Part shown: positions 1 to 17,220 of the stretch, in pieces | Position numbering within the stretch: the stretch's first letter is position 1 | Layout of the letters: every line of letters starts with the position of its first letter | Notes under the pieces: generated by a model | The model's database searches: none | What the model was told of the DNA's origin: nothing | Seen by the model: the letters and a program-made list of their open reading frames with translations, nothing else | Program-made: the position numbers and the translations under genes | DNA from: a virus | Taxonomy: Duplodnaviria > Heunggongvirae > Uroviricota > Caudoviricetes | Strand: one strand, 5' to 3' | IMG/VR virus record: IMGVR_UViG_2609460354_000003 | Length of the DNA stretch: 17,220 nt

Positions 1-634
1 GCTGGCAGTCTCTGATAACAGGCATACCACGTTTTACCGACTCTTCACGATGAATGGCGACACCACGTCCACGGCAATCCTTACAGGCGGTGGAAACCTC
101 ACCCTTTCCGCCACACTCCGGACAGGCAACTTTTACCACCTCCCTGACTTTTTTCCATTCTTCCCAGTAAGACGGATACACACCTTTCGTACACTTTGCC
201 CATACCGGCGGCTTACCATCCGGATACTGGACCTTGTTTGTAAAAACTACGCTTTCAATAAATTTTTCCCCATAGCAACAAGGGCACTGCTTTTTACTCG
301 CTGCGCTGCGGGCATAATCCTCAAAAGCGTACGAAGCCATAATGCGCATCACTACCGGTTTTATTTCTGCCGGGAGTTTTCTTAACGCCGCCACGCGATC
401 ACACCGACTGAGTGCATATTCTGTCAGCAATTCTGTTGCCCGCTCTCTGTCATTCATACTAATGCCCATTTTCCCAAGGAACGCAGAAAACCCCATCTCA
501 GCCCGATTCTGTGTCATGCCCTGCGCGGCCATCACATCAGTGATACTCAGCGCATCTTTCGACGTTGAGGCCGATGCATCAGTCAGGCCGGGGGATTTTG
601 GGGAGTAGTATTTCGGTAAATCTTCCAGTTTCAT
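1..634 (-). CDS. Putative late antiterminator Q-like protein; N-terminal part only, gene continues past window start
   Basis: Minus-strand ATG at 634..632 overlaps the rusA stop (ATGA). Hand translation gives MKLEDLPKYYSPKSPGLTDASAS... with two CxxCxGxG zinc motifs (CPECGGKG, CKDCRGRG) and no stop before position 1. Sits directly after rusA, as Q does in nin regions. Family assignment is from memory, not computed. Confidence 0.5.
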   Translation of the reverse strand, partial: MKLEDLPKYYSPKSPGLTDASASTSKDALSITDVMAAQGMTQNRAEMGFSAFLGKMGISMNDRERATELLTEYALSRCDRVAALRKLPAEIKPVVMRIMASYAFEDYARSAASKKQCPCCYGEKFIESVVFTNKVQYPDGKPPVWAKCTKGVYPSYWEEWKKVREVVKVACPECGGKGEVSTACKDCRGRGVAIHREESVKRGMPVIRDCQ

Positions 635-1005
635 TTTTTGACCTGCCCTTCAAGCATTATGGGGTAAATCTTCACCCCCAGACGTCCACCAGATACTGGC
701 TGACCACGAACGATATTGATTTCATCAAACTGCTCATCGTCCATTAACACTCCCGCATGCGTCAGCGCATCCAGCGGTGCTTTCAGGATATTGTCCAGGT
801 CGCGACGACGCTTATCCGGTGGCTCTGCAATCACCTTTATCGCCAGCCTTCCGGACAGGCTTAATTTCAGCCGCTGCTGGCGAACAATAAGCGCCACAGC
901 CCGGCGATAACGCTTTCCCTCCTCCGAGATAAAATATGTGCTGCCACGGCGTCGCCAGTAAGTGTTCACCGTCGGCGGGTAAGGTAAAACCAAATCTATG
1001 AGCAT
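631..1005 (-). CDS. rusA: RusA-family Holliday junction resolvase
   Basis: 124-aa ORF with LPYPPTVNTYW and RRRDLDNILKAPLDAL motifs typical of RusA. Confidence 0.88.
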   Translation of the reverse strand: MLIDLVLPYPPTVNTYWRRRGSTYFISEEGKRYRRAVALIVRQQRLKLSLSGRLAIKVIAEPPDKRRRDLDNILKAPLDALTHAGVLMDDEQFDEINIVRGQPVSGGRLGVKIYPIMLEGQVKK

Positions 1006-1017
1006 CAGTCACCTCTT

Positions 1018-2064
1018 TTACCCAAGCACGCCAGTTGCAAAGGCGTGATCAAGAAAACGAAAAATTAAATCAACCTGAGAACCATGCTTTTCTTCGAACG
1101 CCAGAGGATCCGCATGAAGCTCGTTGTGATGCTCCCGACACAGCGGTAGCGTGAAAATATCGTGAGATTTTGTCCCCATTCCGCCCTGACCATGACCAAT
1201 CAGGTGATGGGGATCGTCGGCTGGCTTACCACAACACGCACACGGCTGTGTCTTCACCCAGCGTGTGTATTTCTCGTTAACCCAGCGGCGACGTTTAGGT
1301 CGTTTCATGAAAGATTCCGGAGACTCAGGATCAACGGCAATGCTGACCACCGTCTCTTCCTGTGGCGGGGTTTGCTGGTGGGCGTGAGGCAGCGGCGCAA
1401 GATTTTTTGTGCGCTGCTTCAGTATGCTGGTGGCGGTCTGCTCTCCCGGTACGATGTCGCTTTCACGGTACATTGAGCGGATTTTTTCCGCACGCAACCC
1501 CAGCGAACGACGTAATACCGCTTCCGGTAGCGCGTCCGCCACCTGATTGCGGACCGCCCACCAGGATAATTCAGCCAGCGATAATTCCCGTTCCTGCGAG
1601 CCATTCATTGCATGGCGTATGACGTCAATCATCCATGCAGACAGGTTTTGGTGAGCAAGTTGCCCGAGTGATTCGGAGGTCTGGTCGCGCAGCTGGTTGT
1701 CGCAGTGCCAGCACAACACCATTGCGCCGGTACCATAACGGTGAATGACGGTTTCACTGTGGTGATAATCGCCGTGTGGCCACTGGCAGGATTTAACATG
1801 GCGCAGTAACCAGTCAGACAATGCGCCAGCGCCACCAGCAGCACGAATCACTCGTTCGTCGCTGAAAAATGGCAGTAATGATTTATCCTCCGCCAGCGGC
1901 TGGCGAACGGCAGGAACGACCCCGGACGGCAGATTACGCATGCTTTTCGGTTCCGGCTCCACCAGTACCCGGGTATTGTGGAATACCGGCATGGATTCAC
2001 GGCCCGGCTTAACGATCACCAGCCCGAGTTCCGGTACCAGAACAGGTCGAAGTAATACCCGCAC
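1018..2064 (-). CDS. DUF968-like phage protein with C-terminal HNH-like Cys/His motif (YdfU-like)
   Basis: 348-aa ORF with GTG start preceded by GGAGG. C-terminus CACCGKPADDPHHLIGHG...CREHHNELH resembles an HNH zinc motif. Family name from memory. Confidence 0.55.
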   Translation of the reverse strand: MRVLLRPVLVPELGLVIVKPGRESMPVFHNTRVLVEPEPKSMRNLPSGVVPAVRQPLAEDKSLLPFFSDERVIRAAGGAGALSDWLLRHVKSCQWPHGDYHHSETVIHRYGTGAMVLCWHCDNQLRDQTSESLGQLAHQNLSAWMIDVIRHAMNGSQERELSLAELSWWAVRNQVADALPEAVLRRSLGLRAEKIRSMYRESDIVPGEQTATSILKQRTKNLAPLPHAHQQTPPQEETVVSIAVDPESPESFMKRPKRRRWVNEKYTRWVKTQPCACCGKPADDPHHLIGHGQGGMGTKSHDIFTLPLCREHHNELHADPLAFEEKHGSQVDLIFRFLDHAFATGVLG

Positions 2065-2065
2065 G

Positions 2066-2449
2066 TTACCTCCAGATGCGTTGCTGGAATGTGCGGGACG
2101 GACGCCTGACGGAGATTATCCAGTGACGATAATCGAGGCTGAGGGCTTTCTTAATCTCGTATCCGTGTCTGCGGTAGCACTGAATTAGCCACTCGGCCTG
2201 TTCTTCAGTGCATGGGGGATGCTGGAACCAGTCAGATTTGAAAGTGCGGGAACGCCGCCCGTGCCTGCTGGCAGGGGCGGCAGAGTTATCCGAATTGTAA
2301 AATTTGGTATCGTGCGCCATCTGTTTTCTCTGCTGGCGCAGCAGGTGCCAGTTGTTCAGGCTGACGGATGGATTGTAAACCAGAACGACCAGAAAAAACA
2401 AAACCCGCCGAAGCGGGTTAAGTGCGGGTGCGTTGAGGATGCCTGACAC
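2066..2449 (-). CDS. Hypothetical small protein between DUF968 gene and hok (Rem-like by position); true start may be ATG at 2320 (84 aa)
   Basis: ORF-track frame. No convincing SD at 2449. Internal ATG at 2320 would give MAHDTKFYNSD... Basic protein, function unknown. Confidence 0.4.
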   Translation of the reverse strand: MSGILNAPALNPLRRVLFFLVVLVYNPSVSLNNWHLLRQQRKQMAHDTKFYNSDNSAAPASRHGRRSRTFKSDWFQHPPCTEEQAEWLIQCYRRHGYEIKKALSLDYRHWIISVRRPSRTFQQRIWR

Positions 2450-2487
2450 ATCAGCGGTGGCGAGGGATTTCTCCCCCGCCGGGTCTC

Positions 2488-2643
2488 TTACTCCTCAGGT
2501 TCGTAAGCTGTGAAGACAGCGACCTCCGTCTGGCCGGTTCGGATTCGTACCTCGCAGAGGTCTTTCCTCGTTACCAGTGCCGTCACTATGACGGTTAAAC
2601 AGATGACGATCAGGGCGATTAACATCGCCTTTTGCTGCTTCAT
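2488..2643 (-). CDS. hokD: Hok/Gef-family type I toxin (HokD/RelF-like), 51 aa
   Basis: Hand translation from ATG 2643: MKQQKAMLIALIVICLTVIVTALVTRKDLCEVRIRTGQTEVAVFTAYEPEE, stop TAA at 2488-2490. AAGGAGAAG SD upstream. Below the 60-aa cutoff of the ORF track. Matches HokD/RelF as recalled. Confidence 0.85.
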   Translation of the reverse strand: MKQQKAMLIALIVICLTVIVTALVTRKDLCEVRIRTGQTEVAVFTAYEPEE

Positions 2644-2901
2644 AGCCTGCTTCTCCTTGACCTTTCGGTCCGTAAGAGGCTAATCTCTATGTGTCGCATA
2701 GATATGGCCTCAGATTAATGTTAAGCGTCTTGCAGGACGCGTAATGTTAACTGGGGCTTTTCTCTATCTGCCTTTTGGTGTTCATGCCTGAGACAGATAG
2801 CCTCAAGCACCCGCAGTCATTCTACTTAACTAAGATTTCCCCGCAAACCGTTTTTGTCCGGCACAGTAAATATCCAACTAAACCAATGGCGTTCGCTGTA
2901 T

Positions 2902-3081
2902 TTACCGCCAGTATTCAATGCACATGACCGCCATGAACACCCCTAAAAAAAGGGCATTTATATATCCAAATATTAATATCAAAACATCAACTTTTTCCAT
3001 ATACCTTGCTGTGAAGATGATGGGCATACATGATACGAACAACCAGAACGCAACAAACAAAAACTGCAATGCGTTTTTCAT
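2902..3081 (-). CDS. Small predicted membrane protein (59 aa, two hydrophobic helices), unknown function
   Basis: Internal ATG at 3081 of the 72-aa ORF is preceded by AGGAGG. Product MKNALQFLFVAFWLFVSCMPIIF...LILIFGYINALFLGVFMAVMCIEYWR is strongly hydrophobic. Lies in an AT-rich island. Confidence 0.4.
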   Translation of the reverse strand: MKNALQFLFVAFWLFVSCMPIIFTARYMEKVDVLILIFGYINALFLGVFMAVMCIEYWR

Positions 3082-3310
3082 TATTCCTCCTACAATCAAT
3101 GTGCAATTACATTTAAACACACCTCAATTTGGCCGGACATATAAATATCTAAACCAGAAAAAATCACTTACATAGCGTTACAAACTCTTTAGTCTAAATA
3201 TTCATCGTAAAACATTCCCCATACTTATCAGCCCGTTCTGCGCCAGGTAGCTCATTGCCTTATCTGGGAATCTGTAATCAGGTTTCCGGATGCTGGTGGA
3301 TTTTCGCGTT

Positions 3311-3568
3311 TTAGTTGTTCATAAAAGTGCACAGCTTTAACCAGTTCTTCTGATGTAACCGGGACTGGCGGGGCAGTGAATAAGGCCTGAATTTCATAGT
3401 TCGGCCTGTCGTTACAATCCTCTTTTTTCGGTACATATTTCCAGTCACCAGACCACTACTTCCCCTGAAAGTCCGTAACGCCTTTTTTTTCACGTAGCGA
3501 TATCGCCATGCCACTGTTTTTGCTTCCCCCGCCGTTTCATGCCCTTCCTGATAATTAACCTCGCTCAT
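3311..3568 (-). CDS. Hypothetical basic protein (85 aa); N-terminus MSEVNYQ resembles Ead-like N-termini
   Basis: ATG 3568 overlaps the stop of the upstream small ORF (ATGA). Contains an A8 homopolymer (3483-3490), but neither a +1 nor a -1 shift there gives a longer frame. Confidence 0.3.
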   Translation of the reverse strand: MSEVNYQEGHETAGEAKTVAWRYRYVKKKALRTFRGSSGLVTGNMYRKKRIVTTGRTMKFRPYSLPRQSRLHQKNWLKLCTFMNN

Positions 3569-3741
3569 TCATCGCCCCACTCATCACAATATGCTTCGAC
3601 CGGAGTTTTTCCTGCTTCATAATCATCACGCCATGCTTCAGCATCAGCAGCACTGCCACCACGTAACTCTGCATAGTCCATTAACAGTTCATGCCATGCT
3701 TCAAAACTGACGTTGTATTTAGTTGAACCAAAATCAGCCAT
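3565..3741 (-). CDS. Hypothetical small acidic protein (58 aa)
   Basis: Hand translation MADFGSTKYNVSFEAWHELLMDYAELRGGSAADAEAWRDDYEAGKTPVEAYCDEWGDE. Coupled to genes on both sides. Below ORF-track size cutoff. Confidence 0.3.
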   Translation of the reverse strand: MADFGSTKYNVSFEAWHELLMDYAELRGGSAADAEAWRDDYEAGKTPVEAYCDEWGDE

Positions 3742-3916
3742 TTTGCTCTTCCTCTTCGTCTTTTATTTCGTGATATGAGTAATTGCAGTAGTTAAAGAAA
3801 ATATCTTTTGCTTCGTCATGTATTTCATCAGGCGTCGCATCATCATCCACTTCGAATTCATCCTCGAAATCTCCACCGGCTATTCCCGTTTCAATAATTA
3901 TTTTAAACTTTCGCAT
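3734..3916 (-). CDS. Hypothetical small acidic protein (60 aa)
   Basis: ORF-track ORF, very acidic (DFEDEFEVDDD, KDEEEEQ). AGGAGG plus a GC hairpin lie upstream. Confidence 0.35.
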   Translation of the reverse strand: MRKFKIIIETGIAGGDFEDEFEVDDDATPDEIHDEAKDIFFNYCNYSYHEIKDEEEEQNG

Positions 3917-4009
3917 TTAACTACCGCCCTTTCGGGCGGCCTCCTGATGTTCTGATGGTGCAGAAATCCCTCCGGTTAAGGATTAAATTTTTAACAGAGC
4001 TAAATTTAA

Positions 4010-4366
4010 TTATTCAGTTCTGGATTTTGTCGCCCTGCGTATCCGCGCTTTCGCGTTACGCTCAATCTGAATTAGCTTTTCTATATTTTTTCGCCTTTCC
4101 CGCTCCTCCTGGCGCAAGTGCCTTACATCATCTGCCAGTCTGGTTTCTCTTTTCGCCACAGAGAGCATCCAGTCAAATGGTTCCACAACTGCACCGCAGA
4201 TTTTACAGCGGACCTGACGCTCTTTTTCGTCAACCCGGACAGAGGCGTGATGACAATATGGTCTTTCCGATGGCTCATAAAGAAAATTAACCTGATTACG
4301 AGGGTCATCCTCTTTTACCGGAAATAAAACGATATTGCTTAACTCATCCTCTGGTTTTATTTCCAT
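4010..4366 (-). CDS. Hypothetical protein with putative zinc ribbon and basic C-terminal helix (118 aa)
   Basis: Start moved to ATG 4366 (GGAGAGGAG SD) within ORF 4010..4423. Motif CHHASVRVDEKERQVRCKICG, then an Arg/Glu-rich tail. Confidence 0.45.
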   Translation of the reverse strand: MEIKPEDELSNIVLFPVKEDDPRNQVNFLYEPSERPYCHHASVRVDEKERQVRCKICGAVVEPFDWMLSVAKRETRLADDVRHLRQEERERRKNIEKLIQIERNAKARIRRATKSRTE

Positions 4367-4487
4367 GCTCCTCTCCTTTGATGCGAATGCCAGCGGTAAT
4401 TGAAGCCTGATAGCTAATTTCACTCACAGTACCGCCTCCTGAAAATTTAATGAACAATTCAATACGTTCTTTGGTAATAGTGGTCAT
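4344..4487 (-). CDS. Small ORF (47 aa), likely recombination-derived chimera
   Basis: TAAGGAGTAACAC-ATG context. N-terminus MTTITKER resembles MITITKGR of gene 4763..5170. C-terminus ITAGIRIKGE matches the C-terminus of Ead-like gene 5684..6433. Confidence 0.3.
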   Translation of the reverse strand: MTTITKERIELFIKFSGGGTVSEISYQASITAGIRIKGEEHGNKTRG

Positions 4488-4497
4488 GTGTTACTCC

Positions 4498-4761
4498 TTA
4501 ACCCGCAGTGCTTTCAACTGATGAGGGGAACAAAATCTTTTCATCAAACCCTGCATTCATATCATGAACAGCAACACACCAATCCATCGACGAACGATTA
4601 TCAAGAGCCTCCATGATTTCATCCATGCGGCGCAGGTCATACAGGTAAATGCTTTTATCGCCAATGGTGTAAAAACCAATTTTTTTCGGTGATGGGCAGC
4701 GATCAAGAACGTCCTGTAATTCGTTCAACCATGCCCGTTCTTTTTTTGTTAAAGTTGCCAT
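4498..4761 (-). CDS. Hypothetical protein (87 aa)
   Basis: Start at ATG 4761 with AAAGGAGAG SD within ORF 4498..4821. No recognisable motif. Confidence 0.5.
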   Translation of the reverse strand: MATLTKKERAWLNELQDVLDRCPSPKKIGFYTIGDKSIYLYDLRRMDEIMEALDNRSSMDWCVAVHDMNAGFDEKILFPSSVESTAG

Positions 4762-4762
4762 A

Positions 4763-5170
4763 TCACTCTCCTTTCCCATGAAGCATAGCGGCGCGGCAGG
4801 CGTTCCATATTTCGGCAGCAATATCGCGCTCGCTATCGGTTAATTTGTACGTGGAAACATAGCCAGAGAGCATTTCTACGTTTTCCGGAGTTGCTTCTTC
4901 CGGCACTATCGGCGCTGGAGGGGCGGCAAATAGATATCCGCCAAAGTCAGGAAGCTCTCCAATGGCCTGTACGAACTTTTGTTTGCCTACGTCAACTCCT
5001 AATGGGTAATGAGCTATAATCTTTGCCACCGGCTCTGCTTCCAGCGATACCAGTGCAATTCGTGCCAGTTCTTCCGCTTCTTCTGCTGGCAGTACAACGT
5101 TGCTACCCGGTCCGTATGTTTCGCGCCACTGCTTGATTGTCAGCAGTCGCCCTTTGGTAATAGTGATCAT
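4763..5170 (-). CDS. Hypothetical protein (135 aa)
   Basis: ATG 5170 overlaps upstream stop (ATGA); AAGGAA SD. Confidence 0.55.
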   Translation of the reverse strand: MITITKGRLLTIKQWRETYGPGSNVVLPAEEAEELARIALVSLEAEPVAKIIAHYPLGVDVGKQKFVQAIGELPDFGGYLFAAPPAPIVPEEATPENVEMLSGYVSTYKLTDSERDIAAEIWNACRAAMLHGKGE

Positions 5171-5682
5171 GCCGCGTTTCCTTCTTTCTTATTAACAATC
5201 ACACCGTCATATATTTCATTAAGGTGCCCTCTCAACTCCATGCGCCTTAATGCAGATAACATGTAATCGCATTCAACCTGCTTATTCCCAGTAAATGGCT
5301 TATCGTCAGGATTACCCCAACAGCAATTACCCCTGGGCCATCCATGTACTTTCCGTACTCTTCCGTTAACAACGTGAAGTAATCCCCAGCCGGGAGGTAA
5401 ATCCTCAACTGAAATAATTTCCGGCTCACTAATAAAGAATCGCCAGTCGCCCATGCCAAGTGAGGGATTTTTACGGAAACGCTTTTTTCTATCTGCCAAC
5501 AAGTCAGCACGAGAACACTTCGCCTCTATCAGGCATGATGCTGAATTTCTGAATCCCATAGCATCTGGCTGTTCTCCGGTACTGGTTACAGCAACAAAGC
5601 GGTCATGAAAGCAAACCTTGAACCCGTTGCGCTTAAGGAACTTGTACGCAATCTGACAGAGTTCGCGGTGTGTTAACGCCAT
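5167..5682 (-). CDS. Hypothetical protein with possible PD-(D/E)xK nuclease-like motif (171 aa)
   Basis: AGGAGAG SD, ATGA coupling. Motif ...DAMGF...CLIEAKCSRAD fits the D...ExK pattern; functional call is tentative. Confidence 0.5.
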   Translation of the reverse strand: MALTHRELCQIAYKFLKRNGFKVCFHDRFVAVTSTGEQPDAMGFRNSASCLIEAKCSRADLLADRKKRFRKNPSLGMGDWRFFISEPEIISVEDLPPGWGLLHVVNGRVRKVHGWPRGNCCWGNPDDKPFTGNKQVECDYMLSALRRMELRGHLNEIYDGVIVNKKEGNAA

Positions 5683-5683
5683 A

Positions 5684-6433
5684 TCACTCTCCTTTGATGC
5701 GAATGCCAGCGGCGCGGATTGCAGCGATGACTTCAGAAACTTTGTATGCCATTACCGTTTGGTAATCATCGTGAAAATCTGTTCGATGAAGCATGCTGCT
5801 ACGTTCCGGGAGCGATATTTCCCGAGCATCCAGTTCCTTAACGCGTTCCTCCAGTTCGTAGACCCTGCATTGTTCTCTATCATCAATCAGATATAACCCA
5901 AGACATTCGCTTTCTACCCAACCGCCAAAATCATGATCGTAACGCTCACATGAAAACTCACCGTCACCGTCCTTTGTTGGAATGGTGTAACTATCTAATG
6001 GGCCACCATATGTCGGCACATTCCCCAATGTTGGATGCTCAATCCACATGAAAAATGCACGTCCGGTTATTGGGCAAATATCTGGCCGCCATTGGTTACG
6101 AACAGCCTTGGTTTCGGATAATTCTTCAGCGTGTTGTTTTACTTCCTCAAGCTCAACTCTCAGCTTCCCTACCGTTAGCGCAATATCCTCGTTCTCCTGG
6201 TCGCGGCGTTTGATGTATTGCTGGTTCCTTTCCCGTTCATCCAGTAGTGCCAGCACGGTTTCTGGTCCGGTCAGAAATTTGAAGGCATTGAGCGCATCAA
6301 TATCCACACCGTAATCTTTAAGTTCCTGTTCACTTAACAAATCATCATCAGTTGGCAACATTAACAGGCGTTCCATTGCTGGAATTGCACGTTCTGCTGC
6401 CTCACGCAGTGCCTGGTAATTAATTTCGCTCAC
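5684..6433 (-). CDS. Ead/Ea22-like early-region protein (249 aa)
   Basis: N-terminus MSEINYQALREAAERA, acidic coiled-coil middle, position in early-left b-region. Family assigned from memory. Confidence 0.6.
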   Translation of the reverse strand: MSEINYQALREAAERAIPAMERLLMLPTDDDLLSEQELKDYGVDIDALNAFKFLTGPETVLALLDERERNQQYIKRRDQENEDIALTVGKLRVELEEVKQHAEELSETKAVRNQWRPDICPITGRAFFMWIEHPTLGNVPTYGGPLDSYTIPTKDGDGEFSCERYDHDFGGWVESECLGLYLIDDREQCRVYELEERVKELDAREISLPERSSMLHRTDFHDDYQTVMAYKVSEVIAAIRAAGIRIKGE

Positions 6434-6873
6434 TGGTTGCCTCCTTTGCGAAGCTCTGCGGCTAAATACTCCAACGCCATTACCGGGACGCCAACAAGCA
6501 CAGTTCCTTTAAACTTCTTATGCAGGTGCTCGATAGCTGTATCCACGCCCTGCGCCCGTACTTCAGCCAGGAAAGCATCGGTGGCCGGAGTTTCAGGAAT
6601 CCGTCTCCTCATCAGTTCTATTGCATGATTGAACCCGAAATCTTCAGCAAGAGATACGTCATCCATATTGTCATTGTCGTCCTCAATATCCCGTGGTTCT
6701 GGAATTGCAGACTTTATTACCGCATTCTCCGCCGCCAGCGCCGCGCACTTGGCCTCAAGAGCGGCAACCACTTCCTGATGGTCTTTGTACTTAACGTATG
6801 AGCCGGAGATGTCATCACCTTCGGTGTTTAGCCATGCGTCATTGCAATTCACTGCGTAGGTTCTGATGCTCAT
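6430..6873 (-). CDS. Hypothetical early-region protein (147 aa from ATG 6873)
   Basis: ATG 6873 has GGGAGAG SD and ATGA coupling to upstream ORF. Acidic segment EDDNDNMDD. Confidence 0.5.
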   Translation of the reverse strand: MSIRTYAVNCNDAWLNTEGDDISGSYVKYKDHQEVVAALEAKCAALAAENAVIKSAIPEPRDIEDDNDNMDDVSLAEDFGFNHAIELMRRRIPETPATDAFLAEVRAQGVDTAIEHLHKKFKGTVLVGVPVMALEYLAAELRKGGNQ

Positions 6874-7055
6874 GTTGATGCTCTCCCGCCCCTGACAGAC
6901 GCCAGGCCAGTCAATAAAGTATCCGCACAATGCCTACCCTCAGACGTGCGCGCAGGATAAATGCCGTTATGACCCGGCAAAATATATGCTACCCATTCAT
7001 CTTGCGTTGCCTGTTCCGCCGCCTCACGCAGTGCCTGAGAGTTAATTTCGCTCAC
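6870..7055 (-). pseudogene. Ead-like N-terminal fragment (61-aa ORF), probable recombination remnant
   Basis: First 16 aa MSEINSQALREAAEQA parallel the N-terminus of 5684..6433. Its 5' DNA (7021-7055) is a near repeat of 6399-6433. The rest of the ORF has no protein-like character. Confidence 0.3.
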
Positions 7056-7273
7056 TTCGAACCTCTCTGTTTACTGATAAGTTCCAGATCCTCCTGGCAA
7101 CTTGCACAAGTCCGACAACCCTGAACGGCCAGGCGTCTTCGTTCATCTATCGGATCGCCACACTCACAACAATGAGTGGCAGATATAGCCTGGTGGTTCA
7201 GGCGGCGCATTTTTATTGCTGTATTGCGCTGTAATTCTTCGATTTCTGATGCTGAATCAATGATGTCTGCCAT
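7052..7273 (-). CDS. TraR/DksA-family C4 zinc-finger protein (73 aa)
   Basis: CCECGDPIDERRR...CRTCASC four-Cys motif in a short phage protein. Confidence 0.7.
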   Translation of the reverse strand: MADIIDSASEIEELQRNTAIKMRRLNHQAISATHCCECGDPIDERRRLAVQGCRTCASCQEDLELISKQRGSK

Positions 7274-7323
7274 CTTCCATTAATCCCTGAATTGTTGGTT
7301 AATACGCTTGAGGATGAATGCGA

Positions 7324-7349
7324 ACAATAAAAAAGGAGCCTGTAGCTCC
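7324..7349 (-). terminator. Rho-independent terminator-like hairpin within the early-left operon
   Basis: On the minus strand, GGAGC-tacag-GCTCC is followed by TTTTTTATTG, just after the stop of gene 7372..7587. Confidence 0.55.
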
Positions 7350-7371
7350 CTGATGATTTTGCTTTTCATGT

Positions 7372-7587
7372 TCACCGTTCCTTAAAGACGCCGTTTAACA
7401 TGCCGATCGCCAGGCTTAAATGAGTCGGTGTGAATCCCATCAGCGTTACCGTTTCGCGGTGCTTCTTTAGTACGCTACGGCAAATGTCATCGACGTTTTT
7501 ATCCGGAAACTGCTGTCTGGCTTTTTTGATTTCAGAATTAGCCTGACGGGCAATGCTGCGAAGGGCGTTTTCCTGCTGAGGTGTCAT
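7372..7587 (-). CDS. Hypothetical protein (71 aa from ATG 7587; ORF extends to 7686)
   Basis: ORF-track frame. Internal ATG 7587 avoids overlap with the methylase gene. No known motif. Confidence 0.4.
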   Translation of the reverse strand: MTPQQENALRSIARQANSEIKKARQQFPDKNVDDICRSVLKKHRETVTLMGFTPTHLSLAIGMLNGVFKER

Positions 7588-7663
7588 TGAACAAGTCCCA
7601 TGTCGGCAAGCATAAGCACACAGAATATGAAGCCCGCTGCCAGAAAAATGCATTCCGTGGTTG

Positions 7664-8221
7664 TCATGCAGCCTCCCGACGGGCAAGAATCCTTGAGCCG
7701 AACGCCATCAACTCTCCACGATCAACGGTCGTAAAGTGGCAGTGTGTACGGGGGTATGGGTGCCAGATAATGAGCATCGAGCCTTTATTATTTCCACTGA
7801 CGGGTTTCTCAGTGAGTGGGTTAATAAATGCCAGTCGTCCTGCCGTGATGAATCTGACCTCACTGGCGGTTTGTATCGCTTCATGAAACCATCCGACAGA
7901 TGTGTCAGCAGGCAATAACATTACACATCCCACACTACTGAATTTGTTTTCAGTGGCTGCCTTTTTCACAAAAGGGGAAATATTGCTGTATGGTGGATTC
8001 AACCAGACATAACCAGAGGCATATCCCATTGCTTCAGGCCATGAAGTGGTTAATGTGTTCTGCTCCTGTGAGATAAAAAGCCGACATAGTCGGTTTTTTT
8101 CGCTGGCGGCAGCATCAAGTTGAAAAACGAACTCTGCATTAAGCGCAGCAAAAATCTCTGGTGGTGTGCGCCAGCTGTCGCGATGTTCGGCAGGAGTATT
8201 GCTTCCGGTGAAATCAGTCAT
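7664..8221 (-). CDS. Phage DNA N6-adenine methyltransferase (Dam-like, orphan)
   Basis: WRTPPEIF...FQLDAAAS and NPPY motifs. No restriction endonuclease candidate nearby. Confidence 0.85.
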   Translation of the reverse strand: MTDFTGSNTPAEHRDSWRTPPEIFAALNAEFVFQLDAAASEKNRLCRLFISQEQNTLTTSWPEAMGYASGYVWLNPPYSNISPFVKKAATENKFSSVGCVMLLPADTSVGWFHEAIQTASEVRFITAGRLAFINPLTEKPVSGNNKGSMLIIWHPYPRTHCHFTTVDRGELMAFGSRILARREAA

Positions 8222-8375
8222 ACAGCCCCCGTTTATTATTTATCGCCTCAGCCAGCCGCTGTGCTTTCAGTGGATTTCTGATAACAGAAAGGCCGGGAAA
8301 TACCCAGCCTCGCTTTGTAACGGAGTAGATGAAAGTGATCGCGCCTACCCGGATATTATCGTGAGGATGCGTCAT
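8214..8375 (-). CDS. Small hypothetical ORF (53 aa) coupled between exo and the methyltransferase
   Basis: ATG 8375 overlaps exo stop (ATGA); its TGA overlaps the methylase ATG. Translation [53 protein letters not shown]. Below ORF-track cutoff. Confidence 0.3.
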
Positions 8376-9052
8376 CGCCATTGCTCCCCAAATACAAAAC
8401 CAATTTCAGCCAGTGCCACGTCCATTTTTTCGATGAACTCCGGCACCATCTCGTCAAAATTCGCCATGTACTTTTCATCCCGCTCAACCACGACATAATG
8501 CAGGCCTTCACGCTTCATACGCGGGTCATAGTTGGCAAAGTACCAGGCATCTTTTCGCGTCACCCACATGCTGTACTGCACCTGGGCCATGTAAGCCGAC
8601 TTTATGGCCTCGAAACCACCGAGCCGGAACTTCATGAAATCCCGGGAGGTAAACGGGCATTTCAGTTCAAGGCCATTGCCGTCACTGCATAAACCATCGG
8701 GAGAGCAGGCGGTGCGCATACTTTCGTCGCGATAGATGATCGGGGATTCAATAACATTTACGCCGGAAGTGAACTCAAACAGGGTTCTGGCGTCGTTCTC
8801 GTACTGTTTTCCCCAGGCCAGTGCTTTAGCGTTAACTTCCGGAGCCACACCGGTGCAAACCTCGGCAAGCAGGGTGTGGAAGTAGGACATTTTCATGTCA
8901 GGCCACTTCTTTCCTGAGCGGGGCTTTGCTATCACGTTGTGAACTTCTGAAGCGGTGATGACGCCGAGCCGTAATTTGTGCCACGCATCATCCCCCTGTT
9001 CGACAGCTCTCACGTCGATCCCGGTACGCTGCAGGATAATGTCCGGTGTCAT
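8372..9052 (-). CDS. exo: Lambda-type exonuclease (Red alpha)
   Basis: 226 aa beginning [37 protein letters not shown], matching lambda Exo as recalled. Sits directly downstream of bet. Confidence 0.93.
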
Positions 9053-9834
9053 GCTGCCACCTTCTGCTCAGTGGCTTTTTGTTTCAGGAATCCAAGAGCT
9101 TTCACTGCTTCGGCCTGTGTCAGTTCTGACGATGCACGAATGTCGCGGCGAAATATCTGGGAACAGAGCGGCAATAAGTCGTCATCCCATGTTTTATCCA
9201 GGGCGATCAGCAGAGTGTTAATCTCCTGCATGGTTTCATCGTTAACCGGAGTGATGTCGCGTTCCGGCTGACGTTCTGCAGTGTATGCGGTATTTTCGAC
9301 AATGCGCTCGGCTTCATCCTTGTCATAGATACCCGCAAATCCGAAGGCCAGACGGGCACACTGAATCATGGCTTTATGCCGTAACATCCGTTTGGGATGC
9401 GACTGCCACGGCCCCGTAATTTCTCTGCCTTCGCGGGTTTTGAATGGTTCGCGGCGGCATTCATCCATCCACTCGGTAACGCAGATCGGATGATTGCGGT
9501 CCTTGCGGTAAATCCGGCATGTACAGGATTCATTGTCCTGCTCAAAGTCCATGCCATCAAACTGCTGGTTTTCATTGATGATGCGGGACCAGCCATCAAC
9601 GCCCACCACCGGAACGATGCCATTCTGCTTATCAGGAAAGGCGTAAATTTCTTTCGTCCATGGATTAAGGCCGTACTGGTTGGCAACGATCAGTAATGCG
9701 ATGAACTGCGCATCGCTGGCATCACCTTTAAATGCTGTCTGGCGAAGAGTGGTGATCAGTTCCTGTGGGTCGACAGAATCCATGCCGACACGTTCAGCCA
9801 GCTTCCCAGCCAGCGTTGCGAGTGCTGTACTCAT
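9049..9834 (-). CDS. bet: Lambda-type Red beta single-strand annealing protein
   Basis: 261 aa beginning [38 protein letters not shown], near-identical to lambda Bet as recalled. Confidence 0.95.
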
Positions 9835-9839
9835 CCGTT

Positions 9840-10136
9840 TTATACCTCTGAATCAATATCAACCTGATGGTGAGCAATGGTTTCAACCATGTACCGGATG
9901 TGTTCTGCCATGCGCTCCTGAAACTCAACATCGTCATCAAACGCACGGGTAATGGCTTTTTTGCTGGCCCCGTGGCGTTGCAAATGATCGATGCATAGCG
10001 ATTCAAACAGGTGCTGGGGCAGGCCTTTTTCCATGTCGTCTGCCAGTTCTGCCTCTTTCTCTTCACGGGCGATCTGCTGGTAGTGACGCGCCCAGCTCTG
10101 AGCCTCAAGACGATCCTGAATGTAATAAGCGTTCAT
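9840..10136 (-). CDS. gam: Gam RecBCD inhibitor (short GamS-like form)
   Basis: 98 aa [60 protein letters not shown]... AGGAGG SD. In-frame upstream sequence has stops, so no GamL extension. Confidence 0.93.
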
Positions 10137-10211
10137 GGCTGACCTCCTGAAAATGGCTGTGAAAATATCGCCCGCGAAATGCCAGGCTGATTAGGAAAAC
10201 AGGAAAGGGGA

Positions 10212-10622
10212 TTAGTGATTTAGGCCGTTGCCGCGTCCGTCGAGAAAAACTTCCACGAGCAAATCACGGGTATAAGTGCGCTCGATGCCGCGATGCAGAT
10301 ATAGCCGTCCGCGTAAATTAGCTGATGCAGTCCAGGTACCATCTTTGTGTTTGACCAGCATTCCTGGCATGACCGCACCGCGATTAACGGTCTGCGTTCC
10401 GTAATGTTGATGAACCATAAAAACTCCTGCCCGTAAGCTGGGCTGCTGAACATATATAGACTTCTGCGCGTATTCAGGCGGTGGATGGCCGCCGGTTGTC
10501 ATAACTAAGCCGCCTCGTTGAAGCGACTGAGGTATGAAGTGTTGAGTTGATTTCAGCTGGTCACACCGACGTTCACGCGTCCGCTTCACCCCTCGCACTC
10601 CCCGGAGCCTGCTGAAATTCAA
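10212..10622 (-). CDS. Hypothetical protein in the N position (first gene after PL); possible N-like antiterminator if started at upstream TTG/GTG, otherwise 96 aa from ATG 10502
   Basis: With the TTG start the N-terminus is Arg-rich ([15 protein letters not shown]), reminiscent of N arginine-rich motifs. First ATG is at 10502 with a GAGG SD. No clear boxA/boxB seen. Confidence 0.35.
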
Positions 10623-10689
10623 GCTGCGGATCTAAGCGGTCATCGCAACGGTGAATCAGGTGGTTGCCGTATCGTTGTGTTGTTGCGAC

Positions 10690-10745
10690 ATGGTGATAAT
10701 AGCTATTGCTATTGATGATATCAATACTTATTGCTATTGCTAGAT
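10690..10745 (-). promoter_or_regulatory. OL/PL-like region: leftward promoter with repressor operator repeats
   Basis: Minus strand -35 TTGATA (plus 10717-10722), 17-nt spacer, -10 TATTAT (plus 10694-10699). Repeated TTGCTATTG-type motifs at about 10699-10712 and 10727-10741 also occur in OR. Confidence 0.5.
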
Positions 10746-10870
10746 GTGTTTTGATATTAAATATTTGATAGCAAAAAGAATTAATTTTGTGACTTGCATC
10801 GCATAGCGATAACTGAAGCGGGGTTGTGGTGGTTTTTTGAACGGTGTGTGCGATGAGGGGAGGGCAAAAG

Positions 10871-10892
10871 AAAACCCGGCACGGTGGCCGGG
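10871..10892 (-). terminator. Rho-independent terminator ending the cI-side accessory locus
   Basis: Minus strand CCCGGC-cac...-GCCGGG hairpin followed by TTTTCTTTTG, right after the stop of the 283-aa gene. Confidence 0.6.
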
Positions 10893-10899
10893 TCTGAAC

Positions 10900-11751
10900 T
10901 TACTGAATTTTCCTGAAAATCACAAGAGGAGTCATTCCGTATGCGGTGCTACTGCGGCCTGCTAATTCTTTTATCCCAGAAAGCATTTCTGTTATGCCAT
11001 CTTTCAAAGGGTTTGACGGGAACACAGACATATCGAAAAGTTCTTGGTCATATTCAGGAAGGGCATCGATAAAACCAAGTACGTACCATTCGCCTGGAAT
11101 ACTCCCACCATATTTTAGAACCATATCGTCTGGATTAATGGTGAGGTAATCACGATTAATAGTCATCCAAATGGTTTGACCAAAATCATTAATAAAATCA
11201 ACCTGCAATGTGTTCGGGACAATATTAAGTACTTCTTTCATCATGCCAAAAGTGACACCGGGCGAGACGGGGATTTCGTCAATACTATCATTCGTTTTTT
11301 TTGCTTTTGGCGGTAGCTTGGAGCGTTCTGCCTTTAGCATTTTTGCTACAAACGGGACGCTTTTTTGAAACATGGAAATATCAAAAATACGAACATGGCC
11401 TTTAGATAAAACAGTACTCCCAAGTCTTTCACCATTAAGTTCTGTTTTTATTAGATCATTTTCAGAAAGTTTATCTAAGAGGTTAATAGGAAGCGTCCAT
11501 GAAGCATCATAGCTTTTTTCATGGGTGTAATTGATAGTTTCCTCAACACCAAGTTTTGACTTAATGATTTTAATGTCAAAGCCGGCATCACTTACTGATT
11601 TGTCAACTTCAGCTGTTACCTGTCTGATAGATGTTATTACACCAGGCCCATGCATCTGTGCCAAGAGCGATGATGCCCGCTTGTTATCAACATATAGAAA
11701 ATCATACAATGAATCGGTGGTTTGTGATTCTTGCGCCGCGGATACGGTCAT
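10900..11751 (-). CDS. Unknown 283-aa protein in the cI-downstream (rex-like) position
   Basis: Complete ORF with AAGGAAGAG SD 7 nt before ATG 11751. AT-rich relative to neighbours. Same strand as cI, followed by a terminator. No motif recognised. Confidence 0.7.
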   Translation of the reverse strand: MTVSAAQESQTTDSLYDFLYVDNKRASSLLAQMHGPGVITSIRQVTAEVDKSVSDAGFDIKIIKSKLGVEETINYTHEKSYDASWTLPINLLDKLSENDLIKTELNGERLGSTVLSKGHVRIFDISMFQKSVPFVAKMLKAERSKLPPKAKKTNDSIDEIPVSPGVTFGMMKEVLNIVPNTLQVDFINDFGQTIWMTINRDYLTINPDDMVLKYGGSIPGEWYVLGFIDALPEYDQELFDMSVFPSNPLKDGITEMLSGIKELAGRSSTAYGMTPLVIFRKIQ

Positions 11752-12057
11752 TCTTTATCTCTTCCTTCTTTTCGGCAATTTCATTTTGTTTTTTCTTTAT
11801 TTCGTCAATAACTTCCTGAACCTCTGCATCAGTGGCCCTGGGGGGTTTAGATTCAATAATTTTTAATAATTTGCGAATCATGACGAAATCTCTTGAAAAT
11901 ATGCCTTGGTTAAATTATGCACTCACACGGAGGCGATATCAACAGGGCATAAAATGCAATCATAAAAAACACATAAAATTCAAAGCATTAATAAATTAAA
12001 GGGCTGAGGTTTAACTCGTCTGTAATGGCCTTCTAAGGCTAAAATATGAGCATTAAA

Positions 12058-12750
12058 TCAACCATGCTTCCTGTACGTCTGCGGCATGCTCCCGATGACT
12101 TTCCCGAAAATGAATACCCGGTTCATCTCGTCTTTCTCGATCGGGTCCCACGGTGAGTAACTCTTGTTATCAGAGATAACGAGCAGCTTATCCTTCATCA
12201 TTTGCAGGCGCTTTACATGGGCTGTGTCGTCATACAGAAACGCATAGATACCATCACCGTCGAAAGATTTAACCGTGATATCAACGAACAGCAGATCACC
12301 TGGTTCGATCGTTCCTGACATGCTGTCACCGCGTACGTTAATAATGCGGATATTTTCTGCCTTCCTACCATCGAACATGTGACGAGCATCGTCAAACGAG
12401 TACTCAACCGAACGTAGAACTTCTACAAACTCACGGTTGATGACTCCCGGCCCGGCACTGACTTCTATATCAAGAACGTCAATTTTGAAGTATTTGGAAT
12501 GGCTGACAGCAGGCTTCCCTGATTGTTGACCGTCATTTCTCATCGGGCCTATGCCTGATGAGAGCCATTCTGTTCGAACACCCAATGCATTAGCTATTTC
12601 AACAATTTTTGTTGAGCCGCGCGCGTTGCCGCTTGTCAGTCTCCAGATTGTGGGTTGAGCTACGCCAGACGCCTTTGCAAGAGCGCCTTGAGACATTCCA
12701 GATTGTTCCATCGCTAGGTTTAAGCGATCAGCAAGAGTTTCTTTTTTCAT
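12058..12750 (-). CDS. cI: CI-type prophage repressor (N-terminal HTH, C-terminal S24 LexA-like autopeptidase)
   Basis: HTH segment SQGALAKASGVAQPTIWRL; S24 features GDSMSGTIEPGD and a downstream Lys (HVKRL). Start set at ATG 12750 because the TTG at 12786 falls in the -35 of the predicted promoter. Confidence 0.88.
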   Translation of the reverse strand: MKKETLADRLNLAMEQSGMSQGALAKASGVAQPTIWRLTSGNARGSTKIVEIANALGVRTEWLSSGIGPMRNDGQQSGKPAVSHSKYFKIDVLDIEVSAGPGVINREFVEVLRSVEYSFDDARHMFDGRKAENIRIINVRGDSMSGTIEPGDLLFVDITVKSFDGDGIYAFLYDDTAHVKRLQMMKDKLLVISDNKSYSPWDPIEKDEMNRVFIFGKVIGSMPQTYRKHG

Positions 12751-12860
12751 AAGTTTTAATTTATACGCTTGCGTATTGATGGTCAAAACACGTTTTGCTA
12801 TTGCTTGGATTAATACGCATTGCTATTATTCATTCATTGCAATACCAATAGGAATTGATA
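12751..12860. promoter_or_regulatory. OR-like divergent promoter/operator region (PRM-like leftward, PR-like rightward)
   Basis: Minus strand TTGACC (12781-12786), 15-16 nt spacer, TATAAA (12760-12765), ending 8-9 nt before the cI ATG, implying a leaderless or near-leaderless cI mRNA. Plus strand TTGCTT (12801-12806), 17 nt, TATTAT (12824-12829). Three ATTGCTATT/ATTGCAAT operator-like motifs between 12796 and 12845. Confidence 0.6.
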
Positions 12861-13088
12861 ATGACAAATCAAACCATTCAACTCGCAATCAGTATTACAG
12901 GTAGTCAAAAACGACTGGCAGATCTATGCGGTGTAGCCCAACCCACAGTTTGGCGTTGGCTACACGGTGGCGGAATTGATGCCCGCTATGTAATGAAAAT
13001 TGTCTCAGCCACTGGTGGAAAGATTAAACCAGCAGATATTCGTCCCGACCTCGCACCATTGTTTAACGCGAGTAATTCTGCCGCCTAA
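12861..13088 (+). CDS. cro: Cro-like HTH regulator (75 aa)
   Basis: ATG 12861 with AGGAA SD. HTH segment QKRLADLCGVAQPTVWRWL. Divergent from cI across the operator region. Confidence 0.7.
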   Translation: MTNQTIQLAISITGSQKRLADLCGVAQPTVWRWLHGGGIDARYVMKIVSATGGKIKPADIRPDLAPLFNASNSAA

Positions 13089-13112
13089 ACTGCGGCGTTA
13101 ACTGATAAGGCA

Positions 13113-13658
13113 ATGACTATGCAACCACTTACATACCAACAGACTAGCGGATTTAGCCCGACTGCGGTGATAAATCGTTCTCAAACAAAACAGGTGCCAG
13201 GCCACGAAAAAATCCGTGATGCCGTCCGCGCCTGGTCGGCTGCAGATAATCAGGATGTTGTTGCCGCACTCATTGTGAATGAGTATCGGGAGCAGGGCGG
13301 CGGCACCATCGATTTCCCTGATGATGTCAGCCGTGCACGCCAGAAGCTGTTCCGCTTCCTCGATAACAAATTCGATTCTGAAAAATACCGAAATAACGTG
13401 CGTGAACTGACCCCGGCAATTCTGGCGGTACTACCGCTGGAATATCGCGGTTACCTGGTTGAGCAGGATAGCTTCATGACTCGGTTGGCTGAAATGGAAA
13501 AGGAACTCAGTGAGGCAAAACAGGCTGTCATTCTCAACGCACCACGCCACCAGAAACTGAAGGAGATGAGTGAAGGCATTGTGTCGATGTTTCGTGTGGA
13601 CCCGGACCTGGCTGGTCCATTGATGGCGATGGTCACCACCATGCTGGGGGCAATATGA
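13113..13658 (+). CDS. CII-position regulatory protein (YdaT/CII-like, putative)
   Basis: 181-aa ORF between cro and O; start may instead be ATG 13119 (better SD spacing). Family assignment from memory, not computed. Confidence 0.45.
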   Translation: MTMQPLTYQQTSGFSPTAVINRSQTKQVPGHEKIRDAVRAWSAADNQDVVAALIVNEYREQGGGTIDFPDDVSRARQKLFRFLDNKFDSEKYRNNVRELTPAILAVLPLEYRGYLVEQDSFMTRLAEMEKELSEAKQAVILNAPRHQKLKEMSEGIVSMFRVDPDLAGPLMAMVTTMLGAI

Positions 13659-13744
13659 CAGGTTCAGAAATGGCGAAAGCCGGTCTGCGCGAACAGAACC
13701 GACTTTCAGGTGCAAATCGTAACACACTCATTGCGGGAGGAATT

Positions 13745-14674
13745 ATGGCAAACACTGCTGAGATATTCAATTTTCCAGTGCCGGATGCGGCACAAAAGGA
13801 GCCGCGCGTGGCAGATCTCGATGATGGTTATACGCGCATTGCAAATGAGTTGCTGGAAGCTGTGATGCTGGCCGGATTAACACAGCACCAGCTTCTGGTC
13901 TTCCTGGCTGTCATGCGCAAAACATATGGCTTTAATAAAAAACTGGATTGGGTGAGCAACGAGCAACTGTCCGAATTGACCGGGATATTGCCGCACAAGT
14001 GTTCTGCTGCAAAAAGTGTTCTGGTAAAGCGTGGGATTTTGATTCAGAGCGGGCGGAATATCGGTATTAATAATGTGGTCAGTGAATGGGCAACATTACC
14101 CGAATCAGGTAAGAAAAATAAAGTTTACCTGAAAGAGGTAAATTTACCTGAATCAGGTAAGAAAAGTTTACCCAAATCAGGTAAAGGCGTTTACCCGAAT
14201 CAGGTAAACACAAAAGACAAACTAACAAAAGACAATATAAAACCTTTTTCGTCCGAGAATTCTGGCGAATCCTCTGACCAACCAGAAAACGATCTTCCTG
14301 TGGTGAAACCAGATGCTGCAATTCAGAGCGGCAGCAAGTGGGGGACAGCAGAAGACCTGACCGCCGCAGAGTGGATGTTTGACATGGTGAAGACCATCGC
14401 GCCCTCAGCCAGAAAACCGAATTTTGCAGGGTGGGCTAACGATATCCGCCTGATGCGTGAACGTGACGGACGTAACCACCGCGACATGTGCGTGCTGTTC
14501 CGCTGGGCATGCCAGGACAACTTCTGGTCCGGTAACGTGCTGAGTCCGGCCAAACTCCGCGACAAGTGGACCCAGCTCGAAATCAACCGAAACAAGCAAC
14601 AGGCTGGCGTGACAGCCGGCAAACCAAAACTCGACCTGACGAACACTGACTGGATTTACGGGGTGGATTTATGA
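13745..14674 (+). CDS. O: Replication initiator O (divergent N-terminal iteron-binding domain, lambda-like C-terminal P-interaction domain)
   Basis: ATG 13745 preceded by GGGAGG. C-terminal half (SGESSDQPENDLPVVKPDAAIQSGSKWGTAEDLTAAEWMFDMVKTIAPSARKPNFAGWANDIRLMRERDGRNHRDMC...) matches lambda O as recalled. N-terminal domain differs. An upstream in-frame ATG at 13655 is an alternative start. Confidence 0.88.
   Translation: MANTAEIFNFPVPDAAQKEPRVADLDDGYTRIANELLEAVMLAGLTQHQLLVFLAVMRKTYGFNKKLDWVSNEQLSELTGILPHKCSAAKSVLVKRGILIQSGRNIGINNVVSEWATLPESGKKNKVYLKEVNLPESGKKSLPKSGKGVYPNQVNTKDKLTKDNIKPFSSENSGESSDQPENDLPVVKPDAAIQSGSKWGTAEDLTAAEWMFDMVKTIAPSARKPNFAGWANDIRLMRERDGRNHRDMCVLFRWACQDNFWSGNVLSPAKLRDKWTQLEINRNKQQAGVTAGKPKLDLTNTDWIYGVDL
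14096..14208. repeat. Origin of replication: five 18-bp iterons inside the O gene, followed by an AT-rich stretch
   Basis: Iterons TTACC(C/T)(G/A)A(A/T)(T/A)(C/G)AGGTAA(G/A) at 14096, 14125, 14144, 14168, 14191. AT-rich 14209-14250. Same architecture as lambda ori. Confidence 0.8.
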
Positions 14675-15372
14675 AAAACATCGCCGCACAGATGATTAAC
14701 TTTGACCGTGAGCAGATGCGCCGGATCGCCAACAACATGCCGGAACAGTACGAAGAAAAGCCGCAGGTACAGCAGATAGCGCAGATCATCAACGGTGTGT
14801 TCAGCCAGTTACTGGCAACTTTCCCGGCGAGCCTGGCTAACCGTGACCAGAACGAACTGAACGAAATCCGCCGCCAGTGGGTTCTGGCTTTTCGGGAAAA
14901 CGGGATCACCACAATGGAACAGGTTAACGCAGGAATGCGCGTAGCCCGTCGACAGAATCGACCATTTCTGCCATCACCTGGGCAGTTTGTTGCATGGTGC
15001 CGGGAAGAAGCATCCGTTATCGCCGGACTGCCAAACGTCAGCGAGCTGGTTGATATGGTTTACGAGTATTGCCGGAAGCGTGGCCTGTATCCGGATGCAG
15101 AGTCTTATCCGTGGAAATCAAACGCGCACTACTGGCTGGTTACCAACCTGTACCAGAACATGCGGGCCAATGCGCTGACTGACGCGGAATTACGGCGTAA
15201 GGCTGCCGATGAGCTGTCCTGTATGACCGCACGAATTAACCGTGGTGAGGCTATACCTGAACCAGTAAAACAACTTCCTGTCATGGGCGGTAGACCTCTA
15301 AATCGTGCACAGGCTCTGGCGAAGATCGCAGAAATCAAAGCGAAGTTCGGACTGAAAGGAGCAAGTGTATGA
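14671..15372 (+). CDS. P: Replication protein P (DnaB helicase loader)
   Basis: 233 aa MKNIAAQMINFDREQMRRIANNMPEQYEEKPQVQQIAQIINGVFSQLLATFPASLANRDQNE..., near-identical to lambda P as recalled. ATGA overlap with O stop. Confidence 0.95.
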   Translation: MKNIAAQMINFDREQMRRIANNMPEQYEEKPQVQQIAQIINGVFSQLLATFPASLANRDQNELNEIRRQWVLAFRENGITTMEQVNAGMRVARRQNRPFLPSPGQFVAWCREEASVIAGLPNVSELVDMVYEYCRKRGLYPDAESYPWKSNAHYWLVTNLYQNMRANALTDAELRRKAADELSCMTARINRGEAIPEPVKQLPVMGGRPLNRAQALAKIAEIKAKFGLKGASV

Positions 15373-15662
15373 CGGGAAAAGAAGCAATTATTCATTACCT
15401 GGGGACGCATAAGAGCTTCTGTGCGCAGGACGTAGCTGCGGTAACAGGCGCAACAGTAACCAGCATAAATCAGGCTGCGGCTAAAATGGCGCGGACAGGA
15501 ATCTTAGTCATTGATGGTAAGGTCTGGCGAACGGTGTATTACCGGTTCGCTACCAGGGAAGAACGGGAAGGAAAGGTGAGTACGAATCTGATTTTCAAGG
15601 AGTGTCGCCAGAGTGCCGCGATGAAACGGGTGTTGGCGGTATATGGGAGGACTACAGCATAA
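15369..15662 (+). CDS. ren: Ren protein
   Basis: 97 aa MTGKEAIIHYLGTHKSFCAQDVAAVTGATVTSINQAAAKMAR... matches lambda Ren as recalled. ATGA overlap with P stop. Confidence 0.9.
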   Translation: MTGKEAIIHYLGTHKSFCAQDVAAVTGATVTSINQAAAKMARTGILVIDGKVWRTVYYRFATREEREGKVSTNLIFKECRQSAAMKRVLAVYGRTTA

Positions 15663-15742
15663 GCATAACTTATGGATTATATGGAAAACTGGTAATTATG
15701 CTCTTTTCTTATGAAAAATTAAGAGAAGTTTTCGCTGGCGTT

Positions 15743-16141
15743 TTATTTGTTCTGTTTTTTCTTGCGGGTTATTCTGATTTGTTTTGATTTGATTTTTTCT
15801 GACAAAAGTAGGGAAAAAATATGTCGCAAGTACTTTCTGTCTTTACCTCCTAAATTACATTCTCTATCAAATGTTGCCATAGTTATGACCCCAGTTTTAT
15901 ATAGTGTTTCAGCAATTTTTCTGTAGTTTTTTTCTCGCAAAATTGAAGAGTTTTTCTTTGCTGTATTTTCAAGGCTATCTCCTTGTGGTTTAAGACCATT
16001 TGGGCCAAAAAACGTTGTGGATACTGCTGCACTTGTTGTCCGTTTTTTTTGGCCCATTTGGATAGTACTTGGGAGAGGCATGATTTTAATACGCATATAA
16101 ATAACTCCTCTATCAATTGGATTTTGGGAAAATGTTAACAT
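15743..16141 (-). CDS. Unknown 132-aa protein translationally coupled to the Mnt-like repressor
   Basis: ATG 16141..16139 overlaps the repressor stop (TAATG). Lys-rich C-terminus. A competing 77-aa frame (15883..16116) exists, so frame choice is uncertain. Confidence 0.35.
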   Translation of the reverse strand: MLTFSQNPIDRGVIYMRIKIMPLPSTIQMGQKKRTTSAAVSTTFFGPNGLKPQGDSLENTAKKNSSILREKNYRKIAETLYKTGVITMATFDRECNLGGKDRKYLRHIFSLLLSEKIKSKQIRITRKKKQNK

Positions 16142-16458
16142 TAATCATGATTAAGGAGTAATTTTAAATCTTCCAATAAAATTTGTTTAAACTCTTGTGT
16201 TCTATGATCGATATACAACGCAAGTTTGCTTGCATTATCTTCCAGGTCACGTATCTCTCTGTCACCTCGAATAAACCCAACTAAATTTAAACGTTTAGAT
16301 AGTTCAGAACTTCCTTCTATGGCATCTTGGAGTATTTGAATGATTTCTGAATTCATTGAGCGCCCGTTTCGTTTGGCTCGTTCAGCTATAGCTTCACGCA
16401 TCCCATCAGGGAAACGGAGGTTAAACTTATCGTAGTCTTTTACTTGTTTGTCAGCCAT
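16141..16458 (-). CDS. mnt: Mnt-like ribbon-helix-helix repressor (Arc/MetJ superfamily)
   Basis: From ATG 16458: MADKQVKDYDKFNLRFPDGMREAIAERAKRNGRSMNSEIIQILQDAI... The core FNLRFP...NGRSMNSEIIQILQDAI closely parallels P22 Mnt as recalled, with a C-terminal extension as in Mnt. Confidence 0.72.
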   Translation of the reverse strand: MADKQVKDYDKFNLRFPDGMREAIAERAKRNGRSMNSEIIQILQDAIEGSSELSKRLNLVGFIRGDREIRDLEDNASKLALYIDHRTQEFKQILLEDLKLLLNHD

Positions 16459-16557
16459 TGGAACCCCCAAAAAAATGAATGGTGCCATATTGCCACATCA
16501 ATTCAATGGTGGCATTATGGCCTCATGGTGTCATTGTGGCCTCATGAGGTTATGTCA
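16459..16557. promoter_or_regulatory. Divergent promoter/operator region between Mnt-like and Arc-like genes
   Basis: Inverted repeat TGCCACAT...ATGGTGGCA (about 16491-16515), direct repeats ATTATGGCCTCATGG / ATTGTGGCCTCATGA, and the 10-bp palindrome CCTCATGAGG. Confidence 0.5.
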
Positions 16558-16716
16558 ATGGAAAAGAAAGAGGTAAAAATTACCCTTCGCTATCCGCAAA
16601 AAGTGAAGGATGAATTCAAGCGAATTGCTCAGGAGGAAGGGATGTCTGAGAACGCAGCTATTGTTCAGGCGCTTGTATGGGCATTGAAATTTAGAGCACG
16701 GATACATGCTCGCTAG
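16558..16716 (+). CDS. arc: Arc-like ribbon-helix-helix repressor (52 aa)
   Basis: ATG 16558 with GAGG SD 8 nt upstream. MEKKEVKITLRYPQKVKDEFKRIAQEEGMSENAAIVQALVWAL fits the RHH beta-strand/two-helix pattern. Immediately precedes the antirepressor gene. Confidence 0.65.
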   Translation: MEKKEVKITLRYPQKVKDEFKRIAQEEGMSENAAIVQALVWALKFRARIHAR

Positions 16717-16786
16717 AAACAGCGAAGCCCCACTGGCGGCAACCTTAGGGGCTTCTATCGAAAATAACCGCGAAGGAAATATCGAC

Positions 16787-17220
16787 ATGAGTATTGTAGC
16801 AACATCAGATCTGAACTTCCAAGGTGAAGCACTAGTGCCAGTGGCAAATATTGCCGGAATATGGCTAACTTCATCCAACCTAGCAAGAGCACTGAAGTAT
16901 TCGAATAGTCGCGCAGTCACGATGATTTACAACAAATATGCTGACGAATTTTCCAGTAGTATGACTAGAGTGCTTGAAGTCAGTACCTCAGAGAATGATG
17001 TCGAGGTACTTGATCTGAGTACCTCGAAAAGTACTCGAAACTTGAAGAAGAAAGTACGCGTTTTCTCTCTCCGCGGAGCCCATTTGATCGCCATGTTCGC
17101 CCGCACTCCTGTAGCCAAAGAGTTCCGCCGTTGGGTTCTGGATATTCTCGATCGAGAAGTTCAACAATCCCCAATCATAAAACAATTCACTGATAACGAA
17201 CTTTGCACACTTGCTTGGTT
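16787..17220 (+). CDS. ant: Antirepressor (Bro-N/AntA-family N-terminal domain), 5' part; continues past window end
   Basis: Hand translation from ATG 16787 (AAGGA SD 9 nt upstream): MSIVATSDLNFQGEALVPVANIAGIWLTSSNLARALKYSNSR...RVFSLRGAHLIAMFARTPVAKEFRRWVLDILDREVQQ. No stop before 17220. Absent from the ORF track because it is open-ended. Confidence 0.7.
   Translation, partial: MSIVATSDLNFQGEALVPVANIAGIWLTSSNLARALKYSNSRAVTMIYNKYADEFSSSMTRVLEVSTSENDVEVLDLSTSKSTRNLKKKVRVFSLRGAHLIAMFARTPVAKEFRRWVLDILDREVQQSPIIKQFTDNELCTLAW

Follow-up and report, generated by a model that had tools for sequence, protein, structure and literature searches.

Genes for a Q antiterminator, RusA, DUF968, Rem and Hok-Sok occupy the minus strand at one end of a 17,220-bp stretch of DNA (the window), where they run in the same direction as gam-bet-exo; Pfam, Rfam and the gene calls bore out this co-orientation, which had been noticed in an earlier reading of the sequence alone. 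The question that this locus raises is whether such an arrangement marks an unusual element. The window and contig JNPG01000006.1 of E. coli 2-156-04_S3_C3 (assembly GCA_000703745.1) are one and the same sequence, assembled from 100-bp HiSeq reads with MaSuRCA 2.3.2 (PMC6222053). Its left end lies inside Q (codon 211) and its right end inside a Bro-N gene, and because the window is the entire contig, there is no flanking sequence to inspect. Comparison with relatives revealed that the contig is composed of two ordinary prophage arms, arm 1 at nt 1-7025 and arm 2 at nt 7026-17220. Our verdict is that the window represents ordinary lambdoid mosaicism and not a new kind of element; its gene order goes back to a single recombination event or to a mis-join in the assembly. 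The window is indeed free of an integrase, as had been claimed: the precomputed Pfam assignments for every called gene across the 17,220 bases included no integrase or recombinase domain. In addition, none of the contig's called genes has a Pfam excisionase domain, and Rfam found no tRNA or other RNA family besides sok in the window.

Arm 1 carries, in order from the joint, Ea22 genes of 61, 147 and 249 aa, small genes, DUF7167, hok/sok, rem, DUF968, rusA and Q. Its features to the left of the 147/249-aa Ea22 genes, apart from those of the AT-rich stretch, were as follows.

1-634 (ORF 2-634), minus strand: Q antiterminator truncated at the contig end, with the first 211 of its 273 aa present (PF03589, E=3e-30)
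631-1005, minus strand: RusA Holliday-junction resolvase (PF05866, E=2e-17)
1018-2064, minus strand: DUF968 (YdfU-like), 348 aa (PF06147, E=1e-76)
2066-2320, minus strand: Rem-like ORF, 84 aa (gene call; annotated as rem in phage records)
2488-2643, minus strand: Hok toxin (PF01848, E=1e-23)
3565-4487, minus strand: small genes specific to the PR context, comprising a 58-aa gene, DUF7167 (3734-3916), 118/137 aa (4010-4423) and what remains of an Ea22 C terminus, 47 aa long (gene calls)
4498-5682, minus strand: genes of 87 aa, 135 aa (DUF551-N-like) and 171 aa (gene calls)

The leftmost ORF thus belongs to the Q family, as had been assumed, and the full 273-aa gene is present in the relatives L001 and L046. 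Judged by its gene content and order, arm 1 comes from the rightward replication-to-Q operon of a lambdoid prophage of the Qin/potC-ompW type, of which it forms the distal part. Intact Qin-type relatives at potB/potC or ompW (PPompW prophages, vB_EcoS-640R1, mEp460-like) possess the same genes in the same order and on the same strand, and the map of prophage Qin in K-12 MG1655, hokD-rem-ydfU-quuQ, is one that we take to be the matching PR-distal module. The arm-1 module showed 88-94% identity to phage records and 99-99.97% identity to prophages in O104:H4 and GCA_053944095.1; compared with the standard PR arm of L046, arm 1 had 2 mismatches in 7,025 nt (99.97% identity). The DNA of 4498-5682 was 100% identical to L005, L006 and L007, and the small genes of 3565-4487 were always downstream of replication genes in the relatives. 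All 15 related loci carried the module behind replication genes with int/xis at the far side, and the genes preceding it were O-like, DUF977 and MTase genes, whereas the window has TraR-Dam-exo-bet-gam in this position. In other words, the module of Qin-type relatives follows replication genes belonging to its own phage, while that of the window follows the Red operon of another phage type via an Ea22 block. The exact DUF968 allele was found in 11 contigs and occupied a PL context in the window's contig only.

Arm 2 (7026-17220) is identified by its genes as the early region of a lambda-like prophage, with cI, kilR, gam, bet, exo, Dam and TraR running leftward and cro/ydaS, ydaT, O, P and ren running rightward.

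7052-7273, minus strand: TraR/DksA zinc-finger gene, the last gene of PL type (PF01258)
7664-10418, minus strand: early-left Red operon, comprising Dam (7664-8221), DUF1317, Exo (8372-9052), Bet (9049-9834), Gam (9840-10136) and KilR (10212-10418) (Pfam)
12058-12750, minus strand: immunity region, cI-like S24 repressor (Pfam/gene calls)
Plus strand: YdaS/cro-like gene (12861-13088), YdaT (13119-13658), O (13655-14674), P (14671-15372) and ren (15369-15662) (Pfam/gene calls)

Here kil-gam-bet-exo is divergent from cro and adjoins the cI-type S24 repressor (PF06064, PF03837, PF09588, PF00717). The arm was 97-99% identical to H1-H20 and H78, the Red operon being 97-98% identical to canonical prophages, and to the right of ren it enters a Bro-N/moron region, as in relatives that then carry a nin-Q-lysis arm of their own. 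An early-left operon of lambda type ends in xis-int next to attL; that of the window does not. The exact TraR protein occurred in 22,012 collection blocks, and 8 of the 10 contexts listed continued to an excisionase and/or integrase, the contexts L037 and L043 ending in an IS or other genes. In a second set of arm-2 relatives, TraR was followed, sometimes after DUF4222/Ea22, by xis and/or int in 9 of the 10 contexts listed, with L020 lacking an integrase.

The two arms meet inside a gene, at the following features.

5684-6873, minus strand: two Ea22-like genes, encoding 249 aa (5684-6433) and 147 aa (6430-6873) (PF13935)
6870-7055, minus strand: hybrid 61-aa ead/Ea22-like ORF containing the joint, the exact protein occurring in the window's contig only among 153 billion gene positions
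7024-7026, unstranded: crossover, with the PR-type arm ending at 7025 and the PL-type arm beginning at 7026, placed by comparison with relatives of both arms

PR-type relatives were identical through 7025 and first differed at 7026, 7039, 7043, 7047 and 7049, while relatives with the TraR context were identical from 7018/7024 rightwards and diverged leftwards. The joint therefore lies approximately 10 codons into the 61-aa ORF, and the closest available parents share 2-8 nt of identity at the crossover (7018/7024-7025), inside a head that is approximately 80% identical. The division into 61 and 147 aa was considered as a frameshift that might betray damage at the joint, and this idea was rejected, since the same split is found, as the normal condition, in L005, L008, L009, L010, L046 and L052.

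Ea22 paralogues have a conserved 5' head in common and are always oriented with transcription. Blocks with identical DNA occur in two places, namely the int-proximal end of leftward operons and the region behind the replication genes of rightward operons. The exact 249-aa protein was found in the PR contexts L005-L008 and L010 and in the PL context L009, and L052 contained the 61/147 pair in a PL context; both PL contexts place these same genes (61/147, with or without 249) in an int-proximal position. At the DNA level, L009 showed 0 mismatches over 5678-7020 and L052 showed 1 mismatch over 6394-7025. As in the window, Ea22-like genes (PF13935) of lambda/P22-type early-left operons lie downstream of exo/TraR or RecT/DUF2737 in the PL orientation. 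There the genes that come next are DUF551, xis and int, whereas those of the window are hok and Q. A switch of path inside Ea22 thus swaps the xis-int end for the hok-to-Q end, and the co-orientation without an integrase follows automatically. These results uphold two parts of the sequence-only reading, that the window is a composite of two lambdoid prophage types and that the int-xis end of the right-hand arm was replaced, and they move the boundary, which had been placed at the AT-rich gap (2700-3310). The Red operon does not run straight into that gap, as had been described, but is separated from it by Ea22-like genes and small genes that occupy approximately 4 kb (3311-7055). Nothing supports the suggestion of tandem or nested prophages, because the window has no att, int or tRNA between units and the joint sits within an ORF.

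The PL-in/PR-out arrangement of the window was present in 0 of 5,426 complete E. coli genomes and absent from 50,697 phage records. The 53-nt joint was absent from IMG/VR, JGI metagenomes and GTDB representatives. The 25 contigs examined for the 249-aa Ea22 protein represented six distinct contexts, none of which was such a hybrid. Furthermore, no clonal relative was found: the exact P protein was encoded on the window's contig alone and the exact O protein on one Logan contig (SRR1186774).

That run comprises the strain's own reads, and its Logan contig (L031) was 100% identical to the window over 6996-15471. L031 stops at 6996, which is 7026 minus 30, or 30 nt past the crossover. A repeat within the window was excluded as the cause of this break, since no 30/31-mer is repeated in the window. 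The stop at 6996 and the lack of an internal repeat together imply that the reads contained a second copy, identical up to 7025 and differing at 7026, and this behaviour of the de Bruijn graph points to the presence of the joint sequence at least twice in the genome. The copy that the break requires is the unrecombined head type seen in L005, L007, L046 and L052. Logan k-mers spanning 6996-7056, up to the break of L031 at 6996, join bases of PR type (6996-7023) to bases of PL type (7026-7049). The hybrid is thus independently confirmed over its first 30 nt, which indicates that at least the joint between TraR and the 61-aa Ea22 gene is biological. A search for further Logan contigs of SRR1186774 using the rare arm-1 proteins (DUF968 and the 84-aa Rem) found none on record.

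The first explanation, to which we give about an even chance, is that the long-range order in the window is an assembly artefact, a concern already raised in the sequence-only reading, produced by a mis-join through a repeat, and that the hybrid head between TraR and the 61-aa Ea22 gene alone is real, as an ordinary mosaic joint. The strain would hold two standard prophages with an identical Ea22 stretch in common, one with MTase, the Ea22 block, hok and Q, and a second, hypothetical one with TraR, the hybrid Ea22 head, Ea22 genes and xis-int; the MaSuRCA contig would have entered the repeat from the TraR side and exited on the Q side. Because Ea22 blocks are identical in both contexts, two such co-resident prophages would give a repeat of at least 0.6-1.3 kb, which is beyond 100-bp reads. 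The window resembles repeat-induced chimeric contigs in that its joint lies in a sequence with at least two copies, an independent assembly stops there, and the arrangement is found in one contig; it differs from a plain chimeric contig in that the first 30 nt of its hybrid were recovered independently. Three observations cast doubt on a mis-join. First, MaSuRCA normally breaks at repeats that it cannot resolve; both ends of this contig are examples, and so are the sister-assembly contigs that start 35 nt before DUF968. Second, the DUF968 and rem alleles of arm 1 are present in only one contig of this assembly. Third, the second prophage has to be postulated, since searches of complete E. coli genomes found no phage in which TraR is followed by the 61/147-aa Ea22 genes with a PL-type exit. 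In any case, the locus serves as a warning that an odd order of prophage genes in a short-read draft should be interpreted only once it has been confirmed at read level or by long reads.

The other serious explanation, which we hold more tentatively, at somewhat below an even chance, is that the contig is correct and records an in vivo exchange between the leftward-operon Ea22 of a lambda-like prophage and the post-replication Ea22 of a co-resident prophage of the Qin/potC-ompW type. Such an exchange might be mediated by RecA or by the element's own Red proteins (Bet/Exo), which tolerate short, diverged homology. In the chromosome, it would produce an inversion between prophages of inverted orientation and a deletion or duplication between prophages in direct orientation. 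The resulting composite would have two divergent Q/late arms around one immunity region, with leftward transcripts entering hok, rusA and Q, and, lacking int/xis, it would be unable to excise. Several lines of evidence favour this scenario: the contig itself shows both arms joined, each near-identical to a different parental type, and the crossover maps to sequence that they have in common; the Logan k-mers show that the hybrid head exists in the reads; Bet, Exo and Gam are encoded 1-3 kb from the joint; and an assembler usually stops at an unresolved repeat rather than crossing it. The uniqueness of the joint across databases would also be expected of a dead-end, lineage-private event. Rad52-like phage recombinases are known to drive mosaicism of lambda prophages across diverged homology (De Paepe et al. 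2014, PMC3945230), and prophage-flanked inversions are described as common in E. coli O157 in a passage of PMC8991562 that cites Iguchi et al. 2006. The homology-driven mosaicism and inter-prophage rearrangement of E. coli (PMC3945230; PMC8991562, for O157:H7) likewise involve lambdoid exchange at short conserved sequence with a Rad52-like recombinase, here Bet, on site. However, documented mosaics swap equivalent positions and keep the canonical layout, whereas the partners in the window come from non-equivalent operons and their union is known from this contig only, no complete genome and none of the six Ea22 contexts containing a hybrid of these modules. The few nucleotides of identity at the crossover, within so diverged a head, also argue against an exchange between the closest available parents. 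Moreover, a simple reciprocal exchange leaves no extra copy, yet the Logan break requires one, so that one must assume either a third gene of the 61-aa Ea22 type or a parent, so far unobserved, that is identical over at least 31 nt.

The biological weight of the locus is therefore small, at best one more lineage-private case of lambdoid mosaicism. A real composite could not excise and would let Q be read from PL, a matter of modest interest for prophage domestication. The ead/Ea22 paralogues, near-identical in both early operons, do represent portable homology able to swap non-equivalent arms and lock a prophage in place.

It is very improbable that the window derives from a single viable temperate phage of non-canonical layout, in which the early-left operon is followed by Q and the genes for lysis and morphogenesis, and late genes are driven from PL, although this would constitute a lambdoid genome architecture so far undescribed. 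The genes of both arms are all intact ORFs, the contig ending inside Q and the Bro-N gene, and this is compatible with such a phage. However, arm 2 continues as in relatives that have their own nin-Q-lysis arm, the layout is absent from the phage records and IMG/VR searched above, and arm 1 differs from a standard prophage arm by so few nucleotides that there was no time for an independent lifestyle.

Least credible of all is the proposal that the AT-rich gap (2700-3310) is a deletion or inversion scar or the border of tandem or nested prophages, with everything from 3311 rightwards being early-left: its low GC (down to 0.39-0.41 at 2751-3500) and few ORFs invited that reading, but it contains the sok RNA and hok leader, the block around it runs unbroken into both flanks in 259 complete E. 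coli genomes and also in induced phages, and positions 1-7025 are collinear with single standard prophages, with no att, int or tRNA. Two features account for the stretch.

2641-2812, minus strand: sok antitoxin RNA/hok-mok leader, at the start of the AT-rich stretch (Rfam RF01794, 106.7 bits; gathering score, 59)
2902-3081, minus strand: 59-aa ORF within the AT-rich stretch (gene calls)

The stretch is therefore made up of the hok/mok/sok control region and a 59-aa ORF, and is not a junction. A scan of 2300-3700 for promoters and terminators yielded no more than expected by chance, with one terminator-like hairpin at 2419-2402, between hok and rem. The 59-aa ORF was identical in L001, L003 and L005-L008.

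Gene calling on the contig, together with Pfam and Rfam searches, bore out the genes that a sequence-only reading had named (Q, RusA, DUF968 and Hok), and the leftmost ORF proved to belong to the Q family (PF03589). The features of the left part are as follows:

2-634, minus strand: Q antiterminator, first 211 of 273 aa (Pfam PF03589)
631-1005, minus strand: RusA (Pfam)
1018-2064, minus strand: DUF968 (Pfam)
2066-2320, minus strand: Rem-like ORF
2488-2643, minus strand: Hok (Pfam)
2641-2812, minus strand: complete sok RNA/hok leader (Rfam RF01794, 106.7 bits)
5684-7055, minus strand: three ead/Ea22-like genes (249, 147 and 61 aa)
6870-7055, minus strand: 61-aa Ea22 ORF holding the joint

Small minus-strand genes lie to the right of sok and precede the Ea22 block. 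To the right of the Ea22 genes, the minus strand encodes TraR, Dam, DUF1317, Exo, Bet, Gam and KilR, cargo with DUF6414 and an S24 repressor of the cI type. Beyond them, the plus strand encodes a ydaS/cro-like gene, ydaT, O, P and ren; an AT-rich moron follows, and the window ends within a Bro-N gene. No called gene of the contig carries an integrase, recombinase or excisionase domain. Thus, the earlier observation that the Q/rusA/DUF968/hok module is co-oriented with the Red operon, with no integrase in the window, was correct. A terminator-like hairpin was also seen between hok and rem (2419-2402).

The same reading had taken an AT-rich gap right of hok for a junction or scar, and this we reject. 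Window 1-5200 is unbroken in 260 records from 259 complete E. coli genomes and is also contiguous in induced phages, and the low-GC stretch consists of the hok/mok/sok control region and a 59-aa ORF; the sok RNA/hok leader overlaps its start. In all 15 relatives examined for left-arm order (L001, L003, L005-L008, L010, L021-L023, L025, L045-L047 and L050), a series on one strand runs from the replication genes through DUF977/MTase, Ea22 and small genes, DUF7167, hok/sok, rem, DUF968, rusA and Q to the lysis and terminase genes, with dicB-exoVIII-xis-int beyond the repressor on the other side. L046 matches best, with 2 differences across 7,025 positions. The left block, collinear with standard prophages, is thus the normal distal part of a rightward operon as found in prophages of the Qin/potC-ompW type.

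The joint was mapped base by base against PR-type (rightward, replication-to-Q) relatives and canonical early-left contexts. Five PR-type relatives (L005, L006, L007, L046 and L050) match the window at 100% identity over 4401-7025 and first differ at 7026, 7039, 7043, 7047 and 7049. Early-left relatives with the same 73-aa TraR (L036, L033 and L038-L040) are identical rightwards of 7018/7024 and diverge leftwards at 7023, 7017, 7014 and beyond. These limits place the joint at 7024-7026, inside the 61-aa Ea22 ORF after about ten codons and 4 kb from the boundary proposed earlier. Past TraR, right-hand relatives lead into DUF4222 or an Ea22-like gene and then into xis-int, at thrW, icd, argU, ybhC or mlrA; an excisionase and/or integrase follows in 9 of 10 contexts of one set and 8 of 10 of another. 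A second small mosaic patch was noted at 7018-7131: 7024-7081 shows full identity to the TraR 3' end and head of the N96/L036 type, whereas from 7078 to the right another prophage lineage, in which DUF4222 follows a 72-aa TraR, matches best (99.2%).

Ea22 paralogues are present in both early operons, and their 5' head is conserved: between window 6400-6434 and 7024-7056, 31 of 34 positions match. The exact 249-aa Ea22 protein lies behind the replication genes in L005-L008 and L010, and also at the int-proximal end of a RecT-type leftward operon adjoining torS in L009, where the DNA shows 0 mismatches over 5678-7020; Ea22 DNA is nearly fully identical across contexts. In the same PL (early-left) position, L052 carries a 61/147 Ea22 pair with an unrecombined head. 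Because this block is common to both operon types, a path switch within it swaps the int arm for the Q arm, yielding exactly the observed pattern. In addition, a 26-nt exact direct repeat (4371-4396 and 5687-5712), located at the 3' ends of a 47-aa Ea22 remnant and Ea22-249, brackets a block of 171-, 135- and 87-aa genes and resembles the mark left when a module was inserted at an older date through recombination between Ea22 3' ends.

The window spans all 17,220 bp of JNPG01000006.1 (GCA_000703745.1, E. coli 2-156-04_S3_C3), so flanking sequence is absent from this assembly, which was built with MaSuRCA 2.3.2 from 100-bp HiSeq reads of an isolate from Tanzanian children (PMC6222053). An independent Logan assembly of the strain's reads (SRR1186774) contains an 8,476-bp contig 100% identical to window 6996-15471. 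Since this contig combines PR-type bases (6996-7023) with PL-type bases (7026-7049), the hybrid Ea22 head is real. The contig stops at 6996, 30 nt left of 7026, and the window contains no repeated 30/31-mer; for a k=31 graph, this means that the reads include another copy, identical up to 7025 and different at 7026, namely an unrecombined L046/L052-type head. Left of 6996, the sequence is supported by the MaSuRCA contig alone. An exact-protein search found the hybrid 61-aa protein in no other contig of the collection, the 53-nt joint was not found in IMG/VR, JGI metagenomes or GTDB representatives, and the arrangement was not found in 5,426 complete E. coli genomes or 50,697 phage records. The other Logan break falls inside ren at 15471, indicating another ren-like copy in the genome. 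In a sister assembly, GCA_000711375.1, the identical DUF968 allele occurs on three contigs (L026, L029 and L030), two of which begin exactly 35 nt upstream of it, showing that this pipeline duplicates repeats at contig ends.

The arrangement arose either as an ordinary mosaic joint between two well-known prophage arm types or as a repeat-path artefact linking them. We give an even chance to a mis-join, in which an Ea22 stretch of at least 0.6-1.3 kb would be identical in two standard prophages and the assembler would leave this repeat by the wrong path. Such sharing accounts for the extra Ea22 head copy without further assumption; the mis-join also demands an otherwise unseen TraR-to-Ea22-61 leftward arm and an error by MaSuRCA, which usually breaks at repeats. 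Only somewhat less likely is that non-equivalent Ea22 copies recombined in vivo and left a non-excisable composite (inversion, deletion or duplication): events broadly like this have been documented (PMC3945230; PMC8991562) and Bet/Exo are encoded on site, but the crossover must fall within 2-8 nt of identity relative to known parents, and a further Ea22-61-type copy is needed to explain the Logan break. A viable phage in which Q is wired to PL is highly improbable, because arm 2 (7026-17220) runs rightwards like relatives possessing their own Q arm.

Other features were also observed. The repressor-kilR slot just downstream of cI (10419-12057; GC 0.37-0.41) holds DUF6414 (10900-11751) and a 59-aa ORF; its cargo varies by relative (HipA_2+DUF3037, SecB+MqsA, ASCH, DUF6932 or an HD-domain protein), and it is a hypervariable moron or defence slot. 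After ren, an AT-rich minus-strand moron (15743-17220; GC 0.33-0.38) carries a 132-aa ORF and an Arc/RHH-like 115-aa ORF, with the plus-strand Bro-N gene to its right cut by the contig end. Defective prophages at ybhC in O157-type chromosomes (L035, L041, L042 and L044) and in L034 possess a NinE|exo (or bet|NinG) joint from which the whole immunity and replication core is gone; such a joint is a genuine deletion scar, as envisaged by the sequence-only reading, but in canonical arm orientation.

What the first reader, a model, noticed from the sequence alone, without database searches (positions are those of the whole stretch)
2488..2900. Hok-family toxin gene with a coupled upstream mini-ORF and leader hairpin, but no RelBE partner
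The hok-like ORF is preceded by a 19-codon ORF (MRHIEISLLRTERSRRSRL) whose stop overlaps the hok ATG, and by an inverted repeat (TCTATG...CATAGA, about 2690-2710) in the presumptive leader. In E. coli K-12 HokD lies downstream of relBE, but no RelE/RelB-sized ORF is visible here, so the toxin may be regulated differently (sok-like antisense or translational coupling) or be a decaying remnant.
Basis: partly seen in the sequence, partly recalled or inferred. Interest (0 to 1): 0.45.

Follow-up and report, generated by a model that had tools for sequence, protein, structure and literature searches.

The report
Complete hok/mok/sok toxin-antitoxin locus in prophage
This is an ordinary, complete copy of the well-known hok/sok RNA-controlled toxin-antitoxin module sitting in a lambda-like prophage of E. 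coli; the "mini-ORF" is the known leader gene mok and the "hairpin" is the known antisense-RNA target, so the missing relBE genes are not an anomaly.

Summary
A 51-codon Hok ORF lies at 2643..2488 (- strand), identical to K-12 HokD. A 19-codon ORF at 2699..2640 has a TGA that overlaps the hok ATG (ATGA). A 6-bp hairpin at 2702..2686 holds that ORF's AUG.

This is a full hok/mok/sok type I toxin-antitoxin locus. Rfam RF01794 matches 2812..2641 end to end (106.7 bits, cutoff 59). The predicted 420-nt mRNA folds with its 5' end (tac) paired to a 3' element (fbi), z = -8.3. The pairs are kept with compensatory changes across 105 related loci. The + strand 2693..2761 is the counterpart of the annotated SokW RNA of phage 933W.

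The leader is not relE-derived. In K-12, similarity to this locus starts only about 14 nt upstream of the hok ATG, so relBE-hokD is the rearranged and rare form (6 of 131 sampled loci).

The only twist is the frame of mok. Most relatives fuse mok in frame to hok; here a net 1-nt difference makes it stop at ATGA. Published R1 mutagenesis shows that mok translation past the hok start is dispensable, and the allele occurs in hundreds of E. coli genomes. The finding is already known and of low interest.

The parts
2488..2643 (-). hok (hokD/hokW-type) toxin CDS, 51 codons plus stop
   Evidence: ORF list. Pfam PF01848 at 82.9 bits and PHROG 251. Identical to WP_000813254.1 HokD.
2640..2699 (-). mok leader ORF, 19 codons plus TGA. 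The stop overlaps the hok ATG (ATGA).
   Evidence: Sequence. It starts at the position homologous to the annotated mokW ATG of 933W (L001 1656 maps to window 2699). An ATG lies 56-58 nt upstream of hok in about 120 of 131 related loci.
2708..2711 (-). mok Shine-Dalgarno (GAGG), 8 nt before the mok AUG
   Evidence: Sequence. GAGG is invariant in alignment A2 (G102 A103 G104 G105). It is paired to the upstream box in the full-length fold.
2686..2702 (-). It lies in the region covered by the 5' part of Sok.
   Evidence: MFE folds. Rfam consensus helix. 5 of 6 pairs show changes on both sides. The hairpin is predicted in 95 of 100 relatives.
2801..2812 (-). 5' end of hok mRNA: tac element GGGUGCUUGAGG
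   Evidence: Position 1 of the Rfam model is at 2812. In the full-length fold it pairs with 2426-2438. In the truncated or leader-only fold it pairs with AAGCCCC.
2751..2757 (-). ucb / anti-SD box GCCCCAG. It sequesters the mok SD in the full-length mRNA and pairs with tac in the 3'-truncated mRNA.
   Evidence: Folds. Helix 5 is 95.8% paired with 6 compensatory pairs.
2426..2438 (-). fbi (fold-back inhibition) element CCUCAACGCACCC in the hok 3' UTR
   Evidence: 12 bp with one bulge to the 5' end in the MFE and centroid structures. Helices 1-2 are 93-96% paired, and a U-A to C-G double change occurs in 13 sequences. K-12 hokD also retains this element.
2393..2419 (-). Intrinsic terminator of hok mRNA (AACCCGCUUCGGCGGGUU plus U-run)
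   Evidence: Terminator scan.
2819..2846 (-). Putative hok promoter: -35 TTGCGG (2846..2841), 16-nt spacer, -10 TAGAAT (2824..2819), 6 nt before the mRNA 5' end
   Evidence: Read by eye. A TAnnAT hexamer sits at the same distance from GGG in the hokC-, Photorhabdus- and Erwinia-type rows of A2. It was not reported by the strict promoter scan. Inferred.
2693..2761 (+). Sok antisense RNA gene (counterpart of the annotated SokW), 69 nt. Its 5' part is complementary to the mok AUG and SD; the rest is a long stem-loop followed by UUUU.
   Evidence: The annotated sokW ends of 933W (L001 1664 and 1594) map to window 2693 and 2761. Fold -29.3 kcal/mol, z = -5.0.
2657..2686 (+). Putative sok promoter: -35 TTGACC (2657-2662), 18-nt spacer, -10 TAATCT (2681-2686), start G2693
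   Evidence: Read by eye, 6 nt upstream of the start site mapped from the sokW annotation. Not reported by the strict scan. Inferred.
2652..2677 (-). Helix that sequesters the hok SD (AGGAG at 2657..2653): UCUU 2677..2674 pairs with GAGA 2655..2652, so three SD bases are paired. The helix lies inside the mok ORF.
   Evidence: MFE. Helix 7 is 97.4% paired.

Best explanation
The region 2846..2393 is a complete hok/mok/sok type I toxin-antitoxin cassette of the HokD/HokW subgroup. It sits in the nin/Q region of a lambdoid E. coli prophage, upstream of the DUF968, RusA and Q antiterminator genes.

Proposed mechanism (inferred by homology with plasmid R1 hok/sok and phage Sp5 hokW-sokW; supported here only in silico):
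1. A stable mRNA of about 420 nt starts at 2812 and ends at the terminator at 2419-2393.
2. In the full-length form, the 5' tac element pairs with the 3' fbi element, and the ucb box sequesters the mok Shine-Dalgarno. Neither ribosomes nor Sok can bind.
3. Slow 3' trimming removes fbi. Tac then pairs with ucb, and the mok SD/AUG hairpin becomes accessible.
4. While the prophage is present, the unstable antisense Sok RNA (+ strand 2693..2761) pairs across the mok start region. It blocks mok translation and triggers RNase III decay.
5. Without Sok, ribosomes translate the 19-codon mok. They melt the helix that hides the hok SD, terminate at the UGA that overlaps the hok AUG, and so permit Hok synthesis. 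Hok then damages the inner membrane.

The inverted repeat is the conserved hairpin that holds the mok AUG. The absence of relBE is the normal state.
For: Shown here:
- Hok family membership.
- Full-length Rfam RF01794 match at 106.7 bits against a cutoff of 59.
- About 91% nucleotide identity across the whole cassette to the annotated mokW/hokW/sokW of phage 933W.
- tac-fbi pairing in both the MFE and the centroid structure, z = -8.3.
- A switch to tac-ucb pairing when the 3' end is removed at 2446 or the leader is folded alone.
- 91.2% of cells paired against 36-48% for slid controls. 18 pairs have compensatory changes, with 0 of 500 shuffles reaching the observed value.
- The AUG hairpin is conserved in 95 of 100 relatives.
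- The Sok counterpart folds into a tail plus terminator stem-loop, z = -5.0.
- The cassette is widespread.

From the literature:
- In R1, mok also has 19 codons before the hok start. Its translation is required up to the hok SD but not beyond the hok start codon (PMC9841398).
- The HokD coding sequence is toxic when expressed (bioRxiv 10.1101/2025.08.07.668861).
Against: - No expression data exist for this allele.
- The consensus promoter scan found no sigma-70 site at its thresholds, so both promoters are inferred from position and homology only.
- Chromosomal hok loci tested in earlier work did not mediate post-segregational killing, as cited in the bioRxiv preprint's introduction.
- The mok frame differs from the majority in-frame form, so reduced coupling efficiency cannot be excluded.
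- The tac-to-ucb switch appeared with the 3' end at 2446 and with the leader alone. It did not appear with the ends at 2440 or 2452, so the in-silico switch depends on the assumed processing site.
Confidence: 0.88

Rival explanations
1. Decaying or inactive remnant. The 1-nt net frame difference in mok relative to the in-frame mokW form is a disabling lesion, and the locus no longer expresses Hok.
For: The ATGA-terminated form is the minority: 18 of 131 sampled loci, against about 95 in frame. Several K-12 hok loci are known to be inactivated, as summarised in PMC1635323 and in the bioRxiv preprint's introduction.
Against: - The hok ORF is intact and identical to the toxic HokD.
- Every RNA element (tac, ucb, mok SD and AUG, fbi, terminator, Sok stem-loop) is intact.
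- The exact 80-nt mok region lies in the >=99% identity band in 777 complete E. coli records. It occurs in 12 sampled phage contigs whose sequence elsewhere in the cassette differs.
- The same -56/ATGA geometry has arisen separately in hokC-type loci of E. ruysiae and E. whittamii and in Erwinia/Kalamiella loci.
Confidence: 0.08
2. relBEF remnant. The leader is what is left of a deleted relE/relB, and hok was once transcribed as the third gene of a relBE operon.
For: K-12 HokD is 100% identical in protein. In K-12 it lies in the same prophage neighbourhood, upstream of the DUF968 gene and the Q antiterminator.
Against: - The window has no RelB or RelE similarity.
- The 170 nt upstream of hok align to the hok leaders of 933W, hokC-type, Photorhabdus and Erwinia loci, not to relE.
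- K-12 similarity to the window starts at 2657, about 14 nt upstream of the hok ATG, and K-12 still keeps the now functionless fbi element. This points to K-12 as the derived state.
Confidence: 0.01
3. Intact cassette whose main role is not addiction. It might instead act as a lysis-timing aid during prophage induction, or as an abortive-infection defence against other phages. The molecular mechanism would be the same; the biological purpose would differ.
For: [quoted passage not shown] The cassette lies in the moron-rich nin region.
Against: Nothing in the sequence discriminates between these roles. This cassette also sits at a different place in the phage genome than hokW does in 933W.
Confidence: 0.4

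Closest known systems
hokW / mokW / sokW of Stx2 phage 933W and Sakai prophage Sp5 (AF125520; PMC8621323)
   Same: Same cassette. About 91% nucleotide identity from the promoter region to the fbi element. The leader elements are the same and the Sok position is the same. It is a lambdoid prophage host. HokW differs from this Hok only at the C-terminal end.
   Different: mokW is annotated as a 70-aa in-frame fusion whose ATG lies 57 nt before hok. Here a 2-nt deletion in the hairpin loop and a 1-nt insertion (GGUCAAGG) give 56 nt, so mok stops at ATGA after 19 codons. In 933W the 3' flank after fbi differs and lacks the same terminator. The position in the phage genome also differs.
relB-relE-hokD (relF) of the Qin prophage, E. 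coli K-12
   Same: Identical HokD protein, hok SD, 3' UTR with fbi and terminator, and downstream neighbours (hypothetical gene, DUF968, Q).
   Different: K-12 lacks the whole leader: promoter, tac, ucb, mok start, Sok gene. relE ends 71 nt upstream of hok instead. This is a rare arrangement (6 of 131 loci).
hok/mok/sok (parB) of plasmid R1, the paradigm system
   Same: The same set of elements and the same geometry. There are 19 mok codons before the hok AUG (PMC9841398), tac/fbi/ucb logic, and a cis-antisense Sok over the mok translation start.
   Different: The toxin is distantly related: 44% identity is reported for HokW against Hok (PMC8621323). R1 mok continues for 70 codons, overlapping hok (PMC9841398); that it does so in another reading frame is from my memory of the sequence. 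R1 is plasmid-borne with proven post-segregational killing.
hokC/mokC/sokC (gef) chromosomal locus of E. coli
   Same: About 83% nucleotide identity over the hok region (rows H28-H29) and the same leader architecture (rows L015-L022 of A2).
   Different: The Sok stem-loop lacks the extra GCGUC...GACGC extension (the gap at columns 106-123 of A2). mokC is usually in frame, but the E. ruysiae and E. whittamii copies share the window's ATGA-stop geometry.

Membership tests
[quoted passage not shown] | Small hydrophobic Hok/Gef-family toxin ORF (about 50 aa) | tested here: met
   PF01848 at 82.9 bits against a cutoff of 22, full profile 1-42. PHROG 251. Identical to PGAP HokD.
[quoted passage not shown] | Conserved structured leader of about 170 nt upstream of hok | tested here: met
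   Rfam RF01794 at 106.7 bits against a gathering score of 59, model positions 1-157 of 157, E = 8.5e-24.
[quoted passage not shown] | mok leader ORF with its own SD that starts about 57 nt upstream of hok and is translated at least through the hok SD | tested here: met
   ATG at 2699 with GAGG at 2711..2708. 19 codons run through the hok SD and stop at ATGA. The start is homologous to the mokW start. Translation itself was not tested.
[quoted passage not shown] | Long-range 5' tac - 3' fbi pairing that locks the full-length mRNA | tested here: met
   12 bp between 2812-2801 and 2438-2426 in the MFE and centroid structures, z = -8.3. 93-96% paired across 105 loci, with a U-A to C-G covariation.
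[quoted passage not shown] | ucb box that sequesters the mok SD in the full-length form and pairs with tac after 3' processing | tested here: met
   Folds of the full-length RNA against the truncated or leader-only RNA. The truncated structure equals the Rfam consensus. Helix 5 has 6 compensatory pairs. The switch is sensitive to the assumed 3' end.
[quoted passage not shown] | cis-encoded antisense Sok RNA with its own promoter, overlapping the mok translation start | tested here: inconclusive
   The sequence and ends are homologous to the annotated sokW (2693..2761), and the fold is a tail plus terminator-like stem-loop. The promoter hexamers TTGACC-18-TAATCT were only read by eye, and the scan reported none. 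Transcription was not testable.
[quoted passage not shown] | Toxicity of Hok and its neutralisation by Sok | not testable with these tools
   Literature only. The HokD coding sequence is toxic (bioRxiv 10.1101/2025.08.07.668861). hokW-sokW is functional (PMC8621323).
relBEF operon (K-12 Qin prophage arrangement) | relB and relE immediately upstream of, and co-oriented with, hokD | tested here: not met
   tblastn of RelB and RelE against the window finds no credible hit. blastn of the K-12 region matches only window 2657-2394 and 2337-1018.

The most novel reading that the evidence does not exclude
The window's allele is a natural 'minimal mok': 19 codons that end in a UGA overlapping the hok AUG. 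The reading-frame relation between mok and hok is evolutionarily free. In-frame fusion, ATGA stop and +1 overlap all occur, and the ATGA form has arisen independently in at least three clades. This would be natural-variation support for the R1 mutagenesis result that only translation up to the hok initiation region matters. It would also mean that the 70-aa 'MokW/MokC' proteins in databases are annotation by-products rather than functional products.
Probability: 0.6. Interest if true: 0.2.

Novelty: already known. Interest (0 to 1): 0.12.

Why it matters
It matters little beyond annotation hygiene. PGAP labels the gene 'hokD' and annotates neither mok nor sok. A reader who takes K-12 as the reference is therefore led to expect relBE and to see an anomaly. 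The comparison shows that the K-12 relBE-hokD arrangement is the rearranged exception and that the prophage cassette is the intact form. The survey of mok frames is a small but useful point for anyone annotating mok or designing hok-based containment cassettes, because the part of mok downstream of the hok start is not conserved as a reading frame.

Tried and rejected
- The consensus promoter scan over 2350-2950 found no sigma-70 site. Both promoters are therefore only inferred from their position relative to the mapped RNA 5' ends and from conserved hexamers in alignment A2.
- The hypothesis that the leader derives from relE was rejected by alignment and by tblastn/blastn.
- Sub-threshold Rfam hits in 2300-3300 were dismissed as chance or as generic terminator similarity. 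They were isrK at 27 bits, ceN48, CRISPR-DR and rsmX.
- The MAFFT alignment under-counts pairing in the AUG hairpin (69.7%), because loop-length differences misalign the arms. Per-sequence folding gave 95 of 100.
- I could not read Pedersen & Gerdes 1999 (Mol Microbiol 32:1090). Fozo et al. 2008 is not held. A search for the Steif & Meyer 'hok mRNA family' paper returned only papers that cite it. The statement that K-12 hokD is a rearranged locus therefore rests on my own alignments, not on those papers.
- The other ORFs overlapping the region (2510..2683 +, 2775..2927 +, 2721..2810 -) were not pursued. They overlap the hok CDS, its leader and its promoter region and are most likely chance ORFs; I ran no test on them.

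Full report
**What is in the sequence**

All features lie on the - strand. ORF listing and direct reading confirm three things.
- A 51-codon ORF lies at 2643..2488 (MKQQKAMLIALIVICLTVIVTALVTRKDLCEVRIRTGQTEVAVFTAYEPEE).
- Upstream of it is a 19-codon ORF (MRHIEISLLRTERSRRSRL) from ATG 2699..2697 to TGA 2642..2640. The stop and the hok start share the tetranucleotide ATGA.
- A 6-bp inverted repeat, UCUAUG (2702..2697) / CAUAGA (2691..2686) with a 5-nt loop, carries the AUG of the mini-ORF in its 5' arm.

The toxin matches Pfam HOK_GEF at 82.9 bits against a cutoff of 22 and PHROG 251 'MokW-like host killing'. It is identical to the protein that PGAP calls HokD, both in K-12 and in the 100%-identical genome E. 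coli FDAARGOS_401.

**What it is**

A gathering-threshold Rfam scan of the whole window gave a single hit: RF01794 ('sok') on the - strand at 2812..2641. It covers the model end to end at 106.7 bits against a gathering score of 59, E = 8.5e-24. As the alignment shows, this model describes the hok-mRNA leader strand and ends at the hok AUG.

The cassette is very common.
- Megablast of 2380-2900 finds at least 80% of it in 3814 of 5426 complete E. coli genomes.
- It also occurs in 79 phage records.
- One of those is phage 933W, where the homologous locus (about 91% identity) was annotated as mokW, hokW and the antisense RNA sokW.

A three-way alignment shows that the window and 933W are colinear from upstream of the mRNA 5' end through hok and the 3' UTR. 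K-12 relE-hokD becomes similar only from AGGAGAAGCAGGCUAUG onward. blastn places the K-12 similarity at window 2657..2394, so it starts about 14 nt upstream of the hok ATG. tblastn with K-12 RelB and RelE finds nothing in the window.

The leader is therefore not a relE remnant. K-12 has lost the leader but still keeps the 3' fold-back element and the terminator. The surroundings are the nin/Q region of a lambdoid prophage. Downstream on the - strand lie a hypothetical gene, DUF968, RusA and a Q antiterminator. Upstream lie DUF7167 and ead/Ea22-like genes.

**Anatomy of the regulatory RNA**

I took 2812 (Rfam model position 1) as the 5' end and the terminator found by the scan (stem 2419..2402 plus U-run) as the 3' end. 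The resulting 420-nt transcript folds at -169.3 kcal/mol, against -124.6 ± 5.4 for shuffles (z = -8.3). In both the MFE and the centroid structures:
- The first 12 nt (GGGUGCUUGAGG, 2812..2801; tac) pair with CCUCAACGCACCC (2438..2426; fbi).
- GCCCCAG (2757..2751; ucb) pairs with the mok Shine-Dalgarno region CUGAGGC. The GAGG itself is at 2711..2708.
- Part of the hok SD (AGGAG, 2657..2653) is paired with UCUU (2677..2674), inside mok.

When the leader is folded alone, or the 3' end is cut at 2446, tac pairs with AAGCCCC (ucb) instead. This reproduces the Rfam consensus. The switch did not appear with the 3' end at 2440 or 2452, so it depends on the true processing site, which is unknown.

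The annotated ends of sokW in 933W map onto the + strand at 2693 and 2761. This 69-nt RNA folds into a short 5' part followed by a long stem-loop and UUUU (-29.3 kcal/mol, z = -5.0). It is complementary to the mok AUG, the spacer and the mok SD.

I read promoter-like hexamers at the expected distances:
- sok: TTGACC (2657-2662), 18-nt spacer, TAATCT (2681-2686).
- hok: TTGCGG (2846..2841), 16-nt spacer, TAGAAT (2824..2819).

The strict consensus scan reported neither, so both promoters are inferred.

**Comparative support**

I collected 53 loci from one genome per species and 80 phage contigs. I aligned 105 distinct full-length cassettes (A2). They came from Escherichia (several species), Shigella, Kluyvera, Pseudocitrobacter, Citrobacter, Photorhabdus, Pantoea, Erwinia and Kalamiella.

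Projecting the window's full-length leader structure plus tac-fbi onto A2 gives these results:
- 91.2% of cells are paired, against 36-48% when the 3' partners are slid by 1-3 columns.
- 18 of 58 pairs have changes on both sides, with 0 of 500 shuffles reaching that number.
- A U-A to C-G double change occurs in tac-fbi in 13 sequences.
- There are six compensatory pairs in the ucb/SD-Sok helix and five of six in the AUG hairpin.

MAFFT misaligns the variable loop of the AUG hairpin, so I also folded that segment sequence by sequence. 95 of 100 sequences form a stem of at least 5 bp that includes the AUG, with many different stem sequences.

**The one peculiarity: the frame of mok**

Among 131 hok ORFs in the sampled loci, the leader ATG lies at one of three distances from the hok ATG.
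- 57 nt upstream and in frame with hok (about 95 loci). This gives the 68-72-aa (mostly 70-aa) 'MokW/MokC' fusion.
- 58 nt upstream (5 loci). This gives an overlapping ORF of 55-68 codons in another frame.
- 56 nt upstream (18 loci). This is the window's arrangement: 19 codons, with UGA overlapping the hok AUG.

The 56-nt class comprises one HokD-type allele found in 12 of the 80 sampled phage contigs, in the window and in FDAARGOS_401. It also comprises hokC-type loci of E. ruysiae and E. whittamii, and three Erwinia/Kalamiella loci. It has therefore arisen more than once.

Relative to 933W, the window has a 2-nt deletion in the hairpin loop and a 1-nt insertion (GGUCAAGG). The exact 80-nt mok region of the window falls in the >=99% identity band in 777 complete E. 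coli records.

Published saturation mutagenesis of R1 hok/sok shows four relevant things (PMC9841398, citing Thisted & Gerdes 1992):
- R1 mok likewise has 19 codons before the hok start.
- The mok start codon is required.
- Stops upstream of the hok start abolish toxicity.

A mok that ends exactly at the hok AUG therefore satisfies the known requirement. I regard the allele as functional (inference, not shown).

**Mechanism**

The best-supported account is the canonical one.
1. A stable full-length mRNA is locked by tac-fbi.
2. Slow 3' trimming releases tac to pair with ucb and exposes the mok start.
3. Sok, which is constitutively made and unstable, blocks mok and so blocks hok, and triggers RNase III cleavage.
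4. Loss of Sok supply lets ribosomes translate mok, open the hok SD helix, terminate at AUGA and allow Hok synthesis.

What is shown here is the presence, geometry, thermodynamic plausibility and covariation of all RNA elements, plus homology to an experimentally validated system. What is inferred is transcription start sites, processing, Sok action, coupling and toxicity in this allele.

For the closest relative, hokW-sokW of Sp5, toxicity, Sok-dependent protection, RNase III/Hfq dependence and a two-fold contribution to phage release after mitomycin C have been published (PMC8621323). The HokD coding sequence itself is reported toxic (bioRxiv 10.1101/2025.08.07.668861). Which biological role applies here cannot be decided from sequence. 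The candidates are prophage addiction, a lysis aid, or defence.

**Rivals**

- 'Decaying remnant' is unlikely. All elements are intact, and the allele is widespread and recurrent.
- 'relBEF remnant' is refuted by the alignments.

**Comparison with the known, and verdict**

The locus passes every sequence-testable defining feature of the hok/sok family. Only Sok promoter activity and toxicity remain untested. It fails the defining feature of the relBEF arrangement. RelBE upstream of hok is the exception: 6 of 131 loci. These are four K-12-type loci, one Kluyvera locus with a divergent hok, and one locus with a divergent relBE-like pair.

The finding is therefore a correct observation of an already known, very common system. 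The sense of anomaly came from using K-12 as the reference. Interest is low. The only mildly informative by-product is the survey showing that the mok/hok frame relation is not conserved.

Noticed in passing
L002 2444-2514 (K-12 relE-hokD spacer); L028 about 1430-1500: The K-12 relE-hokD spacer carries its own 15-codon ORF (MTSLFRTEGDTSALR). Its ATG is 63 nt upstream of the hok ATG and its stop ends 15 nt upstream, next to the hok SD. The spacer and ORF are conserved in a Kluyvera sp. relBE-hok locus. There RelBE is 97-99% identical to K-12 but Hok is only about 70% identical, and the junction lies 3 nt closer to hok, removing the AGGAG. It may be a mok-like coupling ORF of the relBEF operon, and relBE may have recombined with different hok alleles.
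   Followed up: partly
window 2502-2505 (- strand): The Tyr47 codon of hok plus the next base reads UACG and is invariant in all 105 aligned cassettes. This is the motif reported as a TadA A-to-I editing site that recodes Tyr to Cys in hok genes (introduction of bioRxiv 10.1101/2025.08.07.668861).
   Followed up: no
window 2900-3250: An AT-rich stretch (GC 0.35-0.40 against about 0.55 nearby) lies directly upstream of the hok promoter. It holds a hydrophobic 72-aa ORF at 2902..3120 (- strand), or 59 aa from the internal ATG. The ORF is not annotated in the identical RefSeq genome and has no Pfam or PHROG match. It could be a small membrane-protein moron or a chance ORF.
   Followed up: partly
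window 2398-2479 (- strand): A sub-threshold Rfam hit to isrK (27.2 bits against a gathering score of 50) covers the hok 3' UTR hairpin (GCGGGGGAGAAAUCCCUCGCC) and the terminator. It is probably generic hairpin-plus-terminator similarity.
   Followed up: no
L044 about 900-1640 (E. coli ECMA0423): A divergent relBE-like pair (45-63% identity to K-12 RelB and RelE, with relE apparently split into pieces) lies upstream of an N-terminally incomplete hok match (residues 5-51). It looks like a degraded second version of the relBE-hok arrangement.
   Followed up: no
L003 8690-10038 (the FDAARGOS_401 genome that matches the tested stretch 2380-2900 at 100%, beyond the window's low-coordinate end): Beyond the Q antiterminator, the matching prophage carries a DNA methyltransferase and three tRNA genes (Ile, Arg, Arg). 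From my own knowledge this layout is typical of Stx-converting lambdoid phages. I did not check whether stx follows.
   Followed up: no

What the first reader, a model, noticed from the sequence alone, without database searches (positions are those of the whole stretch)
2902..3310. AT-rich island with a strongly initiated small two-helix membrane ORF
The 59-aa product (ATG 3081, AGGAGG SD) is almost entirely hydrophobic and sits alone in an AT-rich, otherwise non-coding stretch between the hok module and the early-left operon. Small membrane proteins in such places are often type I toxins or superinfection-exclusion/lysogenic-conversion factors.
Basis: inference. Interest (0 to 1): 0.5.

Follow-up and report, generated by a model that had tools for sequence, protein, structure and literature searches.

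The report
Unannotated small prophage membrane-protein gene
The AT-rich patch next to the hok toxin module holds a real but uncharacterised 59-residue, two-helix membrane-protein gene that sits on a small insertion found in about 29% of complete E. coli genomes; standard annotation misses it, and nothing supports it being a hok-type toxin.

Summary
On the minus strand, ATG 3081 to stop 2902 encodes a 59-aa protein. AGGAGG lies 4 nt upstream, and the product is two hydrophobic helices joined by a short charged loop.

- **Beyond chance:** AGGAGG plus ATG plus an ORF of at least 40 aa arose in 1 of 5000 shuffles.
- **Boundaries:** the island is really 2861-3201 (341 nt, 35% GC). It is an insertion compared with phage 689R5. 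Positions 3205-3568 are a decayed pseudogene.
- **Decisive evidence:** an exhaustive HMMER search found one divergent relative in E. coli. It is also 59 aa, aligns without gaps at 41% identity, and lies in a prophage remnant beside ttcA.
- **Coding signal:** DNA identity by codon position is 57/72/47%, dN/dS is about 0.19, and only this frame is open in both copies. It is therefore a genuine protein-coding family. The small-residue stripe G39-A43-G47-A/S51 and N42 in helix 2 are conserved.
- **Against a type I toxin:** there is no antisense RNA signal, no Hok/Gef similarity, and the relative has no hok beside it.

Function is unknown. My best inference is an accessory inner-membrane protein acting through helix packing, possibly in superinfection exclusion. 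Recent polymorphism (8 nonsynonymous, 1 synonymous) shows no constraint, so present-day function is unproven.

The parts
2861..3201 (-). AT-rich insertion (341 nt, 35% GC) that carries the small gene
   Evidence: Phage 689R5 has the same upstream gene end and the same hok promoter region, but only about 85 unrelated nt between them. All database copies of the island are at least 95% identical, and no distant DNA relatives exist in phages or plasmids. Weak flank similarity to the relative's locus ends at these same borders.
2902..3081 (-). Coding sequence of the 59-aa two-helix membrane protein (stop codon included)
   Evidence: Searches give the ORF. The relative is 41% identical, gapless and of the same length. 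Identity by codon position is 57/72/47% and dN/dS is about 0.19. 113 of 116 complete copies retrieved by a DNA pattern outside the ORF are intact.
3086..3091 (-). Shine-Dalgarno sequence AGGAGG, 4 nt before the ATG
   Evidence: Read from the sequence. The combination with an ORF occurred in 1 of 5000 shuffles. The only variant at this site (A3088G) gives AGGGGG, which can still pair with the 16S rRNA tail through G-U (the pairing is inference).
3082..3201 (-). 120-nt non-coding leader between the upstream gene's stop and the ATG
   Evidence: No ORF, no consensus sigma-70 promoter and no terminator. No significant RNA structure. It is more variable than the ORF: 14 of 120 sites against 9 of 177.
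3010..3075 (-). Helix 1 (residues 3-24), with invariant W13, S17, C18, P20, I21, I22, T24
   Evidence: AlphaFold2 helix 3-24; hydropathy; invariant columns in alignment A2.
2917..2985 (-). Hydrophobic core of helix 2 (residues 33-55), with the conserved stripe G39-A43-G47-A/S51 and N42
   Evidence: AlphaFold2 helix 31-58; hydropathy; alignment A2 and residue listing.
2861..2901 (-). 41-nt non-coding tail of the insertion; no intrinsic terminator before the hok promoter
   Evidence: Terminator scan found none in 2400-3700. Similarity to 689R5 resumes at about 2860.
3205..3568 (-). Flank: pseudogene of a 171-aa phage protein (original stop at 3204-3202), making up the right part of the reported interval
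   Evidence: tblastn with the intact L004 protein gives pieces in three frames, an internal stop and an internal deletion of about 45 codons. PGAP marks it 'frameshifted; internal stop' in the identical O104:H4 sequence.
2488..2860 (-). Flank: hok/mok/sok type I toxin-antitoxin module (hok CDS 2488-2643; hok mRNA 5' region 2641-2812)
   Evidence: Rfam RF01794 scores 106.7 bits. Pfam HOK_GEF E = 1.2e-23. A promoter read by eye is TTGCGG (2846-2841), 16 nt, TAGAAT (2824-2819); this is inference.
2918..3175 (+). Antisense 85-aa shadow ORF, not a gene (annotated 'hornerin' in two phage records)
   Evidence: It has no Shine-Dalgarno sequence. The same frame has 2 stops in the divergent relative.

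Best explanation
**What it is.**
- The minus-strand ORF 3081-2902 is a genuine protein-coding gene for a 59-residue inner-membrane helical hairpin. The predicted topology has both ends in the cytoplasm.
- It lies on a 341-nt AT-rich accessory insertion of the 'moron' type. The insertion sits between the last delayed-early gene and the hok/sok module of a lambdoid prophage.

**How it is probably expressed (inferred).**
- No promoter or terminator of its own is recognisable in this copy.
- It is therefore most likely read as part of the long early transcript that runs through this region after induction.
- Translation would start efficiently from the AGGAGG site.

**How it probably works (inferred).**
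- The conserved small-residue stripe G39-A43-G47-A/S51 with N42 in helix 2, and S17-C18-x-P20 in helix 1, suggest action by tight helix-helix packing in the membrane.
- The partner could be the protein itself or a host or phage membrane protein.
- That would make it a modulator, for example of phage DNA entry (superinfection exclusion), and not a membrane-killing toxin.

**What is shown.** The ORF and its ribosome-binding site, the insertion borders, the protein-level conservation and the predicted two helices.

**What is inferred.** Topology, mode of transcription, helix packing and the biological role.
For: **Gene reality.**
- AGGAGG plus ATG plus an ORF of at least 40 aa occurred in 1 of 5000 shuffles.
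- Codon-position composition is heterogeneous, p = 0.011.
- An exhaustive HMMER search of 1.84 billion representatives found a second clade (P0065/P0071). It has the same 59-aa length and aligns without gaps at 41% identity and 71% positives, BLASTP E = 4e-19.
- DNA identity of the two ORFs by codon position is 33/58, 42/58 and 27/58. Position 2 against position 3 gives Fisher p = 0.008.
- NG86 gives dN 0.44 and dS 2.33.
- The other two sense frames and all antisense frames carry stops in at least one clade.
- Given the island's composition, the chance that the 49 changed codons avoid a stop is about 0.02.
- 113 of 116 complete copies retrieved by a DNA pattern outside the ORF are intact.

**Insertion.**
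- Comparison with 689R5 defines the borders.
- GC is 35%.
- The block is present in 1569 of 5426 complete E. coli genomes.

**Two helices.**

**Topology.** The relative has +2 charge at its N-terminus and -2 in the loop.

**Not obligatorily tied to hok and probably not lethal.** The relative sits intact in a 1.3-kb prophage remnant beside ttcA in 1050 of 5426 genomes, without hok/sok.
Against: - Recent polymorphism shows no purifying selection. There are 9 variable sites in 177 nt, 8 nonsynonymous and 1 synonymous, against 20-26% synonymous expected if neutral. All 4 variable sites in the relative are nonsynonymous.
- The ORF is only marginally less variable than its island flanks (5.1% against 10.6%, p = 0.07).
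- Frameshifted variants at the T7 run exist in public assemblies.
- NCBI's PGAP does not call the gene in any RefSeq record examined.
- No promoter or terminator was found for this copy.
- The family consists of only two clades, both in E. coli/Shigella, so the conservation evidence rests on one deep comparison with saturated dS.
- No homology to any protein of known function, and fold matches are non-significant.
- There is no transcript, ribosome-profiling or proteomic evidence, and no paper was found.
Confidence: 0.6

Rival explanations
1. Translatable but currently functionless ORF. It would be a relic of an old accessory gene, or a young gene, that hitch-hikes with the hok/sok block and now evolves neutrally.
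For: - Polymorphism is 8 nonsynonymous to 1 synonymous in this clade and 4 to 0 in the relative, so there is no excess of synonymous change.
- Frameshift and truncation variants occur.
- No promoter was found.
- PGAP does not annotate it.
- A 180-nt target at no more than 5% divergence would stay open by chance in most copies.
Against: - The deep comparison between clades shows protein-level constraint: 57/72/47% identity by codon position, dN/dS about 0.19, the same length and the same start and stop.
- The near-perfect Shine-Dalgarno sequence is retained in all haplotypes.
- The relative survives intact in a prophage remnant in which the integrase, DUF1627 and sitD genes are fragments.
Confidence: 0.2
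2. Type I toxin. This would be a small hydrophobic killer peptide held in check by an antisense RNA, like the neighbouring Hok.
For: - It is small, very hydrophobic and prophage-borne.
- It lies directly upstream of a bona fide type I module.
Against: - No similarity to Hok/Gef or any other toxin family.
- Two helices are predicted, whereas known type I toxins usually have one (the comparison is from my own knowledge).
- No Rfam hit, no significant structure and no promoter or terminator on the opposite strand.
- The ribosome-binding site is not specially sequestered.
- The relative persists alone in 1050 genomes, with a possible extended -10 promoter and no recognisable antitoxin.
Confidence: 0.08
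3. Holin or pinholin-like pore former that helps to time lysis or collapses membrane potential late in infection.
For: - About 60 aa, with two transmembrane helices.
- Both ends are predicted to be cytoplasmic.
- A conserved small-residue stripe in helix 2 resembles the glycine zipper of the phage 21 pinholin (the comparison is from my own knowledge).
Against: - It lies upstream of Q, not in a lysis cassette next to an endolysin.
- It has no charged C-terminal tail (only EYWR) and no dual-start motif.
- No holin family hit, and the only 'holin' fold match has E = 6.7.
- The relative is retained in a remnant without any lysis genes.
Confidence: 0.05
4. The AT-rich patch is mainly a non-coding regulatory spacer, and the ORF is incidental. 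It could be an H-NS-bound insulator or an upstream element of the hok promoter.
For: - Low GC and a T-rich strand would make any ORF look hydrophobic.
- The patch abuts the hok promoter.
- It is always linked to the hok 5' region.
Against: - The signal is frame-specific: T at position 2 is 54% against 24% at position 3, with protein-level conservation.
- hok/sok modules of the same type work in many phages without the island.
- The relative's island has no hok beside it.
Confidence: 0.05

Closest known systems
Phage 'morons' (extra accessory genes inserted between genes that are adjacent in related lambdoid phages; concept of Hendrix and colleagues, cited from my own knowledge)
   Same: - The gene is a discrete 341-nt insertion between two elements that lie about 85 nt apart in phage 689R5.
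- Its base composition is distinct (35% GC).
- It is a single small gene.
- It is distributed patchily among prophages.
   Different: - No promoter or terminator of its own is recognisable in this copy.
- Only the divergent relative has a candidate extended -10.
Hok/Gef type I toxins (Pfam PF01848), including the neighbouring hok at 2488-2643
   Same: Small, hydrophobic, membrane-targeted, prophage-borne and physically adjacent.
   Different: - No sequence similarity.
- Two predicted helices, not one.
- No mok-like leader frame and no antisense RNA signal.
- The relative occurs without any hok/sok.
Pinholin S21-68 of phage 21 (class II holin; properties cited from my own knowledge)
   Same: - A lambdoid phage protein of about 60-70 aa with two transmembrane helices.
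- Both ends are cytoplasmic.
- Helix 2 carries a small-xxx-small stripe.
   Different: - It is not in the lysis cassette.
- It has no charged C-terminal tail and no dual start.
- It shows no sequence or significant fold similarity.
Small membrane superinfection-exclusion proteins of phages and prophages (T4 Imm, HK97 gp15, P22 SieA; cited from my own knowledge)
   Same: Short transmembrane accessory proteins, dispensable for phage growth, often on AT-rich insertions. This is the functional class I consider most likely.
   Different: - No homology to any of them.
- No PADLOC or PHROG match of known function.
- No evidence of expression in lysogens for this copy.

Membership tests
Type I toxin-antitoxin toxin (Hok/Gef and similar) | Sequence membership in a known toxin family (for example Pfam HOK_GEF) | tested here: not met
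   No Pfam, NCBIfam, PHROG or PADLOC family at E up to 10, apart from chance-level hits. The neighbouring hok scores E = 1.2e-23 as a positive control.
Type I toxin-antitoxin toxin (Hok/Gef and similar) | A cis- or nearby-encoded antisense RNA antitoxin | tested here: not met
   No Rfam match in 2861-3201. No promoter or terminator on the plus strand. Fold z-scores are -0.68 and -1.46. The relative's locus has no sok or other antitoxin RNA. A novel unstructured antisense RNA cannot be excluded.
Type I toxin-antitoxin toxin (Hok/Gef and similar) | Toxicity through membrane damage on expression | not testable with these tools
   This needs expression and membrane-potential assays.
Phage moron | An extra gene between two genes or elements that are adjacent in related phages | tested here: met
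   The alignment with phage 689R5 shows shared upstream gene end and hok promoter region, with 341 nt here against about 85 unrelated nt there.
Phage moron | Base composition different from the neighbours | tested here: met
   The island has 35% GC. Windows to the left have 52-59% and windows to the right 37-50%.
Phage moron | Its own promoter and terminator | tested here: inconclusive
   No consensus promoter or intrinsic terminator on the minus strand in 2400-3700. The relative has TGATATAAT 75 nt upstream of its ATG (read by eye), but this does not align with a comparable motif here.
Holin / pinholin | Location in a lysis cassette next to an endolysin, downstream of Q | tested here: not met
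   The gene lies upstream of hok, DUF968, RusA and Q on the same strand.
Holin / pinholin | Charged C-terminal cytoplasmic tail and a dual-start motif | tested here: not met
   The C-terminus is IEYWR, and there is a single ATG with one Shine-Dalgarno sequence.
Holin / pinholin | At least one transmembrane domain (class II: two, with both ends cytoplasmic) | tested here: met
   Two helices are predicted. The charge distribution favours both ends being cytoplasmic (inference).
The new 59-aa family itself (this clade plus P0071 clade) | 59 aa, gapless, with invariant W13, S17-C18-x-P20-I-I-x-T24, F38-G39-x-x-N42-A43-L44-x-x-G47-V48-F49 and I55-E56-x-W58-R59 | tested here: met
   Alignment A2; BLASTP E = 4e-19.

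The most novel reading that the evidence does not exclude
The two 59-aa clades define an unrecognised family of prophage-derived, two-helix inner-membrane proteins. E. coli would keep them for its own benefit, for example to block DNA entry of superinfecting phages or to tune a host membrane complex through the conserved helix-2 stripe. One clade would have been domesticated as the only intact gene of a decayed prophage beside ttcA in about a fifth of E. coli genomes.
Probability: 0.2. Interest if true: 0.55.

Novelty: new member of a known kind. Interest (0 to 1): 0.35.

Why it matters
- A gene missing from RefSeq annotation is present in about 29% of complete E. coli genomes, including O104:H4, ST131 and Shigella. 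Its relative is present in a further 19% or so.
- Some phage records annotate the wrong strand and label it 'hornerin'.
- Small prophage membrane proteins are a recurrent source of phage-exclusion and host-modulating functions. This one is cheap to test, being 180 nt long with two natural variants.
- It is nevertheless one more uncharacterised small accessory gene, not a new kind of system.

Tried and rejected
**Homology and structure searches that gave nothing.**
- Pfam, PHROGs, NCBIfam and PADLOC gave nothing meaningful.
- A PDB sequence profile search gave nothing at E up to 10.
- A BFVD fold search gave only generic helical hairpins, best E = 0.89.
- The afdb50 library was unavailable.

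**RNA and transcription signals.**
- Rfam found only the known sok/hok element outside the island. A sub-threshold isrK-like hit lies at 2400-2479.
- RNA folding of the island on either strand was not significant.
- The promoter and terminator scan was empty on the minus strand.
- Accessibility of the ribosome-binding site was uninformative.

**Wider searches for relatives.**
- Distant blastn against phages and plasmids found no relatives below 94% identity apart from the upstream gene's tail.
- A metagenome scan with the two-clade alignment found only the same two clades.

**Within-clade selection.** The nonsynonymous-to-synonymous counts have too few sites to be decisive.

**Cassette borders.** An imperfect 25-nt direct repeat at 2853-2877 and 3128-3152 was considered as a cassette border. 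I rejected this, because the one rearrangement ending there (L078) is an IS1 insertion.

**The plus-strand 85-aa ORF.** It is an antisense shadow ORF, not a gene.

**Literature.** A peptide string search, two topic searches and the supplements of one EHEC small-gene paper turned up nothing on this gene.

Full report
**1. What is there**

Reading the minus strand:
- The sequence around the start is ...TTGATTGTAGGAGGAATAATGAAAAAC..., with AGGAGG at 3091-3086 and ATG at 3081.
- A 59-codon frame ends at TAA 2904-2902.
- The product is MKNALQFLFVAFWLFVSCMPIIFTARYMEKVDVLILIFGYINALFLGVFMAVMCIEYWR.
- GRAVY is 1.31. Two hydrophobic stretches flank the loop RYMEKVD.
- AlphaFold2 on the single sequence predicts helices 3-24 and 31-58, mean pLDDT 83.7.
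- GC falls to 0.35-0.40 across 2800-3300.

**2. Is it more than chance?**

- Length alone is not remarkable. 12% of dinucleotide-preserving shuffles of the island contain an ATG-ORF of at least 59 aa.
- The coding strand is T-rich, which by itself favours hydrophobic codons.
- AGGAGG at the right distance from an ATG that opens at least 40 codons arose in only 1 of 5000 shuffles.
- The T excess is frame-specific: 37%, 54% and 24% at codon positions 1, 2 and 3. G+C at position 3 is 51% (chi-square p = 0.011).

**3. Borders and setting**

Genes on the minus strand, from high to low coordinates:

| Feature | Coordinates |
|---|---|
| cI-like repressor | 12786-12058 |
| DUF6414 | 11751-10900 |
| gam, bet, exo | 10136-8372 |
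| Dam methyltransferase | 8221-7664 |
| TraR/DksA | 7273-7052 |
| two Ea22-like genes | 6930-5684 |
| four genes of unknown function | 5682-4010 |
| DUF7167 | 3916-3734 |
| 58-aa gene | 3741-3565 |
| pseudogene | 3568-3205 |
| the island | 3201-2861 |
| hok/sok | 2860-2488 |
| phrog_1212 gene | 2449-2066 |
| DUF968 | 2064-1018 |
| RusA | 1005-631 |
| Q antiterminator (cut by window end) | 634-2 |

- In the other loci that reach far enough upstream, collinearity with the window stops at about 7078-7100. There the block lies downstream of replication genes, that is, in the early-right operon.
- In either setting the small gene is co-oriented with a long early transcript, and no terminator separates it from its neighbours.

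The island is narrower than the reported interval.
- Positions 3568-3205 are a decayed copy of a 171-aa phage protein that is intact in strain MLI109. The copy is spread over three frames, has one internal stop and lacks about 45 codons. Its original stop is at 3204-3202.
- On the other side, the hok mRNA 5' region matches Rfam RF01794 at 2812-2641. Similarity to hok modules of Stx phages and of phage 689R5 begins at about 2860.
- In 689R5 the same gene tail (…TTTTACGATGA) and the same hok promoter region are separated by only about 85 unrelated nucleotides.
- Hence 2861-3201 (341 nt, 35% GC) is an insertion of the kind called a moron.
- It has no DNA relatives below 94% identity in the phage or plasmid collections.
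- It occurs in 1569 of 5426 complete E. coli genomes, always at 95% identity or more.
- It always travels with the hok 5' region and the last 80 nt or so of the upstream gene.

**4. Is it a gene?**

Evidence that at first pointed against a gene:
- Word-indexed searches found only near-identical E. coli/Shigella sequences, named 'hypothetical' or 'membrane protein', plus many frameshifted or truncated variants.
- PGAP never calls it.
- Two phage records annotate the opposite strand as 'hornerin'.
- Across 126 loci and 45 haplotypes the ORF has 9 variable sites, 8 nonsynonymous and 1 synonymous. This gives no sign of purifying selection.
- The ORF is only about half as variable as its island flanks (p = 0.07).
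- In a sample retrieved by a DNA pattern outside the ORF, 113 of 116 complete copies are intact. At 5% divergence or less this is weak evidence.

The decisive result came from the exhaustive HMMER scan.
- It found P0065, also 59 aa, aligning without gaps at 41% identity and 71% positives (BLASTP E = 4e-19).
- Its common form, P0071, is MRKILMYLCISIWIVISCVPIILTSEYLTEASIMALMFGHANALCIGVFISIIYIECWR.
- P0071 lies in 1050 of 5426 complete E. coli genomes, in a 1.3-kb prophage remnant. The gene order there is ttcA, integrase fragment, DUF1627 fragment, this ORF, sitD fragment, uspF, ompN.
- The two ORFs are 60% identical in DNA. Identity is 33/58, 42/58 and 27/58 at codon positions 1, 2 and 3 (position 2 against 3, p = 0.008).
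- NG86 gives dN 0.44 and dS 2.33, which is saturated, so dN/dS is about 0.19.
- Every other frame, sense or antisense, carries stops in at least one clade.
- Start and stop codons coincide in the two clades. The relative has an in-frame TAA 6 codons upstream of its ATG, which fixes the 59-aa start and rules against the 72-aa GTG form.
- Flank similarity is marginal and ends at the island borders.

I conclude that this is a real protein-coding family with long-term constraint on the protein. Whether this particular copy is still under selection is not shown.

**5. What the protein looks like**

- Invariant residues are W13, S17, C18, P20, I21, I22, T24 in helix 1, then Y27.
- In helix 2 they are L36, F38, G39, N42, A43, L44, G47, V48, F49, followed by I55, E56, W58, R59.
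- G39-A43-G47-A/S51 form a small-residue stripe along one face of helix 2, next to a conserved Asn.
- Charges favour both ends being cytoplasmic with a short periplasmic loop: the relative has +2 at its N-terminus and -2 in the loop (inference from the positive-inside rule).
- Such stripes usually mark tight helix-helix packing (established knowledge; inference here).

**6. Mechanism and rivals**

Best reading, confidence 0.6 for the compound statement:
- It is an accessory inner-membrane hairpin.
- It is read from the early transcript after induction and translated from a strong site.
- It acts by packing against itself or another membrane protein.
- Superinfection exclusion is the likeliest role, by analogy only.

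The type I toxin idea fails three tests:
- No family membership.
- No antisense RNA signal.
- The relative survives alone, without hok/sok.

A holin-like role is unlikely given the position upstream of Q and the missing charged tail.

A functionless relic remains a serious rival (0.2) because of the polymorphism pattern.

**7. Comparison and novelty**

- The closest concepts are phage morons, small exclusion proteins, pinholins and Hok. The gene is a sequence member of none of them.
- The ORF already exists in GenBank and UniProt as a hypothetical or membrane protein.
- It has no Pfam family and I found no paper on it.
- I rate it a new member of a known kind, with moderate-to-low interest.

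Noticed in passing
window 7052-7273 (junction at about 7078-7100), and the whole window: The gene order is unusual. A PL-type operon (cI, gam, bet, exo, Dam, TraR, Ea22) runs on the minus strand straight into nin-type genes (hok, DUF968, RusA) and the Q antiterminator. Meanwhile cro-like, YdaT, O, P and ren run the other way at 12855-15662. No complete E. coli genome covers 80% or more of the window. In every other locus collinearity stops at about 7078-7100, so this is a mosaic joint or a rearranged prophage.
   Followed up: partly
window 3205-3568, minus strand: Pseudogene of a 171-aa phage protein that is intact in strain MLI109 (L004 1833-2348). The copy is spread over three frames, with an internal stop and an internal deletion of about 45 codons. 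Its C-terminal 27 residues are a module also shared with an unrelated 114-aa protein of phage 689R5.
   Followed up: yes
L211 8001-8180 (E. coli chromosome between ttcA and uspF): The 41%-identical relative of the small gene is the only intact ORF in a 1.3-kb prophage remnant at the Rac attachment site. It is flanked by integrase, DUF1627 and sitD fragments, occurs in 1050 of 5426 complete genomes, and is not annotated by PGAP.
   Followed up: partly
L211 7918-7926: A perfect extended -10 motif (TGATATAAT) lies 75 nt upstream of the relative's ATG. It reads TGACATAAT in L209. No equivalent motif aligns in the window copy.
   Followed up: partly
window 2918-3175, plus strand: An 85-aa ORF antisense to the real gene is what two phage GenBank records annotate here, as 'hornerin'. 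It has no Shine-Dalgarno sequence and is interrupted by 2 stops in the relative, so it is a shadow ORF and a mis-annotation.
   Followed up: yes
window 2944-2950 (run of 7 T on the coding strand, in CCCTTTTTTTAGGGG): Most frameshifted database variants of the small protein diverge at this homopolymer run (P0019, P0021, P0024, P0025, P0028). I could not tell whether these are sequencing errors or real slippage variants.
   Followed up: no
window 2853-2877 and 3128-3152: An imperfect 25-nt direct repeat (72% identity) brackets the small gene. It is probably chance. The one rearrangement that ends at 3150 (L078) is an IS1 insertion 68 nt upstream of the ATG.
   Followed up: yes
window 2400-2479, minus strand: A sub-threshold match to the Salmonella prophage sRNA family isrK (19.5 bits against a gathering score of 50, E = 0.15), just downstream of hok.
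   Followed up: no
51 loci including L003 (break at window position of about 2640): In many genomes similarity to the window stops at about the hok start codon. In L003, the one such locus whose annotation was examined, a partial ISNCY transposase lies beyond the break. The small gene upstream stays intact in these loci.
   Followed up: partly
window 10900-11751, minus strand: A DUF6414 protein occupies the slot just downstream of the cI-like repressor, where lambda carries rexAB. It is a candidate lysogen-expressed accessory or defence gene.
   Followed up: no

Follow-up and report, generated by a model that had tools for sequence, protein, structure and literature searches.

Shared Ead/Ea22 gene ends at the cassette junctions of a mosaic region in a lambdoid phage contig

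The window, i.e. the whole 17,220-nucleotide stretch of phage DNA that was analysed, contains between positions 3300 and 7056 a compact, translationally coupled row of small lambdoid accessory cassettes, with all genes on the minus strand (Table 1); a scan of this strand over 3300-7056 revealed no promoter-like site. The region is dominated by genes of the Ead/Ea22 family, for which pro-lysogenic activity is one criterion, and by their wreckage: an intact gene of 249 aa, a gene split by a +2 frameshift, a mini-Ea22 within ORF47, and a decayed gene starting MSEVNYQ. In a PF13935 (IPR025153) profile search (cut-off 27 bits), the 249-aa ORF scored 102.7 bits (profile positions 1-121) and the 147-aa ORF 39.4 bits (profile positions 48-138), and the 61-aa ORF carries a PF13935 hit as well, while a Pfam search of ORF47 and of the MSEVNYQ ORF gave no match.

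Table 1. Features of the cassette region and its border, with window coordinates
Feature	Coordinates	Strand	Remarks
orf73, TraR/DksA-type zinc finger	7052..7273	-	lambda exo-xis gene, normally upstream of ea22; served as unbiased anchor
5' box copy B	7021..7055	-	first 11-12 codons (MSEINSQALREA) of Ead/Ea22 gene; GTG 7053-7055
Candidate crossover interval	7018..7025		inside 5' box copy B
Split Ead/Ea22-family gene	6430..7055	-	61-aa ORF 6870-7055 + 147-aa ORF 6430-6873
5' box copy A	6399..6433	-	GTG start 6431-6433 (MSEINYQALREA) of intact 249-aa gene; overlaps upstream ead stop (GTGA)
Ead/Ea22-like gene, 249 aa, intact	5684..6433	-	PF13935, 102.7 bits; ends AAGIRIKGE
3' box copy 2	5687..5712	-	(A)AGIRIKGE; SD AAAGGAG; then TGA-T-ATG of 171-aa gene
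171-aa cassette gene (MALTHREL...)	5167..5682	-	no Pfam family; full-length in 39 loci
135-aa gene, MxTITK / ...ELARIALxSLEAEP... (DUF551-associated) mosaic family	4763..5170	-	ends HGKGE, then stop
87-aa cassette gene (MATLTKKERAW...)	4498..4761	-	
ORF47 (47 aa), chimera	4344..4487	-	
3' box copy 1	4371..4396	-	no stop after GAG; inside ORF47
119-aa Zn-ribbon cassette gene (MEIKPEDE...)	4010..4369	-	
Decayed gene starting MSEVNYQ	3252..3568	-	frameshift around T8/A8 run 3483-3490; internal stop

The same contig carries a lambda-like pL operon (N...gam-bet-exo-dam-orf73), in which the Red genes lie at 8372-9834 and Exo, Bet and Gam together occupy 8372-10136, and its segment 6992-7500 is about 97% identical to the lambda orf73 and ea22 start. 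The cassette block itself is near-identical to a block, L001, with six mismatches over the 3757 positions of 3300-7056; blocks of the L001 type occupy the nin (early-right) part of Qin-like prophages. The label "early-left region", under which the first-pass annotation had described these genes, is therefore valid for the present contig only.

The 249-aa gene possesses a central putative coiled-coil island (6135-6259), which matches lambda ea22-type genes at the nucleotide level. The split gene differs from an intact 228-aa allele, found in an O104:H4 prophage, by a 2-nt insertion (TG, coding strand) within 6926-6929, so that its 61-aa ORF, previously taken for a chimeric remnant, is the front of a broken ead gene; its tail reads ...LRKGGNQ before the stop, and AAAGGAGG therein is the Shine-Dalgarno (SD) sequence of the next gene. 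ORF47, described in the same terms, is a true chimera, whose front consists of 14 codons of the 5' end of a MTTITKERIELFIK... gene (4446-4487) and whose rear, at 4344-4427, is a collapsed mini-Ea22 with a fusion of MSEISYQASIT to AGIRIKGE. Its in-frame joint at about 4445 has just 3-4 nt of microhomology and is thus illegitimate rather than mediated by a linker. No intact copy of the MSEVNYQ gene was found among the collected loci.

A 26-mer (CTCTCCTTTGATGCGAATGCCAGCGG) occurs exactly twice in the window, 1-2 nt away from the positions first given for it (4369-4394 and 5688-5713), and stretches to 43 nt at 81% identity. This sequence is the 3' coding end of Ead/Ea22-family genes (3' box; consensus GCTGGCATTCGCATCAAAGGAGAG, AGIRIKGE). 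As had been noticed, it comprises the last codons, encoding (A)AGIRIKGE, and an SD; the stop codon and the next start, the latter of which had been counted as part of the 26-mer, sit in the less conserved extension. The last three codons, AAA GGA GAG (AAAGGAGAG, K-G-E), appear to supply the SD for whichever gene comes next, usually in the arrangement TGA-N-ATG, and a GGE variant of the box (AAAGGAGGTGAGTAATG) has a 10-nt SD match. Since the box also bears the SD of the downstream gene, its conservation is explicable by function; lambda's own 3' box is followed by TGAGATC, without a start codon, and the box is therefore able to persist without the SD function as well. In copy 1 the absence of a stop after GAG makes ORF47 run eight codons further, through the Zn-ribbon gene's ATG (4367-4369). 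A C-terminal K/R-G-E motif of Ea22 was reportedly described by Dydecka in 2020; IRIKGE is the end of the 249-aa protein and is also present in the mini-Ea22. The KGGNQ end of the split gene, together with 53 KGE and 13 GGE ends among 91 proteins, indicates that the motif is common rather than universal.

At the other end of the genes, a 35-nt pattern (GCCTCACGCAGTGCCTGNNNNTTAATTTCGCTCAC) is present exactly at both places where it had been reported; it stretches to 50 nt at 86% identity and, encoding MSEINxQALREAAE, forms the 5' end of genes of the Ead/Ea22 family (Pfam PF13935). The 5' box comprises the start codon and the next ~17-64 nt and overlaps the stop codon of the gene upstream: for copy B the GTG start overlaps the orf73 stop at 7052-7054 (GTGA), within a broader lambda-homologous patch (6992-7056). 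The tandem paralogs resemble each other only in their first ~16 codons, i.e. the 50 nt at 86%. A partial copy proposed at 3546-3568 is weak (66% over 50 nt, ~16/21 in the core, with about 0.04 matches as good expected per window by our own binomial estimate); it does lie exactly on an ATG start encoding MSEVNYQ. A further Ea22-type start, missed at first, was found in ORF47 (GTG 4425-4427, MSEISYQA), which brings the Ea22-type N-terminal segments in the window to four. Chance similarity of SD and start codons, named beforehand as the result that would speak against the repeats, does not account for them, as dinucleotide shuffles of the window contained zero matches to the 26-mer and shuffles of the window zero to the 35-nt pattern; the repeats do lie at gene junctions and at paralogous N-termini, as had been proposed, the boxes being Ea22 gene ends.

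To see the boxes in other prophages, ~310 loci (311) were compared; most of these had been chosen by the boxes themselves, and the key tests were confined to smaller subsets, each without bias for the feature under test. As the proposed check against other lambdoid early regions was meant to reveal, the cassettes next to these boxes differ from one lambdoid prophage to another. In the linker-anchored loci, the 3' box (137 occurrences) has 24 flank clusters on its left and 16 on its right, in 54 combinations, and the 5' box (117 occurrences) 20 and 33, in 55 combinations. Among 91 unique Ea22-type proteins, selected on the N-terminus and hence unbiased for the 3' end, the C-terminus is KGE in 53 and IRIKGE in 46, tails that span at least six mutually unrelated C-terminal domain (CTD) clusters. 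Within this set the last 21-33 nt are identical across CTD clusters, with a synonymous-site conservation of 0.93-1.0, and the stop-to-start spacing is 1 nt in 48 of the 53 KGE genes, which are followed by 26 different downstream N-termini. Anchored from the downstream side, again without bias, AAAGGAGAGTGA[T/G]ATG precedes all 24 orf171 copies (24/24), where the tails upstream belong to three unrelated proteins (AGIRIKGE, AAMLQGKGE and NHLRTKGE). In the orf73-anchored loci, a subset not selected on the boxes, homology to the window stops between 6992 and 7040 in 80/80, and an unchanged orf73 end leads into 12 distinct Ea22 bodies, with divergence setting in 17-40 nt past the start. Over the partly box-selected loci, endpoints of the high-scoring segment pairs (HSPs) cluster at 4440-59, 4760-79, 5680-5719, 6440-59, 6980-7059 and 7660-79. 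The boxes are thus near-identical in nucleotides, synonymous sites included, between genes with otherwise unrelated bodies; each is found with many different partners, and it is in the boxes that homology breakpoints accumulate. Further HSP endpoint clusters lie within genes, at 5020-39 and 5820-39, and many loci match only the first ~45 codons of the 135-aa gene, with a breakpoint near 5036.

Lambdoid phages are said to evolve in a modular (Susskind-Botstein) manner with short conserved boundary or linker sequences, as reportedly set out for HK620 by Clark et al. in 2001. This model shares with the window short boundary sequences that are common to unrelated neighbours and have mosaic breakpoints within them; its linkers are reportedly separate elements, whereas the boxes are coding gene ends with translation signals. 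Juhala, Hendrix and co-workers reportedly proposed in 2000, from HK97 and HK022, a model of illegitimate-recombination joints. Only the 4445 joint of ORF47, with its 3-4 nt of microhomology and in-frame fusion, matches that model; at the 5' and 3' box joints, in contrast, the sequence is common to both parents. The window also resembles the Red/Rad52-type systems of relaxed recombination (Martinsohn 2008, PMC2327257; De Paepe 2014, PMC3945230) in encoding Exo, Bet and Gam in an operon, in having Qin/Rac-type prophage blocks among the partners, and in mosaics edged by diverged homology ("HR traces"). The patches in the window are 17-65 nt long at ~87-100% identity, whereas the experimental substrates were far longer (650-3350 bp; PMC2327257, PMC3945230). 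Lambda (ea22/exo-xis) and the Stx-phage Ea22 variants have, like the window, an Ea22-type gene behind the TraR-like orf73, the two overlapping at GTGA, and lambda ea22 has the same N-terminus (MSEINSQALREAAEQ), AGIRIKGE tail and central island. Unlike lambda, the window carries several Ea22 members and remnants in tandem with bodies that are not lambda's, its block has its nearest relatives in a nin setting, and it continues with hok/sok, DUF968, RusA and Q where lambda has ea8.5, xis and int. Ea22 variants have the N-terminus and coiled coil in common, with unrelated CTDs and a K/R-G-E end, a +GE tail of "unknown significance" (PMC10834534, PMC7093339).

We consider it probable (roughly 0.7) from these alignments that the boxes are functional gene ends and translation signals at which cassettes and gene bodies are swapped by recombination, alongside illegitimate joining and frameshift decay. 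As short patches (~17-65 nt) they would permit homologous or homeologous recombination, possibly by lambda Red, encoded in the same operon, or by RecA, exchanging bodies and neighbouring cassettes. Each recombinant would retain an intact stop/SD/start geometry and hence be expressed, so that recombinants and boxes may stay in circulation; illegitimate joining, as at 4445, and frameshift decay mould the region as well. The minimal homology for Red and RecA is ~30 bp (PMC2327257), and the exact 3' box, at 26 nt, is at or below this value. Lambda has been shown to exchange DNA with defective prophages by means of Red, and about one third of mosaics show HR traces (PMC3945230). Of the earlier proposal that the repeats are linkers for homologous recombination, exchange at short gene ends held in common, where breakpoints cluster, is supported, and the dedicated linker is not, the sequence being functional coding and translation-initiation sequence; opportunistically used protein and translation signals seem a better explanation than purpose-built linkers.

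It is unlikely that the boxes are kept only because the Ea22 protein needs its terminal peptides, with mosaicism arising elsewhere. The N-terminal segment does fall within the Pfam Ead_Ea22 model, Ea22 variants are described with a common N-terminal segment (PMC10834534) and the +GE tail has been noted as universal (PMC7093339), but 93-100% of 3'-box synonymous sites are invariant over at least six unrelated CTD clusters, the KGE tail also terminates non-Ea22 proteins upstream of orf171, and breakpoints lie inside the boxes. The nucleotide invariance could stem in part from mRNA selection (SD, coupling) rather than from recombinational spread. Similarly improbable is random illegitimate recombination in which selection keeps the joints at gene boundaries (the Hendrix/Juhala model) and shared boxes are incidental: most endpoint clusters fall on patches common to both parents, breakpoints are graded inside a 65-nt homeologous patch, and a cluster of five mismatches (7026-7049) places a switch inside a shared box. 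The microhomology of the ORF47 joint and the endpoint clusters within genes agree with that model, and the literature concedes that the debate of illegitimate versus homologous exchange is not settled (PMC3945230). A cassette system with dedicated site-specific recombination sites, like those of integrons (attC) or shufflons, which the repeats at cassette boundaries superficially recall, is effectively refuted, since no integrase or Rci-type recombinase occurs in or beside the block or in the contig, the boxes are direct and coding without inverted repeat or hairpin, an Rfam search of them gave no match, and breakpoints are graded over 17-64 nt instead of lying at one fixed point.

For one crossover the position can be narrowed down to the inside of a box. 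Up to 7025 the window is identical to L001, the nin-type parent, and rightwards from 7018 (L149 type) or 7024 (lambda) it is identical to pL-type parents; five of its six mismatches with L001 lie at 7026-7049. At the putative switch, 7018-7025, all three sequences agree over only 2-8 nt, inside a patch of 39-65 nt with ~87% identity. This join could be an assembly artefact. That two repeat-sharing prophages were fused in assembly at ~7018-7056, where the lambda-like pL operon meets the nin-type ead/hok/DUF968/RusA/Q block, is a serious possibility, if the less probable one: the window is an entire contig of the draft assembly GCA_000703745.1, none of 5426 complete E. coli genomes covers at least 80% of 6700-7500 and the join is absent from them, no HSP crosses it in the 311 loci, hybrid 74- and 100-mers over it are absent from IMG/VR, GTDB representatives and JGI metagenomes, and no other locus combines upstream pL markers with downstream nin/Q markers. 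Against this, the 2-8 nt of identity between the sampled parents are insufficient for a misjoin in a k-mer graph, barring a longer exact repeat in the true parents; many loci show natural joints of this type here, and the contig is listed in two samples, possibly not independent.

As Ead/Ea22-type genes are present in both early arms of lambdoid prophages, their ends are oppositely oriented on the genome. It is conceivable, though we hold this only tentatively, that these ends are exchange or inversion points moving whole accessory blocks between pL and pR, that the contig is a real rearrangement of this kind, be it within one prophage or between several, and that the 3' box is a universal plug-in adaptor. 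A lambda-like pL operon would then run directly into a nin-type block whose last members are RusA and the Q antiterminator, and an adaptor giving ready-made SD, stop and start signals to incoming cassettes would account for the +GE motif. Both the mosaicism of Ea22 and its +GE tail have been published before, and the region is a clear case of known phage mosaicism, not a new system.

A k-mer self-comparison revealed two more repeats, both absent from the first-pass annotation. An 18-nt SD/stop/start junction (GCCATATCACTCTCCTTT) is found at 4757-4774 and 5678-5695, so that the end of the 135-aa gene carries the same junction as the start of the 171-aa gene. A 14-nt repeat at 4469-4482 and 5152-5165 encodes the N-termini MTTITK and MITITK; a second family (MxTITK..., DUF551-associated) has analogous ends.

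Two families of short repeats mark the gene junctions of the cassette block (3300-7056), as the first-pass annotation had noted, and the observation as a whole is confirmed. The 26-mer has two exact copies in the window, at 4371-4396 and 5687-5712 (1-2 nt from the coordinates first given), with 0 matches across 200 shuffles, and the ~35-nt pattern is exact at 6399-6433 and 7021-7055, absent from the shuffles, and present in a weak third copy at 3520-3569 (66%). A repeat search extended the similarity to 43 nt (81%) for the 26-mer and 50 nt (86%) for the ~35-nt pattern, and k-mer self-comparison of 3300-7300 added an 18-mer (4757-4774 and 5678-5695) and a 14-mer (4469-4482 and 5152-5165). A fourth Ea22-type start, GTG at 4425-4427, lies within the 47-aa ORF (ORF47). 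Because of the Pfam Ead_Ea22 matches and the lambda orf73-ea22 gene order, the ~35-nt pattern (5' box, MSEINxQALREAAE) and the 26-mer (3' box, AGIRIKGE) are the conserved ends of Ea22-family genes. All genes of the region are encoded on the minus strand, with Dam, Exo, Bet and Gam identified by Pfam further upstream, and positions 6992-7500 are ~97% identical to lambda lysogens, in which ea22 comes after orf73. An NCBIfam scan of ten ORFs returned no match, Rfam over 2400-7700 at a permissive E-value returned sok only and left the boxes empty, and a promoter/terminator scan of 3200-7400 detected nothing promoter-like on the coding strand, with counts below the shuffle expectation.

Coordinates of features on the contig
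Feature	Position	Strand	Remark
hok/sok module	2488-2812	-	type I toxin-antitoxin
HOK_GEF ORF	~2488-2643		51 aa
sok	2641-2812		Rfam, 106.7 bits
Homopolymer T8	3483-3490		A8 on coding strand
GC-rich stem-loop	3921-3939		CCGCCC-TTTC-GGGCGG, no T-run; in 93-nt Zn-ribbon/DUF7167 intergenic gap
ORF47	4344-4487	-	47 aa
135-aa ORF	4763-5170	-	
orf171	5167-5682	-	171-aa cassette gene
249-aa ORF	5684-6433	-	Pfam Ead_Ea22 (PF13935)
147-aa ORF	6430-6873	-	Pfam Ead_Ea22 (PF13935), profile positions 48-138 only
orf73	7052-7273	-	Pfam TraR/DksA zinc finger; = lambda orf73
Terminator-like hairpin and T-run	7333-7351	-	coding strand, directly upstream of orf73
Dam-type N6-adenine methyltransferase	7664-8221	-	in place of lambda orf60a/orf63/orf61
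Red	8372-9834		same operon as boxes
DUF6414 gene	10900-11751	-	283 aa, between N/kil region and cI-type repressor
Iteron-like repeats (four)	14089-14212		TTTACCYGAATCAGGTAA, ~19-48 nt apart, within O replication gene
Arc-like ribbon-helix-helix gene	16141-16488	-	downstream of P/ren
Bro-N gene	region 15743-17220		downstream of P/ren; runs off right end

The same boxes flank different cassettes in other lambdoid prophages. When ~240 IMG/VR loci with either box were fetched and their 250-nt flanks clustered, the 3' box (137 occurrences) joined 24 left and 16 right clusters in 54 combinations, and the 5' box (117 occurrences) joined 20 left and 33 right clusters in 55 combinations. Since these loci had been selected by the boxes themselves, the key tests were redone on subsets unbiased for the tested feature. 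Loci whose selection did not involve the 3' box yielded 91 unique Ea22 proteins, recognised by N-terminus: 53 with a KGE end, 13 with GGE and 46 with IRIKGE. The IRIKGE proteins were distributed over at least six mutually unrelated C-terminal domain clusters; across these clusters the final 21-33 nt were identical at the nucleotide level (synonymous-site conservation 0.93-1.0). In the same subset the stop-to-start gap was 1 nt in 48/53, and 26 different N-termini followed downstream. In a set of 80 loci anchored on orf73, homology to the window stopped at 6992-7040 in every one, with 12 distinct bodies following an identical orf73 end and diverging from 17-40 nt past the start codon. Over all loci, HSP endpoints piled up at 4440-59, 4760-79, 5680-5719, 6440-59, 6980-7059 and 7660-79. 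The last of these, with 87 endpoints within 7660-7679, corresponds to a sharp mosaic breakpoint (~7667) by the Dam-type gene, and endpoints also group at 3900-3979, around the GC-rich stem-loop.

The shared tail of these proteins is most readily understood as a ribosome-binding site that serves the coupled gene downstream and is encoded in the upstream reading frame, because unrelated proteins end in the same tail wherever the junction recurs. The codons AAA GGA GAG include AAGGAG, 6 nt 5' of the next ATG, and the GGE variant is AAAGGAGGTGAGTAATG, a 10-nt consensus match; we take both to be Shine-Dalgarno (SD) sequences from comparison with the anti-SD sequence. In a set anchored on orf171, AAAGGAGAGTGA[T/G]ATG precedes 24/24 copies, and the tails upstream (AGIRIKGE, AAMLQGKGE and NHLRTKGE) come from proteins of three unrelated types. 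Ea22 proteins have already been published as mosaics of a common N-terminal segment and coiled coil with unrelated C-terminal domains, and the significance of their shared K/R-G-E end was called unknown (PMC10834534, PMC7093339). Reading it as coding for the next gene's ribosome-binding site, the one modest new idea of this analysis, would give that conserved tail a simple DNA-level explanation. The SD does not account for the 15 nt 5' of it, GCTGGCATTCGCATC, whose invariant synonymous sites point to shared DNA ancestry, i.e. recombinational spread. Lambda differs in having TGAGATC after its 3' box, and because this copy has no following start codon, the box can persist without a coupling function.

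Exchange inside a box can be traced in the window itself. Against the Qin-like prophage L001, a nin-type parent, 3300-7056 has 6 differing positions, five of which are 7026, 7033, 7035, 7039 and 7049, and the window is identical to lambda rightwards of 7024 and to the pL-type class of L149 rightwards of 7018. Because the L001 mismatches start at 7026 and pL-type identity at 7018/7024, the parental switch can be placed at 7018-7025, within the 5' box, where sequence common to the parents is limited to 39-65 nt at ~87% identity. Nucleotide-identical short gene ends, combinatorial partners and breakpoints inside the boxes are thus all established at the level of sequence comparison, and homologous or homeologous recombination at the box patches probably produced them. 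Red is encoded in the same operon, the minimal homology of Red and RecA is ~30 bp (PMC2327257), and exchange between lambda and defective prophages has been shown to be Red-dependent (PMC3945230). Recombinants would remain expressed, because the stop/SD/start geometry travels in the boxes. The earlier proposal that the repeats are recombination linkers is therefore partly supported: partners are combinatorial and breakpoints fall in the boxes, but these are functional coding and translation sequences, probably exploited opportunistically, and not dedicated linkers. Simple tandem duplication with uniform divergence is excluded because the two tandem paralogs match over only ~16 codons, and a site-specific cassette system is rejected, with no recombinase and no inverted structure.

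Illegitimate joining and frameshift decay appear to operate alongside box exchange. ORF47, previously suspected to be a chimera, indeed has three recognisable pieces: codons 1-14 come from the gene start of a second mosaic family (MTTITKERIELFIKNPLENG...ELARIALASLEAEP...), whose C-termini are of the DUF551 type and to which the 135-aa ORF also belongs, and the remainder is a collapsed mini-Ea22, MSEISYQASIT joined to AGIRIKGE. The joint at ~4445 is considered illegitimate because microhomology there is just 3-4 nt. In at least 10 other loci the mini-Ea22 comes after another gene (...FYQGNFQEAVL*) with a GTGA overlap. The 61-aa ORF, also proposed as a chimeric remnant, proved instead to be the front of one gene: alignment to an O104:H4 prophage, in which the allele is intact (228 aa), revealed a 2-nt insertion within 6926-6929 that splits it into the 61-aa and 147-aa ORFs. 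The split is a real mutation, since the complete genome carrying L001 (99.8% identical over this stretch) has the same two ORFs, annotated separately by PGAP. The MSEVNYQ ORF is a pseudogene frameshifted around an 8-nt homopolymer, and an intact version was absent from all fetched loci; in locus L013 the reading frame differs right after the run, which suggests slippage. In the debate on phage mosaicism between short shared sequences and random joining, both kinds of joint are found here <3 kb apart. Within a known gene family, the region illustrates known lambdoid mosaicism well and in dissectable form, and it leaves the general picture unaltered.

The window comprises an entire 17,220-bp draft contig (JNPG01000006.1, GCA_000703745.1), interrupted on the left in the Q antiterminator gene and on the right in the Bro-N gene. 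Rightwards of 7056 it carries lambda-like immunity, replication and pL regions, and leftwards the block runs on, on one strand, into hok/sok, DUF968, RusA and Q. The stretch 1317-7056 is 99.4% identical to two loci (L001 and L181), and the closest relatives carry this block beyond the replication genes, within the nin region. This pL-to-nin join at 7056 was found in 0 of 5426 complete E. coli genomes and 50,697 phage records, and was absent from IMG/VR, GTDB representatives and JGI metagenomes and among 311 loci. Either a genuine rearrangement at the box, between prophages or within one, or chimeric assembly of the draft contig could account for it. The canonical lambdoid prophage of E. coli N25 (L003) has, within that one prophage, Ead/Ea22-like genes in opposite orientation at 6839-7153 (exo-xis arm) and 16366-16779 (nin arm), a pair that could potentially serve as a substrate for inverting the immunity-replication core. 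In another locus (L082) the same cassettes lie in a pL arm and are followed by xis/int, and Ea22-type starts are present in both arms, numbering 60 nin vs 10 pL and 26 nin vs 31 pL in the two box-anchored sets. The same accessory cassettes thus move between both early operons of lambdoid prophages.

Elsewhere on the contig, the iteron-like repeats presumably mark the origin, and the DUF6414 gene, which occupies the position of lambda's rexAB, may be a defence or moron gene carried by the prophage.

Follow-up and report, generated by a model that had tools for sequence, protein, structure and literature searches.

A Kil-family gene and a conserved leader RNA with predicted structure occupy the N position of a lambdoid phage early-left operon

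RESULTS AND DISCUSSION

Gene content of the early-left region

The 17,220 nucleotides analyzed here (hereafter the window) represent the early region of a lambdoid phage or prophage closely related to the Escherichia phages 4A7, Lambda_4C10, Perceval, and PhiR30_1 (genus Bievrevirus), with 96-98% identity over positions 7078-15644. The minus strand carries, in order, a CI-like repressor gene (12058-12786), a cargo gene for a 283-aa protein (10900-11751) with its own terminator at 10895-10872, the promoter pL, the leader/kil region, gam (9840-10136), bet, exo, and the distal genes, while the plus strand encodes a Cro-like protein, a phi80-type CII of 181 aa, and then O and P. The early-left promoter proposed in the initial annotation is present as a sigma-70-like TTGATA-17-TATTAT at 10724-10696 on the minus strand (10/12 matches in the promoter scan), and, judging from its position, transcription probably starts near 10689-10691. 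A terminator had also been proposed within the operon, and a hairpin followed by U6 was confirmed at 7351-7333 (minus strand; dG -10.2 kcal/mol, z -2.8), upstream of the distal pL genes, along with a second terminator-like hairpin just after exo at 8311-8289 (minus strand; dG -17.6 kcal/mol, z -3.9). The stretch from pL to kil-gam-bet-exo has no predicted terminator, and expression of these proximal genes would therefore not require the RNA described below.

The interval that separates the repressor gene from pL, corresponding to rexAB in lambda, looks like a hotspot for defense or accessory genes, always with the same terminator at its end. The cargo differs from one relative to the next (window versus L004, L006-L010, and L001): the gene in the window, on the minus strand, matches phrog_9699, to which no function is assigned, and relatives carry ImmA/IrrE plus DUF4411, a Ser/Thr kinase plus a PP2C phosphatase, SIR2, DUF6932, or a transmembrane protein.

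The open reading frame at the N position

As the initial annotation stated, a single open reading frame (ORF) lies between pL and gam (10212-10622, minus strand; 136 aa from a TTG codon), and it encodes the arginine-rich string KRTRERR upstream of its first in-frame ATG, at 10502. It had been proposed on this basis that the ORF encodes an N-like antiterminator translated from a TTG or GTG codon, with KRTRERR as the RNA-binding motif and a divergent nut site. The gene itself is, however, already known, as it is kil, encoding a 68-aa Kil/KilR-family FtsZ inhibitor (10212-10418, minus strand) from an ATG at 10418 that is indicated by profile matches, RefSeq, and aligned starts. The suggested homology search against antiterminators returned no match in Pfam and only Kil in PHROGs, with no N family: residues 60-136 of the long ORF, and only these, match phrog_294, "Kil protein for bacterial septation inhibition" (E 2.4e-38), a known nonregulatory family of the kind that the initial annotation itself had set against its N-like reading. 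Positions 1-70 of the 73 in the NCBIfam model NF008465 (FtsZ inhibitor, the Rac KilR model) align with residues 69-136 of the long form, which are residues 1-68 of the short form, at 63 bits and E 1.8e-17; since this score is below the 92-bit cut-off, the window protein is placed in a sister subfamily of KilR. All E. coli relatives fetched carry the same 207-nt coding sequence in RefSeq, annotated as "phage encoded cell division inhibitor protein." The Kil proteins of phi80 and HK225, to which the window protein is 42% and 85% identical, respectively, begin at an aligned methionine, and it is on these two rows that the conclusions from the alignment (A2), which also includes Rac KilR, are based. 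With phi80 Kil, HK225 Kil, and Rac KilR, the window protein shares its length, its start, and its place just upstream of gam, and the 68-aa form matches the profile across its full length (family size, about 68-73 aa). A Shine-Dalgarno sequence, CAGGAG, is found at 10429-10424, five bases upstream of the ATG. From the family annotation, the product would be expected to inhibit FtsZ ring formation. The Kil assignment concerns the gene itself and has no bearing on the leader that precedes it.

The 136-codon frame was rejected as a single gene because it is not conserved. In at least 33 close relatives, the frame stops at "...QHFIP*"; about a dozen others have a frameshift, among them E. coli EC77 with its 37-nt tandem duplication; and in all of the divergent types, stop codons interrupt it within or right behind the RGVRGV segment. 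Despite the broken frame, the leader nucleotides are near-invariant across three immunity (operator) types, and KRTRERR (10586-10566) coincides with an RNA hairpin, P2 (10584-10565), read as codons. The N-like reading can draw on the presence of KRTRERR in frame in the window and on the nature of P2, a GNRA-capped hairpin of the kind bound by arginine-rich peptides, but it is opposed by the interruption of the frame in relatives that keep the nucleotides, by family matches that begin only at residue 69 of the 136-aa form, by the 68-aa RefSeq call, and by the lack of an N family match, a boxA, or a second site at pR. Neither the Pfam search with the ORF nor PHROG scans of the 20 other ORFs in the window found an N family, no N-terminal arginine-rich protein is encoded among the window ORFs, and the curated genome of Perceval has Q as its only annotated antiterminator and no N. 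We therefore regard an N-like protein, as initially proposed, as extremely improbable and are close to certain that the ORF consists of kil and a noncoding structured leader. The ORF at the N position is two different things sharing one frame.

The leader upstream of the kil ATG is about 270 nt long. Its first ~150 nt, at the start of the pL transcript (10690-10542), are the conserved RNA, and the remainder (10419-10541, minus strand) is a kil-module leader composed of a hairpin at 10536-10500 (dG -13.8, z -4.3) that ends at ATG 10502, this upstream ATG, and the kil Shine-Dalgarno sequence. The kil-module leader is common to HK225 and phi80, where it follows N and tL1A. The frame that opens at the upstream ATG, MTTGGHPPP, with a poly-proline stretch, is encoded by near-identical nucleotides (AUGACAACCGGCGGCCAUCCACCG) ahead of kil in four phages or prophages: the window (10419-10502, minus strand), phi80 (L011, about 8380-8445, minus strand), an Enterobacter prophage (L046, from 1482), and a Trabulsiella prophage (L051, about 2000). 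In the window, it continues in frame into kil, and it may represent a regulatory leader peptide or RNA for kil. The duplication in E. coli EC77 (L006, about 1990-2030, equivalent to about 10425-10465 of the window) falls within the stretch from the upstream ATG to the kil start; it shifts the long frame and leaves the 68-aa kil coding sequence intact.

Structure of the conserved leader RNA

The core of the leader RNA (10542-10644, minus strand) is the single significant match in the window to a covariance model of the family (R1; 119 bits, E 2e-24), the next best having an E value of 2.2. As read from the sequence, it is preceded by a probable 5'-terminal hairpin, P0 (10643-10690), in which UCGCAAC (10688-10682) would pair with GUUGCGA (10649-10643), and analogues of P0 with compensatory changes, not formally counted, sit ahead of ACCGCUUAGA in types C and D, two of the sequence types described below. 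The core comprises, from 5' to 3' on the minus strand, the strand ACCGCUUAGA (10631-10640), invariant in all types; the hairpin P1 (10601-10630; UCCG.AGCUUG/CAGGCU.CGGG) with an 8-nt loop, AAUUUCAG; an invariant G-rich joining strand, GAGUGCGAGGGGUG (10587-10600); the hairpin P2 (10565-10584) with the GNRA tetraloop GUGA at 10576-10573; and invariant GUGACCA followed by GCUGAAAU (together 10550-10564), the latter complementary to the P1 loop. All types, A to H, share ACCGCUUAGA, the variable hairpin P1, and (C)GAG(U/C)GCGAGGGGUG; in types A to F, these are followed by a short linker, a P2 capped by GUGA, GAGA, GGAA, or GCGA, and GUGACCA, while types G and H differ in the 3' half.

Support for the two hairpins comes from comparison. 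In an alignment made with MAFFT, without fitting to the model, 86% of cells across 27 distinct sequences are paired, a value reached by 0 of 500 shuffles and compared with at most 41% in slid controls. With 38 distinct sequences aligned to the model, the figure is 90.2%, against 70.3% in shuffles (0/500 reach it), and 13 of the 16 pairs are changed on both sides (slid controls, at most 46%). By hairpin, 86.7% of cells are paired in P1, with both-side changes in 8 of its 10 pairs, and 95.9% in P2, with such changes in 5 of 6. As many of the sequences are closely related, including near-identical E. coli copies, these cell counts overstate the number of independent events, which is better represented by the roughly eight independent types. 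RNAalifold recovers P1 and P2 independently and gives an overall fold of two extended stem-loops joined by three bases, with closing helices formed by CGC (in ACCGCUUAGA) and GCG (in the G-rich strand) around P1 and by GGU and ACC around P2; the bases concerned are invariant and so offer no covariation by which their pairing could be tested. The single sequence folded by itself has no unusual energy (z +0.47), and the case for structure therefore rests on comparison. That the folded strand is the pL-sense strand follows from the G-U pairs and GNRA loops, which make sense only there. The P1 loop is complementary to the bases that follow GUGACCA in types A/B, C, E, and F, by way of different sequences, but not in type D; cognate pairs exceed noncognate pairs only modestly, and a pseudoknot or an alternative pairing is possible, with moderate support. 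Taken together, these comparisons of sequence establish that the leader region is a noncoding, structured RNA.

The near-invariance of the leader within E. coli might also be explained at the level of DNA, either as a protein-binding or recombination site or through hitchhiking with the kil-red module, as the recent spread of a mosaic module could produce such uniformity with no function for the RNA. Compensatory changes, strand-specific G-U pairs, and GNRA loops over about eight types and four genera speak against this, as does the occurrence of the RNA without kil, and we consider such an explanation highly improbable.

Distribution and variants of the RNA

Relatives were collected by searching 45 kil loci from different species with the 157-nt leader in nhmmer and by pattern scans of viral contigs, which gave 119 loci and then further ones. 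The nhmmer search recovered two prophages with diverged copies, one from Enterobacter intestinihominis (L046) and one from Trabulsiella (L051), and both copies contain ACCGCUUAGA without this having been a constraint of the search. In all, there are about eight sequence types, A to H, across four genera, with the RNA found in E. coli, Enterobacter, Trabulsiella, and Edwardsiella prophages. A 500-nt region of the window matches 2,229 of 5,426 complete E. coli genomes, and in 2,033 of these the match covers at least 80% of the region. A type C copy lies right after a c2-type repressor gene in Edwardsiella tarda pFL6-60, a 44-kb element that was deposited as a plasmid and carries a Cro gene. In the phage collection, the RNA occurs in about 16 records and is annotated in none; an over-long kil coding sequence runs across it in many phage records, such as the 139-aa "Kil" of Perceval, and several of the 16 carry either such a "Kil" or a hypothetical coding sequence at this place. 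These over-extended kil annotations should be corrected.

The position of the RNA is consistent across types. In nearly all of them, ACCGCUUAGA lies 17-65 nt downstream of the end of a sigma-70-like promoter, and the promoter sequence itself varies by immunity type, whereas the leader 3' of pL is conserved. There is exactly one copy per locus, at pL only, and neither blastn-short nor the covariance model found a second copy near pR. The downstream genes vary by type, indicating that the RNA serves the start of the operon rather than kil; some copies occur without kil. No conserved partner gene adjoining the RNA was found across types.

Several variants and more distant sequences were noted during these searches. 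In types B and D (L112, about 10375-10420; L182, minus strand; L184), the RNA is followed by a strong Shine-Dalgarno sequence and a three-codon mini-ORF (MKH* or MHN*), then by a hairpin, GCGGA(C/U)AGACCGC, with a 5-nt loop, and by more conserved-looking noncoding sequence before the first long ORF. Diverged environmental relatives (L222, 7237-7354, minus strand; L193/L194/L197; L198) have GC contents of 0.55-0.69, with L193/L194/L197 and L222 being the GC-rich ones, and score 20-35 bits with the model; they keep ACCGCUUAGA, P1, and CGAGUGC(GAGGGGUG), with a different or expanded 3' half, and suggest that the family may extend beyond the Enterobacterales. The scan of metagenomes used an 18-base pattern that is too short for that collection, so that almost all matches arose by chance; the exceptions were L233, a genuine type B copy, and L222, a weak GC-rich relative scoring 20 bits. 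Among otherwise chance matches, from soil metagenomes (L212, L231, L235, L265, L270, L272, L294, L309, and L310), a variable sequence, ...GUCUACCGCUUAGAAUACUCGCCAGUAACAC...GCGAGGGGAAGCAAGGUACGUGGCAGG..., recurs in which GCGAG could pair with CUCGC, and this may be an unrelated conserved element.

The slot shared with putL and nutL-N

The pL transcripts of the type B/B' prophages L084 and L046 open with about 55 nt, CCAUCGAAACGAAACAUCGACAGCUGAGCGAAGUUAGCCAGCGGCGAAGUGGA, that are identical in phi80, HK639, and CobraSix. What follows differs: in phi80 it is the nutL boxA, a boxB-like core, and gene N; in HK639 and CobraSix, an annotated putL-like antiterminator RNA; and in L084 and L046, the present leader RNA. 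On the 3' side, L084/L046 and HK639 reconverge on UUACCAGCAGCUCUUUGCGAGGGGCUGACGG, and in the window the junction between the RNA and the kil-module leader, GUUAUGACAACCGGCGGCCAUCCACCG, corresponds to the place of N and tL1A in phi80. As far as sequence can establish it, the leader RNA is positionally interchangeable with put and nutL-N cassettes. This exchange argues for an equivalent function, although it is no proof of one.

Our covariance model of put recovers all known put sites, including the untrained phiEt88 putR (55 bits), and places put upstream of kil in five further species; among 87 loci, put and the present RNA never occur in one locus. HK639 (L205) and CobraSix (L204), which share the phi80-type CII architecture with the window, have only putL within loci that span cro/cII, and none at pR. 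PhiEt88 (L203) has both putL and putR, the latter at 2698-2764 and outside the training set of the model. The annotated N of phi80 (L011, 8495-8791, minus strand; 98 aa, MIDDIKRIDSMINALRNMKQ...) has no N-terminal arginine-rich motif. HK225 (L013) has a phi80-type nutL leader followed by a different, 70-aa protein with a basic KKRQKPRKQ stretch (836-1048, gp40).

Comparison with known antitermination systems

Compared with put of HK022, and especially with the putL of HK639 and CobraSix, the leader RNA has much in common: it is promoter-proximal in the pL leader with no N gene and no cognate phage protein, its size and drawing as two stem-loops are comparable to the roughly 70-100 nt of put, drawn as two stem-loops with internal loops, and, like the single putL of HK639 and CobraSix, it is present in one copy, at pL only, between the same flanks. 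It differs from put in its conserved strands, its GNRA tetraloop, and its possible loop-tail pairing, with no similarity in sequence or by model, and antitermination activity and dependence on the zinc-binding domain of the RNA polymerase beta' subunit would be attributed to it only by analogy. Membership in the put family, with the consensus GAACGGC ... GGCGGGUUCAGGAUGAACGGCAAU and two stems, was rejected, as the put model scores at most 7.3 bits in the window, L046, and L051 and the reverse covariance search was also empty. A local resemblance between CGG|GAGCGCGGCGGGU of HK022 putL and CGGG|GAGUGCGAGGGGU is not kept in other put sequences and was treated as coincidence.

The likeness to lambda N/nut, for which phi80 N/nutL is the nearest case, is one of place, the RNA heading the pL operon before kil-gam-bet-exo and the internal terminators. 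In contrast to that system, the window lacks an N gene, a boxA, and a site at pR, and its arginine-rich string lies outside any conserved frame. The absence of boxA claimed in the initial annotation was borne out, in that strings resembling boxA (CGCUCUUA / UGCUCUUUAACAA), which in a nut site has a boxB hairpin close behind it, occur at chance level in the window and none are found in the pL and pR leaders; the nearest such string, CGCUUAGA, is about 50 nt away from P2. Identity with a nut site was rejected for this reason and because the RNA is single-copy rather than present in both the pL and pR transcripts. A gathering-threshold scan of the window with Rfam 15 matched only sok, and a scan of 10400-10760 at E values up to 10 gave only weak, wrong-strand matches. 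A tRNA- or tmRNA-like reading of GUGACCA was discarded, as ARAGORN finds nothing. The EAR RNA of Bacillus and the boxB-boxA-boxC leaders of rrn operons are structured elements in the leaders of long, terminator-containing operons, and the present RNA likewise is structured and heads a long operon with terminators, but it has neither an Rfam match nor a boxA. The literature consulted, of partial coverage and including searches with the motif strings, held no description of the RNA.

A possible role in early-left gene expression

Of the two alternatives left by the initial annotation, an N-like protein or antitermination by different means, only the second agrees with the data, in that there is no N and a structured RNA fills the putL/nutL-N slot; its function is an inference. 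The reading that we favor, about which our confidence is evenly balanced, is that the leader RNA may be a cis-acting antiterminator for the pL operon, alone or with host factors. P0, ACCGCUUAGA, P1, GAGUGCGAGGGGUG, the GNRA-capped P2, and GUGACCA would fold within the first ~150 nt of the pL transcript, and the nascent RNA would then act in cis on its own RNA polymerase, either by itself or with host elongation factors. Polymerase modified in this manner would pass the terminators at 8311-8289 and 7351-7333 and withstand Rho, allowing the distal early-left genes to be expressed without an N protein, much as with the put RNA of HK022 and HK639 but through an unrelated sequence and fold.

Two other roles for the RNA have to be weighed against this. 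It could be a nut-like loading site for an unrecognized phage protein encoded elsewhere in the genome, with protein-dependent antitermination, as might be expected from a slot held in common with the phi80 nutL and from a GNRA hairpin with conserved single strands that resembles a protein-binding site. No gene is conserved beside the RNA, however, as the downstream genes differ by type and relatives carry different cargo upstream, between cI and pL, and there is no N-terminal arginine-rich protein in the window and only one site per phage; we think a loading site unlikely. A posttranscriptional leader, whether a stabilizer against RNases, a regulator of translation or decay of the pL messages, or a released small RNA or sponge, is a more serious possibility, although still a doubtful one. 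The RNA is at the 5' end of the transcript and opens with a terminal hairpin, the loop-tail complementarity could switch it between two folds, and the proximal genes need no read-through, all of which would suit such a role. Against it, the RNA is precisely exchanged with put and nutL-N cassettes, no consistent Shine-Dalgarno sequence or terminator follows it across types, and hence there is no expression platform, and it is conserved whatever gene lies downstream.

To our knowledge, RNA-only processive antitermination is known from very few systems, of which put is the only one from a phage with a solved mechanism. If the leader RNA does act in cis as we favor, it might define a third class besides put and EAR, with no structural relation to either, in which the nascent RNA alone makes E. 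coli RNA polymerase resistant to terminators, a proposal that we hold somewhat more tentatively. Found in roughly 40% of complete E. coli genomes, such a class would be the commonest early-antitermination device of the lambdoid prophages of this species, and it would have been overlooked because the RNA is missing from all of the classical model phages. It would also explain how common E. coli prophages without N (DLP12-like, Bievrevirus) express their recombination, excision, and accessory genes, and, with a fold unrelated to that of put in the slot that put occupies elsewhere, RNAs that reprogram the same polymerase could be compared directly.

Other features of the early-left operon

Two further features of the window lie downstream of exo. 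The 185-aa ORF at 7664-8221 (minus strand), between exo and the terminator at 7351-7333, matches only positions 51-232 of the 345-position DNA methyltransferase profile phrog_111 and may encode a truncated methylase. In the distal early-left region, the sok match is full-length (2641-2812, minus strand; Rfam RF01794, 106.7 bits against a gathering score of 59) and adjoins a 51-codon hok-like ORF (2488-2643, minus strand), the two together being, by their sequences, a type I toxin-antitoxin module.

Follow-up and report, generated by a model that had tools for sequence, protein, structure and literature searches.

Dodola (DolA/DolB; Millman et al. 2022) is a validated anti-phage system, summarised in a review (bioRxiv 10.1101/2024.10.26.620412) in which DUF6414 is reported as DolA, the non-ATPase component. 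The text of the Millman et al. preprint contains no mention of Dodola or DUF6414, and the link to Dodola drawn below for a prophage-encoded DUF6414 protein follows the family assignment reported in that review. Other precedents are positional. RexAB and BstA are abortive-infection systems of the slot downstream of the prophage repressor (PMC8585504), and BstA and GiPD474 are defence genes in the mosaic hotspot that extends from cI to N (PMC8585504, PMC12724215).

Here we analyse the corresponding slot in a viral sequence of 17,220 nucleotides (Caudoviricetes; IMG/VR record IMGVR_UViG_2609460354_000003), the whole of which is referred to as the window. The cI-to-OL slot of this Escherichia coli lambdoid prophage is filled by a 283-aa ORF and an overlapping 59-aa ORF. 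We consider it about an even bet (probability roughly 0.5) that the pair is an ATPase-independent anti-phage or addiction module, distantly related to DolA and expressed in the lysogen; an exclusion or defence function is suggested by genomic context. The features of the region are as follows.

12793 to 12856, no strand assigned: OR, four operator-like sites resembling CAATAGCAATA, in the interval between cI and cro.
12058 to 12750, minus strand: cI-type repressor, an ORF with HTH_3 and Peptidase_S24 domain matches, directly upstream of the cargo and on the same strand.
10898 to 12053, minus strand: cargo (moron) of promoter, small ORF and DUF6414 ORF, delimited by the homology gap relative to the PM4 prophage; 38.1% GC.
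11914 to 11942, minus strand: putative sigma-70-type promoter of the cassette, TTGATA-17 nt-CATAAT, matching at 10 of 12 positions.
11702 to 11881, minus strand: ORF call for a basic (pI 9.7), helical 59-aa partner protein, with a 50-nt overlap with the start of the DUF6414 gene.
10900 to 11751, minus strand: 283-aa DUF6414 protein, acidic (pI 5.0), with no transmembrane segment and no cysteines.
10872 to 10895, minus strand: intrinsic terminator, a hairpin followed by TCTTTTGCCC, 4 nt past the DUF6414 stop codon.
10696 to 10739, minus strand: OL/PL, three sites resembling CAATAGCAATA that overlap a leftward promoter, TTGATA-17-TATTAT.

The initial annotation assigned the 283-aa gene to the slot in which lambda carries rexAB, and the arrangement agrees with that assignment, as cI lies upstream, the OL/PL operators lie downstream, and repressor, cargo and OL/PL are all on the minus strand. 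The downstream operators are grouped at 10698-10739, along with a PL-like promoter at 10724-10696. The repressor is WP_001295669.1 and is identical in the prophage of E. coli PM4. A position next to a repressor recurs elsewhere: among 44 distinct neighbours directly upstream of the pair in viral contigs, HTH_3 was found in 16 and Peptidase_S24 in 12, and in Bordetella phages and Clostridium phage HM T the pair likewise lies directly 3' of a cI-type repressor. Preference for this abortive-infection slot points towards defence. The pair is also found at tail-module moron sites of phages.

The 283-aa ORF is well formed, as first described, and its product belongs to Pfam family PF19952 (DUF6414), with a modest match of 38.1 bits (gathering cut-off, 25; E value, 2e-9) that covers protein residues 15-231 and model positions 1-222 of 283. 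Of the 49 close homologue clusters, 44 carry PF19952 as a precomputed assignment, the RefSeq name is "DUF6414 family protein," and the protein falls in PHROG 9699 (3e-98). The protein had initially been thought to look novel, with profile HMM and structure searches proposed as a check; the profile search returned DUF6414, the family reported for DolA, so novelty in that sense is not supported, and a Foldseek search of the PDB gave no significant match. A profile search of PDB sequences with the large protein also gave no match. At an E value of ≤1e-3 the family comprises 1,383 representatives, and it ranges over soil and marine Alphaproteobacteria, Clostridium, Bordetella, Moraxella, and Enterobacteriaceae. 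DUF6414 proteins share a set of invariant Asp, Glu, Arg, and Trp residues. An OB fold is a five-stranded β-barrel (β1-3, α, β4-5) with likeness to known OB domains; the C-terminal half may be OB-fold-like, its similarity being to RPA, Stn1/Ten1, the MCM N-terminal domain, RecG, and ExoVII. The DUF6414 protein would combine a novel overall fold with an OB-fold-like C-terminal half that is presumably nucleic-acid binding.

With both proteins as queries, Pfam, NCBIfam, PHROGs, and PADLOC returned DUF6414 and PHROGs of unknown function and nothing else. The earlier observation that the large protein carries no ATPase, nuclease, or membrane signature is consistent with these domain searches and with hydropathy. 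Hydropathy over 19 residues peaks at 1.04 in the large protein and at −0.31 in the small protein, transmembrane segments and signal peptides are lacking in both, and both are predicted to be cytoplasmic. Membrane-based superinfection exclusion was considered and rejected, since hydrophobic segments are absent from both proteins.

The possibility that the 59-aa ORF makes this a two-gene system had been raised at the outset, and comparison of related loci bears it out: purifying selection acts on the small ORF, which is a conserved partner of DUF6414. The 59-aa protein matches PHROG 29688 (7e-36), is modelled with helices at residues 2-10 and 18-58, and ends in a tail, G-A-R-I-T-N-H-R-F-I-V, that is conserved in the orthologue alignment. 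In at least 86 of the 127 related loci, DUF6414 has in front of it a small ORF that overlaps it and ends in a G[AS]R...F tail, and the paired loci span Enterobacteriaceae, Acinetobacter, Moraxella, Bordetella, and Alphaproteobacteria.

Two ORFs that overlap in different frames, the DUF6414 ORF reading in the +1 frame relative to the 59-aa ORF, might also be explained by a chance ORF or by a single gene expressed through programmed frameshifting, and the small ORF is in fact sometimes left unannotated, as in loci L004 and L005 and in the Bordetella phages. Either explanation is extremely improbable in view of the substitution pattern. Values of dN/dS for the small ORF (codons 1-46) are mostly 0.1-0.5, all pairs compared have pN < pS, and the ORF is open, with its tail conserved, in 51 distinct sequences. 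The G-A-R codons vary at third positions of the small ORF, which are second positions of the DUF6414 frame. From these patterns, the C-terminal G-A-R...F motif is selected in the small ORF's own frame, both overlapping frames are under selection, and the small ORF is, on comparative grounds, a real gene. The frameshift version was rejected on further grounds, as DUF6414 has its own conserved ATG or GTG start, the Pfam model aligns from residue 15 of that protein onward, and a fusion would need a +1 shift that removes the conserved N-terminal residues. The two genes overlap by 38-50 nt. The TGA stop of the small ORF sits within the TAT GAT (Tyr-Asp) codons of DUF6414, of which Asp is invariant and Tyr varies conservatively, and this embedding sets the overlap at 38 nt. 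Because the second gene starts inside the first, translation of the two is probably coupled. Their isoelectric points are complementary (5.0 for DUF6414 and 9.7 for the small protein).

A minus-strand promoter at 11942-11914 had been predicted for the cassette. By itself a promoter-like match of this kind is no better than chance (7 sites in the region versus 5.9 expected). The prediction gains its weight from an alignment of eight cassettes standing behind different repressors (seven distinct sequences, counted as six homologous cassettes plus that of the window), in which TTG and CATA.T are invariant at exactly this position while the surrounding upstream DNA is unconserved. At least five different repressors are followed by the pair together with a TTGnnn-17-CATAAT promoter. 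The gene was also said to end at an intrinsic terminator; a hairpin does lie at 10895-10872 (−18.4 kcal/mol; z = −4.3; equally good folding in 0 of 200 shuffles), but it falls inside the flank common to PM4 and the window, that is, to phages with different cargo, and so is part of the phage backbone, outside the cassette. This backbone terminator probably ends the cI/cargo transcript. A scan of the cI-to-cargo interval found no terminator-like site, and read-through from PRM, as originally suggested, is therefore plausible. The strong Shine-Dalgarno sequence credited to the 283-aa ORF did not stand up, as the segment 8-16 nt 5' of the ATG is simply purine rich (AAGGAAGAG).

The pair is foreign, horizontally mobile cargo of the prophage. 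The PM4 prophage matches window positions 10400-10897 and 12054-12900 and not the cargo between them, and in prophages that are otherwise 95 to 96% identical another gene, of 126 aa and with a BamD/BamE-like annotation, takes the place of the cargo. While cI and its flanks occur as here in approximately 2,000 E. coli genomes, this cargo was found in only 2 of 5,426. Composition sets it apart as well: the 1.16-kb cargo has a GC content of 38.1% and the 283-aa ORF one of 39.4%, compared with 47.6% for cI, 50.2% for gam, and 51.9% for bet, in line with the initial impression of a gene more AT rich than cI or gam, and GC3 is 0.35 versus 0.49 and 0.56. Presence/absence polymorphism, deviant GC content, and a promoter of its own make the segment a phage moron in the Hendrix/Juhala sense, with the terminator supplied by the backbone. 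A search of the cassette against Rfam returned no RNA family.

Cargo of this kind might also serve the host. Among the genes found in moron slots are bor, lom, and sopE, and the BamD/BamE-like annotation of the alternative cargo in this slot would fit lysogenic conversion, in which the gene would change the physiology of the host (such as stress tolerance or virulence) and have nothing to do with phages or with maintenance of the element. We regard this as improbable for the pair, since both proteins appear to be cytoplasmic, without signal peptide or transmembrane segment, and the breadth of the family, from Alphaproteobacteria to Clostridium and Enterobacteriaceae, is not that of a niche-specific host trait.

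The pair is carried outside phages too. Alphaproteobacterial homologues (28 to 30% identical) are passengers of IS1595-family elements of approximately 2.0 to 2.1 kb, found at 10 loci in 10 species, with an ISXO2-like DDE transposase and terminal inverted repeats of 23 to 33 nt. The gene order in these elements is tnp, small ORF, DUF6414, tightly packed, and the right inverted repeat abuts the DUF6414 stop codon. Repressor slots, tail modules, and a 2.1-kb insertion sequence thus share a single module that moves between mobile elements of very different kinds, which raises the question of how an insertion sequence benefits from carrying the pair. IS carriage would be explained just as well by a purely selfish addiction or transposition-related role, which weighs against our preferred reading.

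In the transposition-related case, the pair would assist in DNA transactions as an accessory factor, for instance by binding single-stranded or branched DNA in aid of transposition or recombination, and both IS1595 elements and phages would have recruited it to serve their own replication, recombination, or integration. The OB-fold similarities and the packing of the two genes between transposase and right inverted repeat are compatible with such a role. The phage copies speak against it and make it a rather remote prospect: they lie outside recombination and replication operons, on the repressor transcript or at tail-module moron sites, they have a constitutive-type promoter of their own and no accompanying transposase, and the pair is dispensable, being missing from the approximately 2,000 near-identical E. 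coli prophage immunity regions.

A pure addiction module, resembling a toxin-antitoxin (TA) system, would stabilise prophages and IS1595 elements through a small labile protein that neutralises a toxic DUF6414 protein, with no dedicated anti-phage role. Several features agree with this: the genes are laid out as in type II TA loci, the short one first and running into the longer one; the two proteins have complementary charges; mobile elements of several unrelated kinds carry the pair; and one kind is an insertion sequence of 2.1 kb, on which selection would favour a retention function. We nevertheless consider it unlikely in this pure form, because no DNA-binding antitoxin domain is recognisable in the small protein, DUF6414 resembles none of the known toxin families or folds, and the preference for the repressor-downstream abortive-infection slot leans towards defence. 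Many TA modules are also anti-phage, and this explanation hence overlaps with the one that we prefer.

Under our preferred reading, that of an anti-phage or addiction module related to DolA, the pair would be transcribed in the lysogen both by PRM/cI read-through and from the constitutive sigma-70 promoter that it carries, with transcription ending at the backbone terminator. The DUF6414 protein would act as sensor or effector and presumably contact nucleic acid through its OB-fold-like C-terminal half, and the small protein would bind and control it through the conserved G-x-R...H-R-F tail. The balance of the two proteins would be upset when another phage infects or the element is lost, upon which phage replication would be blocked or infection would become abortive. 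A module of this kind would add a compact (approximately 1 kb), ATPase-free member to the known repertoire and offer a tractable E. coli entry into DUF6414, Dodola's uncharacterised family. More tentatively, and with some doubt, the pair may be an unrecognised ATPase-independent immune or addiction module in which OB-like sensing of phage or foreign DNA intermediates is held in check by an approximately 60-aa restrainer with the G-x-R...H-R-F tail, and which travels as portable cargo of temperate phages (in three slots) and IS1595 elements across Proteobacteria and Clostridia.

Neither window protein was recognised by PADLOC-DB 2.0.0, in which the large protein had no match at an E value of ≤1; prophage defence inventories would therefore overlook the pair. 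Fifteen other DUF6414 proteins were also compared with PADLOC, where DolA models were expected, and none matched a DolA model. No ClpB-like DolB lies beside the window gene, whose neighbours are cI and the OL/kil region, and the gene tables of at least 20 homologous loci list no AAA+ neighbour. A Walker-A census found a P-loop ORF within 2.5 kb in 20 of the 127 related loci, at no fixed position. Profile searches for a DolA-DolB locus from Clostridium and distant members led instead to Clostridium relatives and to a clade of 345- to 377-aa proteins, and a further search from that clade led to a standalone Bacteroidota DUF6414 clade with neighbours that are not ClpB-like. In favour of a defence role, genes near distant DUF6414 relatives encode an AriA/OLD-like ATPase, an IetA-like AAA protein, PDC-S41, and PglW, among others. 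At loci sampled as one genome per species, the nearest neighbours are mostly housekeeping genes and transposases, with defence genes scattered among them; with few defence matches among 106 neighbouring proteins, chromosomal guilt by association is weakly informative.

Compared with described systems, the pair resembles lambda RexAB in its slot between cI and OL/PL, in lying on the repressor strand, in comprising two genes, and in its presumed expression in the lysogen. It differs in having no sequence or fold similarity to RexAB and no membrane protein corresponding to RexB, and neither protein matched a Rex family in Pfam, PHROGs, or NCBIfam. The architecture of BstA is of a KilA-N/DNA-binding type. 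Like the pair, BstA of Salmonella prophage BTP1 (PMC8585504) and GiPD474 of Gifsy-1 (PMC12724215) are encoded directly 3' of a prophage repressor; unlike it, they are single proteins, and neither is homologous to the pair. GiPD474 was also rejected as the identity of the large protein, as it is an ATPase (PMC12724215). With type II toxin-antitoxin systems the pair shares a gene order in which the short first gene runs into the longer second one, complementary charge, and carriage by mobile elements, whereas it has no known toxin or antitoxin domain and its overlap, 38-50 nt, is long.

Siguier et al. are said to have described, in 2009, IS1595-family elements with passenger genes under the name "transporter IS." Homologues of the pair ride in such elements as passengers, together with a transposase and terminal inverted repeats. 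The pair of the window is phage cargo instead: the window contains no transposase, and the inverted-repeat core has no match in it at ≤4 mismatches.

Dodola, finally, is likewise a two-gene module, and the large protein belongs to the Pfam family reported for DolA. The partner here is an overlapping helical protein of approximately 60 aa and not a ClpB-like AAA+ protein (DolB), and modules of the window's type are carried by prophages and insertion sequences. If the immune or addiction reading with an OB-like sensor and a small restrainer is true, the pair would represent a minimal, ancestral-like core that Dodola couples to a ClpB-like ATPase.

The interval between the repressor gene cI and OL, where lambda carries rexAB, was found to be occupied in the window by two overlapping ORFs on the minus strand, confirming the initial annotation's observation of an ORF in this slot. 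The placement follows from the position of cI, the terminator, and the operator clusters on either side:

10698-10739, operator cluster of CAATAGCAATA-like sites, ~130 nt beyond the terminator, overlapping a leftward promoter-like site
10895-10872, hairpin terminator with T-tract downstream of the DUF6414 ORF (-18.4 kcal/mol, z = -4.3)
10900-11751, minus strand, DUF6414 ORF, 283 aa (ORF call)
11702-11881, minus strand, small ORF, 59 aa (ORF call)
11942-11914, minus strand, promoter-like site TTGATA-17-CATAAT
12058-12750, minus strand, cI-type repressor upstream of the pair (HTH_3 and Peptidase_S24 domains)
12793-12856, second cluster of the same CAATAGCAATA-like operator motif, between cI and cro

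The large ORF is AT-rich, as had been noted, at 39.4% GC (GC3, 0.35); cI has 47.6%, and gam, bet, and exo have 50-53%. No N-like antiterminator gene was evident between PL/OL and the kil-like gene (window 10454-10696); the sole ORF in that interval, 10212-10622, has a TTG start and no Pfam family, and a related RefSeq record annotates only kil there.

The closest relatives are E. coli prophages integrated beside tRNA-Thr/proA, in which the two genes are annotated as "DUF6414 family protein" and "hypothetical protein." The pair was found in only 2 of 5426 complete E. coli genomes, whereas the flanks were matched in about 2000. The prophage of E. coli strain PM4 has a repressor with an identical protein accession, and its flanks match those here at 95-96% identity as far as window positions 10897 and 12054; between these it carries a different, 126-aa gene (3200-3580 of the PM4 locus L133, equivalent to window 10898-12053) that is annotated "BamD/BamE" and had no match in PADLOC. 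Because flank identity stops at these positions, the cargo is 10898-12053 and holds, in addition to an intergenic region, both ORFs of the pair; the terminator lies outside it, as part of the shared phage backbone. The cI-to-OL slot is a cargo-exchange hotspot. Where examined, genomes sharing cI and the flanks have the alternative 126-aa cargo gene.

The small ORF overlaps the DUF6414 ORF by 50 nt, the large ORF being in the +1 frame relative to it, and matches PHROG 29688 (7e-36). In homologues at 75%, 62%, 52%, 38%, and 29% identity, an ORF of 58-69 aa always precedes DUF6414 with a 38-nt overlap, and it is also present, unannotated, in GC-rich Bordetella phages. In a census of 127 loci, 86 (51 distinct sequences) had, upstream of DUF6414 and overlapping it, an ORF that terminates in G[ASVT]R-x4-5-[FL]-x-[LIVF], and most of the remainder had looser versions of this tail. 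Across the nonoverlapping codons 1-46, pN was below pS in all pairs and dN/dS was mostly 0.1-0.5. Where the two frames overlap, the first two positions of the G-A-R codons, read in the small frame, are conserved, and variation falls on the third, which is position 2 of the DUF6414 frame; selection at these codons is therefore selection on the small protein. The 3' end of the overlap is dominated by the DUF6414 codons for Tyr-Asp-Phe, with Asp invariant and Tyr and Phe conservatively variable, and the TGA stop of the small ORF lies within them (TA-TGA-T), an embedding that locks the geometry of the overlap. The small ORF is thus a genuine, conserved partner gene, and the two-gene system that had been raised as a possibility is upheld by its dN/dS, its conserved tail, and its recurrence in the census. 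That the overlapping arrangement is an artefact or a frameshift fusion is highly improbable.

The TTGATA-17-CATAAT site had been proposed as a sigma70 promoter. Taken alone it means little, because seven matches to the promoter consensus were found in the region against 5.9 expected by chance. We aligned eight upstream regions (seven distinct sequences) from six homologous cassettes and that of the window, which have different repressors upstream. TTG, the 17-nt spacer, and CATA.T were invariant, about 35 nt 5' of the small-ORF ATG, and the remaining upstream DNA did not align. It is this conservation, not the match count, that bears out the candidate: it is the phylogenetic footprint of a functional promoter travelling with the cargo, and the proposed autonomy likewise stands. 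Read-through from PRM is plausible as well, because no terminator-like site was found in the stretch separating the small ORF from the cI stop.

The 283-aa protein scored above the threshold for Pfam DUF6414 (38.1 bits; cutoff, 25) and matched PHROG 9699 (3e-98), with no match in NCBIfam or PADLOC. At 90% identity the close family falls into 49 clusters, most of them from members of the Enterobacteriaceae, and a profile search recovered 1383 representatives at E<=1e-3, the best 150 of which are 257-350 aa long and were each matched as one stretch. Invariant residues include D17, Y20, D22, Q32, D82, E97, D124, W195, D209, W222, D229, R266, Y271, and R280. An AlphaFold2 model from a 35-sequence alignment had a mean pLDDT of 73 and a pTM of 0.68, with low confidence at residues 1-11 and 48-80. 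Foldseek against PDB and BFVD returned nothing significant, and a profile search of PDB sequences gave no match. In the model, the strand and helix order of residues 113-282 fits beta1-3, alpha, beta4-5, an inferred assignment, since the tool gives no aligned residues. We take the fold to be novel overall, with one half that is probably OB-like and nucleic-acid-binding, a reading that is suggestive rather than established. A role as an accessory factor in DNA transactions, to which such a domain would also be suited, seems improbable. The small protein is basic (pI 9.7), and its model, built from the single sequence (pLDDT, 76), has helices spanning residues 2-10 and 18-58; the large one is acidic (pI 5.0), and neither has a hydrophobic segment.

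In the one-genome-per-species sample, 11 of 106 neighbouring proteins were, unexpectedly, IS1595/ISXO2-like transposases. The transposase gene lies directly upstream of the pair on the same strand at 14 loci. In different species, at 10 loci in all, transposase, small ORF, and DUF6414 are bracketed by terminal inverted repeats of 23-33 nt with the core TATATACGTGCTTGACC. These elements are about 2.0-2.1 kb long, in the order IRL, ISXO2-like transposase, small ORF, DUF6414, and IRR, with the right repeat abutting the DUF6414 stop codon. They include the following, from Alphaproteobacteria and relatives, and further examples in loci L026, L029, L034, L043, L045, L057, and L058:

L013, 4876-6988, IS1595-family element with the pair
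L040, 3854-5931, IS1595-family element with the pair
L050, 255-2306, IS1595-family element with the pair

Because the repeats enclose all three genes, the phage cargo pair is also an insertion-sequence passenger.

Among the 44 distinct upstream neighbours on viral contigs, 16 were HTH_3 proteins and 12 had Peptidase_S24, and the pair is therefore often directly behind a repressor. This position was found with at least five repressor types in lambda-like and Rac-like enterobacterial prophages, and also in Bordetella phages and Clostridium phage HM T; in Acinetobacter, Serratia, and Moraxella Mcat17, by contrast, it lies within tail modules or follows tail-fibre genes. The repressor-downstream slot is a known hotspot, home to the abortive-infection systems RexAB and BstA, and the transcript of the repressor ranks with the most abundant of the lysogen (PMC8585504); GiPD474 is also encoded in this position (PMC12724215). 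An unrelated lysogenic-conversion function, which the same slot could accommodate, is a doubtful alternative.

Defence neighbours were sparse in the general, one-genome-per-species sample. Distant DUF6414 proteins occasionally have defence-type neighbours (an AriA/OLD-like ATPase, an IetA-like AAA protein, and PDC-S41), which suggests that other lineages may combine DUF6414 with different ATPases. Such loci are L131 (771-4122), L132 (325-3676), L118 (3220-5822), and L013 (2103-3893); the 645-aa AriA/OLD/GajA-like ATPase is directly upstream of DUF6414 on the same strand, the IetA-like protein is divergent, and the PDC-S41 neighbour is a candidate. In a Vicinamibacteria metagenome-assembled genome (L061, 4944-7958), a single ORF of 1004 aa encodes the ~230 N-terminal residues of a DUF6414 protein together with the kinase-containing part of PglW (PADLOC PglW, 2.7e-224; Pfam Pkinase). 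Whether it arose by true fusion, by insertion into pglW, or as an artefact of assembly, the DUF6414 gene sits in a Pgl/BREX-type defence locus.

Other genes of the window include a full-length match to the Rfam sok antitoxin RNA (RF01794) at 2641-2812 on the minus strand (106.7 bits; E, 8.5e-24), which indicates that an AT-rich stretch of the prophage left arm carries a type I toxin-antitoxin locus of the hok/sok type. A 348-aa ORF at the left of the window, at 1018-2064 (minus strand), is a DUF968/HNHc-like protein and not an integrase. After ren lies a second AT-rich pair (15743-16488, minus strand; 33-36% GC) that looks like another cargo or toxin-antitoxin-like module. Its two genes and the remaining features are:

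5684-6930, two Ead/Ea22-like genes
7664-8221, Dam-type methyltransferase
15743-16141, minus strand, 132-aa ORF, no match in Pfam or PADLOC, its first codon sharing base 16141 with the stop codon of the Arc-like gene
16141-16488, minus strand, Arc-like ribbon-helix-helix protein (PF03869, 6e-20)

The pair is a conserved, translationally linked unit with its own promoter and is portable cargo of several kinds of mobile element. That the two proteins form a complex we infer from their opposite charge, their obligate co-occurrence, and the selection on the C-terminal tail of the small protein. DUF6414 would bind nucleic acid through an OB-like domain, and the pair would act as a defence, abortive-infection, or addiction module. 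We put the probability at about 0.5 that it is an anti-phage or addiction module in which DUF6414 is the sensor or effector and is regulated by the small protein; pure addiction, with no role in defence, is an unlikely alternative. Of the earlier proposal of a novel rex-like exclusion gene, the slot, the two genes, their autonomy, and the lack of enzymatic signatures hold, and "novel" was overstated, the family being catalogued in Pfam, PHROGs, and RefSeq and linked to Dodola. Apparently undescribed in the literature searched, in which one paper mentions DUF6414, are the architecture of a small overlapping partner with DUF6414 and no ATPase, the cassette's conserved promoter, the spread of the pair over phage slots, and its occurrence as an IS1595 passenger.

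According to a 2024 survey (bioRxiv 10.1101/2024.10.26.620412), Dodola consists of a DUF6414 protein (DolA) and a ClpB-related protein (DolB). The system gives B. subtilis protection from SPP1; in S. thermophilus and L. cremoris it acts against several phages. None of 16 DUF6414 proteins tested was recognized by PADLOC as DolA, and two profile walks toward a genuine DolA-DolB locus led to clades of Clostridium and Bacteroidota in which the neighbours are not ClpB-like. The large Bacteroidota clade (L130 and L134-L138), with proteins of 342-356 aa, appears stand-alone, its gene tables showing neither a ClpB-like neighbour nor a called upstream gene overlapping DUF6414. A Walker-A census placed a P-loop ORF within 2.5 kb at only 20 of 127 loci, at no fixed position. 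The sequence-level link of the window protein to DolA rests on the literature. Both systems have a DUF6414 family protein, but whereas that of Dodola has a ClpB-related partner, no AAA+ gene neighbours the pair in the window or in any of the gene tables inspected; given this, the PADLOC result, and the end points of the profile walks, the window protein is a DUF6414 family member with a small overlapping partner and not a Dodola system.

Follow-up and report, generated by a model that had tools for sequence, protein, structure and literature searches.

A lambda-like E. coli prophage carries in its nin region a probable immI-type antirepressor cassette, a homologue of P22 mnt-arc-sar-ant

Results

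Layout of the locus

The window analysed here, i.e. the whole 17,220-nucleotide stretch of IMG/VR record IMGVR_UViG_2609460354_000003, ends in a cassette that begins after the replication genes of a lambda-like prophage (Table 1). Position 15663 is the first base past the ren stop. From there rightwards lie two genes on the minus strand (ORF117 and an mnt-like gene), a control region of 99 bp (16459-16557), and two genes on the plus strand (an arc-like gene and ant), with a predicted sar-like antisense RNA in the gap between the last two.

Table 1. Positions of genes and sequence features at the right end of the window
Feature	Position	Strand	Description
ren	15369-15662	+	last gene of lambda-like replication block; PHROG 142 Ren-like, E 4e-42
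Left mosaic junction and AT-rich spacer	15647-15742		end of lambda homology; GC 0.36 then 0.33
ORF117	15743-16096	-	orphan; basic, helical protein of 117 aa; 44 nt beyond mnt-like gene, same strand
mnt-like gene	16141-16458	-	105-aa repressor; N-terminal RHH (Arc family) domain and helical C-terminal extension
Operator-like units, iterated, ~20 bp	O1 16479-16498, O2 16506-16526, O3 16525-16545 (span 16479-16545)
Pant-like promoter	16490-16518	+	TTGCCA-17 nt-CATTAT, TG upstream; kept in related loci
arc-like gene	16558-16716	+	52-aa RHH repressor; first gene of ant operon
sar-like cis-antisense RNA (predicted)	about 16714-16786	-	arc-ant gap; complementary to ant ribosome-binding site
ant	16787-17220 (window end, gene cut)	+	5' 144 codons of a 222-codon gene; Bro-N; P22_AR_C in full-length copy
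Psar-like promoter	16793-16822	-	TTGGAA-18 nt-TACAAT, TG upstream; inside ant codons 3-12

The O, P and ren genes upstream do form the lambda-like replication block described in the original prediction. Nucleotide homology to lambda (blastn) spans 14208-15646 at 94.4% and then ends 16 nt before the ren stop, within the last five ren codons, and the homology of other lambdoid phages ends at 15637-15646; alignment thus places a mosaic breakpoint close to where it had been expected. The AT-rich turn after the replication genes is equally clear, with GC falling from about 0.52 to 0.33 (0.49-0.55 in O, P and ren, 0.33-0.36 at 15600-16350 and 0.41-0.46 beyond). Two statements about position had to be corrected. 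The immI-like module had been placed directly downstream of ren, but it does not lie there because the first 480 bp hold ORF117, which is unrelated to immI. The cassette had also been said to stand where lambda has ninB, but in near-identical elements it is inserted between ren and ninB/ybcN, and ninB has not been replaced.

The divergent repressor genes and ant

Both products of the divergent gene pair exceed the Pfam Arc (PF03869) cutoff of 20.4 bits, the Mnt-like protein with 71.5 bits (E 5e-20) and the Arc-like protein with 22.6 bits. Each also matches its P22 counterpart directly: residues 6-54 of the Mnt-like protein are 47% identical to residues 2-50 of P22 Mnt (E 1e-14), and the Arc-like protein shares 36% identity with P22 Arc (E 2e-9) and matches the PHROG 582 Arc-like repressor family (E 4e-9). 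The two are therefore the RHH repressor pair that had been proposed, and not members of unrelated families.

The likeness of the Mnt-like protein to P22 Mnt is limited to its N-terminal part. The hhalign alignment (probability 98.5%) is confined to residues 8-56, and neither Pfam nor hhalign detected C-terminal homology; the tetramerisation domain Repressor_Mnt (PF11423), for which P22 Mnt itself scores 72.9 bits, gave no Pfam match here at E<=0.1. An AF2 model, built on an alignment of database homologues, predicts a long C-terminal helix at residues 75-103, which may possibly have a role in oligomerisation. In every related locus examined the mnt-like gene is divergent from arc-ant. The JGI annotation labels this RHH protein 'plasmid stability protein', and it also gives a FitA-like RHH match in Pfam.

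The N-terminal part of the ant product contains the Bro-N domain (PF02498) that had been predicted (residues 25-120, 38.6 bits against a gathering threshold of 25.6, E 1.7e-9), and its best six PHROG matches are all 'anti-repressor Ant' families (E 8e-33). The full-length Ant of the deposited phage genome PhiR5_1 combines Bro-N (E 4.9e-9) with P22_AR_C (E 1.7e-16); by Pfam its N-terminal domain is thus Bro-N and not P22_AR_N, the domain found in P22 Ant.

PGAP and other annotation pipelines consistently start ant at ATG 16706, overlapping the arc stop, and this upstream start reads straight across the target of the antisense RNA. The frame from 16706 is open in 14 of the 17 non-P22 variants; in P22, as in variants L030 and L042, it is broken. 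All the variants have the downstream ATG with its SD. Because of this difference a start at 16787 is preferred, although not proven, on the comparison of sequences.

The control region

Within the control region ATGGTGNCAT occurs in three exact copies within 56 bp, and the 21-mer ATGGTGNCATTNTGGCCTCAT occurs twice against 0.01 copies expected. The three operator-like units overlap the Pant-like promoter at its -35, -10 and start region, and O1 and O2, which also form an 18-nt inverted repeat (83%), are kept in loci sharing the same Mnt-like N-terminus. Operator-like palindromes had been described between the divergent genes; repeats are indeed present there, but they are better termed three iterated, pseudo-symmetric units of about 20 bp. 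This differs from P22, which has distinct Oarc and Omnt sequences rather than three related repeats.

Here and in P22 alike, 68 nt separate the Pant -35 from the arc ATG. A promoter scan alone performed at chance level (4 found against 3.8 expected), and the Pant-like promoter is also kept in related loci. Scanning and reading of 16459-16557, including the position equivalent to that in P22, gave no convincing minus-strand sigma-70 promoter for Pmnt. Gifsy prophage antirepressors are reportedly small, LexA-controlled proteins. LexA control of ant in the manner of Gifsy-type systems was rejected, as 15663-17220 contains no LexA site (CTGT-N8-ACAG, <=1 mismatch); the predicted control here is instead by RHH repressors and an antisense RNA.

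A sar-like antisense RNA between arc and ant

The original prediction had missed one element of the module: sequence comparison supports a sar-like antisense RNA between arc and ant. The Rfam model RF00262 matches 16721-16785 on the minus strand over its full length (1-68; E 1.5e-4) with 34.0 bits, which is under the gathering score of 43 bits. The same match is found at the same place in four related loci (E. coli, Klebsiella, Edwardsiella and Stx-phage homologues), and the homologues score 29.5-37.6 bits as against 97.8 for P22. The RNA would fold (MFE -24.6 kcal/mol, z -2.45) into hairpin 1, with the anti-SD in its loop, and a GC-rich hairpin 2 that, followed by a U-rich tail, has the form of a terminator. 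All 18 distinct intergenic variants fold in this way: the loop of hairpin 1 holds the anti-SD, and a GC hairpin and a U run are present.

MAFFT alignment misplaced hairpin 1 and those stem variants that carry an insertion, so hairpin 1 was judged from the individual folds and only hairpin 2 was tested formally. In the covariance-model alignment 98.6% of hairpin 2 cells are paired and 6 of its 12 pairs show compensatory changes. Its covariation score is 0.444; shuffling gives 0.23, with none of 500 shuffles reaching 0.444, and sliding gives at most 0.146. Read on the plus strand, 36 G.U cells become A.C mismatches, which makes the fold minus-strand specific. The -10 of the Psar-like promoter lies at ant ATG+6..+11, the annotated position of Psar in P22, and 17 of the 18 variants have TAnAnT at this offset.

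Known relatives and distribution

Compared with P22 immI as annotated in NC_002371, gene order and orientation are the same, and the homology of Mnt, Arc and Ant and the geometry of Pant agree; the P22 immI-like character of the module, the core of the original prediction, is thereby upheld. The shared features are the divergent Mnt-type and Arc-type RHH genes with arc first in the ant operon, an antisense RNA of about 70 nt in the arc-ant gap (here predicted), P22_AR_C in Ant, and a small extra ORF downstream of mnt, although ORF117 is unrelated to the orf59a found there in P22. Where P22 has its operators over Pant, the present cassette has operator-like repeats over a Pant-like promoter. 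In P22 the cassette is part of the late operon, flanked by genes 16 and 9, and carries sieA; the present one, in a lambda-like siphovirus prophage, is situated in the nin region and has no sieA.

Ant morons were described in the P22-like phages epsilon34, HK620, Sf6 and others (Villafane et al. 2008, PMC2629481). The present cassette resembles them in being a variable, independently expressed mnt/arc/ant insert subject to high genetic flux, with changing passenger genes of unknown function, but it is found in a lambda-like phage, within the early-right operon, and not in a podovirus late operon. The Stx2c/Pankowvirus phages 2851, 1717, Stx2a_WGPS6 and phi330 and Enterobacter prophages have mnt-arc-ant cassettes with the same gene order, a sar-like RNA, and 85% DNA identity across the Mnt-like N-terminus and control region (16321-16540); these differ in their insertion between minor tail genes of the tail operon, in their arc and ant alleles and in having no ORF117.

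The cassette DNA is present at 99.7% in PhiR5_1 (listed host E. coli C), and about 15% of complete E. coli genomes carry related cassettes, which already have generic annotations. The cassette is an ordinary representative of an already known, widespread type. Of 5426 complete E. coli genomes, 5 have the exact variant. At least four of the five carry it in a defective prophage, which either has IS1 in ren together with an O gene broken by an internal stop, or is a cI-less remnant adjacent to intD.

ORF117 is not part of immI. It is probably co-transcribed with the mnt-like gene from Pmnt, and its homologues in Hafnia and Enterobacter prophages have no adjacent RHH gene.

Discussion

The homology of the parts, their architecture, the conserved promoters and the covariation of the RNA all correspond to P22 mnt-arc-sar-ant. 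Judged by these sequence features, what the nin region of this lambda-like E. coli prophage contains is probably an immI-type ant moron, i.e. an antirepressor cassette that is portable and regulates itself.

By analogy with P22, the cassette could work as follows. In the lysogen a leftward transcript would yield the Mnt-like repressor, and probably ORF117 too; the repressor, bound to the iterated operators, would keep the Pant-like promoter shut. On infection, or on loss of Mnt, Pant would fire and produce the Arc-like repressor and Ant, and since Arc would shut Pant again, Ant is proposed to be made as a pulse. The antisense RNA of about 70 nt, from the promoter within the first ant codons, would pair with the ant ribosome-binding site and block translation, and this block should also cover read-through transcripts from PR, which must cross the cassette here. 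Ant, with its Bro-N and P22_AR_C domains, would bind the S24-type CI of its own or a co-resident lambdoid prophage, inactivating it and causing RecA-independent derepression. The CI encoded at 12058-12786, which has an HTH and a Peptidase_S24 domain, is a plausible target. The assignment of operators to proteins, the target of Ant and the physiological trigger are thus modelled on P22, as is the suggestion, made in the original prediction, that the cassette may give the prophage a second immunity layer.

The antirepressor activity of Ant is predicted from its domains, and it is here that an alternative has to be weighed. The regulation could be of the immI type while the Bro-N protein is a DNA-binding regulator of the Bro/KilA/Rha kind, or a host-takeover protein, whose toxic or untimely expression needs tight control. 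The N-terminal Bro-N domain would fit such a protein, as would the name 'Rha protein' given by the PhiR5_1 annotators; identity to P22 Ant is 22% overall and confined to the C-terminal part (E 9e-6), and closely related cassettes adjoin CIs with differing N-terminal domains. We nevertheless consider this quite unlikely. The entire control apparatus of ant, sar included, is conserved, the best six PHROG matches all point to antirepressors, and P22_AR_C is common to P22 Ant and to the Ant of phi24B, an E. coli lambdoid Stx phage, the latter likeness being at the level of the domain. P22 Ant inactivates the P22 and lambda repressors, and phi24B Ant promotes efficient induction rather than lifting superinfection immunity (Fogg et al. 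2011, PMC3064807).

An inert cassette, retained as a remnant with no remaining function, is very improbable. The rarity of the exact variant and its occurrence in defective prophages would agree with this, and degraded ant morons are frequent in P22-like phages (PMC2629481), but here every reading frame is intact, conservation extends to the promoters, the SD/anti-SD pair and, compensatory changes included, both RNA hairpins, and the cassette is present in a deposited phage genome. Less probable still is that the Mnt-like protein and ORF117 are an antitoxin and a small basic toxin unrelated to the control of ant, as their spacing on one strand, a longer ORF117 reading that starts at an ATG overlapping the mnt stop (TAATG), and the JGI name and FitA-like match might suggest; we rejected this pair since the two genes do not co-occur elsewhere (ORF117 homologues are found without any RHH gene and full-length Mnt-like relatives in mnt-arc-ant cassettes without ORF117), PADLOC and Pfam gave no toxin matches for it, and the mnt-like gene and arc-ant invariably diverge.

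The immI-type reading can be extended, although the extension is doubtful. The cassette could be a free-moving, self-contained 'prophage inducer' that hops from one kind of site to another (the nin region, tail operons of siphoviruses, late operons of podoviruses) and stays intact, antisense RNA included, even in cI-less defective prophages. There its only possible action would be in trans, on other lambdoid prophages including Stx prophages. In addition, ORF117 might be a new exclusion or defence factor, expressed in the lysogen along with the maintenance repressor, at the position of P22 sieA.

These results leave the established understanding of how such modules work unchanged. They do indicate that sar-like antisense RNAs reach well beyond the P22-like podoviruses, where they go unannotated because their scores fall below the Rfam threshold. 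A self-controlled antirepressor would provide a lambda-like prophage with a second route to derepression that does not involve RecA-mediated cleavage of CI. Such a route can reach co-resident prophages and is therefore relevant to prophage cross-talk; Lemire et al. (2011, PMC3121763) describe Gifsy antirepressors that act in trans, inducing lambdoid prophages and mediating cross-talk between co-resident ones. Given the related cassettes in Stx phages, it may also be relevant to the induction of toxin-carrying phages.

The left junction and the insertion site

The window covers the early genes of an E. coli prophage related to lambda, and the lambda-like replication module predicted for it (O C-terminus, P and ren) appears as nucleotide homology to lambda over 14208-15646, ending 16 nt short of the ren stop. 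The match to many other lambdoid phages ends at 15637-15646, and GC content falls from 0.49-0.55 to 0.33-0.36 at 15600-16350, i.e. the sequence does turn AT-rich past ren. Because the homology ends and the GC content falls together, the mosaic junction is real, but it lies within the last codons of ren and not after the ren stop as originally predicted.

The cassette had been thought to stand where lambda has ninB. However, it lies between ren and ninB/ybcN in PhiR5_1 (a deposited phage genome) and in E. coli PSS-04, 2017.02.03CC and JCKP02, and since all four elements keep ninB/ybcN beyond it, it is an insertion rather than a replacement of ninB. Of 5426 complete E. coli genomes, 5 carry the left half in exact form (ORF117 together with the C-terminal part of the Mnt-like protein), and pieces of the right half were found in 828 genomes. 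Stx2c-type Pankowvirus phages and Enterobacter prophages have related cassettes within their tail operon; those of P22-like phages are in the late operon and have been described as a variable 'ant moron' (PMC2629481).

In 2017.02.03CC (argU/intD site) the cassette, with all four of its ORFs annotated intact, is part of a defective DLP12-site prophage in which intD abuts a truncated ren; as the 13.8 kb examined contain no cI, any action of Ant in this prophage could only be in trans. In PSS-04, with the same cassette, ren is interrupted by IS1 and O has an internal stop.

Features of the prophage early region and of the antirepressor cassette
Feature	Position	Strand	Remarks
Red-type recombination genes	in window
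CI repressor	12058-12786	minus	HTH + Peptidase_S24
YdaS-like protein (PF15943)	12855-13088		cro position; not lambda-type Cro
YdaT-like protein (PF06254)	13113-13658		cII position; not lambda-type CII
O	13655-14674
P	14671-15372
ren	15369-15662
ORF117	15743-16096	minus
mnt-like gene	16141-16458	minus	105 aa; Pfam Arc 71.5 bits; 47% identity to P22 Mnt N-terminal RHH domain
O1	16479-16498		~20-bp repeat unit
O2	16506-16526		~20-bp repeat unit
O3	16525-16545		~20-bp repeat unit
Pant-like promoter	between mnt-like and arc-like genes	plus	TTGCCA-17-CATTAT, TG upstream
arc-like gene	16558-16716	plus	52 aa; Pfam Arc 22.6 bits (cutoff 20.4); 36% identity to P22 Arc
sar-like antisense RNA	70-nt arc-ant gap	minus
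ant (favoured start)	ATG 16787 to window end	plus	144 of 222 codons; Bro-N; best PHROG matches all antirepressor families
Psar-like promoter	16822-16793	minus	TTGGAA-18-TACAAT, with TG

Upstream of O, the CI of the window matches those of PhiR5_1 (L002:5363-6118) and PSS-04 (L046:726-1415) identically over the linker and S24 domain, beginning near residue 97 and continuing to the C-terminus, and differs from them in the HTH N-terminal domain; it is a hybrid immunity allele beside the same ant cassette. Its coding region contains a perfect CTGT-N8-ACAG (CTGTGTCGTCATACAG, LexA-box-like, 12222-12237); 11 matches with at most one mismatch occur in the whole window against 5 expected. Between the recombination genes and cI is a 283-aa DUF6414 protein (10900-11751, minus); as PhiR5_1 has genes annotated HipA/HipD there, the position resembles a variable slot for accessory or defence genes. 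The early-left region encodes a DUF968/HNH-like protein and a Dam-type N6-adenine methyltransferase (1018-2064 and 7664-8221, minus).

Two RHH repressors and their control region

Four genes and one RNA make up 15663-17220, and the mnt-like, arc-like and ant parts of the predicted P22 immI-like module are all present, together with a sar-like RNA. Both members of the divergent RHH pair fall above the Pfam Arc cutoff and resemble the expected P22 repressors. P22 Mnt aligns with the Mnt-like protein over residues 8-56 only (hhalign), and the Pfam Mnt tetramerisation domain was not found in it. Among its relatives the RHH N-terminus is nearly invariant and the C-terminal part varies in sequence and length (proteins of 81-140 aa); for the window protein AF2 predicts a long C-terminal helix (75-103, pLDDT near 90), which would suit oligomerisation. 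Relatives that match over the full length, at 50-69% identity, are known from Enterobacter, Cronobacter, Klebsiella and other hosts, the nearest being an Enterobacter protein from a tail-operon mnt-arc-ant cassette with a P22_AR_N-type Ant. C-terminal regions are shuffled among loci L005, L013, L014, L026, L040, L042 and others, and many of the proteins terminate in KKPT or KKK (compare KKTT of P22 Mnt), the window protein in LLNHD.

The divergent start codons are 99 bp apart. Operator-like palindromes had been noted between them, and repeats are indeed there, with O1 and O2 together forming an 83% inverted repeat, but they are better seen as three related units of ~20 bp. ATGGTGNCAT occurs exactly three times within 56 bp, and the 21-mer consensus of the units twice against 0.01 expected. 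The units overlie the -35, -10 and start site of the Pant-like promoter, whose -35 is 68 nt from the arc ATG, equal to the annotated P22 Pant distance. Loci of E. coli, Edwardsiella and Stx phages with the same Mnt-like N-terminus retain both this promoter and O1/O2, while loci whose Mnt β-strand residues differ have different repeats. No convincing Pmnt was seen in the 99-bp control region.

A conserved sar-like RNA and the start of ant

The arc-ant gap matches the Rfam sar model (RF00262) over the full length of the model (16721-16785, minus; E 1.5e-4) with 34 bits, below the gathering score of 43; P22 itself scores 97.8 bits. On the same strand, this gap also gives sub-threshold matches (29.5-37.6 bits) in E. 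coli JCKP02, Klebsiella phage ST11-VIM1phi8.1, Edwardsiella phage GF-2 and Stx-type phage phi330. Using Arc-like proteins as bait we collected 28 more IMG/VR loci, giving 18 distinct arc-ant intergenic sequences. All 18 form two minus-strand hairpins with differing stem sequences: the loop of the first contains the complement of the ant Shine-Dalgarno (SD), and the second is GC-rich and followed by a U run. On a covariance-model alignment, 98.6% of hairpin 2 cells were paired, with compensatory changes in 6 of 12 pairs and a covariation score of 0.444, compared with 0.230 when shuffled (reached in 0 of 500) and at most 0.146 with slid partners. Since the 36 G.U cells would become A.C on the plus strand, the fold belongs to the predicted minus-strand transcript. 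The window RNA has a fold energy of -24.6 kcal/mol (z -2.45).

A promoter scan by itself performed at chance level (4 found, 3.8 expected), so the case for the Psar-like promoter rests on conservation and on its position: its -10 lies at ant ATG+6 to +11, identical to the annotated P22 Psar -10, and 17 of the 18 variants have TAnAnT at this offset, in most cases together with the TG extension.

The downstream gene carries the Bro-N domain predicted for it. The full-length copy in PhiR5_1, whose cassette DNA is 99.7% identical, is Bro-N plus P22_AR_C, whereas P22 Ant is P22_AR_N plus P22_AR_C and aligns with it in the C-terminal part only. PGAP and phage annotators start ant at ATG 16706, overlapping the arc stop and adding 27 codons across the sar target; RefSeq/GenBank starts at ATG or GTG over the arc stop, with 27-28 codons through the sar-like target, are also used consistently in L001, L002 and L011-L014. 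Translation may begin at an arc-coupled upstream start, and the upstream frame is open in 14 of 17 non-P22 variants. However, it is broken in L030, L042 and P22, while every variant has the downstream ATG, its SD and, in the loop of the RNA, the anti-SD to match, which makes 16787 the rather more probable start.

ORF117, an orphan passenger gene

The module had been placed directly downstream of ren; instead, the AT-rich first third of the region is occupied by ORF117 (117 aa, basic, helical), a gene absent from the earlier description and no part of immI. A good SD precedes the gene, which follows the mnt-like gene at a distance of 44 nt and probably rides on its transcript. No family match was found in Pfam, PHROG, PADLOC or NCBIfam, and a search of 5.8e9 proteins gave 12 homologues, one of 1.84e9 representatives 5 clusters, including a spurious tandem-repeat match. 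Lambdoid prophages of Hafnia and Enterobacter carry same-length copies (50-61% identity) as single genes that have no RHH gene beside them and always run against the early genes on either side, and DNA-level similarity is restricted to the coding part. ORF117 is an independent moron, separate from immI; a role as toxin partner of the Mnt-like protein was rejected, since the two genes do not occur together elsewhere.

At the ren/ninB site of JCKP02 (1418-2795) ren is truncated, a GNAT acetyltransferase is encoded, and the Mnt-like gene is followed by a different gene, of 160 aa. The site downstream of mnt is thus a hot spot for passenger genes.

Implications for prophage induction

With the corrections given above, both the original observation and its interpretation are supported. 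The cassette is of a known kind: a deposited phage genome already contains it, and RefSeq annotates it in generic terms. What is added of some interest is limited to the conserved sar-like RNA, the ant start that is likely mis-set, and the orphan gene ORF117. P22 Ant inactivates the P22 and lambda repressors, and phi24B Ant, with a C-terminal domain in common, promotes induction (PMC3064807). By homology, the cassette would give the prophage an antirepressor pulse that is Mnt-maintained, Arc-limited and sar-damped, with the S24-type CI as target, and the swapped Ant N-terminal domain leaves room for another activity. As the cassette lies in the PR operon, ant would also be transcribed by read-through from the left, whatever the state of Pant, and an antisense block of translation would therefore be especially pertinent here.

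Follow-up and report, generated by a model that had tools for sequence, protein, structure and literature searches.

The locus under study raises the question of what ties a small gene, here called ORF-X, to the Mnt-like RHH repressor gene behind which it lies: translational coupling, a partnership resembling that of a toxin and its antitoxin, or adjacency brought about by insertion. The window, meaning the whole stretch of 17,220 nucleotides that was analysed, is by its sequence a lambdoid E. coli phage or prophage near-identical to Escherichia phage PhiR5_1; bases 15600-16560 are 99.4% identical to the latter. The left flank carries cI, cro, cII/YdaT-like, O, P and ren, and the right flank in sister genomes carries ninB, ninE, rusA and Q. 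The ren gene (15369..15662, plus strand; known from the annotation of PhiR5_1 and other phages) is the last of the replication block and converges with the 3' end of ORF-X. The GC content is 33-36% over the RHH gene and the stretch downstream of it, whereas the replication genes on the left have ~52-55%. A literature search under the phage name found nothing relevant. A sequence-only reading of this DNA had pointed out that the stop codon of the RHH gene (TAA, 16143-16141) overlaps an ATG (16141-16139) in the pentanucleotide TAATG at 16139-16143, and that this ATG opens a frame of 132 aa (15743-16141) in an AT-rich stretch. Both features are there in the sequence. What they signify is another matter, and it is addressed in the following.

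The upstream gene was identified with confidence. It occupies 16141..16458 on the minus strand (105 aa and stop) within an open frame of 16141-16488, and its start is most likely the ATG at 16458 (MADKQ...) rather than 16488; PGAP lists it as 'Arc family DNA-binding protein' of 105 aa. The protein matches PF03869 (Arc) with an E value of 6e-20 and 71.2 bits, above the curated threshold of 20.4; among PDB entries it matches 1MNT best (E 1.7e-8), in an alignment that includes the conserved NGRSMNSE motif; and its residues 2-58 share 44% identity with P22 Mnt. The earlier description of the protein as Mnt-like is thus borne out. The RHH fold covers about residues 7-51 and is followed by a C-terminal domain predicted to be helical (about residues 47-105). 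A gapped tblastn alignment pairs residues 2-101 with P22 Mnt in its entirety, at 35%. The C-terminal domain used as sole query of the protein collection retrieved no relatives, and the AlphaFold (AF2) model of the RHH protein from its single sequence, which predicts a helix at 68-102, has a pLDDT below 50 and is too poor for use. Weak matches to RHH proteins of the FitA/HicB/BrnA type were also seen.

The surroundings of the RHH gene reproduce the P22-type immI order, with the RHH gene on the minus strand divergent from an arc-like gene on the plus strand that is followed by a Bro-N/P22AR ant-like gene, also on the plus strand. The divergent control region (16459..16557, 99 bp) combines operator-like repeats with a rightward promoter-like site, TTGCCA-17-CATTAT, at 16490-16518. 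Three operator-like repeats of ~19 bp (ATGGTG-N-CAT...) are found at 16479-16496, 16506-16524 and 16525-16543, and an 18-bp inverted pair also falls within 16479-16543, so placed that the candidate operators overlap the rightward promoter-like site. The arc-like RHH gene (16558..16716, plus strand) encodes 52 aa and matches PF03869 (E 9.5e-5) and the Arc-like repressor family phrog_582. Between arc and ant, a candidate sar-like antisense RNA (16721..16785, minus strand) gives a full-length match to Rfam RF00262 (sar) with 34 bits, below the gathering score of 43, and an E value of 1.5e-4. The 5' part of the antirepressor-like gene (Bro-N; PF02498, E 1.7e-9) spans 16787..17220 on the plus strand and continues past the end of the window; PGAP places its start at ~16706, overlapping arc, and the gene is named 'P22AR C-terminal domain-containing protein' in sister genomes. 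Judged from homology and gene order, the RHH protein is the Mnt of an immI-like module sited between ren and ninB.

ORF-X itself is, by its pattern of substitution, a real protein-coding gene. In four codon-aligned pairwise lineage comparisons with homologues 50-61% identical to it, dN/dS was 0.09-0.17 (pS ~0.7, pN ~0.2), and a ratio of ~0.1 indicates strong purifying selection on this frame. The alternative frame of 77 aa (15883-16116) is 29-32% conserved, the same as the third frame (29-35% over the other two frames), and has stops in the homologues; the choice between the 132-aa and the 77-aa frame, left to be made by the sequence-only reading, therefore falls on the former. ORF-X contains an A8 homopolymer at 16043..16050 (minus strand; codons 16-18): a slip of one base leads into the 77-aa frame, and one metagenomic protein of 85 aa (P0012) is such a frameshifted product. 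In the GenBank record of PhiR5_1, two short CDS in different frames are annotated here, and these are spurious.

The start of the gene is a separate issue, and it bears directly on the overlap. Every homologue of 50-61% identity is 117-118 aa long and begins with MRIK or MRVK, equivalent to M16 of the 132-aa frame (ATG 16096), and PGAP likewise annotates a hypothetical protein of 117 aa (WP_021550620/WP_032180456). A Shine-Dalgarno sequence GAGGAG (16105..16110, minus strand) precedes this ATG by 8 nt, and AGGAGTGA is conserved at the homologous position in all solitary homologues; a search for a Shine-Dalgarno sequence before the overlapping ATG 16141 found none. The 15-codon in-frame extension (16097..16141, minus strand) that makes up the 132-aa frame has no counterpart in the diverged homologues. 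In sister genomes it shows two polymorphisms, one missense and one silent, with the frame still open; the chance of 15 stop-free codons in AT-rich sequence is, as a rough estimate, ~0.3. Collectively, conservation and ribosome-binding signal suggest that the native form of ORF-X is most likely the 117-aa protein (15743..16096 with its stop, minus strand) started at ATG 16096 from its own GAGGAG, and that the extension is probably an untranslated leader. With ATG 16096 as the start that is conserved for ORF-X, the genes are separated by a gap that is most likely 44 nt, and the TAATG overlap is most likely incidental.

The family to which ORF-X belongs is exceedingly small. Only 12 relatives were found among 5.8 billion proteins searched, comprising near-identical E. 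coli copies and the 117-118-aa proteins from Hafnia paralvei, Enterobacter and metagenomes. No significant match to Pfam, PHROGs, NCBIfam or PADLOC was obtained with the 132-aa form, the 117-aa form or any of the 8 family members, in agreement with the initial description of the downstream gene as one of unknown function. The remote homology search that had been proposed as a way forward was run as a profile search of 1.84 billion representative proteins and returned only the ORF-X family itself, plus one low-complexity match (P0013). A profile search of the PDB yielded only matches of E ~0.1-0.8 (a DtxR-like repressor, ribosomal S17), which are a lead, not evidence; fold comparison of ORF-X gave no significant match; and a scan of genome contigs turned up nothing beyond a 20-residue match in a Pirellula MAG, which is spurious. 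ORF-X is therefore assigned to a very small orphan family in enterobacterial prophages.

Outside the lineage of the window, the gene is found alone. Four prophage arrangements of Hafnia have the homologue by itself in the interval from the replication genes to NinB, on the strand opposite to both. Its place in Enterobacter and a number of metagenomic contigs is next to xis, where it is again antisense to the genes around it, and one further context is also solitary. Altogether, about 20 diverged loci from Hafnia, Enterobacter and metagenomes lack an RHH gene upstream, and neither the entire RHH protein nor its halves retrieved anything by tblastn from the solitary loci, IMG/VR L032-L035 included. 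Whatever the context, the solitary copies have a conserved TATTAT ~25 nt before the ATG and a TGAAA-like element 16-17 nt further up, read by consensus scan as GTGAAA-17-TATTAT at one of these loci (L010); the conserved -10 element and Shine-Dalgarno sequence thus accompany the gene in three kinds of context. A moron, in the sense of Juhala and Hendrix, is an autonomous promoter-gene unit inserted between phage genes. Because ORF-X travels with its own promoter-like element, the family is understood as a moron, and the sequence features agree: a putative promoter of its own, varied positions, and a deviant composition (GC 34% in ORF-X vs ~52-55% in the replication genes to the left).

The RHH gene and ORF-X are paired in one lineage only, whose members are 97-100% identical; besides the window and PhiR5_1, it takes in eight IMG/VR contigs and five E. 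coli genomes from RefSeq. Variation inside the lineage amounts to one synonymous change in the RHH gene and four different amino-acid changes, none synonymous, in ORF-X, and these substitutions are too few to interpret. From this distribution, the pairing is taken to have arisen once. A mosaic joint at 16322, coincident with the end of the RHH fold, marks the boundary of shared DNA. To its right, the RHH fold, operators, arc and ant are 85-91% identical to the DNA of hundreds of E. coli prophages. To its left, the C-terminal domain of the RHH protein and ORF-X form a single block of 33% GC that is unique to the paired lineage and has no counterpart elsewhere in the protein collection searched. 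E. coli SCU-113 has the same conserved part joined to a different C-terminal domain and to a 160-aa gene related to DUF2513.

The protein encoded by ORF-X is strongly basic (pI 10.6; 27 K+R vs 8 D+E) and has no hydrophobic segment. Its AlphaFold model (AF2; 8-sequence alignment; pLDDT 68) shows 40 disordered N-terminal residues that hold the conserved motif FGPxS...P.GD, followed by predicted helices at 42-68, 73-80 and 87-116 in which most of the invariant residues are located. The C-terminal half is accordingly modelled as helix-loop-helix-shaped. A small nucleic-acid- or host-factor-binding protein, made in the lysogen and serving exclusion or regulation, is a tentative suggestion for its role that we consider possible and distinctly short of probable.

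Considering the evidence together, we favour, with confidence moderately above even, an account of ORF-X as a moron that sits in a cargo slot behind the repressor gene of the antirepressor, is probably co-transcribed with that gene, and encodes an orphan basic helical protein. In other genera, ORF-X would be a free-standing moron placed antisense to phage operons and equipped with its own sigma-70-like -10 element (TATTAT) and Shine-Dalgarno sequence; in one E. coli lineage, it would have been placed 44 nt behind the mnt-like gene, the AT-rich block that brought it having also supplied the C-terminal domain of the repressor. The TAATG overlap would then be a by-product of the junction. No minus-strand terminator-like site was detected between the RHH gene and ORF-X, and the window has not kept the ancestral TATTAT, nor is a promoter belonging to ORF-X evident at that place; because of these two findings, the leftward immI promoter is the probable source of a transcript shared by the mnt-like gene and ORF-X. 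ORF-X would, therefore, be expressed whenever that promoter fires. As a point against this, a consensus scan did not locate the leftward (Pmnt-like) promoter. The terminator search downstream of ORF-X returned only weak AT-rich hairpins. The proposed account implies expression in the lysogen, comparable to rexAB behind cI in lambda and to orf59a (sieA) behind mnt in P22, with a product that may bind nucleic acid or a host factor as a lysogen accessory function in exclusion or regulation, and that would not be a toxin held in check by the RHH protein. A further point against the account is that in lysogens of Kapi1, a P22-like E. coli phage, mnt expression was not detectable (PMC12922286).

Among the alternatives, a minor share of the probability is given to independent transcription of ORF-X from a promoter of its own in the 3' end of the RHH gene, which would leave the adjacency of the two genes without regulatory meaning. 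The solitary homologues lend this reading substance through their own promoter-like element; moreover, the 3' end of the RHH gene contains a promoter-like site, TAAACA-17-TAAAAT (16189-16161), making independent transcription possible, and a weak ATGATT-16-CAAAAT is found at the position homologous to the ancestral promoter. Against these sites must be set their expected frequency, the AT-rich region containing 4 promoter-like sites compared with 3.6 expected from shuffled sequence. The one element that is conserved in the family, TATTAT, is lost in the window, and there is nothing to stop read-through from the RHH gene.

True translational coupling, as the sequence-only reading had proposed it from the TAATG, would require either reinitiation at ATG 16141, giving the 132-aa form, or translation of the RHH gene to melt a hairpin that masks the Shine-Dalgarno sequence; by either route, the output of ORF-X would track RHH translation. 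We regard it as improbable. The TAATG does exist, and the extension behind it is in frame and open, remaining so in sister genomes despite two substitutions. The start codon that has conservation and a strong Shine-Dalgarno sequence lies 45 nt further on, however, so that the overlap is not at this start; ATG 16141 is devoid of such a sequence, and the extension is missing from all diverged homologues. The claim of coupling via TAATG is, on these grounds, not upheld. As to the hairpin, the local fold pairs ACUCCUU in the last RHH codons with the Shine-Dalgarno sequence AGAGGAGU at -12.7 kcal/mol (z -1.9), but it is marginal, with 11 of 200 shuffled sequences folding equally well, and it disappears from the MFE structure once 161 nt are folded (z 0.09). 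The junction is carried by a single near-clonal lineage. A minor 132-aa isoform arising by reinitiation at 16141 is the most that coupling would contribute.

A pair of the toxin-antitoxin type is unlikely, and to our judgement clearly so. This reading assigns repression of the operon to the N-terminal domain of the RHH protein, and to the lineage-specific C-terminal domain the neutralising or gating of ORF-X as a toxic or abortive-infection effector. It draws on the gene layout (RHH first, then a small co-oriented gene), on the AT-rich block in which the RHH C-terminal domain and ORF-X are united uniquely in this lineage, on SCU-113, where C-terminal domain and cargo are replaced together, and on the weak FitA/HicB/BrnA-type matches of the RHH protein. 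A type II pair would be expected to include a recognised toxin family or fold, and comparison of ORF-X with Pfam, NCBIfam, PADLOC and PHROGs, together with the fold comparison, provided neither, nor any defence family. Such a pair would further be expected to be inherited together, yet all homologues of 50-61% identity are without an RHH neighbour. Homologues of ORF-X at the ~20 solitary loci are under strong purifying selection, possess a promoter-like element and have no partner gene on the same strand; an unguarded toxin is disfavoured because they are solitary, promoter-bearing and well conserved. The RHH protein, for its part, is 44% identical to Mnt and sited in an mnt/arc/ant module that has a candidate sar as well, and the pairing arose once. 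The toxin-antitoxin or repressor-effector layout noticed in the sequence-only reading consequently reflects the arrangement in one near-clonal lineage, ORF-X being solitary in every diverged locus examined.

The joint swap of C-terminal domain and cargo in SCU-113 is also the look expected from a functionally matched pair. We attach very low probability to the idea that the block 15743-16322 is such a pair, in which the RHH C-terminal domain binds or senses the ORF-X protein. If it were true, antirepressor control, and with it prophage induction, would be linked to a basic effector protein; the locus would represent a hybrid, part immI immunity switch and part toxin-antitoxin or abortive-infection cassette; and the A8 tract of ORF-X would add on/off switching based on slippage. 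Finally, that only non-coding DNA (3' UTR or terminator) lies behind the RHH gene, an objection already raised by the sequence-only reading, or that the 77-aa frame is translated, can be dismissed as having almost no probability, for the low GC, the two-CDS annotation of PhiR5_1 and the 85-aa frameshift variant from one metagenome are contradicted by a dN/dS of ~0.1 in the 117-aa frame across genera, by stops and merely background identity of the homologues in the 77-aa frame, and by the failure to detect a convincing terminator.

Taken as a whole, the earlier interpretation, which combined coupling, a toxin-antitoxin-like pair and a departure from P22, is largely not supported. The immediate outcome of the analysis is a correction of annotation, a real gene of 117 aa taking the place of the two PhiR5_1 CDS. 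It founds a tiny orphan family of basic proteins from prophages, outside which no relatives are known among 1.8 billion representative proteins. No new regulatory principle is revealed by the ORF-X locus. It is rather one more case in which the gene of the antirepressor's repressor, Mnt-like or cI-like, is trailed by a changeable accessory gene, as it often is, and the slot behind that repressor gene may be a useful hunting ground for exclusion or host-modifying functions expressed in the lysogen.

Comparison with known systems places the locus closest to other immunity modules. The departure from P22 that had been suggested, on the premise of a monocistronic mnt there, is not borne out by the P22 RefSeq record: its annotation puts the mnt terminator behind orf59a (59 aa, 99 nt downstream of mnt), and sieA comes next on the same strand with its own promoter. 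Experiments have made use of a plasmid with sieA, orf59a and mnt (bioRxiv 10.1101/2023.08.15.553423). Phage L has a mnt-like gene with a short orf62, in a region described as very variable among P22-like phages (PMC8022706). P22 immI and the present module have in common an Mnt-family RHH gene divergent from arc and ant across a region rich in operators (here putative ones), a sar RNA before ant (here a candidate at the place of P22 sar, with a match below the Rfam threshold), and a small unrelated ORF behind mnt on the same strand, in P22 ahead of the annotated mnt terminator. They differ in location, P22 having its module between genes 16 and 9 and the present phage having it in a lambda-like early region, flanked by ren and ninB, and in the RHH C-terminal domain, which differs from that of Mnt and exceeds it in length by 23 aa. 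Kinship of ORF-X with P22 orf59a was considered and rejected (hhalign probability 0.1%), and ORF-X is unrelated to SieA.

In lambda, the accessory genes rexA and rexB are co-transcribed with the maintenance repressor gene cI. The likeness proposed here is one of analogy only, an accessory gene on the transcript of a repressor made in the lysogen; there is no relation of sequence or fold, the expression of ORF-X in the lysogen is inferred, and the repressor of the present module controls an antirepressor, not the lytic promoters. RHH toxin-antitoxin operons (ParD/ParE, CcdA/CcdB, FitA/FitB) likewise have the RHH gene first with a small co-oriented gene closely behind, and combine an N-terminal DNA-binding domain with a variable C-terminal domain. 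ORF-X, in contrast, cannot be placed in any toxin family, its diverged homologues all stand alone, and it starts, after a gap of 44 nt, from a Shine-Dalgarno sequence of its own; the RHH protein is part of an ant-control module. With morons, the solitary copies of ORF-X share a promoter-like element and Shine-Dalgarno sequence, antisense orientation to the flanking genes, varied positions and deviant GC. The copy in the window differs in that it no longer has a recognisable promoter, directly adjoins a repressor gene and yielded no clear terminator.

The ant modules of SCU-113 and Enterobacter offer the nearest parallel for the arrangement as such. In these, a repressor gene, either Mnt-like RHH or cI-like S24, is divergent from arc or Bro-N ant, and an accessory gene comes next on the repressor's own strand; their cargo, of 160 aa, is widespread and DUF2513-related, compared with the tiny family of ORF-X. 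The DUF2513-like family of SCU-113 is found behind the cI-like S24 repressor in tail-region modules of Enterobacter and stands alone in Klebsiella. Stx-type phages and one Klebsiella phage have the mnt-like gene without cargo. The cases of P22, phage L, SCU-113 and Enterobacter, taken jointly, show a recurrent accessory-gene slot behind the repressor of antirepressor modules, of which ORF-X would be one more occupant.

The mosaic joint at position 16322 of the window, compared with E. coli SCU-113 (L008, 2813-3637), lies within the mnt-like repressor gene at the end of its RHH fold. The two lineages have in common the half of the gene that encodes the DNA-binding part, together with the operators, arc and ant; the C-terminal domains differ, and the downstream genes differ along with them. 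The DUF2513-related cargo of SCU-113 (150-160 aa) is found also in Enterobacter prophages (L040-L043), there behind a cI-like HTH+S24 repressor; a small gene together with a Bro-N/P22AR antirepressor runs divergently from this repressor, and the whole arrangement is placed within a tail-gene cluster. In Klebsiella prophages (L036-L039), the same family is solitary. The slot behind the gene for the ant repressor seems to be a general site for cargo.

In the window, this slot holds ORF-X, the gene of a 117-aa basic protein (15743-16096, minus strand). The GenBank record of PhiR5_1 (L001, PV340545) breaks ORF-X into two hypothetical coding sequences of 45 and 49 aa in different frames (4143-4432); against this annotation, we show by comparison of coding sequence that ORF-X in PhiR5_1 is to be read as a single 117-aa gene. 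When window 15743-16096 was compared with the sister genomes of the near-clonal lineage (L001-L003, L024-L031), all four variable sites in ORF-X were amino-acid-changing (G15S, G34S, Q106E, N116K) and the RHH gene showed a single, silent change, the counts being too small for a test. The G34 of the window is derived, because serine is present in all the others and in the family consensus. ORF-X also contains, on the minus strand, an A8 homopolymer (16043-16050; codons 16-18), and a metagenomic protein of 85 aa (P0012) is the exact product of a one-base slip at this tract into the alternative 77-aa frame. Enterobacter homologues have A8 or A9 at the equivalent site, Hafnia does not; the slip could reflect sequencing error or slippage-based switching.

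In E. coli PSS-11 (L003, 5288-6018), an IS1 has taken the place of ren and of some of the replication genes. It reaches the 3' flank of ORF-X (window equivalent ~15726), but ORF-X and the immI-like module are both undamaged. Strain 2017.02.03CC has the module in a DLP12-like remnant adjoining intD, with ren present only as a fragment.

Regarding control of the module, the stretch 16479-16543 holds three direct repeats (ATGGTG-N-CAT...GGCCTC, each ~19 bp) along with an inverted pair of 18 bp. These elements overlap a rightward promoter-like site (TTGCCA-17-CATTAT) and are candidate operators for the Mnt-like and Arc-like proteins. In P22, ant is controlled by the antisense RNA sar. The Rfam sar model (RF00262) matches window 16721-16785 on the minus strand over its full length, scoring 34 bits (E 1.5e-4), below the gathering threshold of 43. 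The match sits exactly in the interval from the arc-like stop to the ATG at 16787. It suggests that this immI-like module of E. coli retains sar-type control and that 16787 is the start of ant, not the upstream ATG (~16706) chosen by PGAP.

Left of cI, the rex-like slot encodes a 283-aa DUF6414 protein (10900-11751, minus strand), instead of which PhiR5_1 and PSS-11 have a HipA-family kinase and a DUF3037 protein. In all likelihood this position is occupied by one or another moron for defence or exclusion. The cro position is taken by a YdaS-like protein (PF15943; 12855-13088, plus strand) and the cII position by a YdaT-like protein (PF06254; 13113-13658, plus strand). Both families carry toxin labels in Pfam and both occupy regulatory positions here, an arrangement that resembles Rac-type and cryptic prophages.
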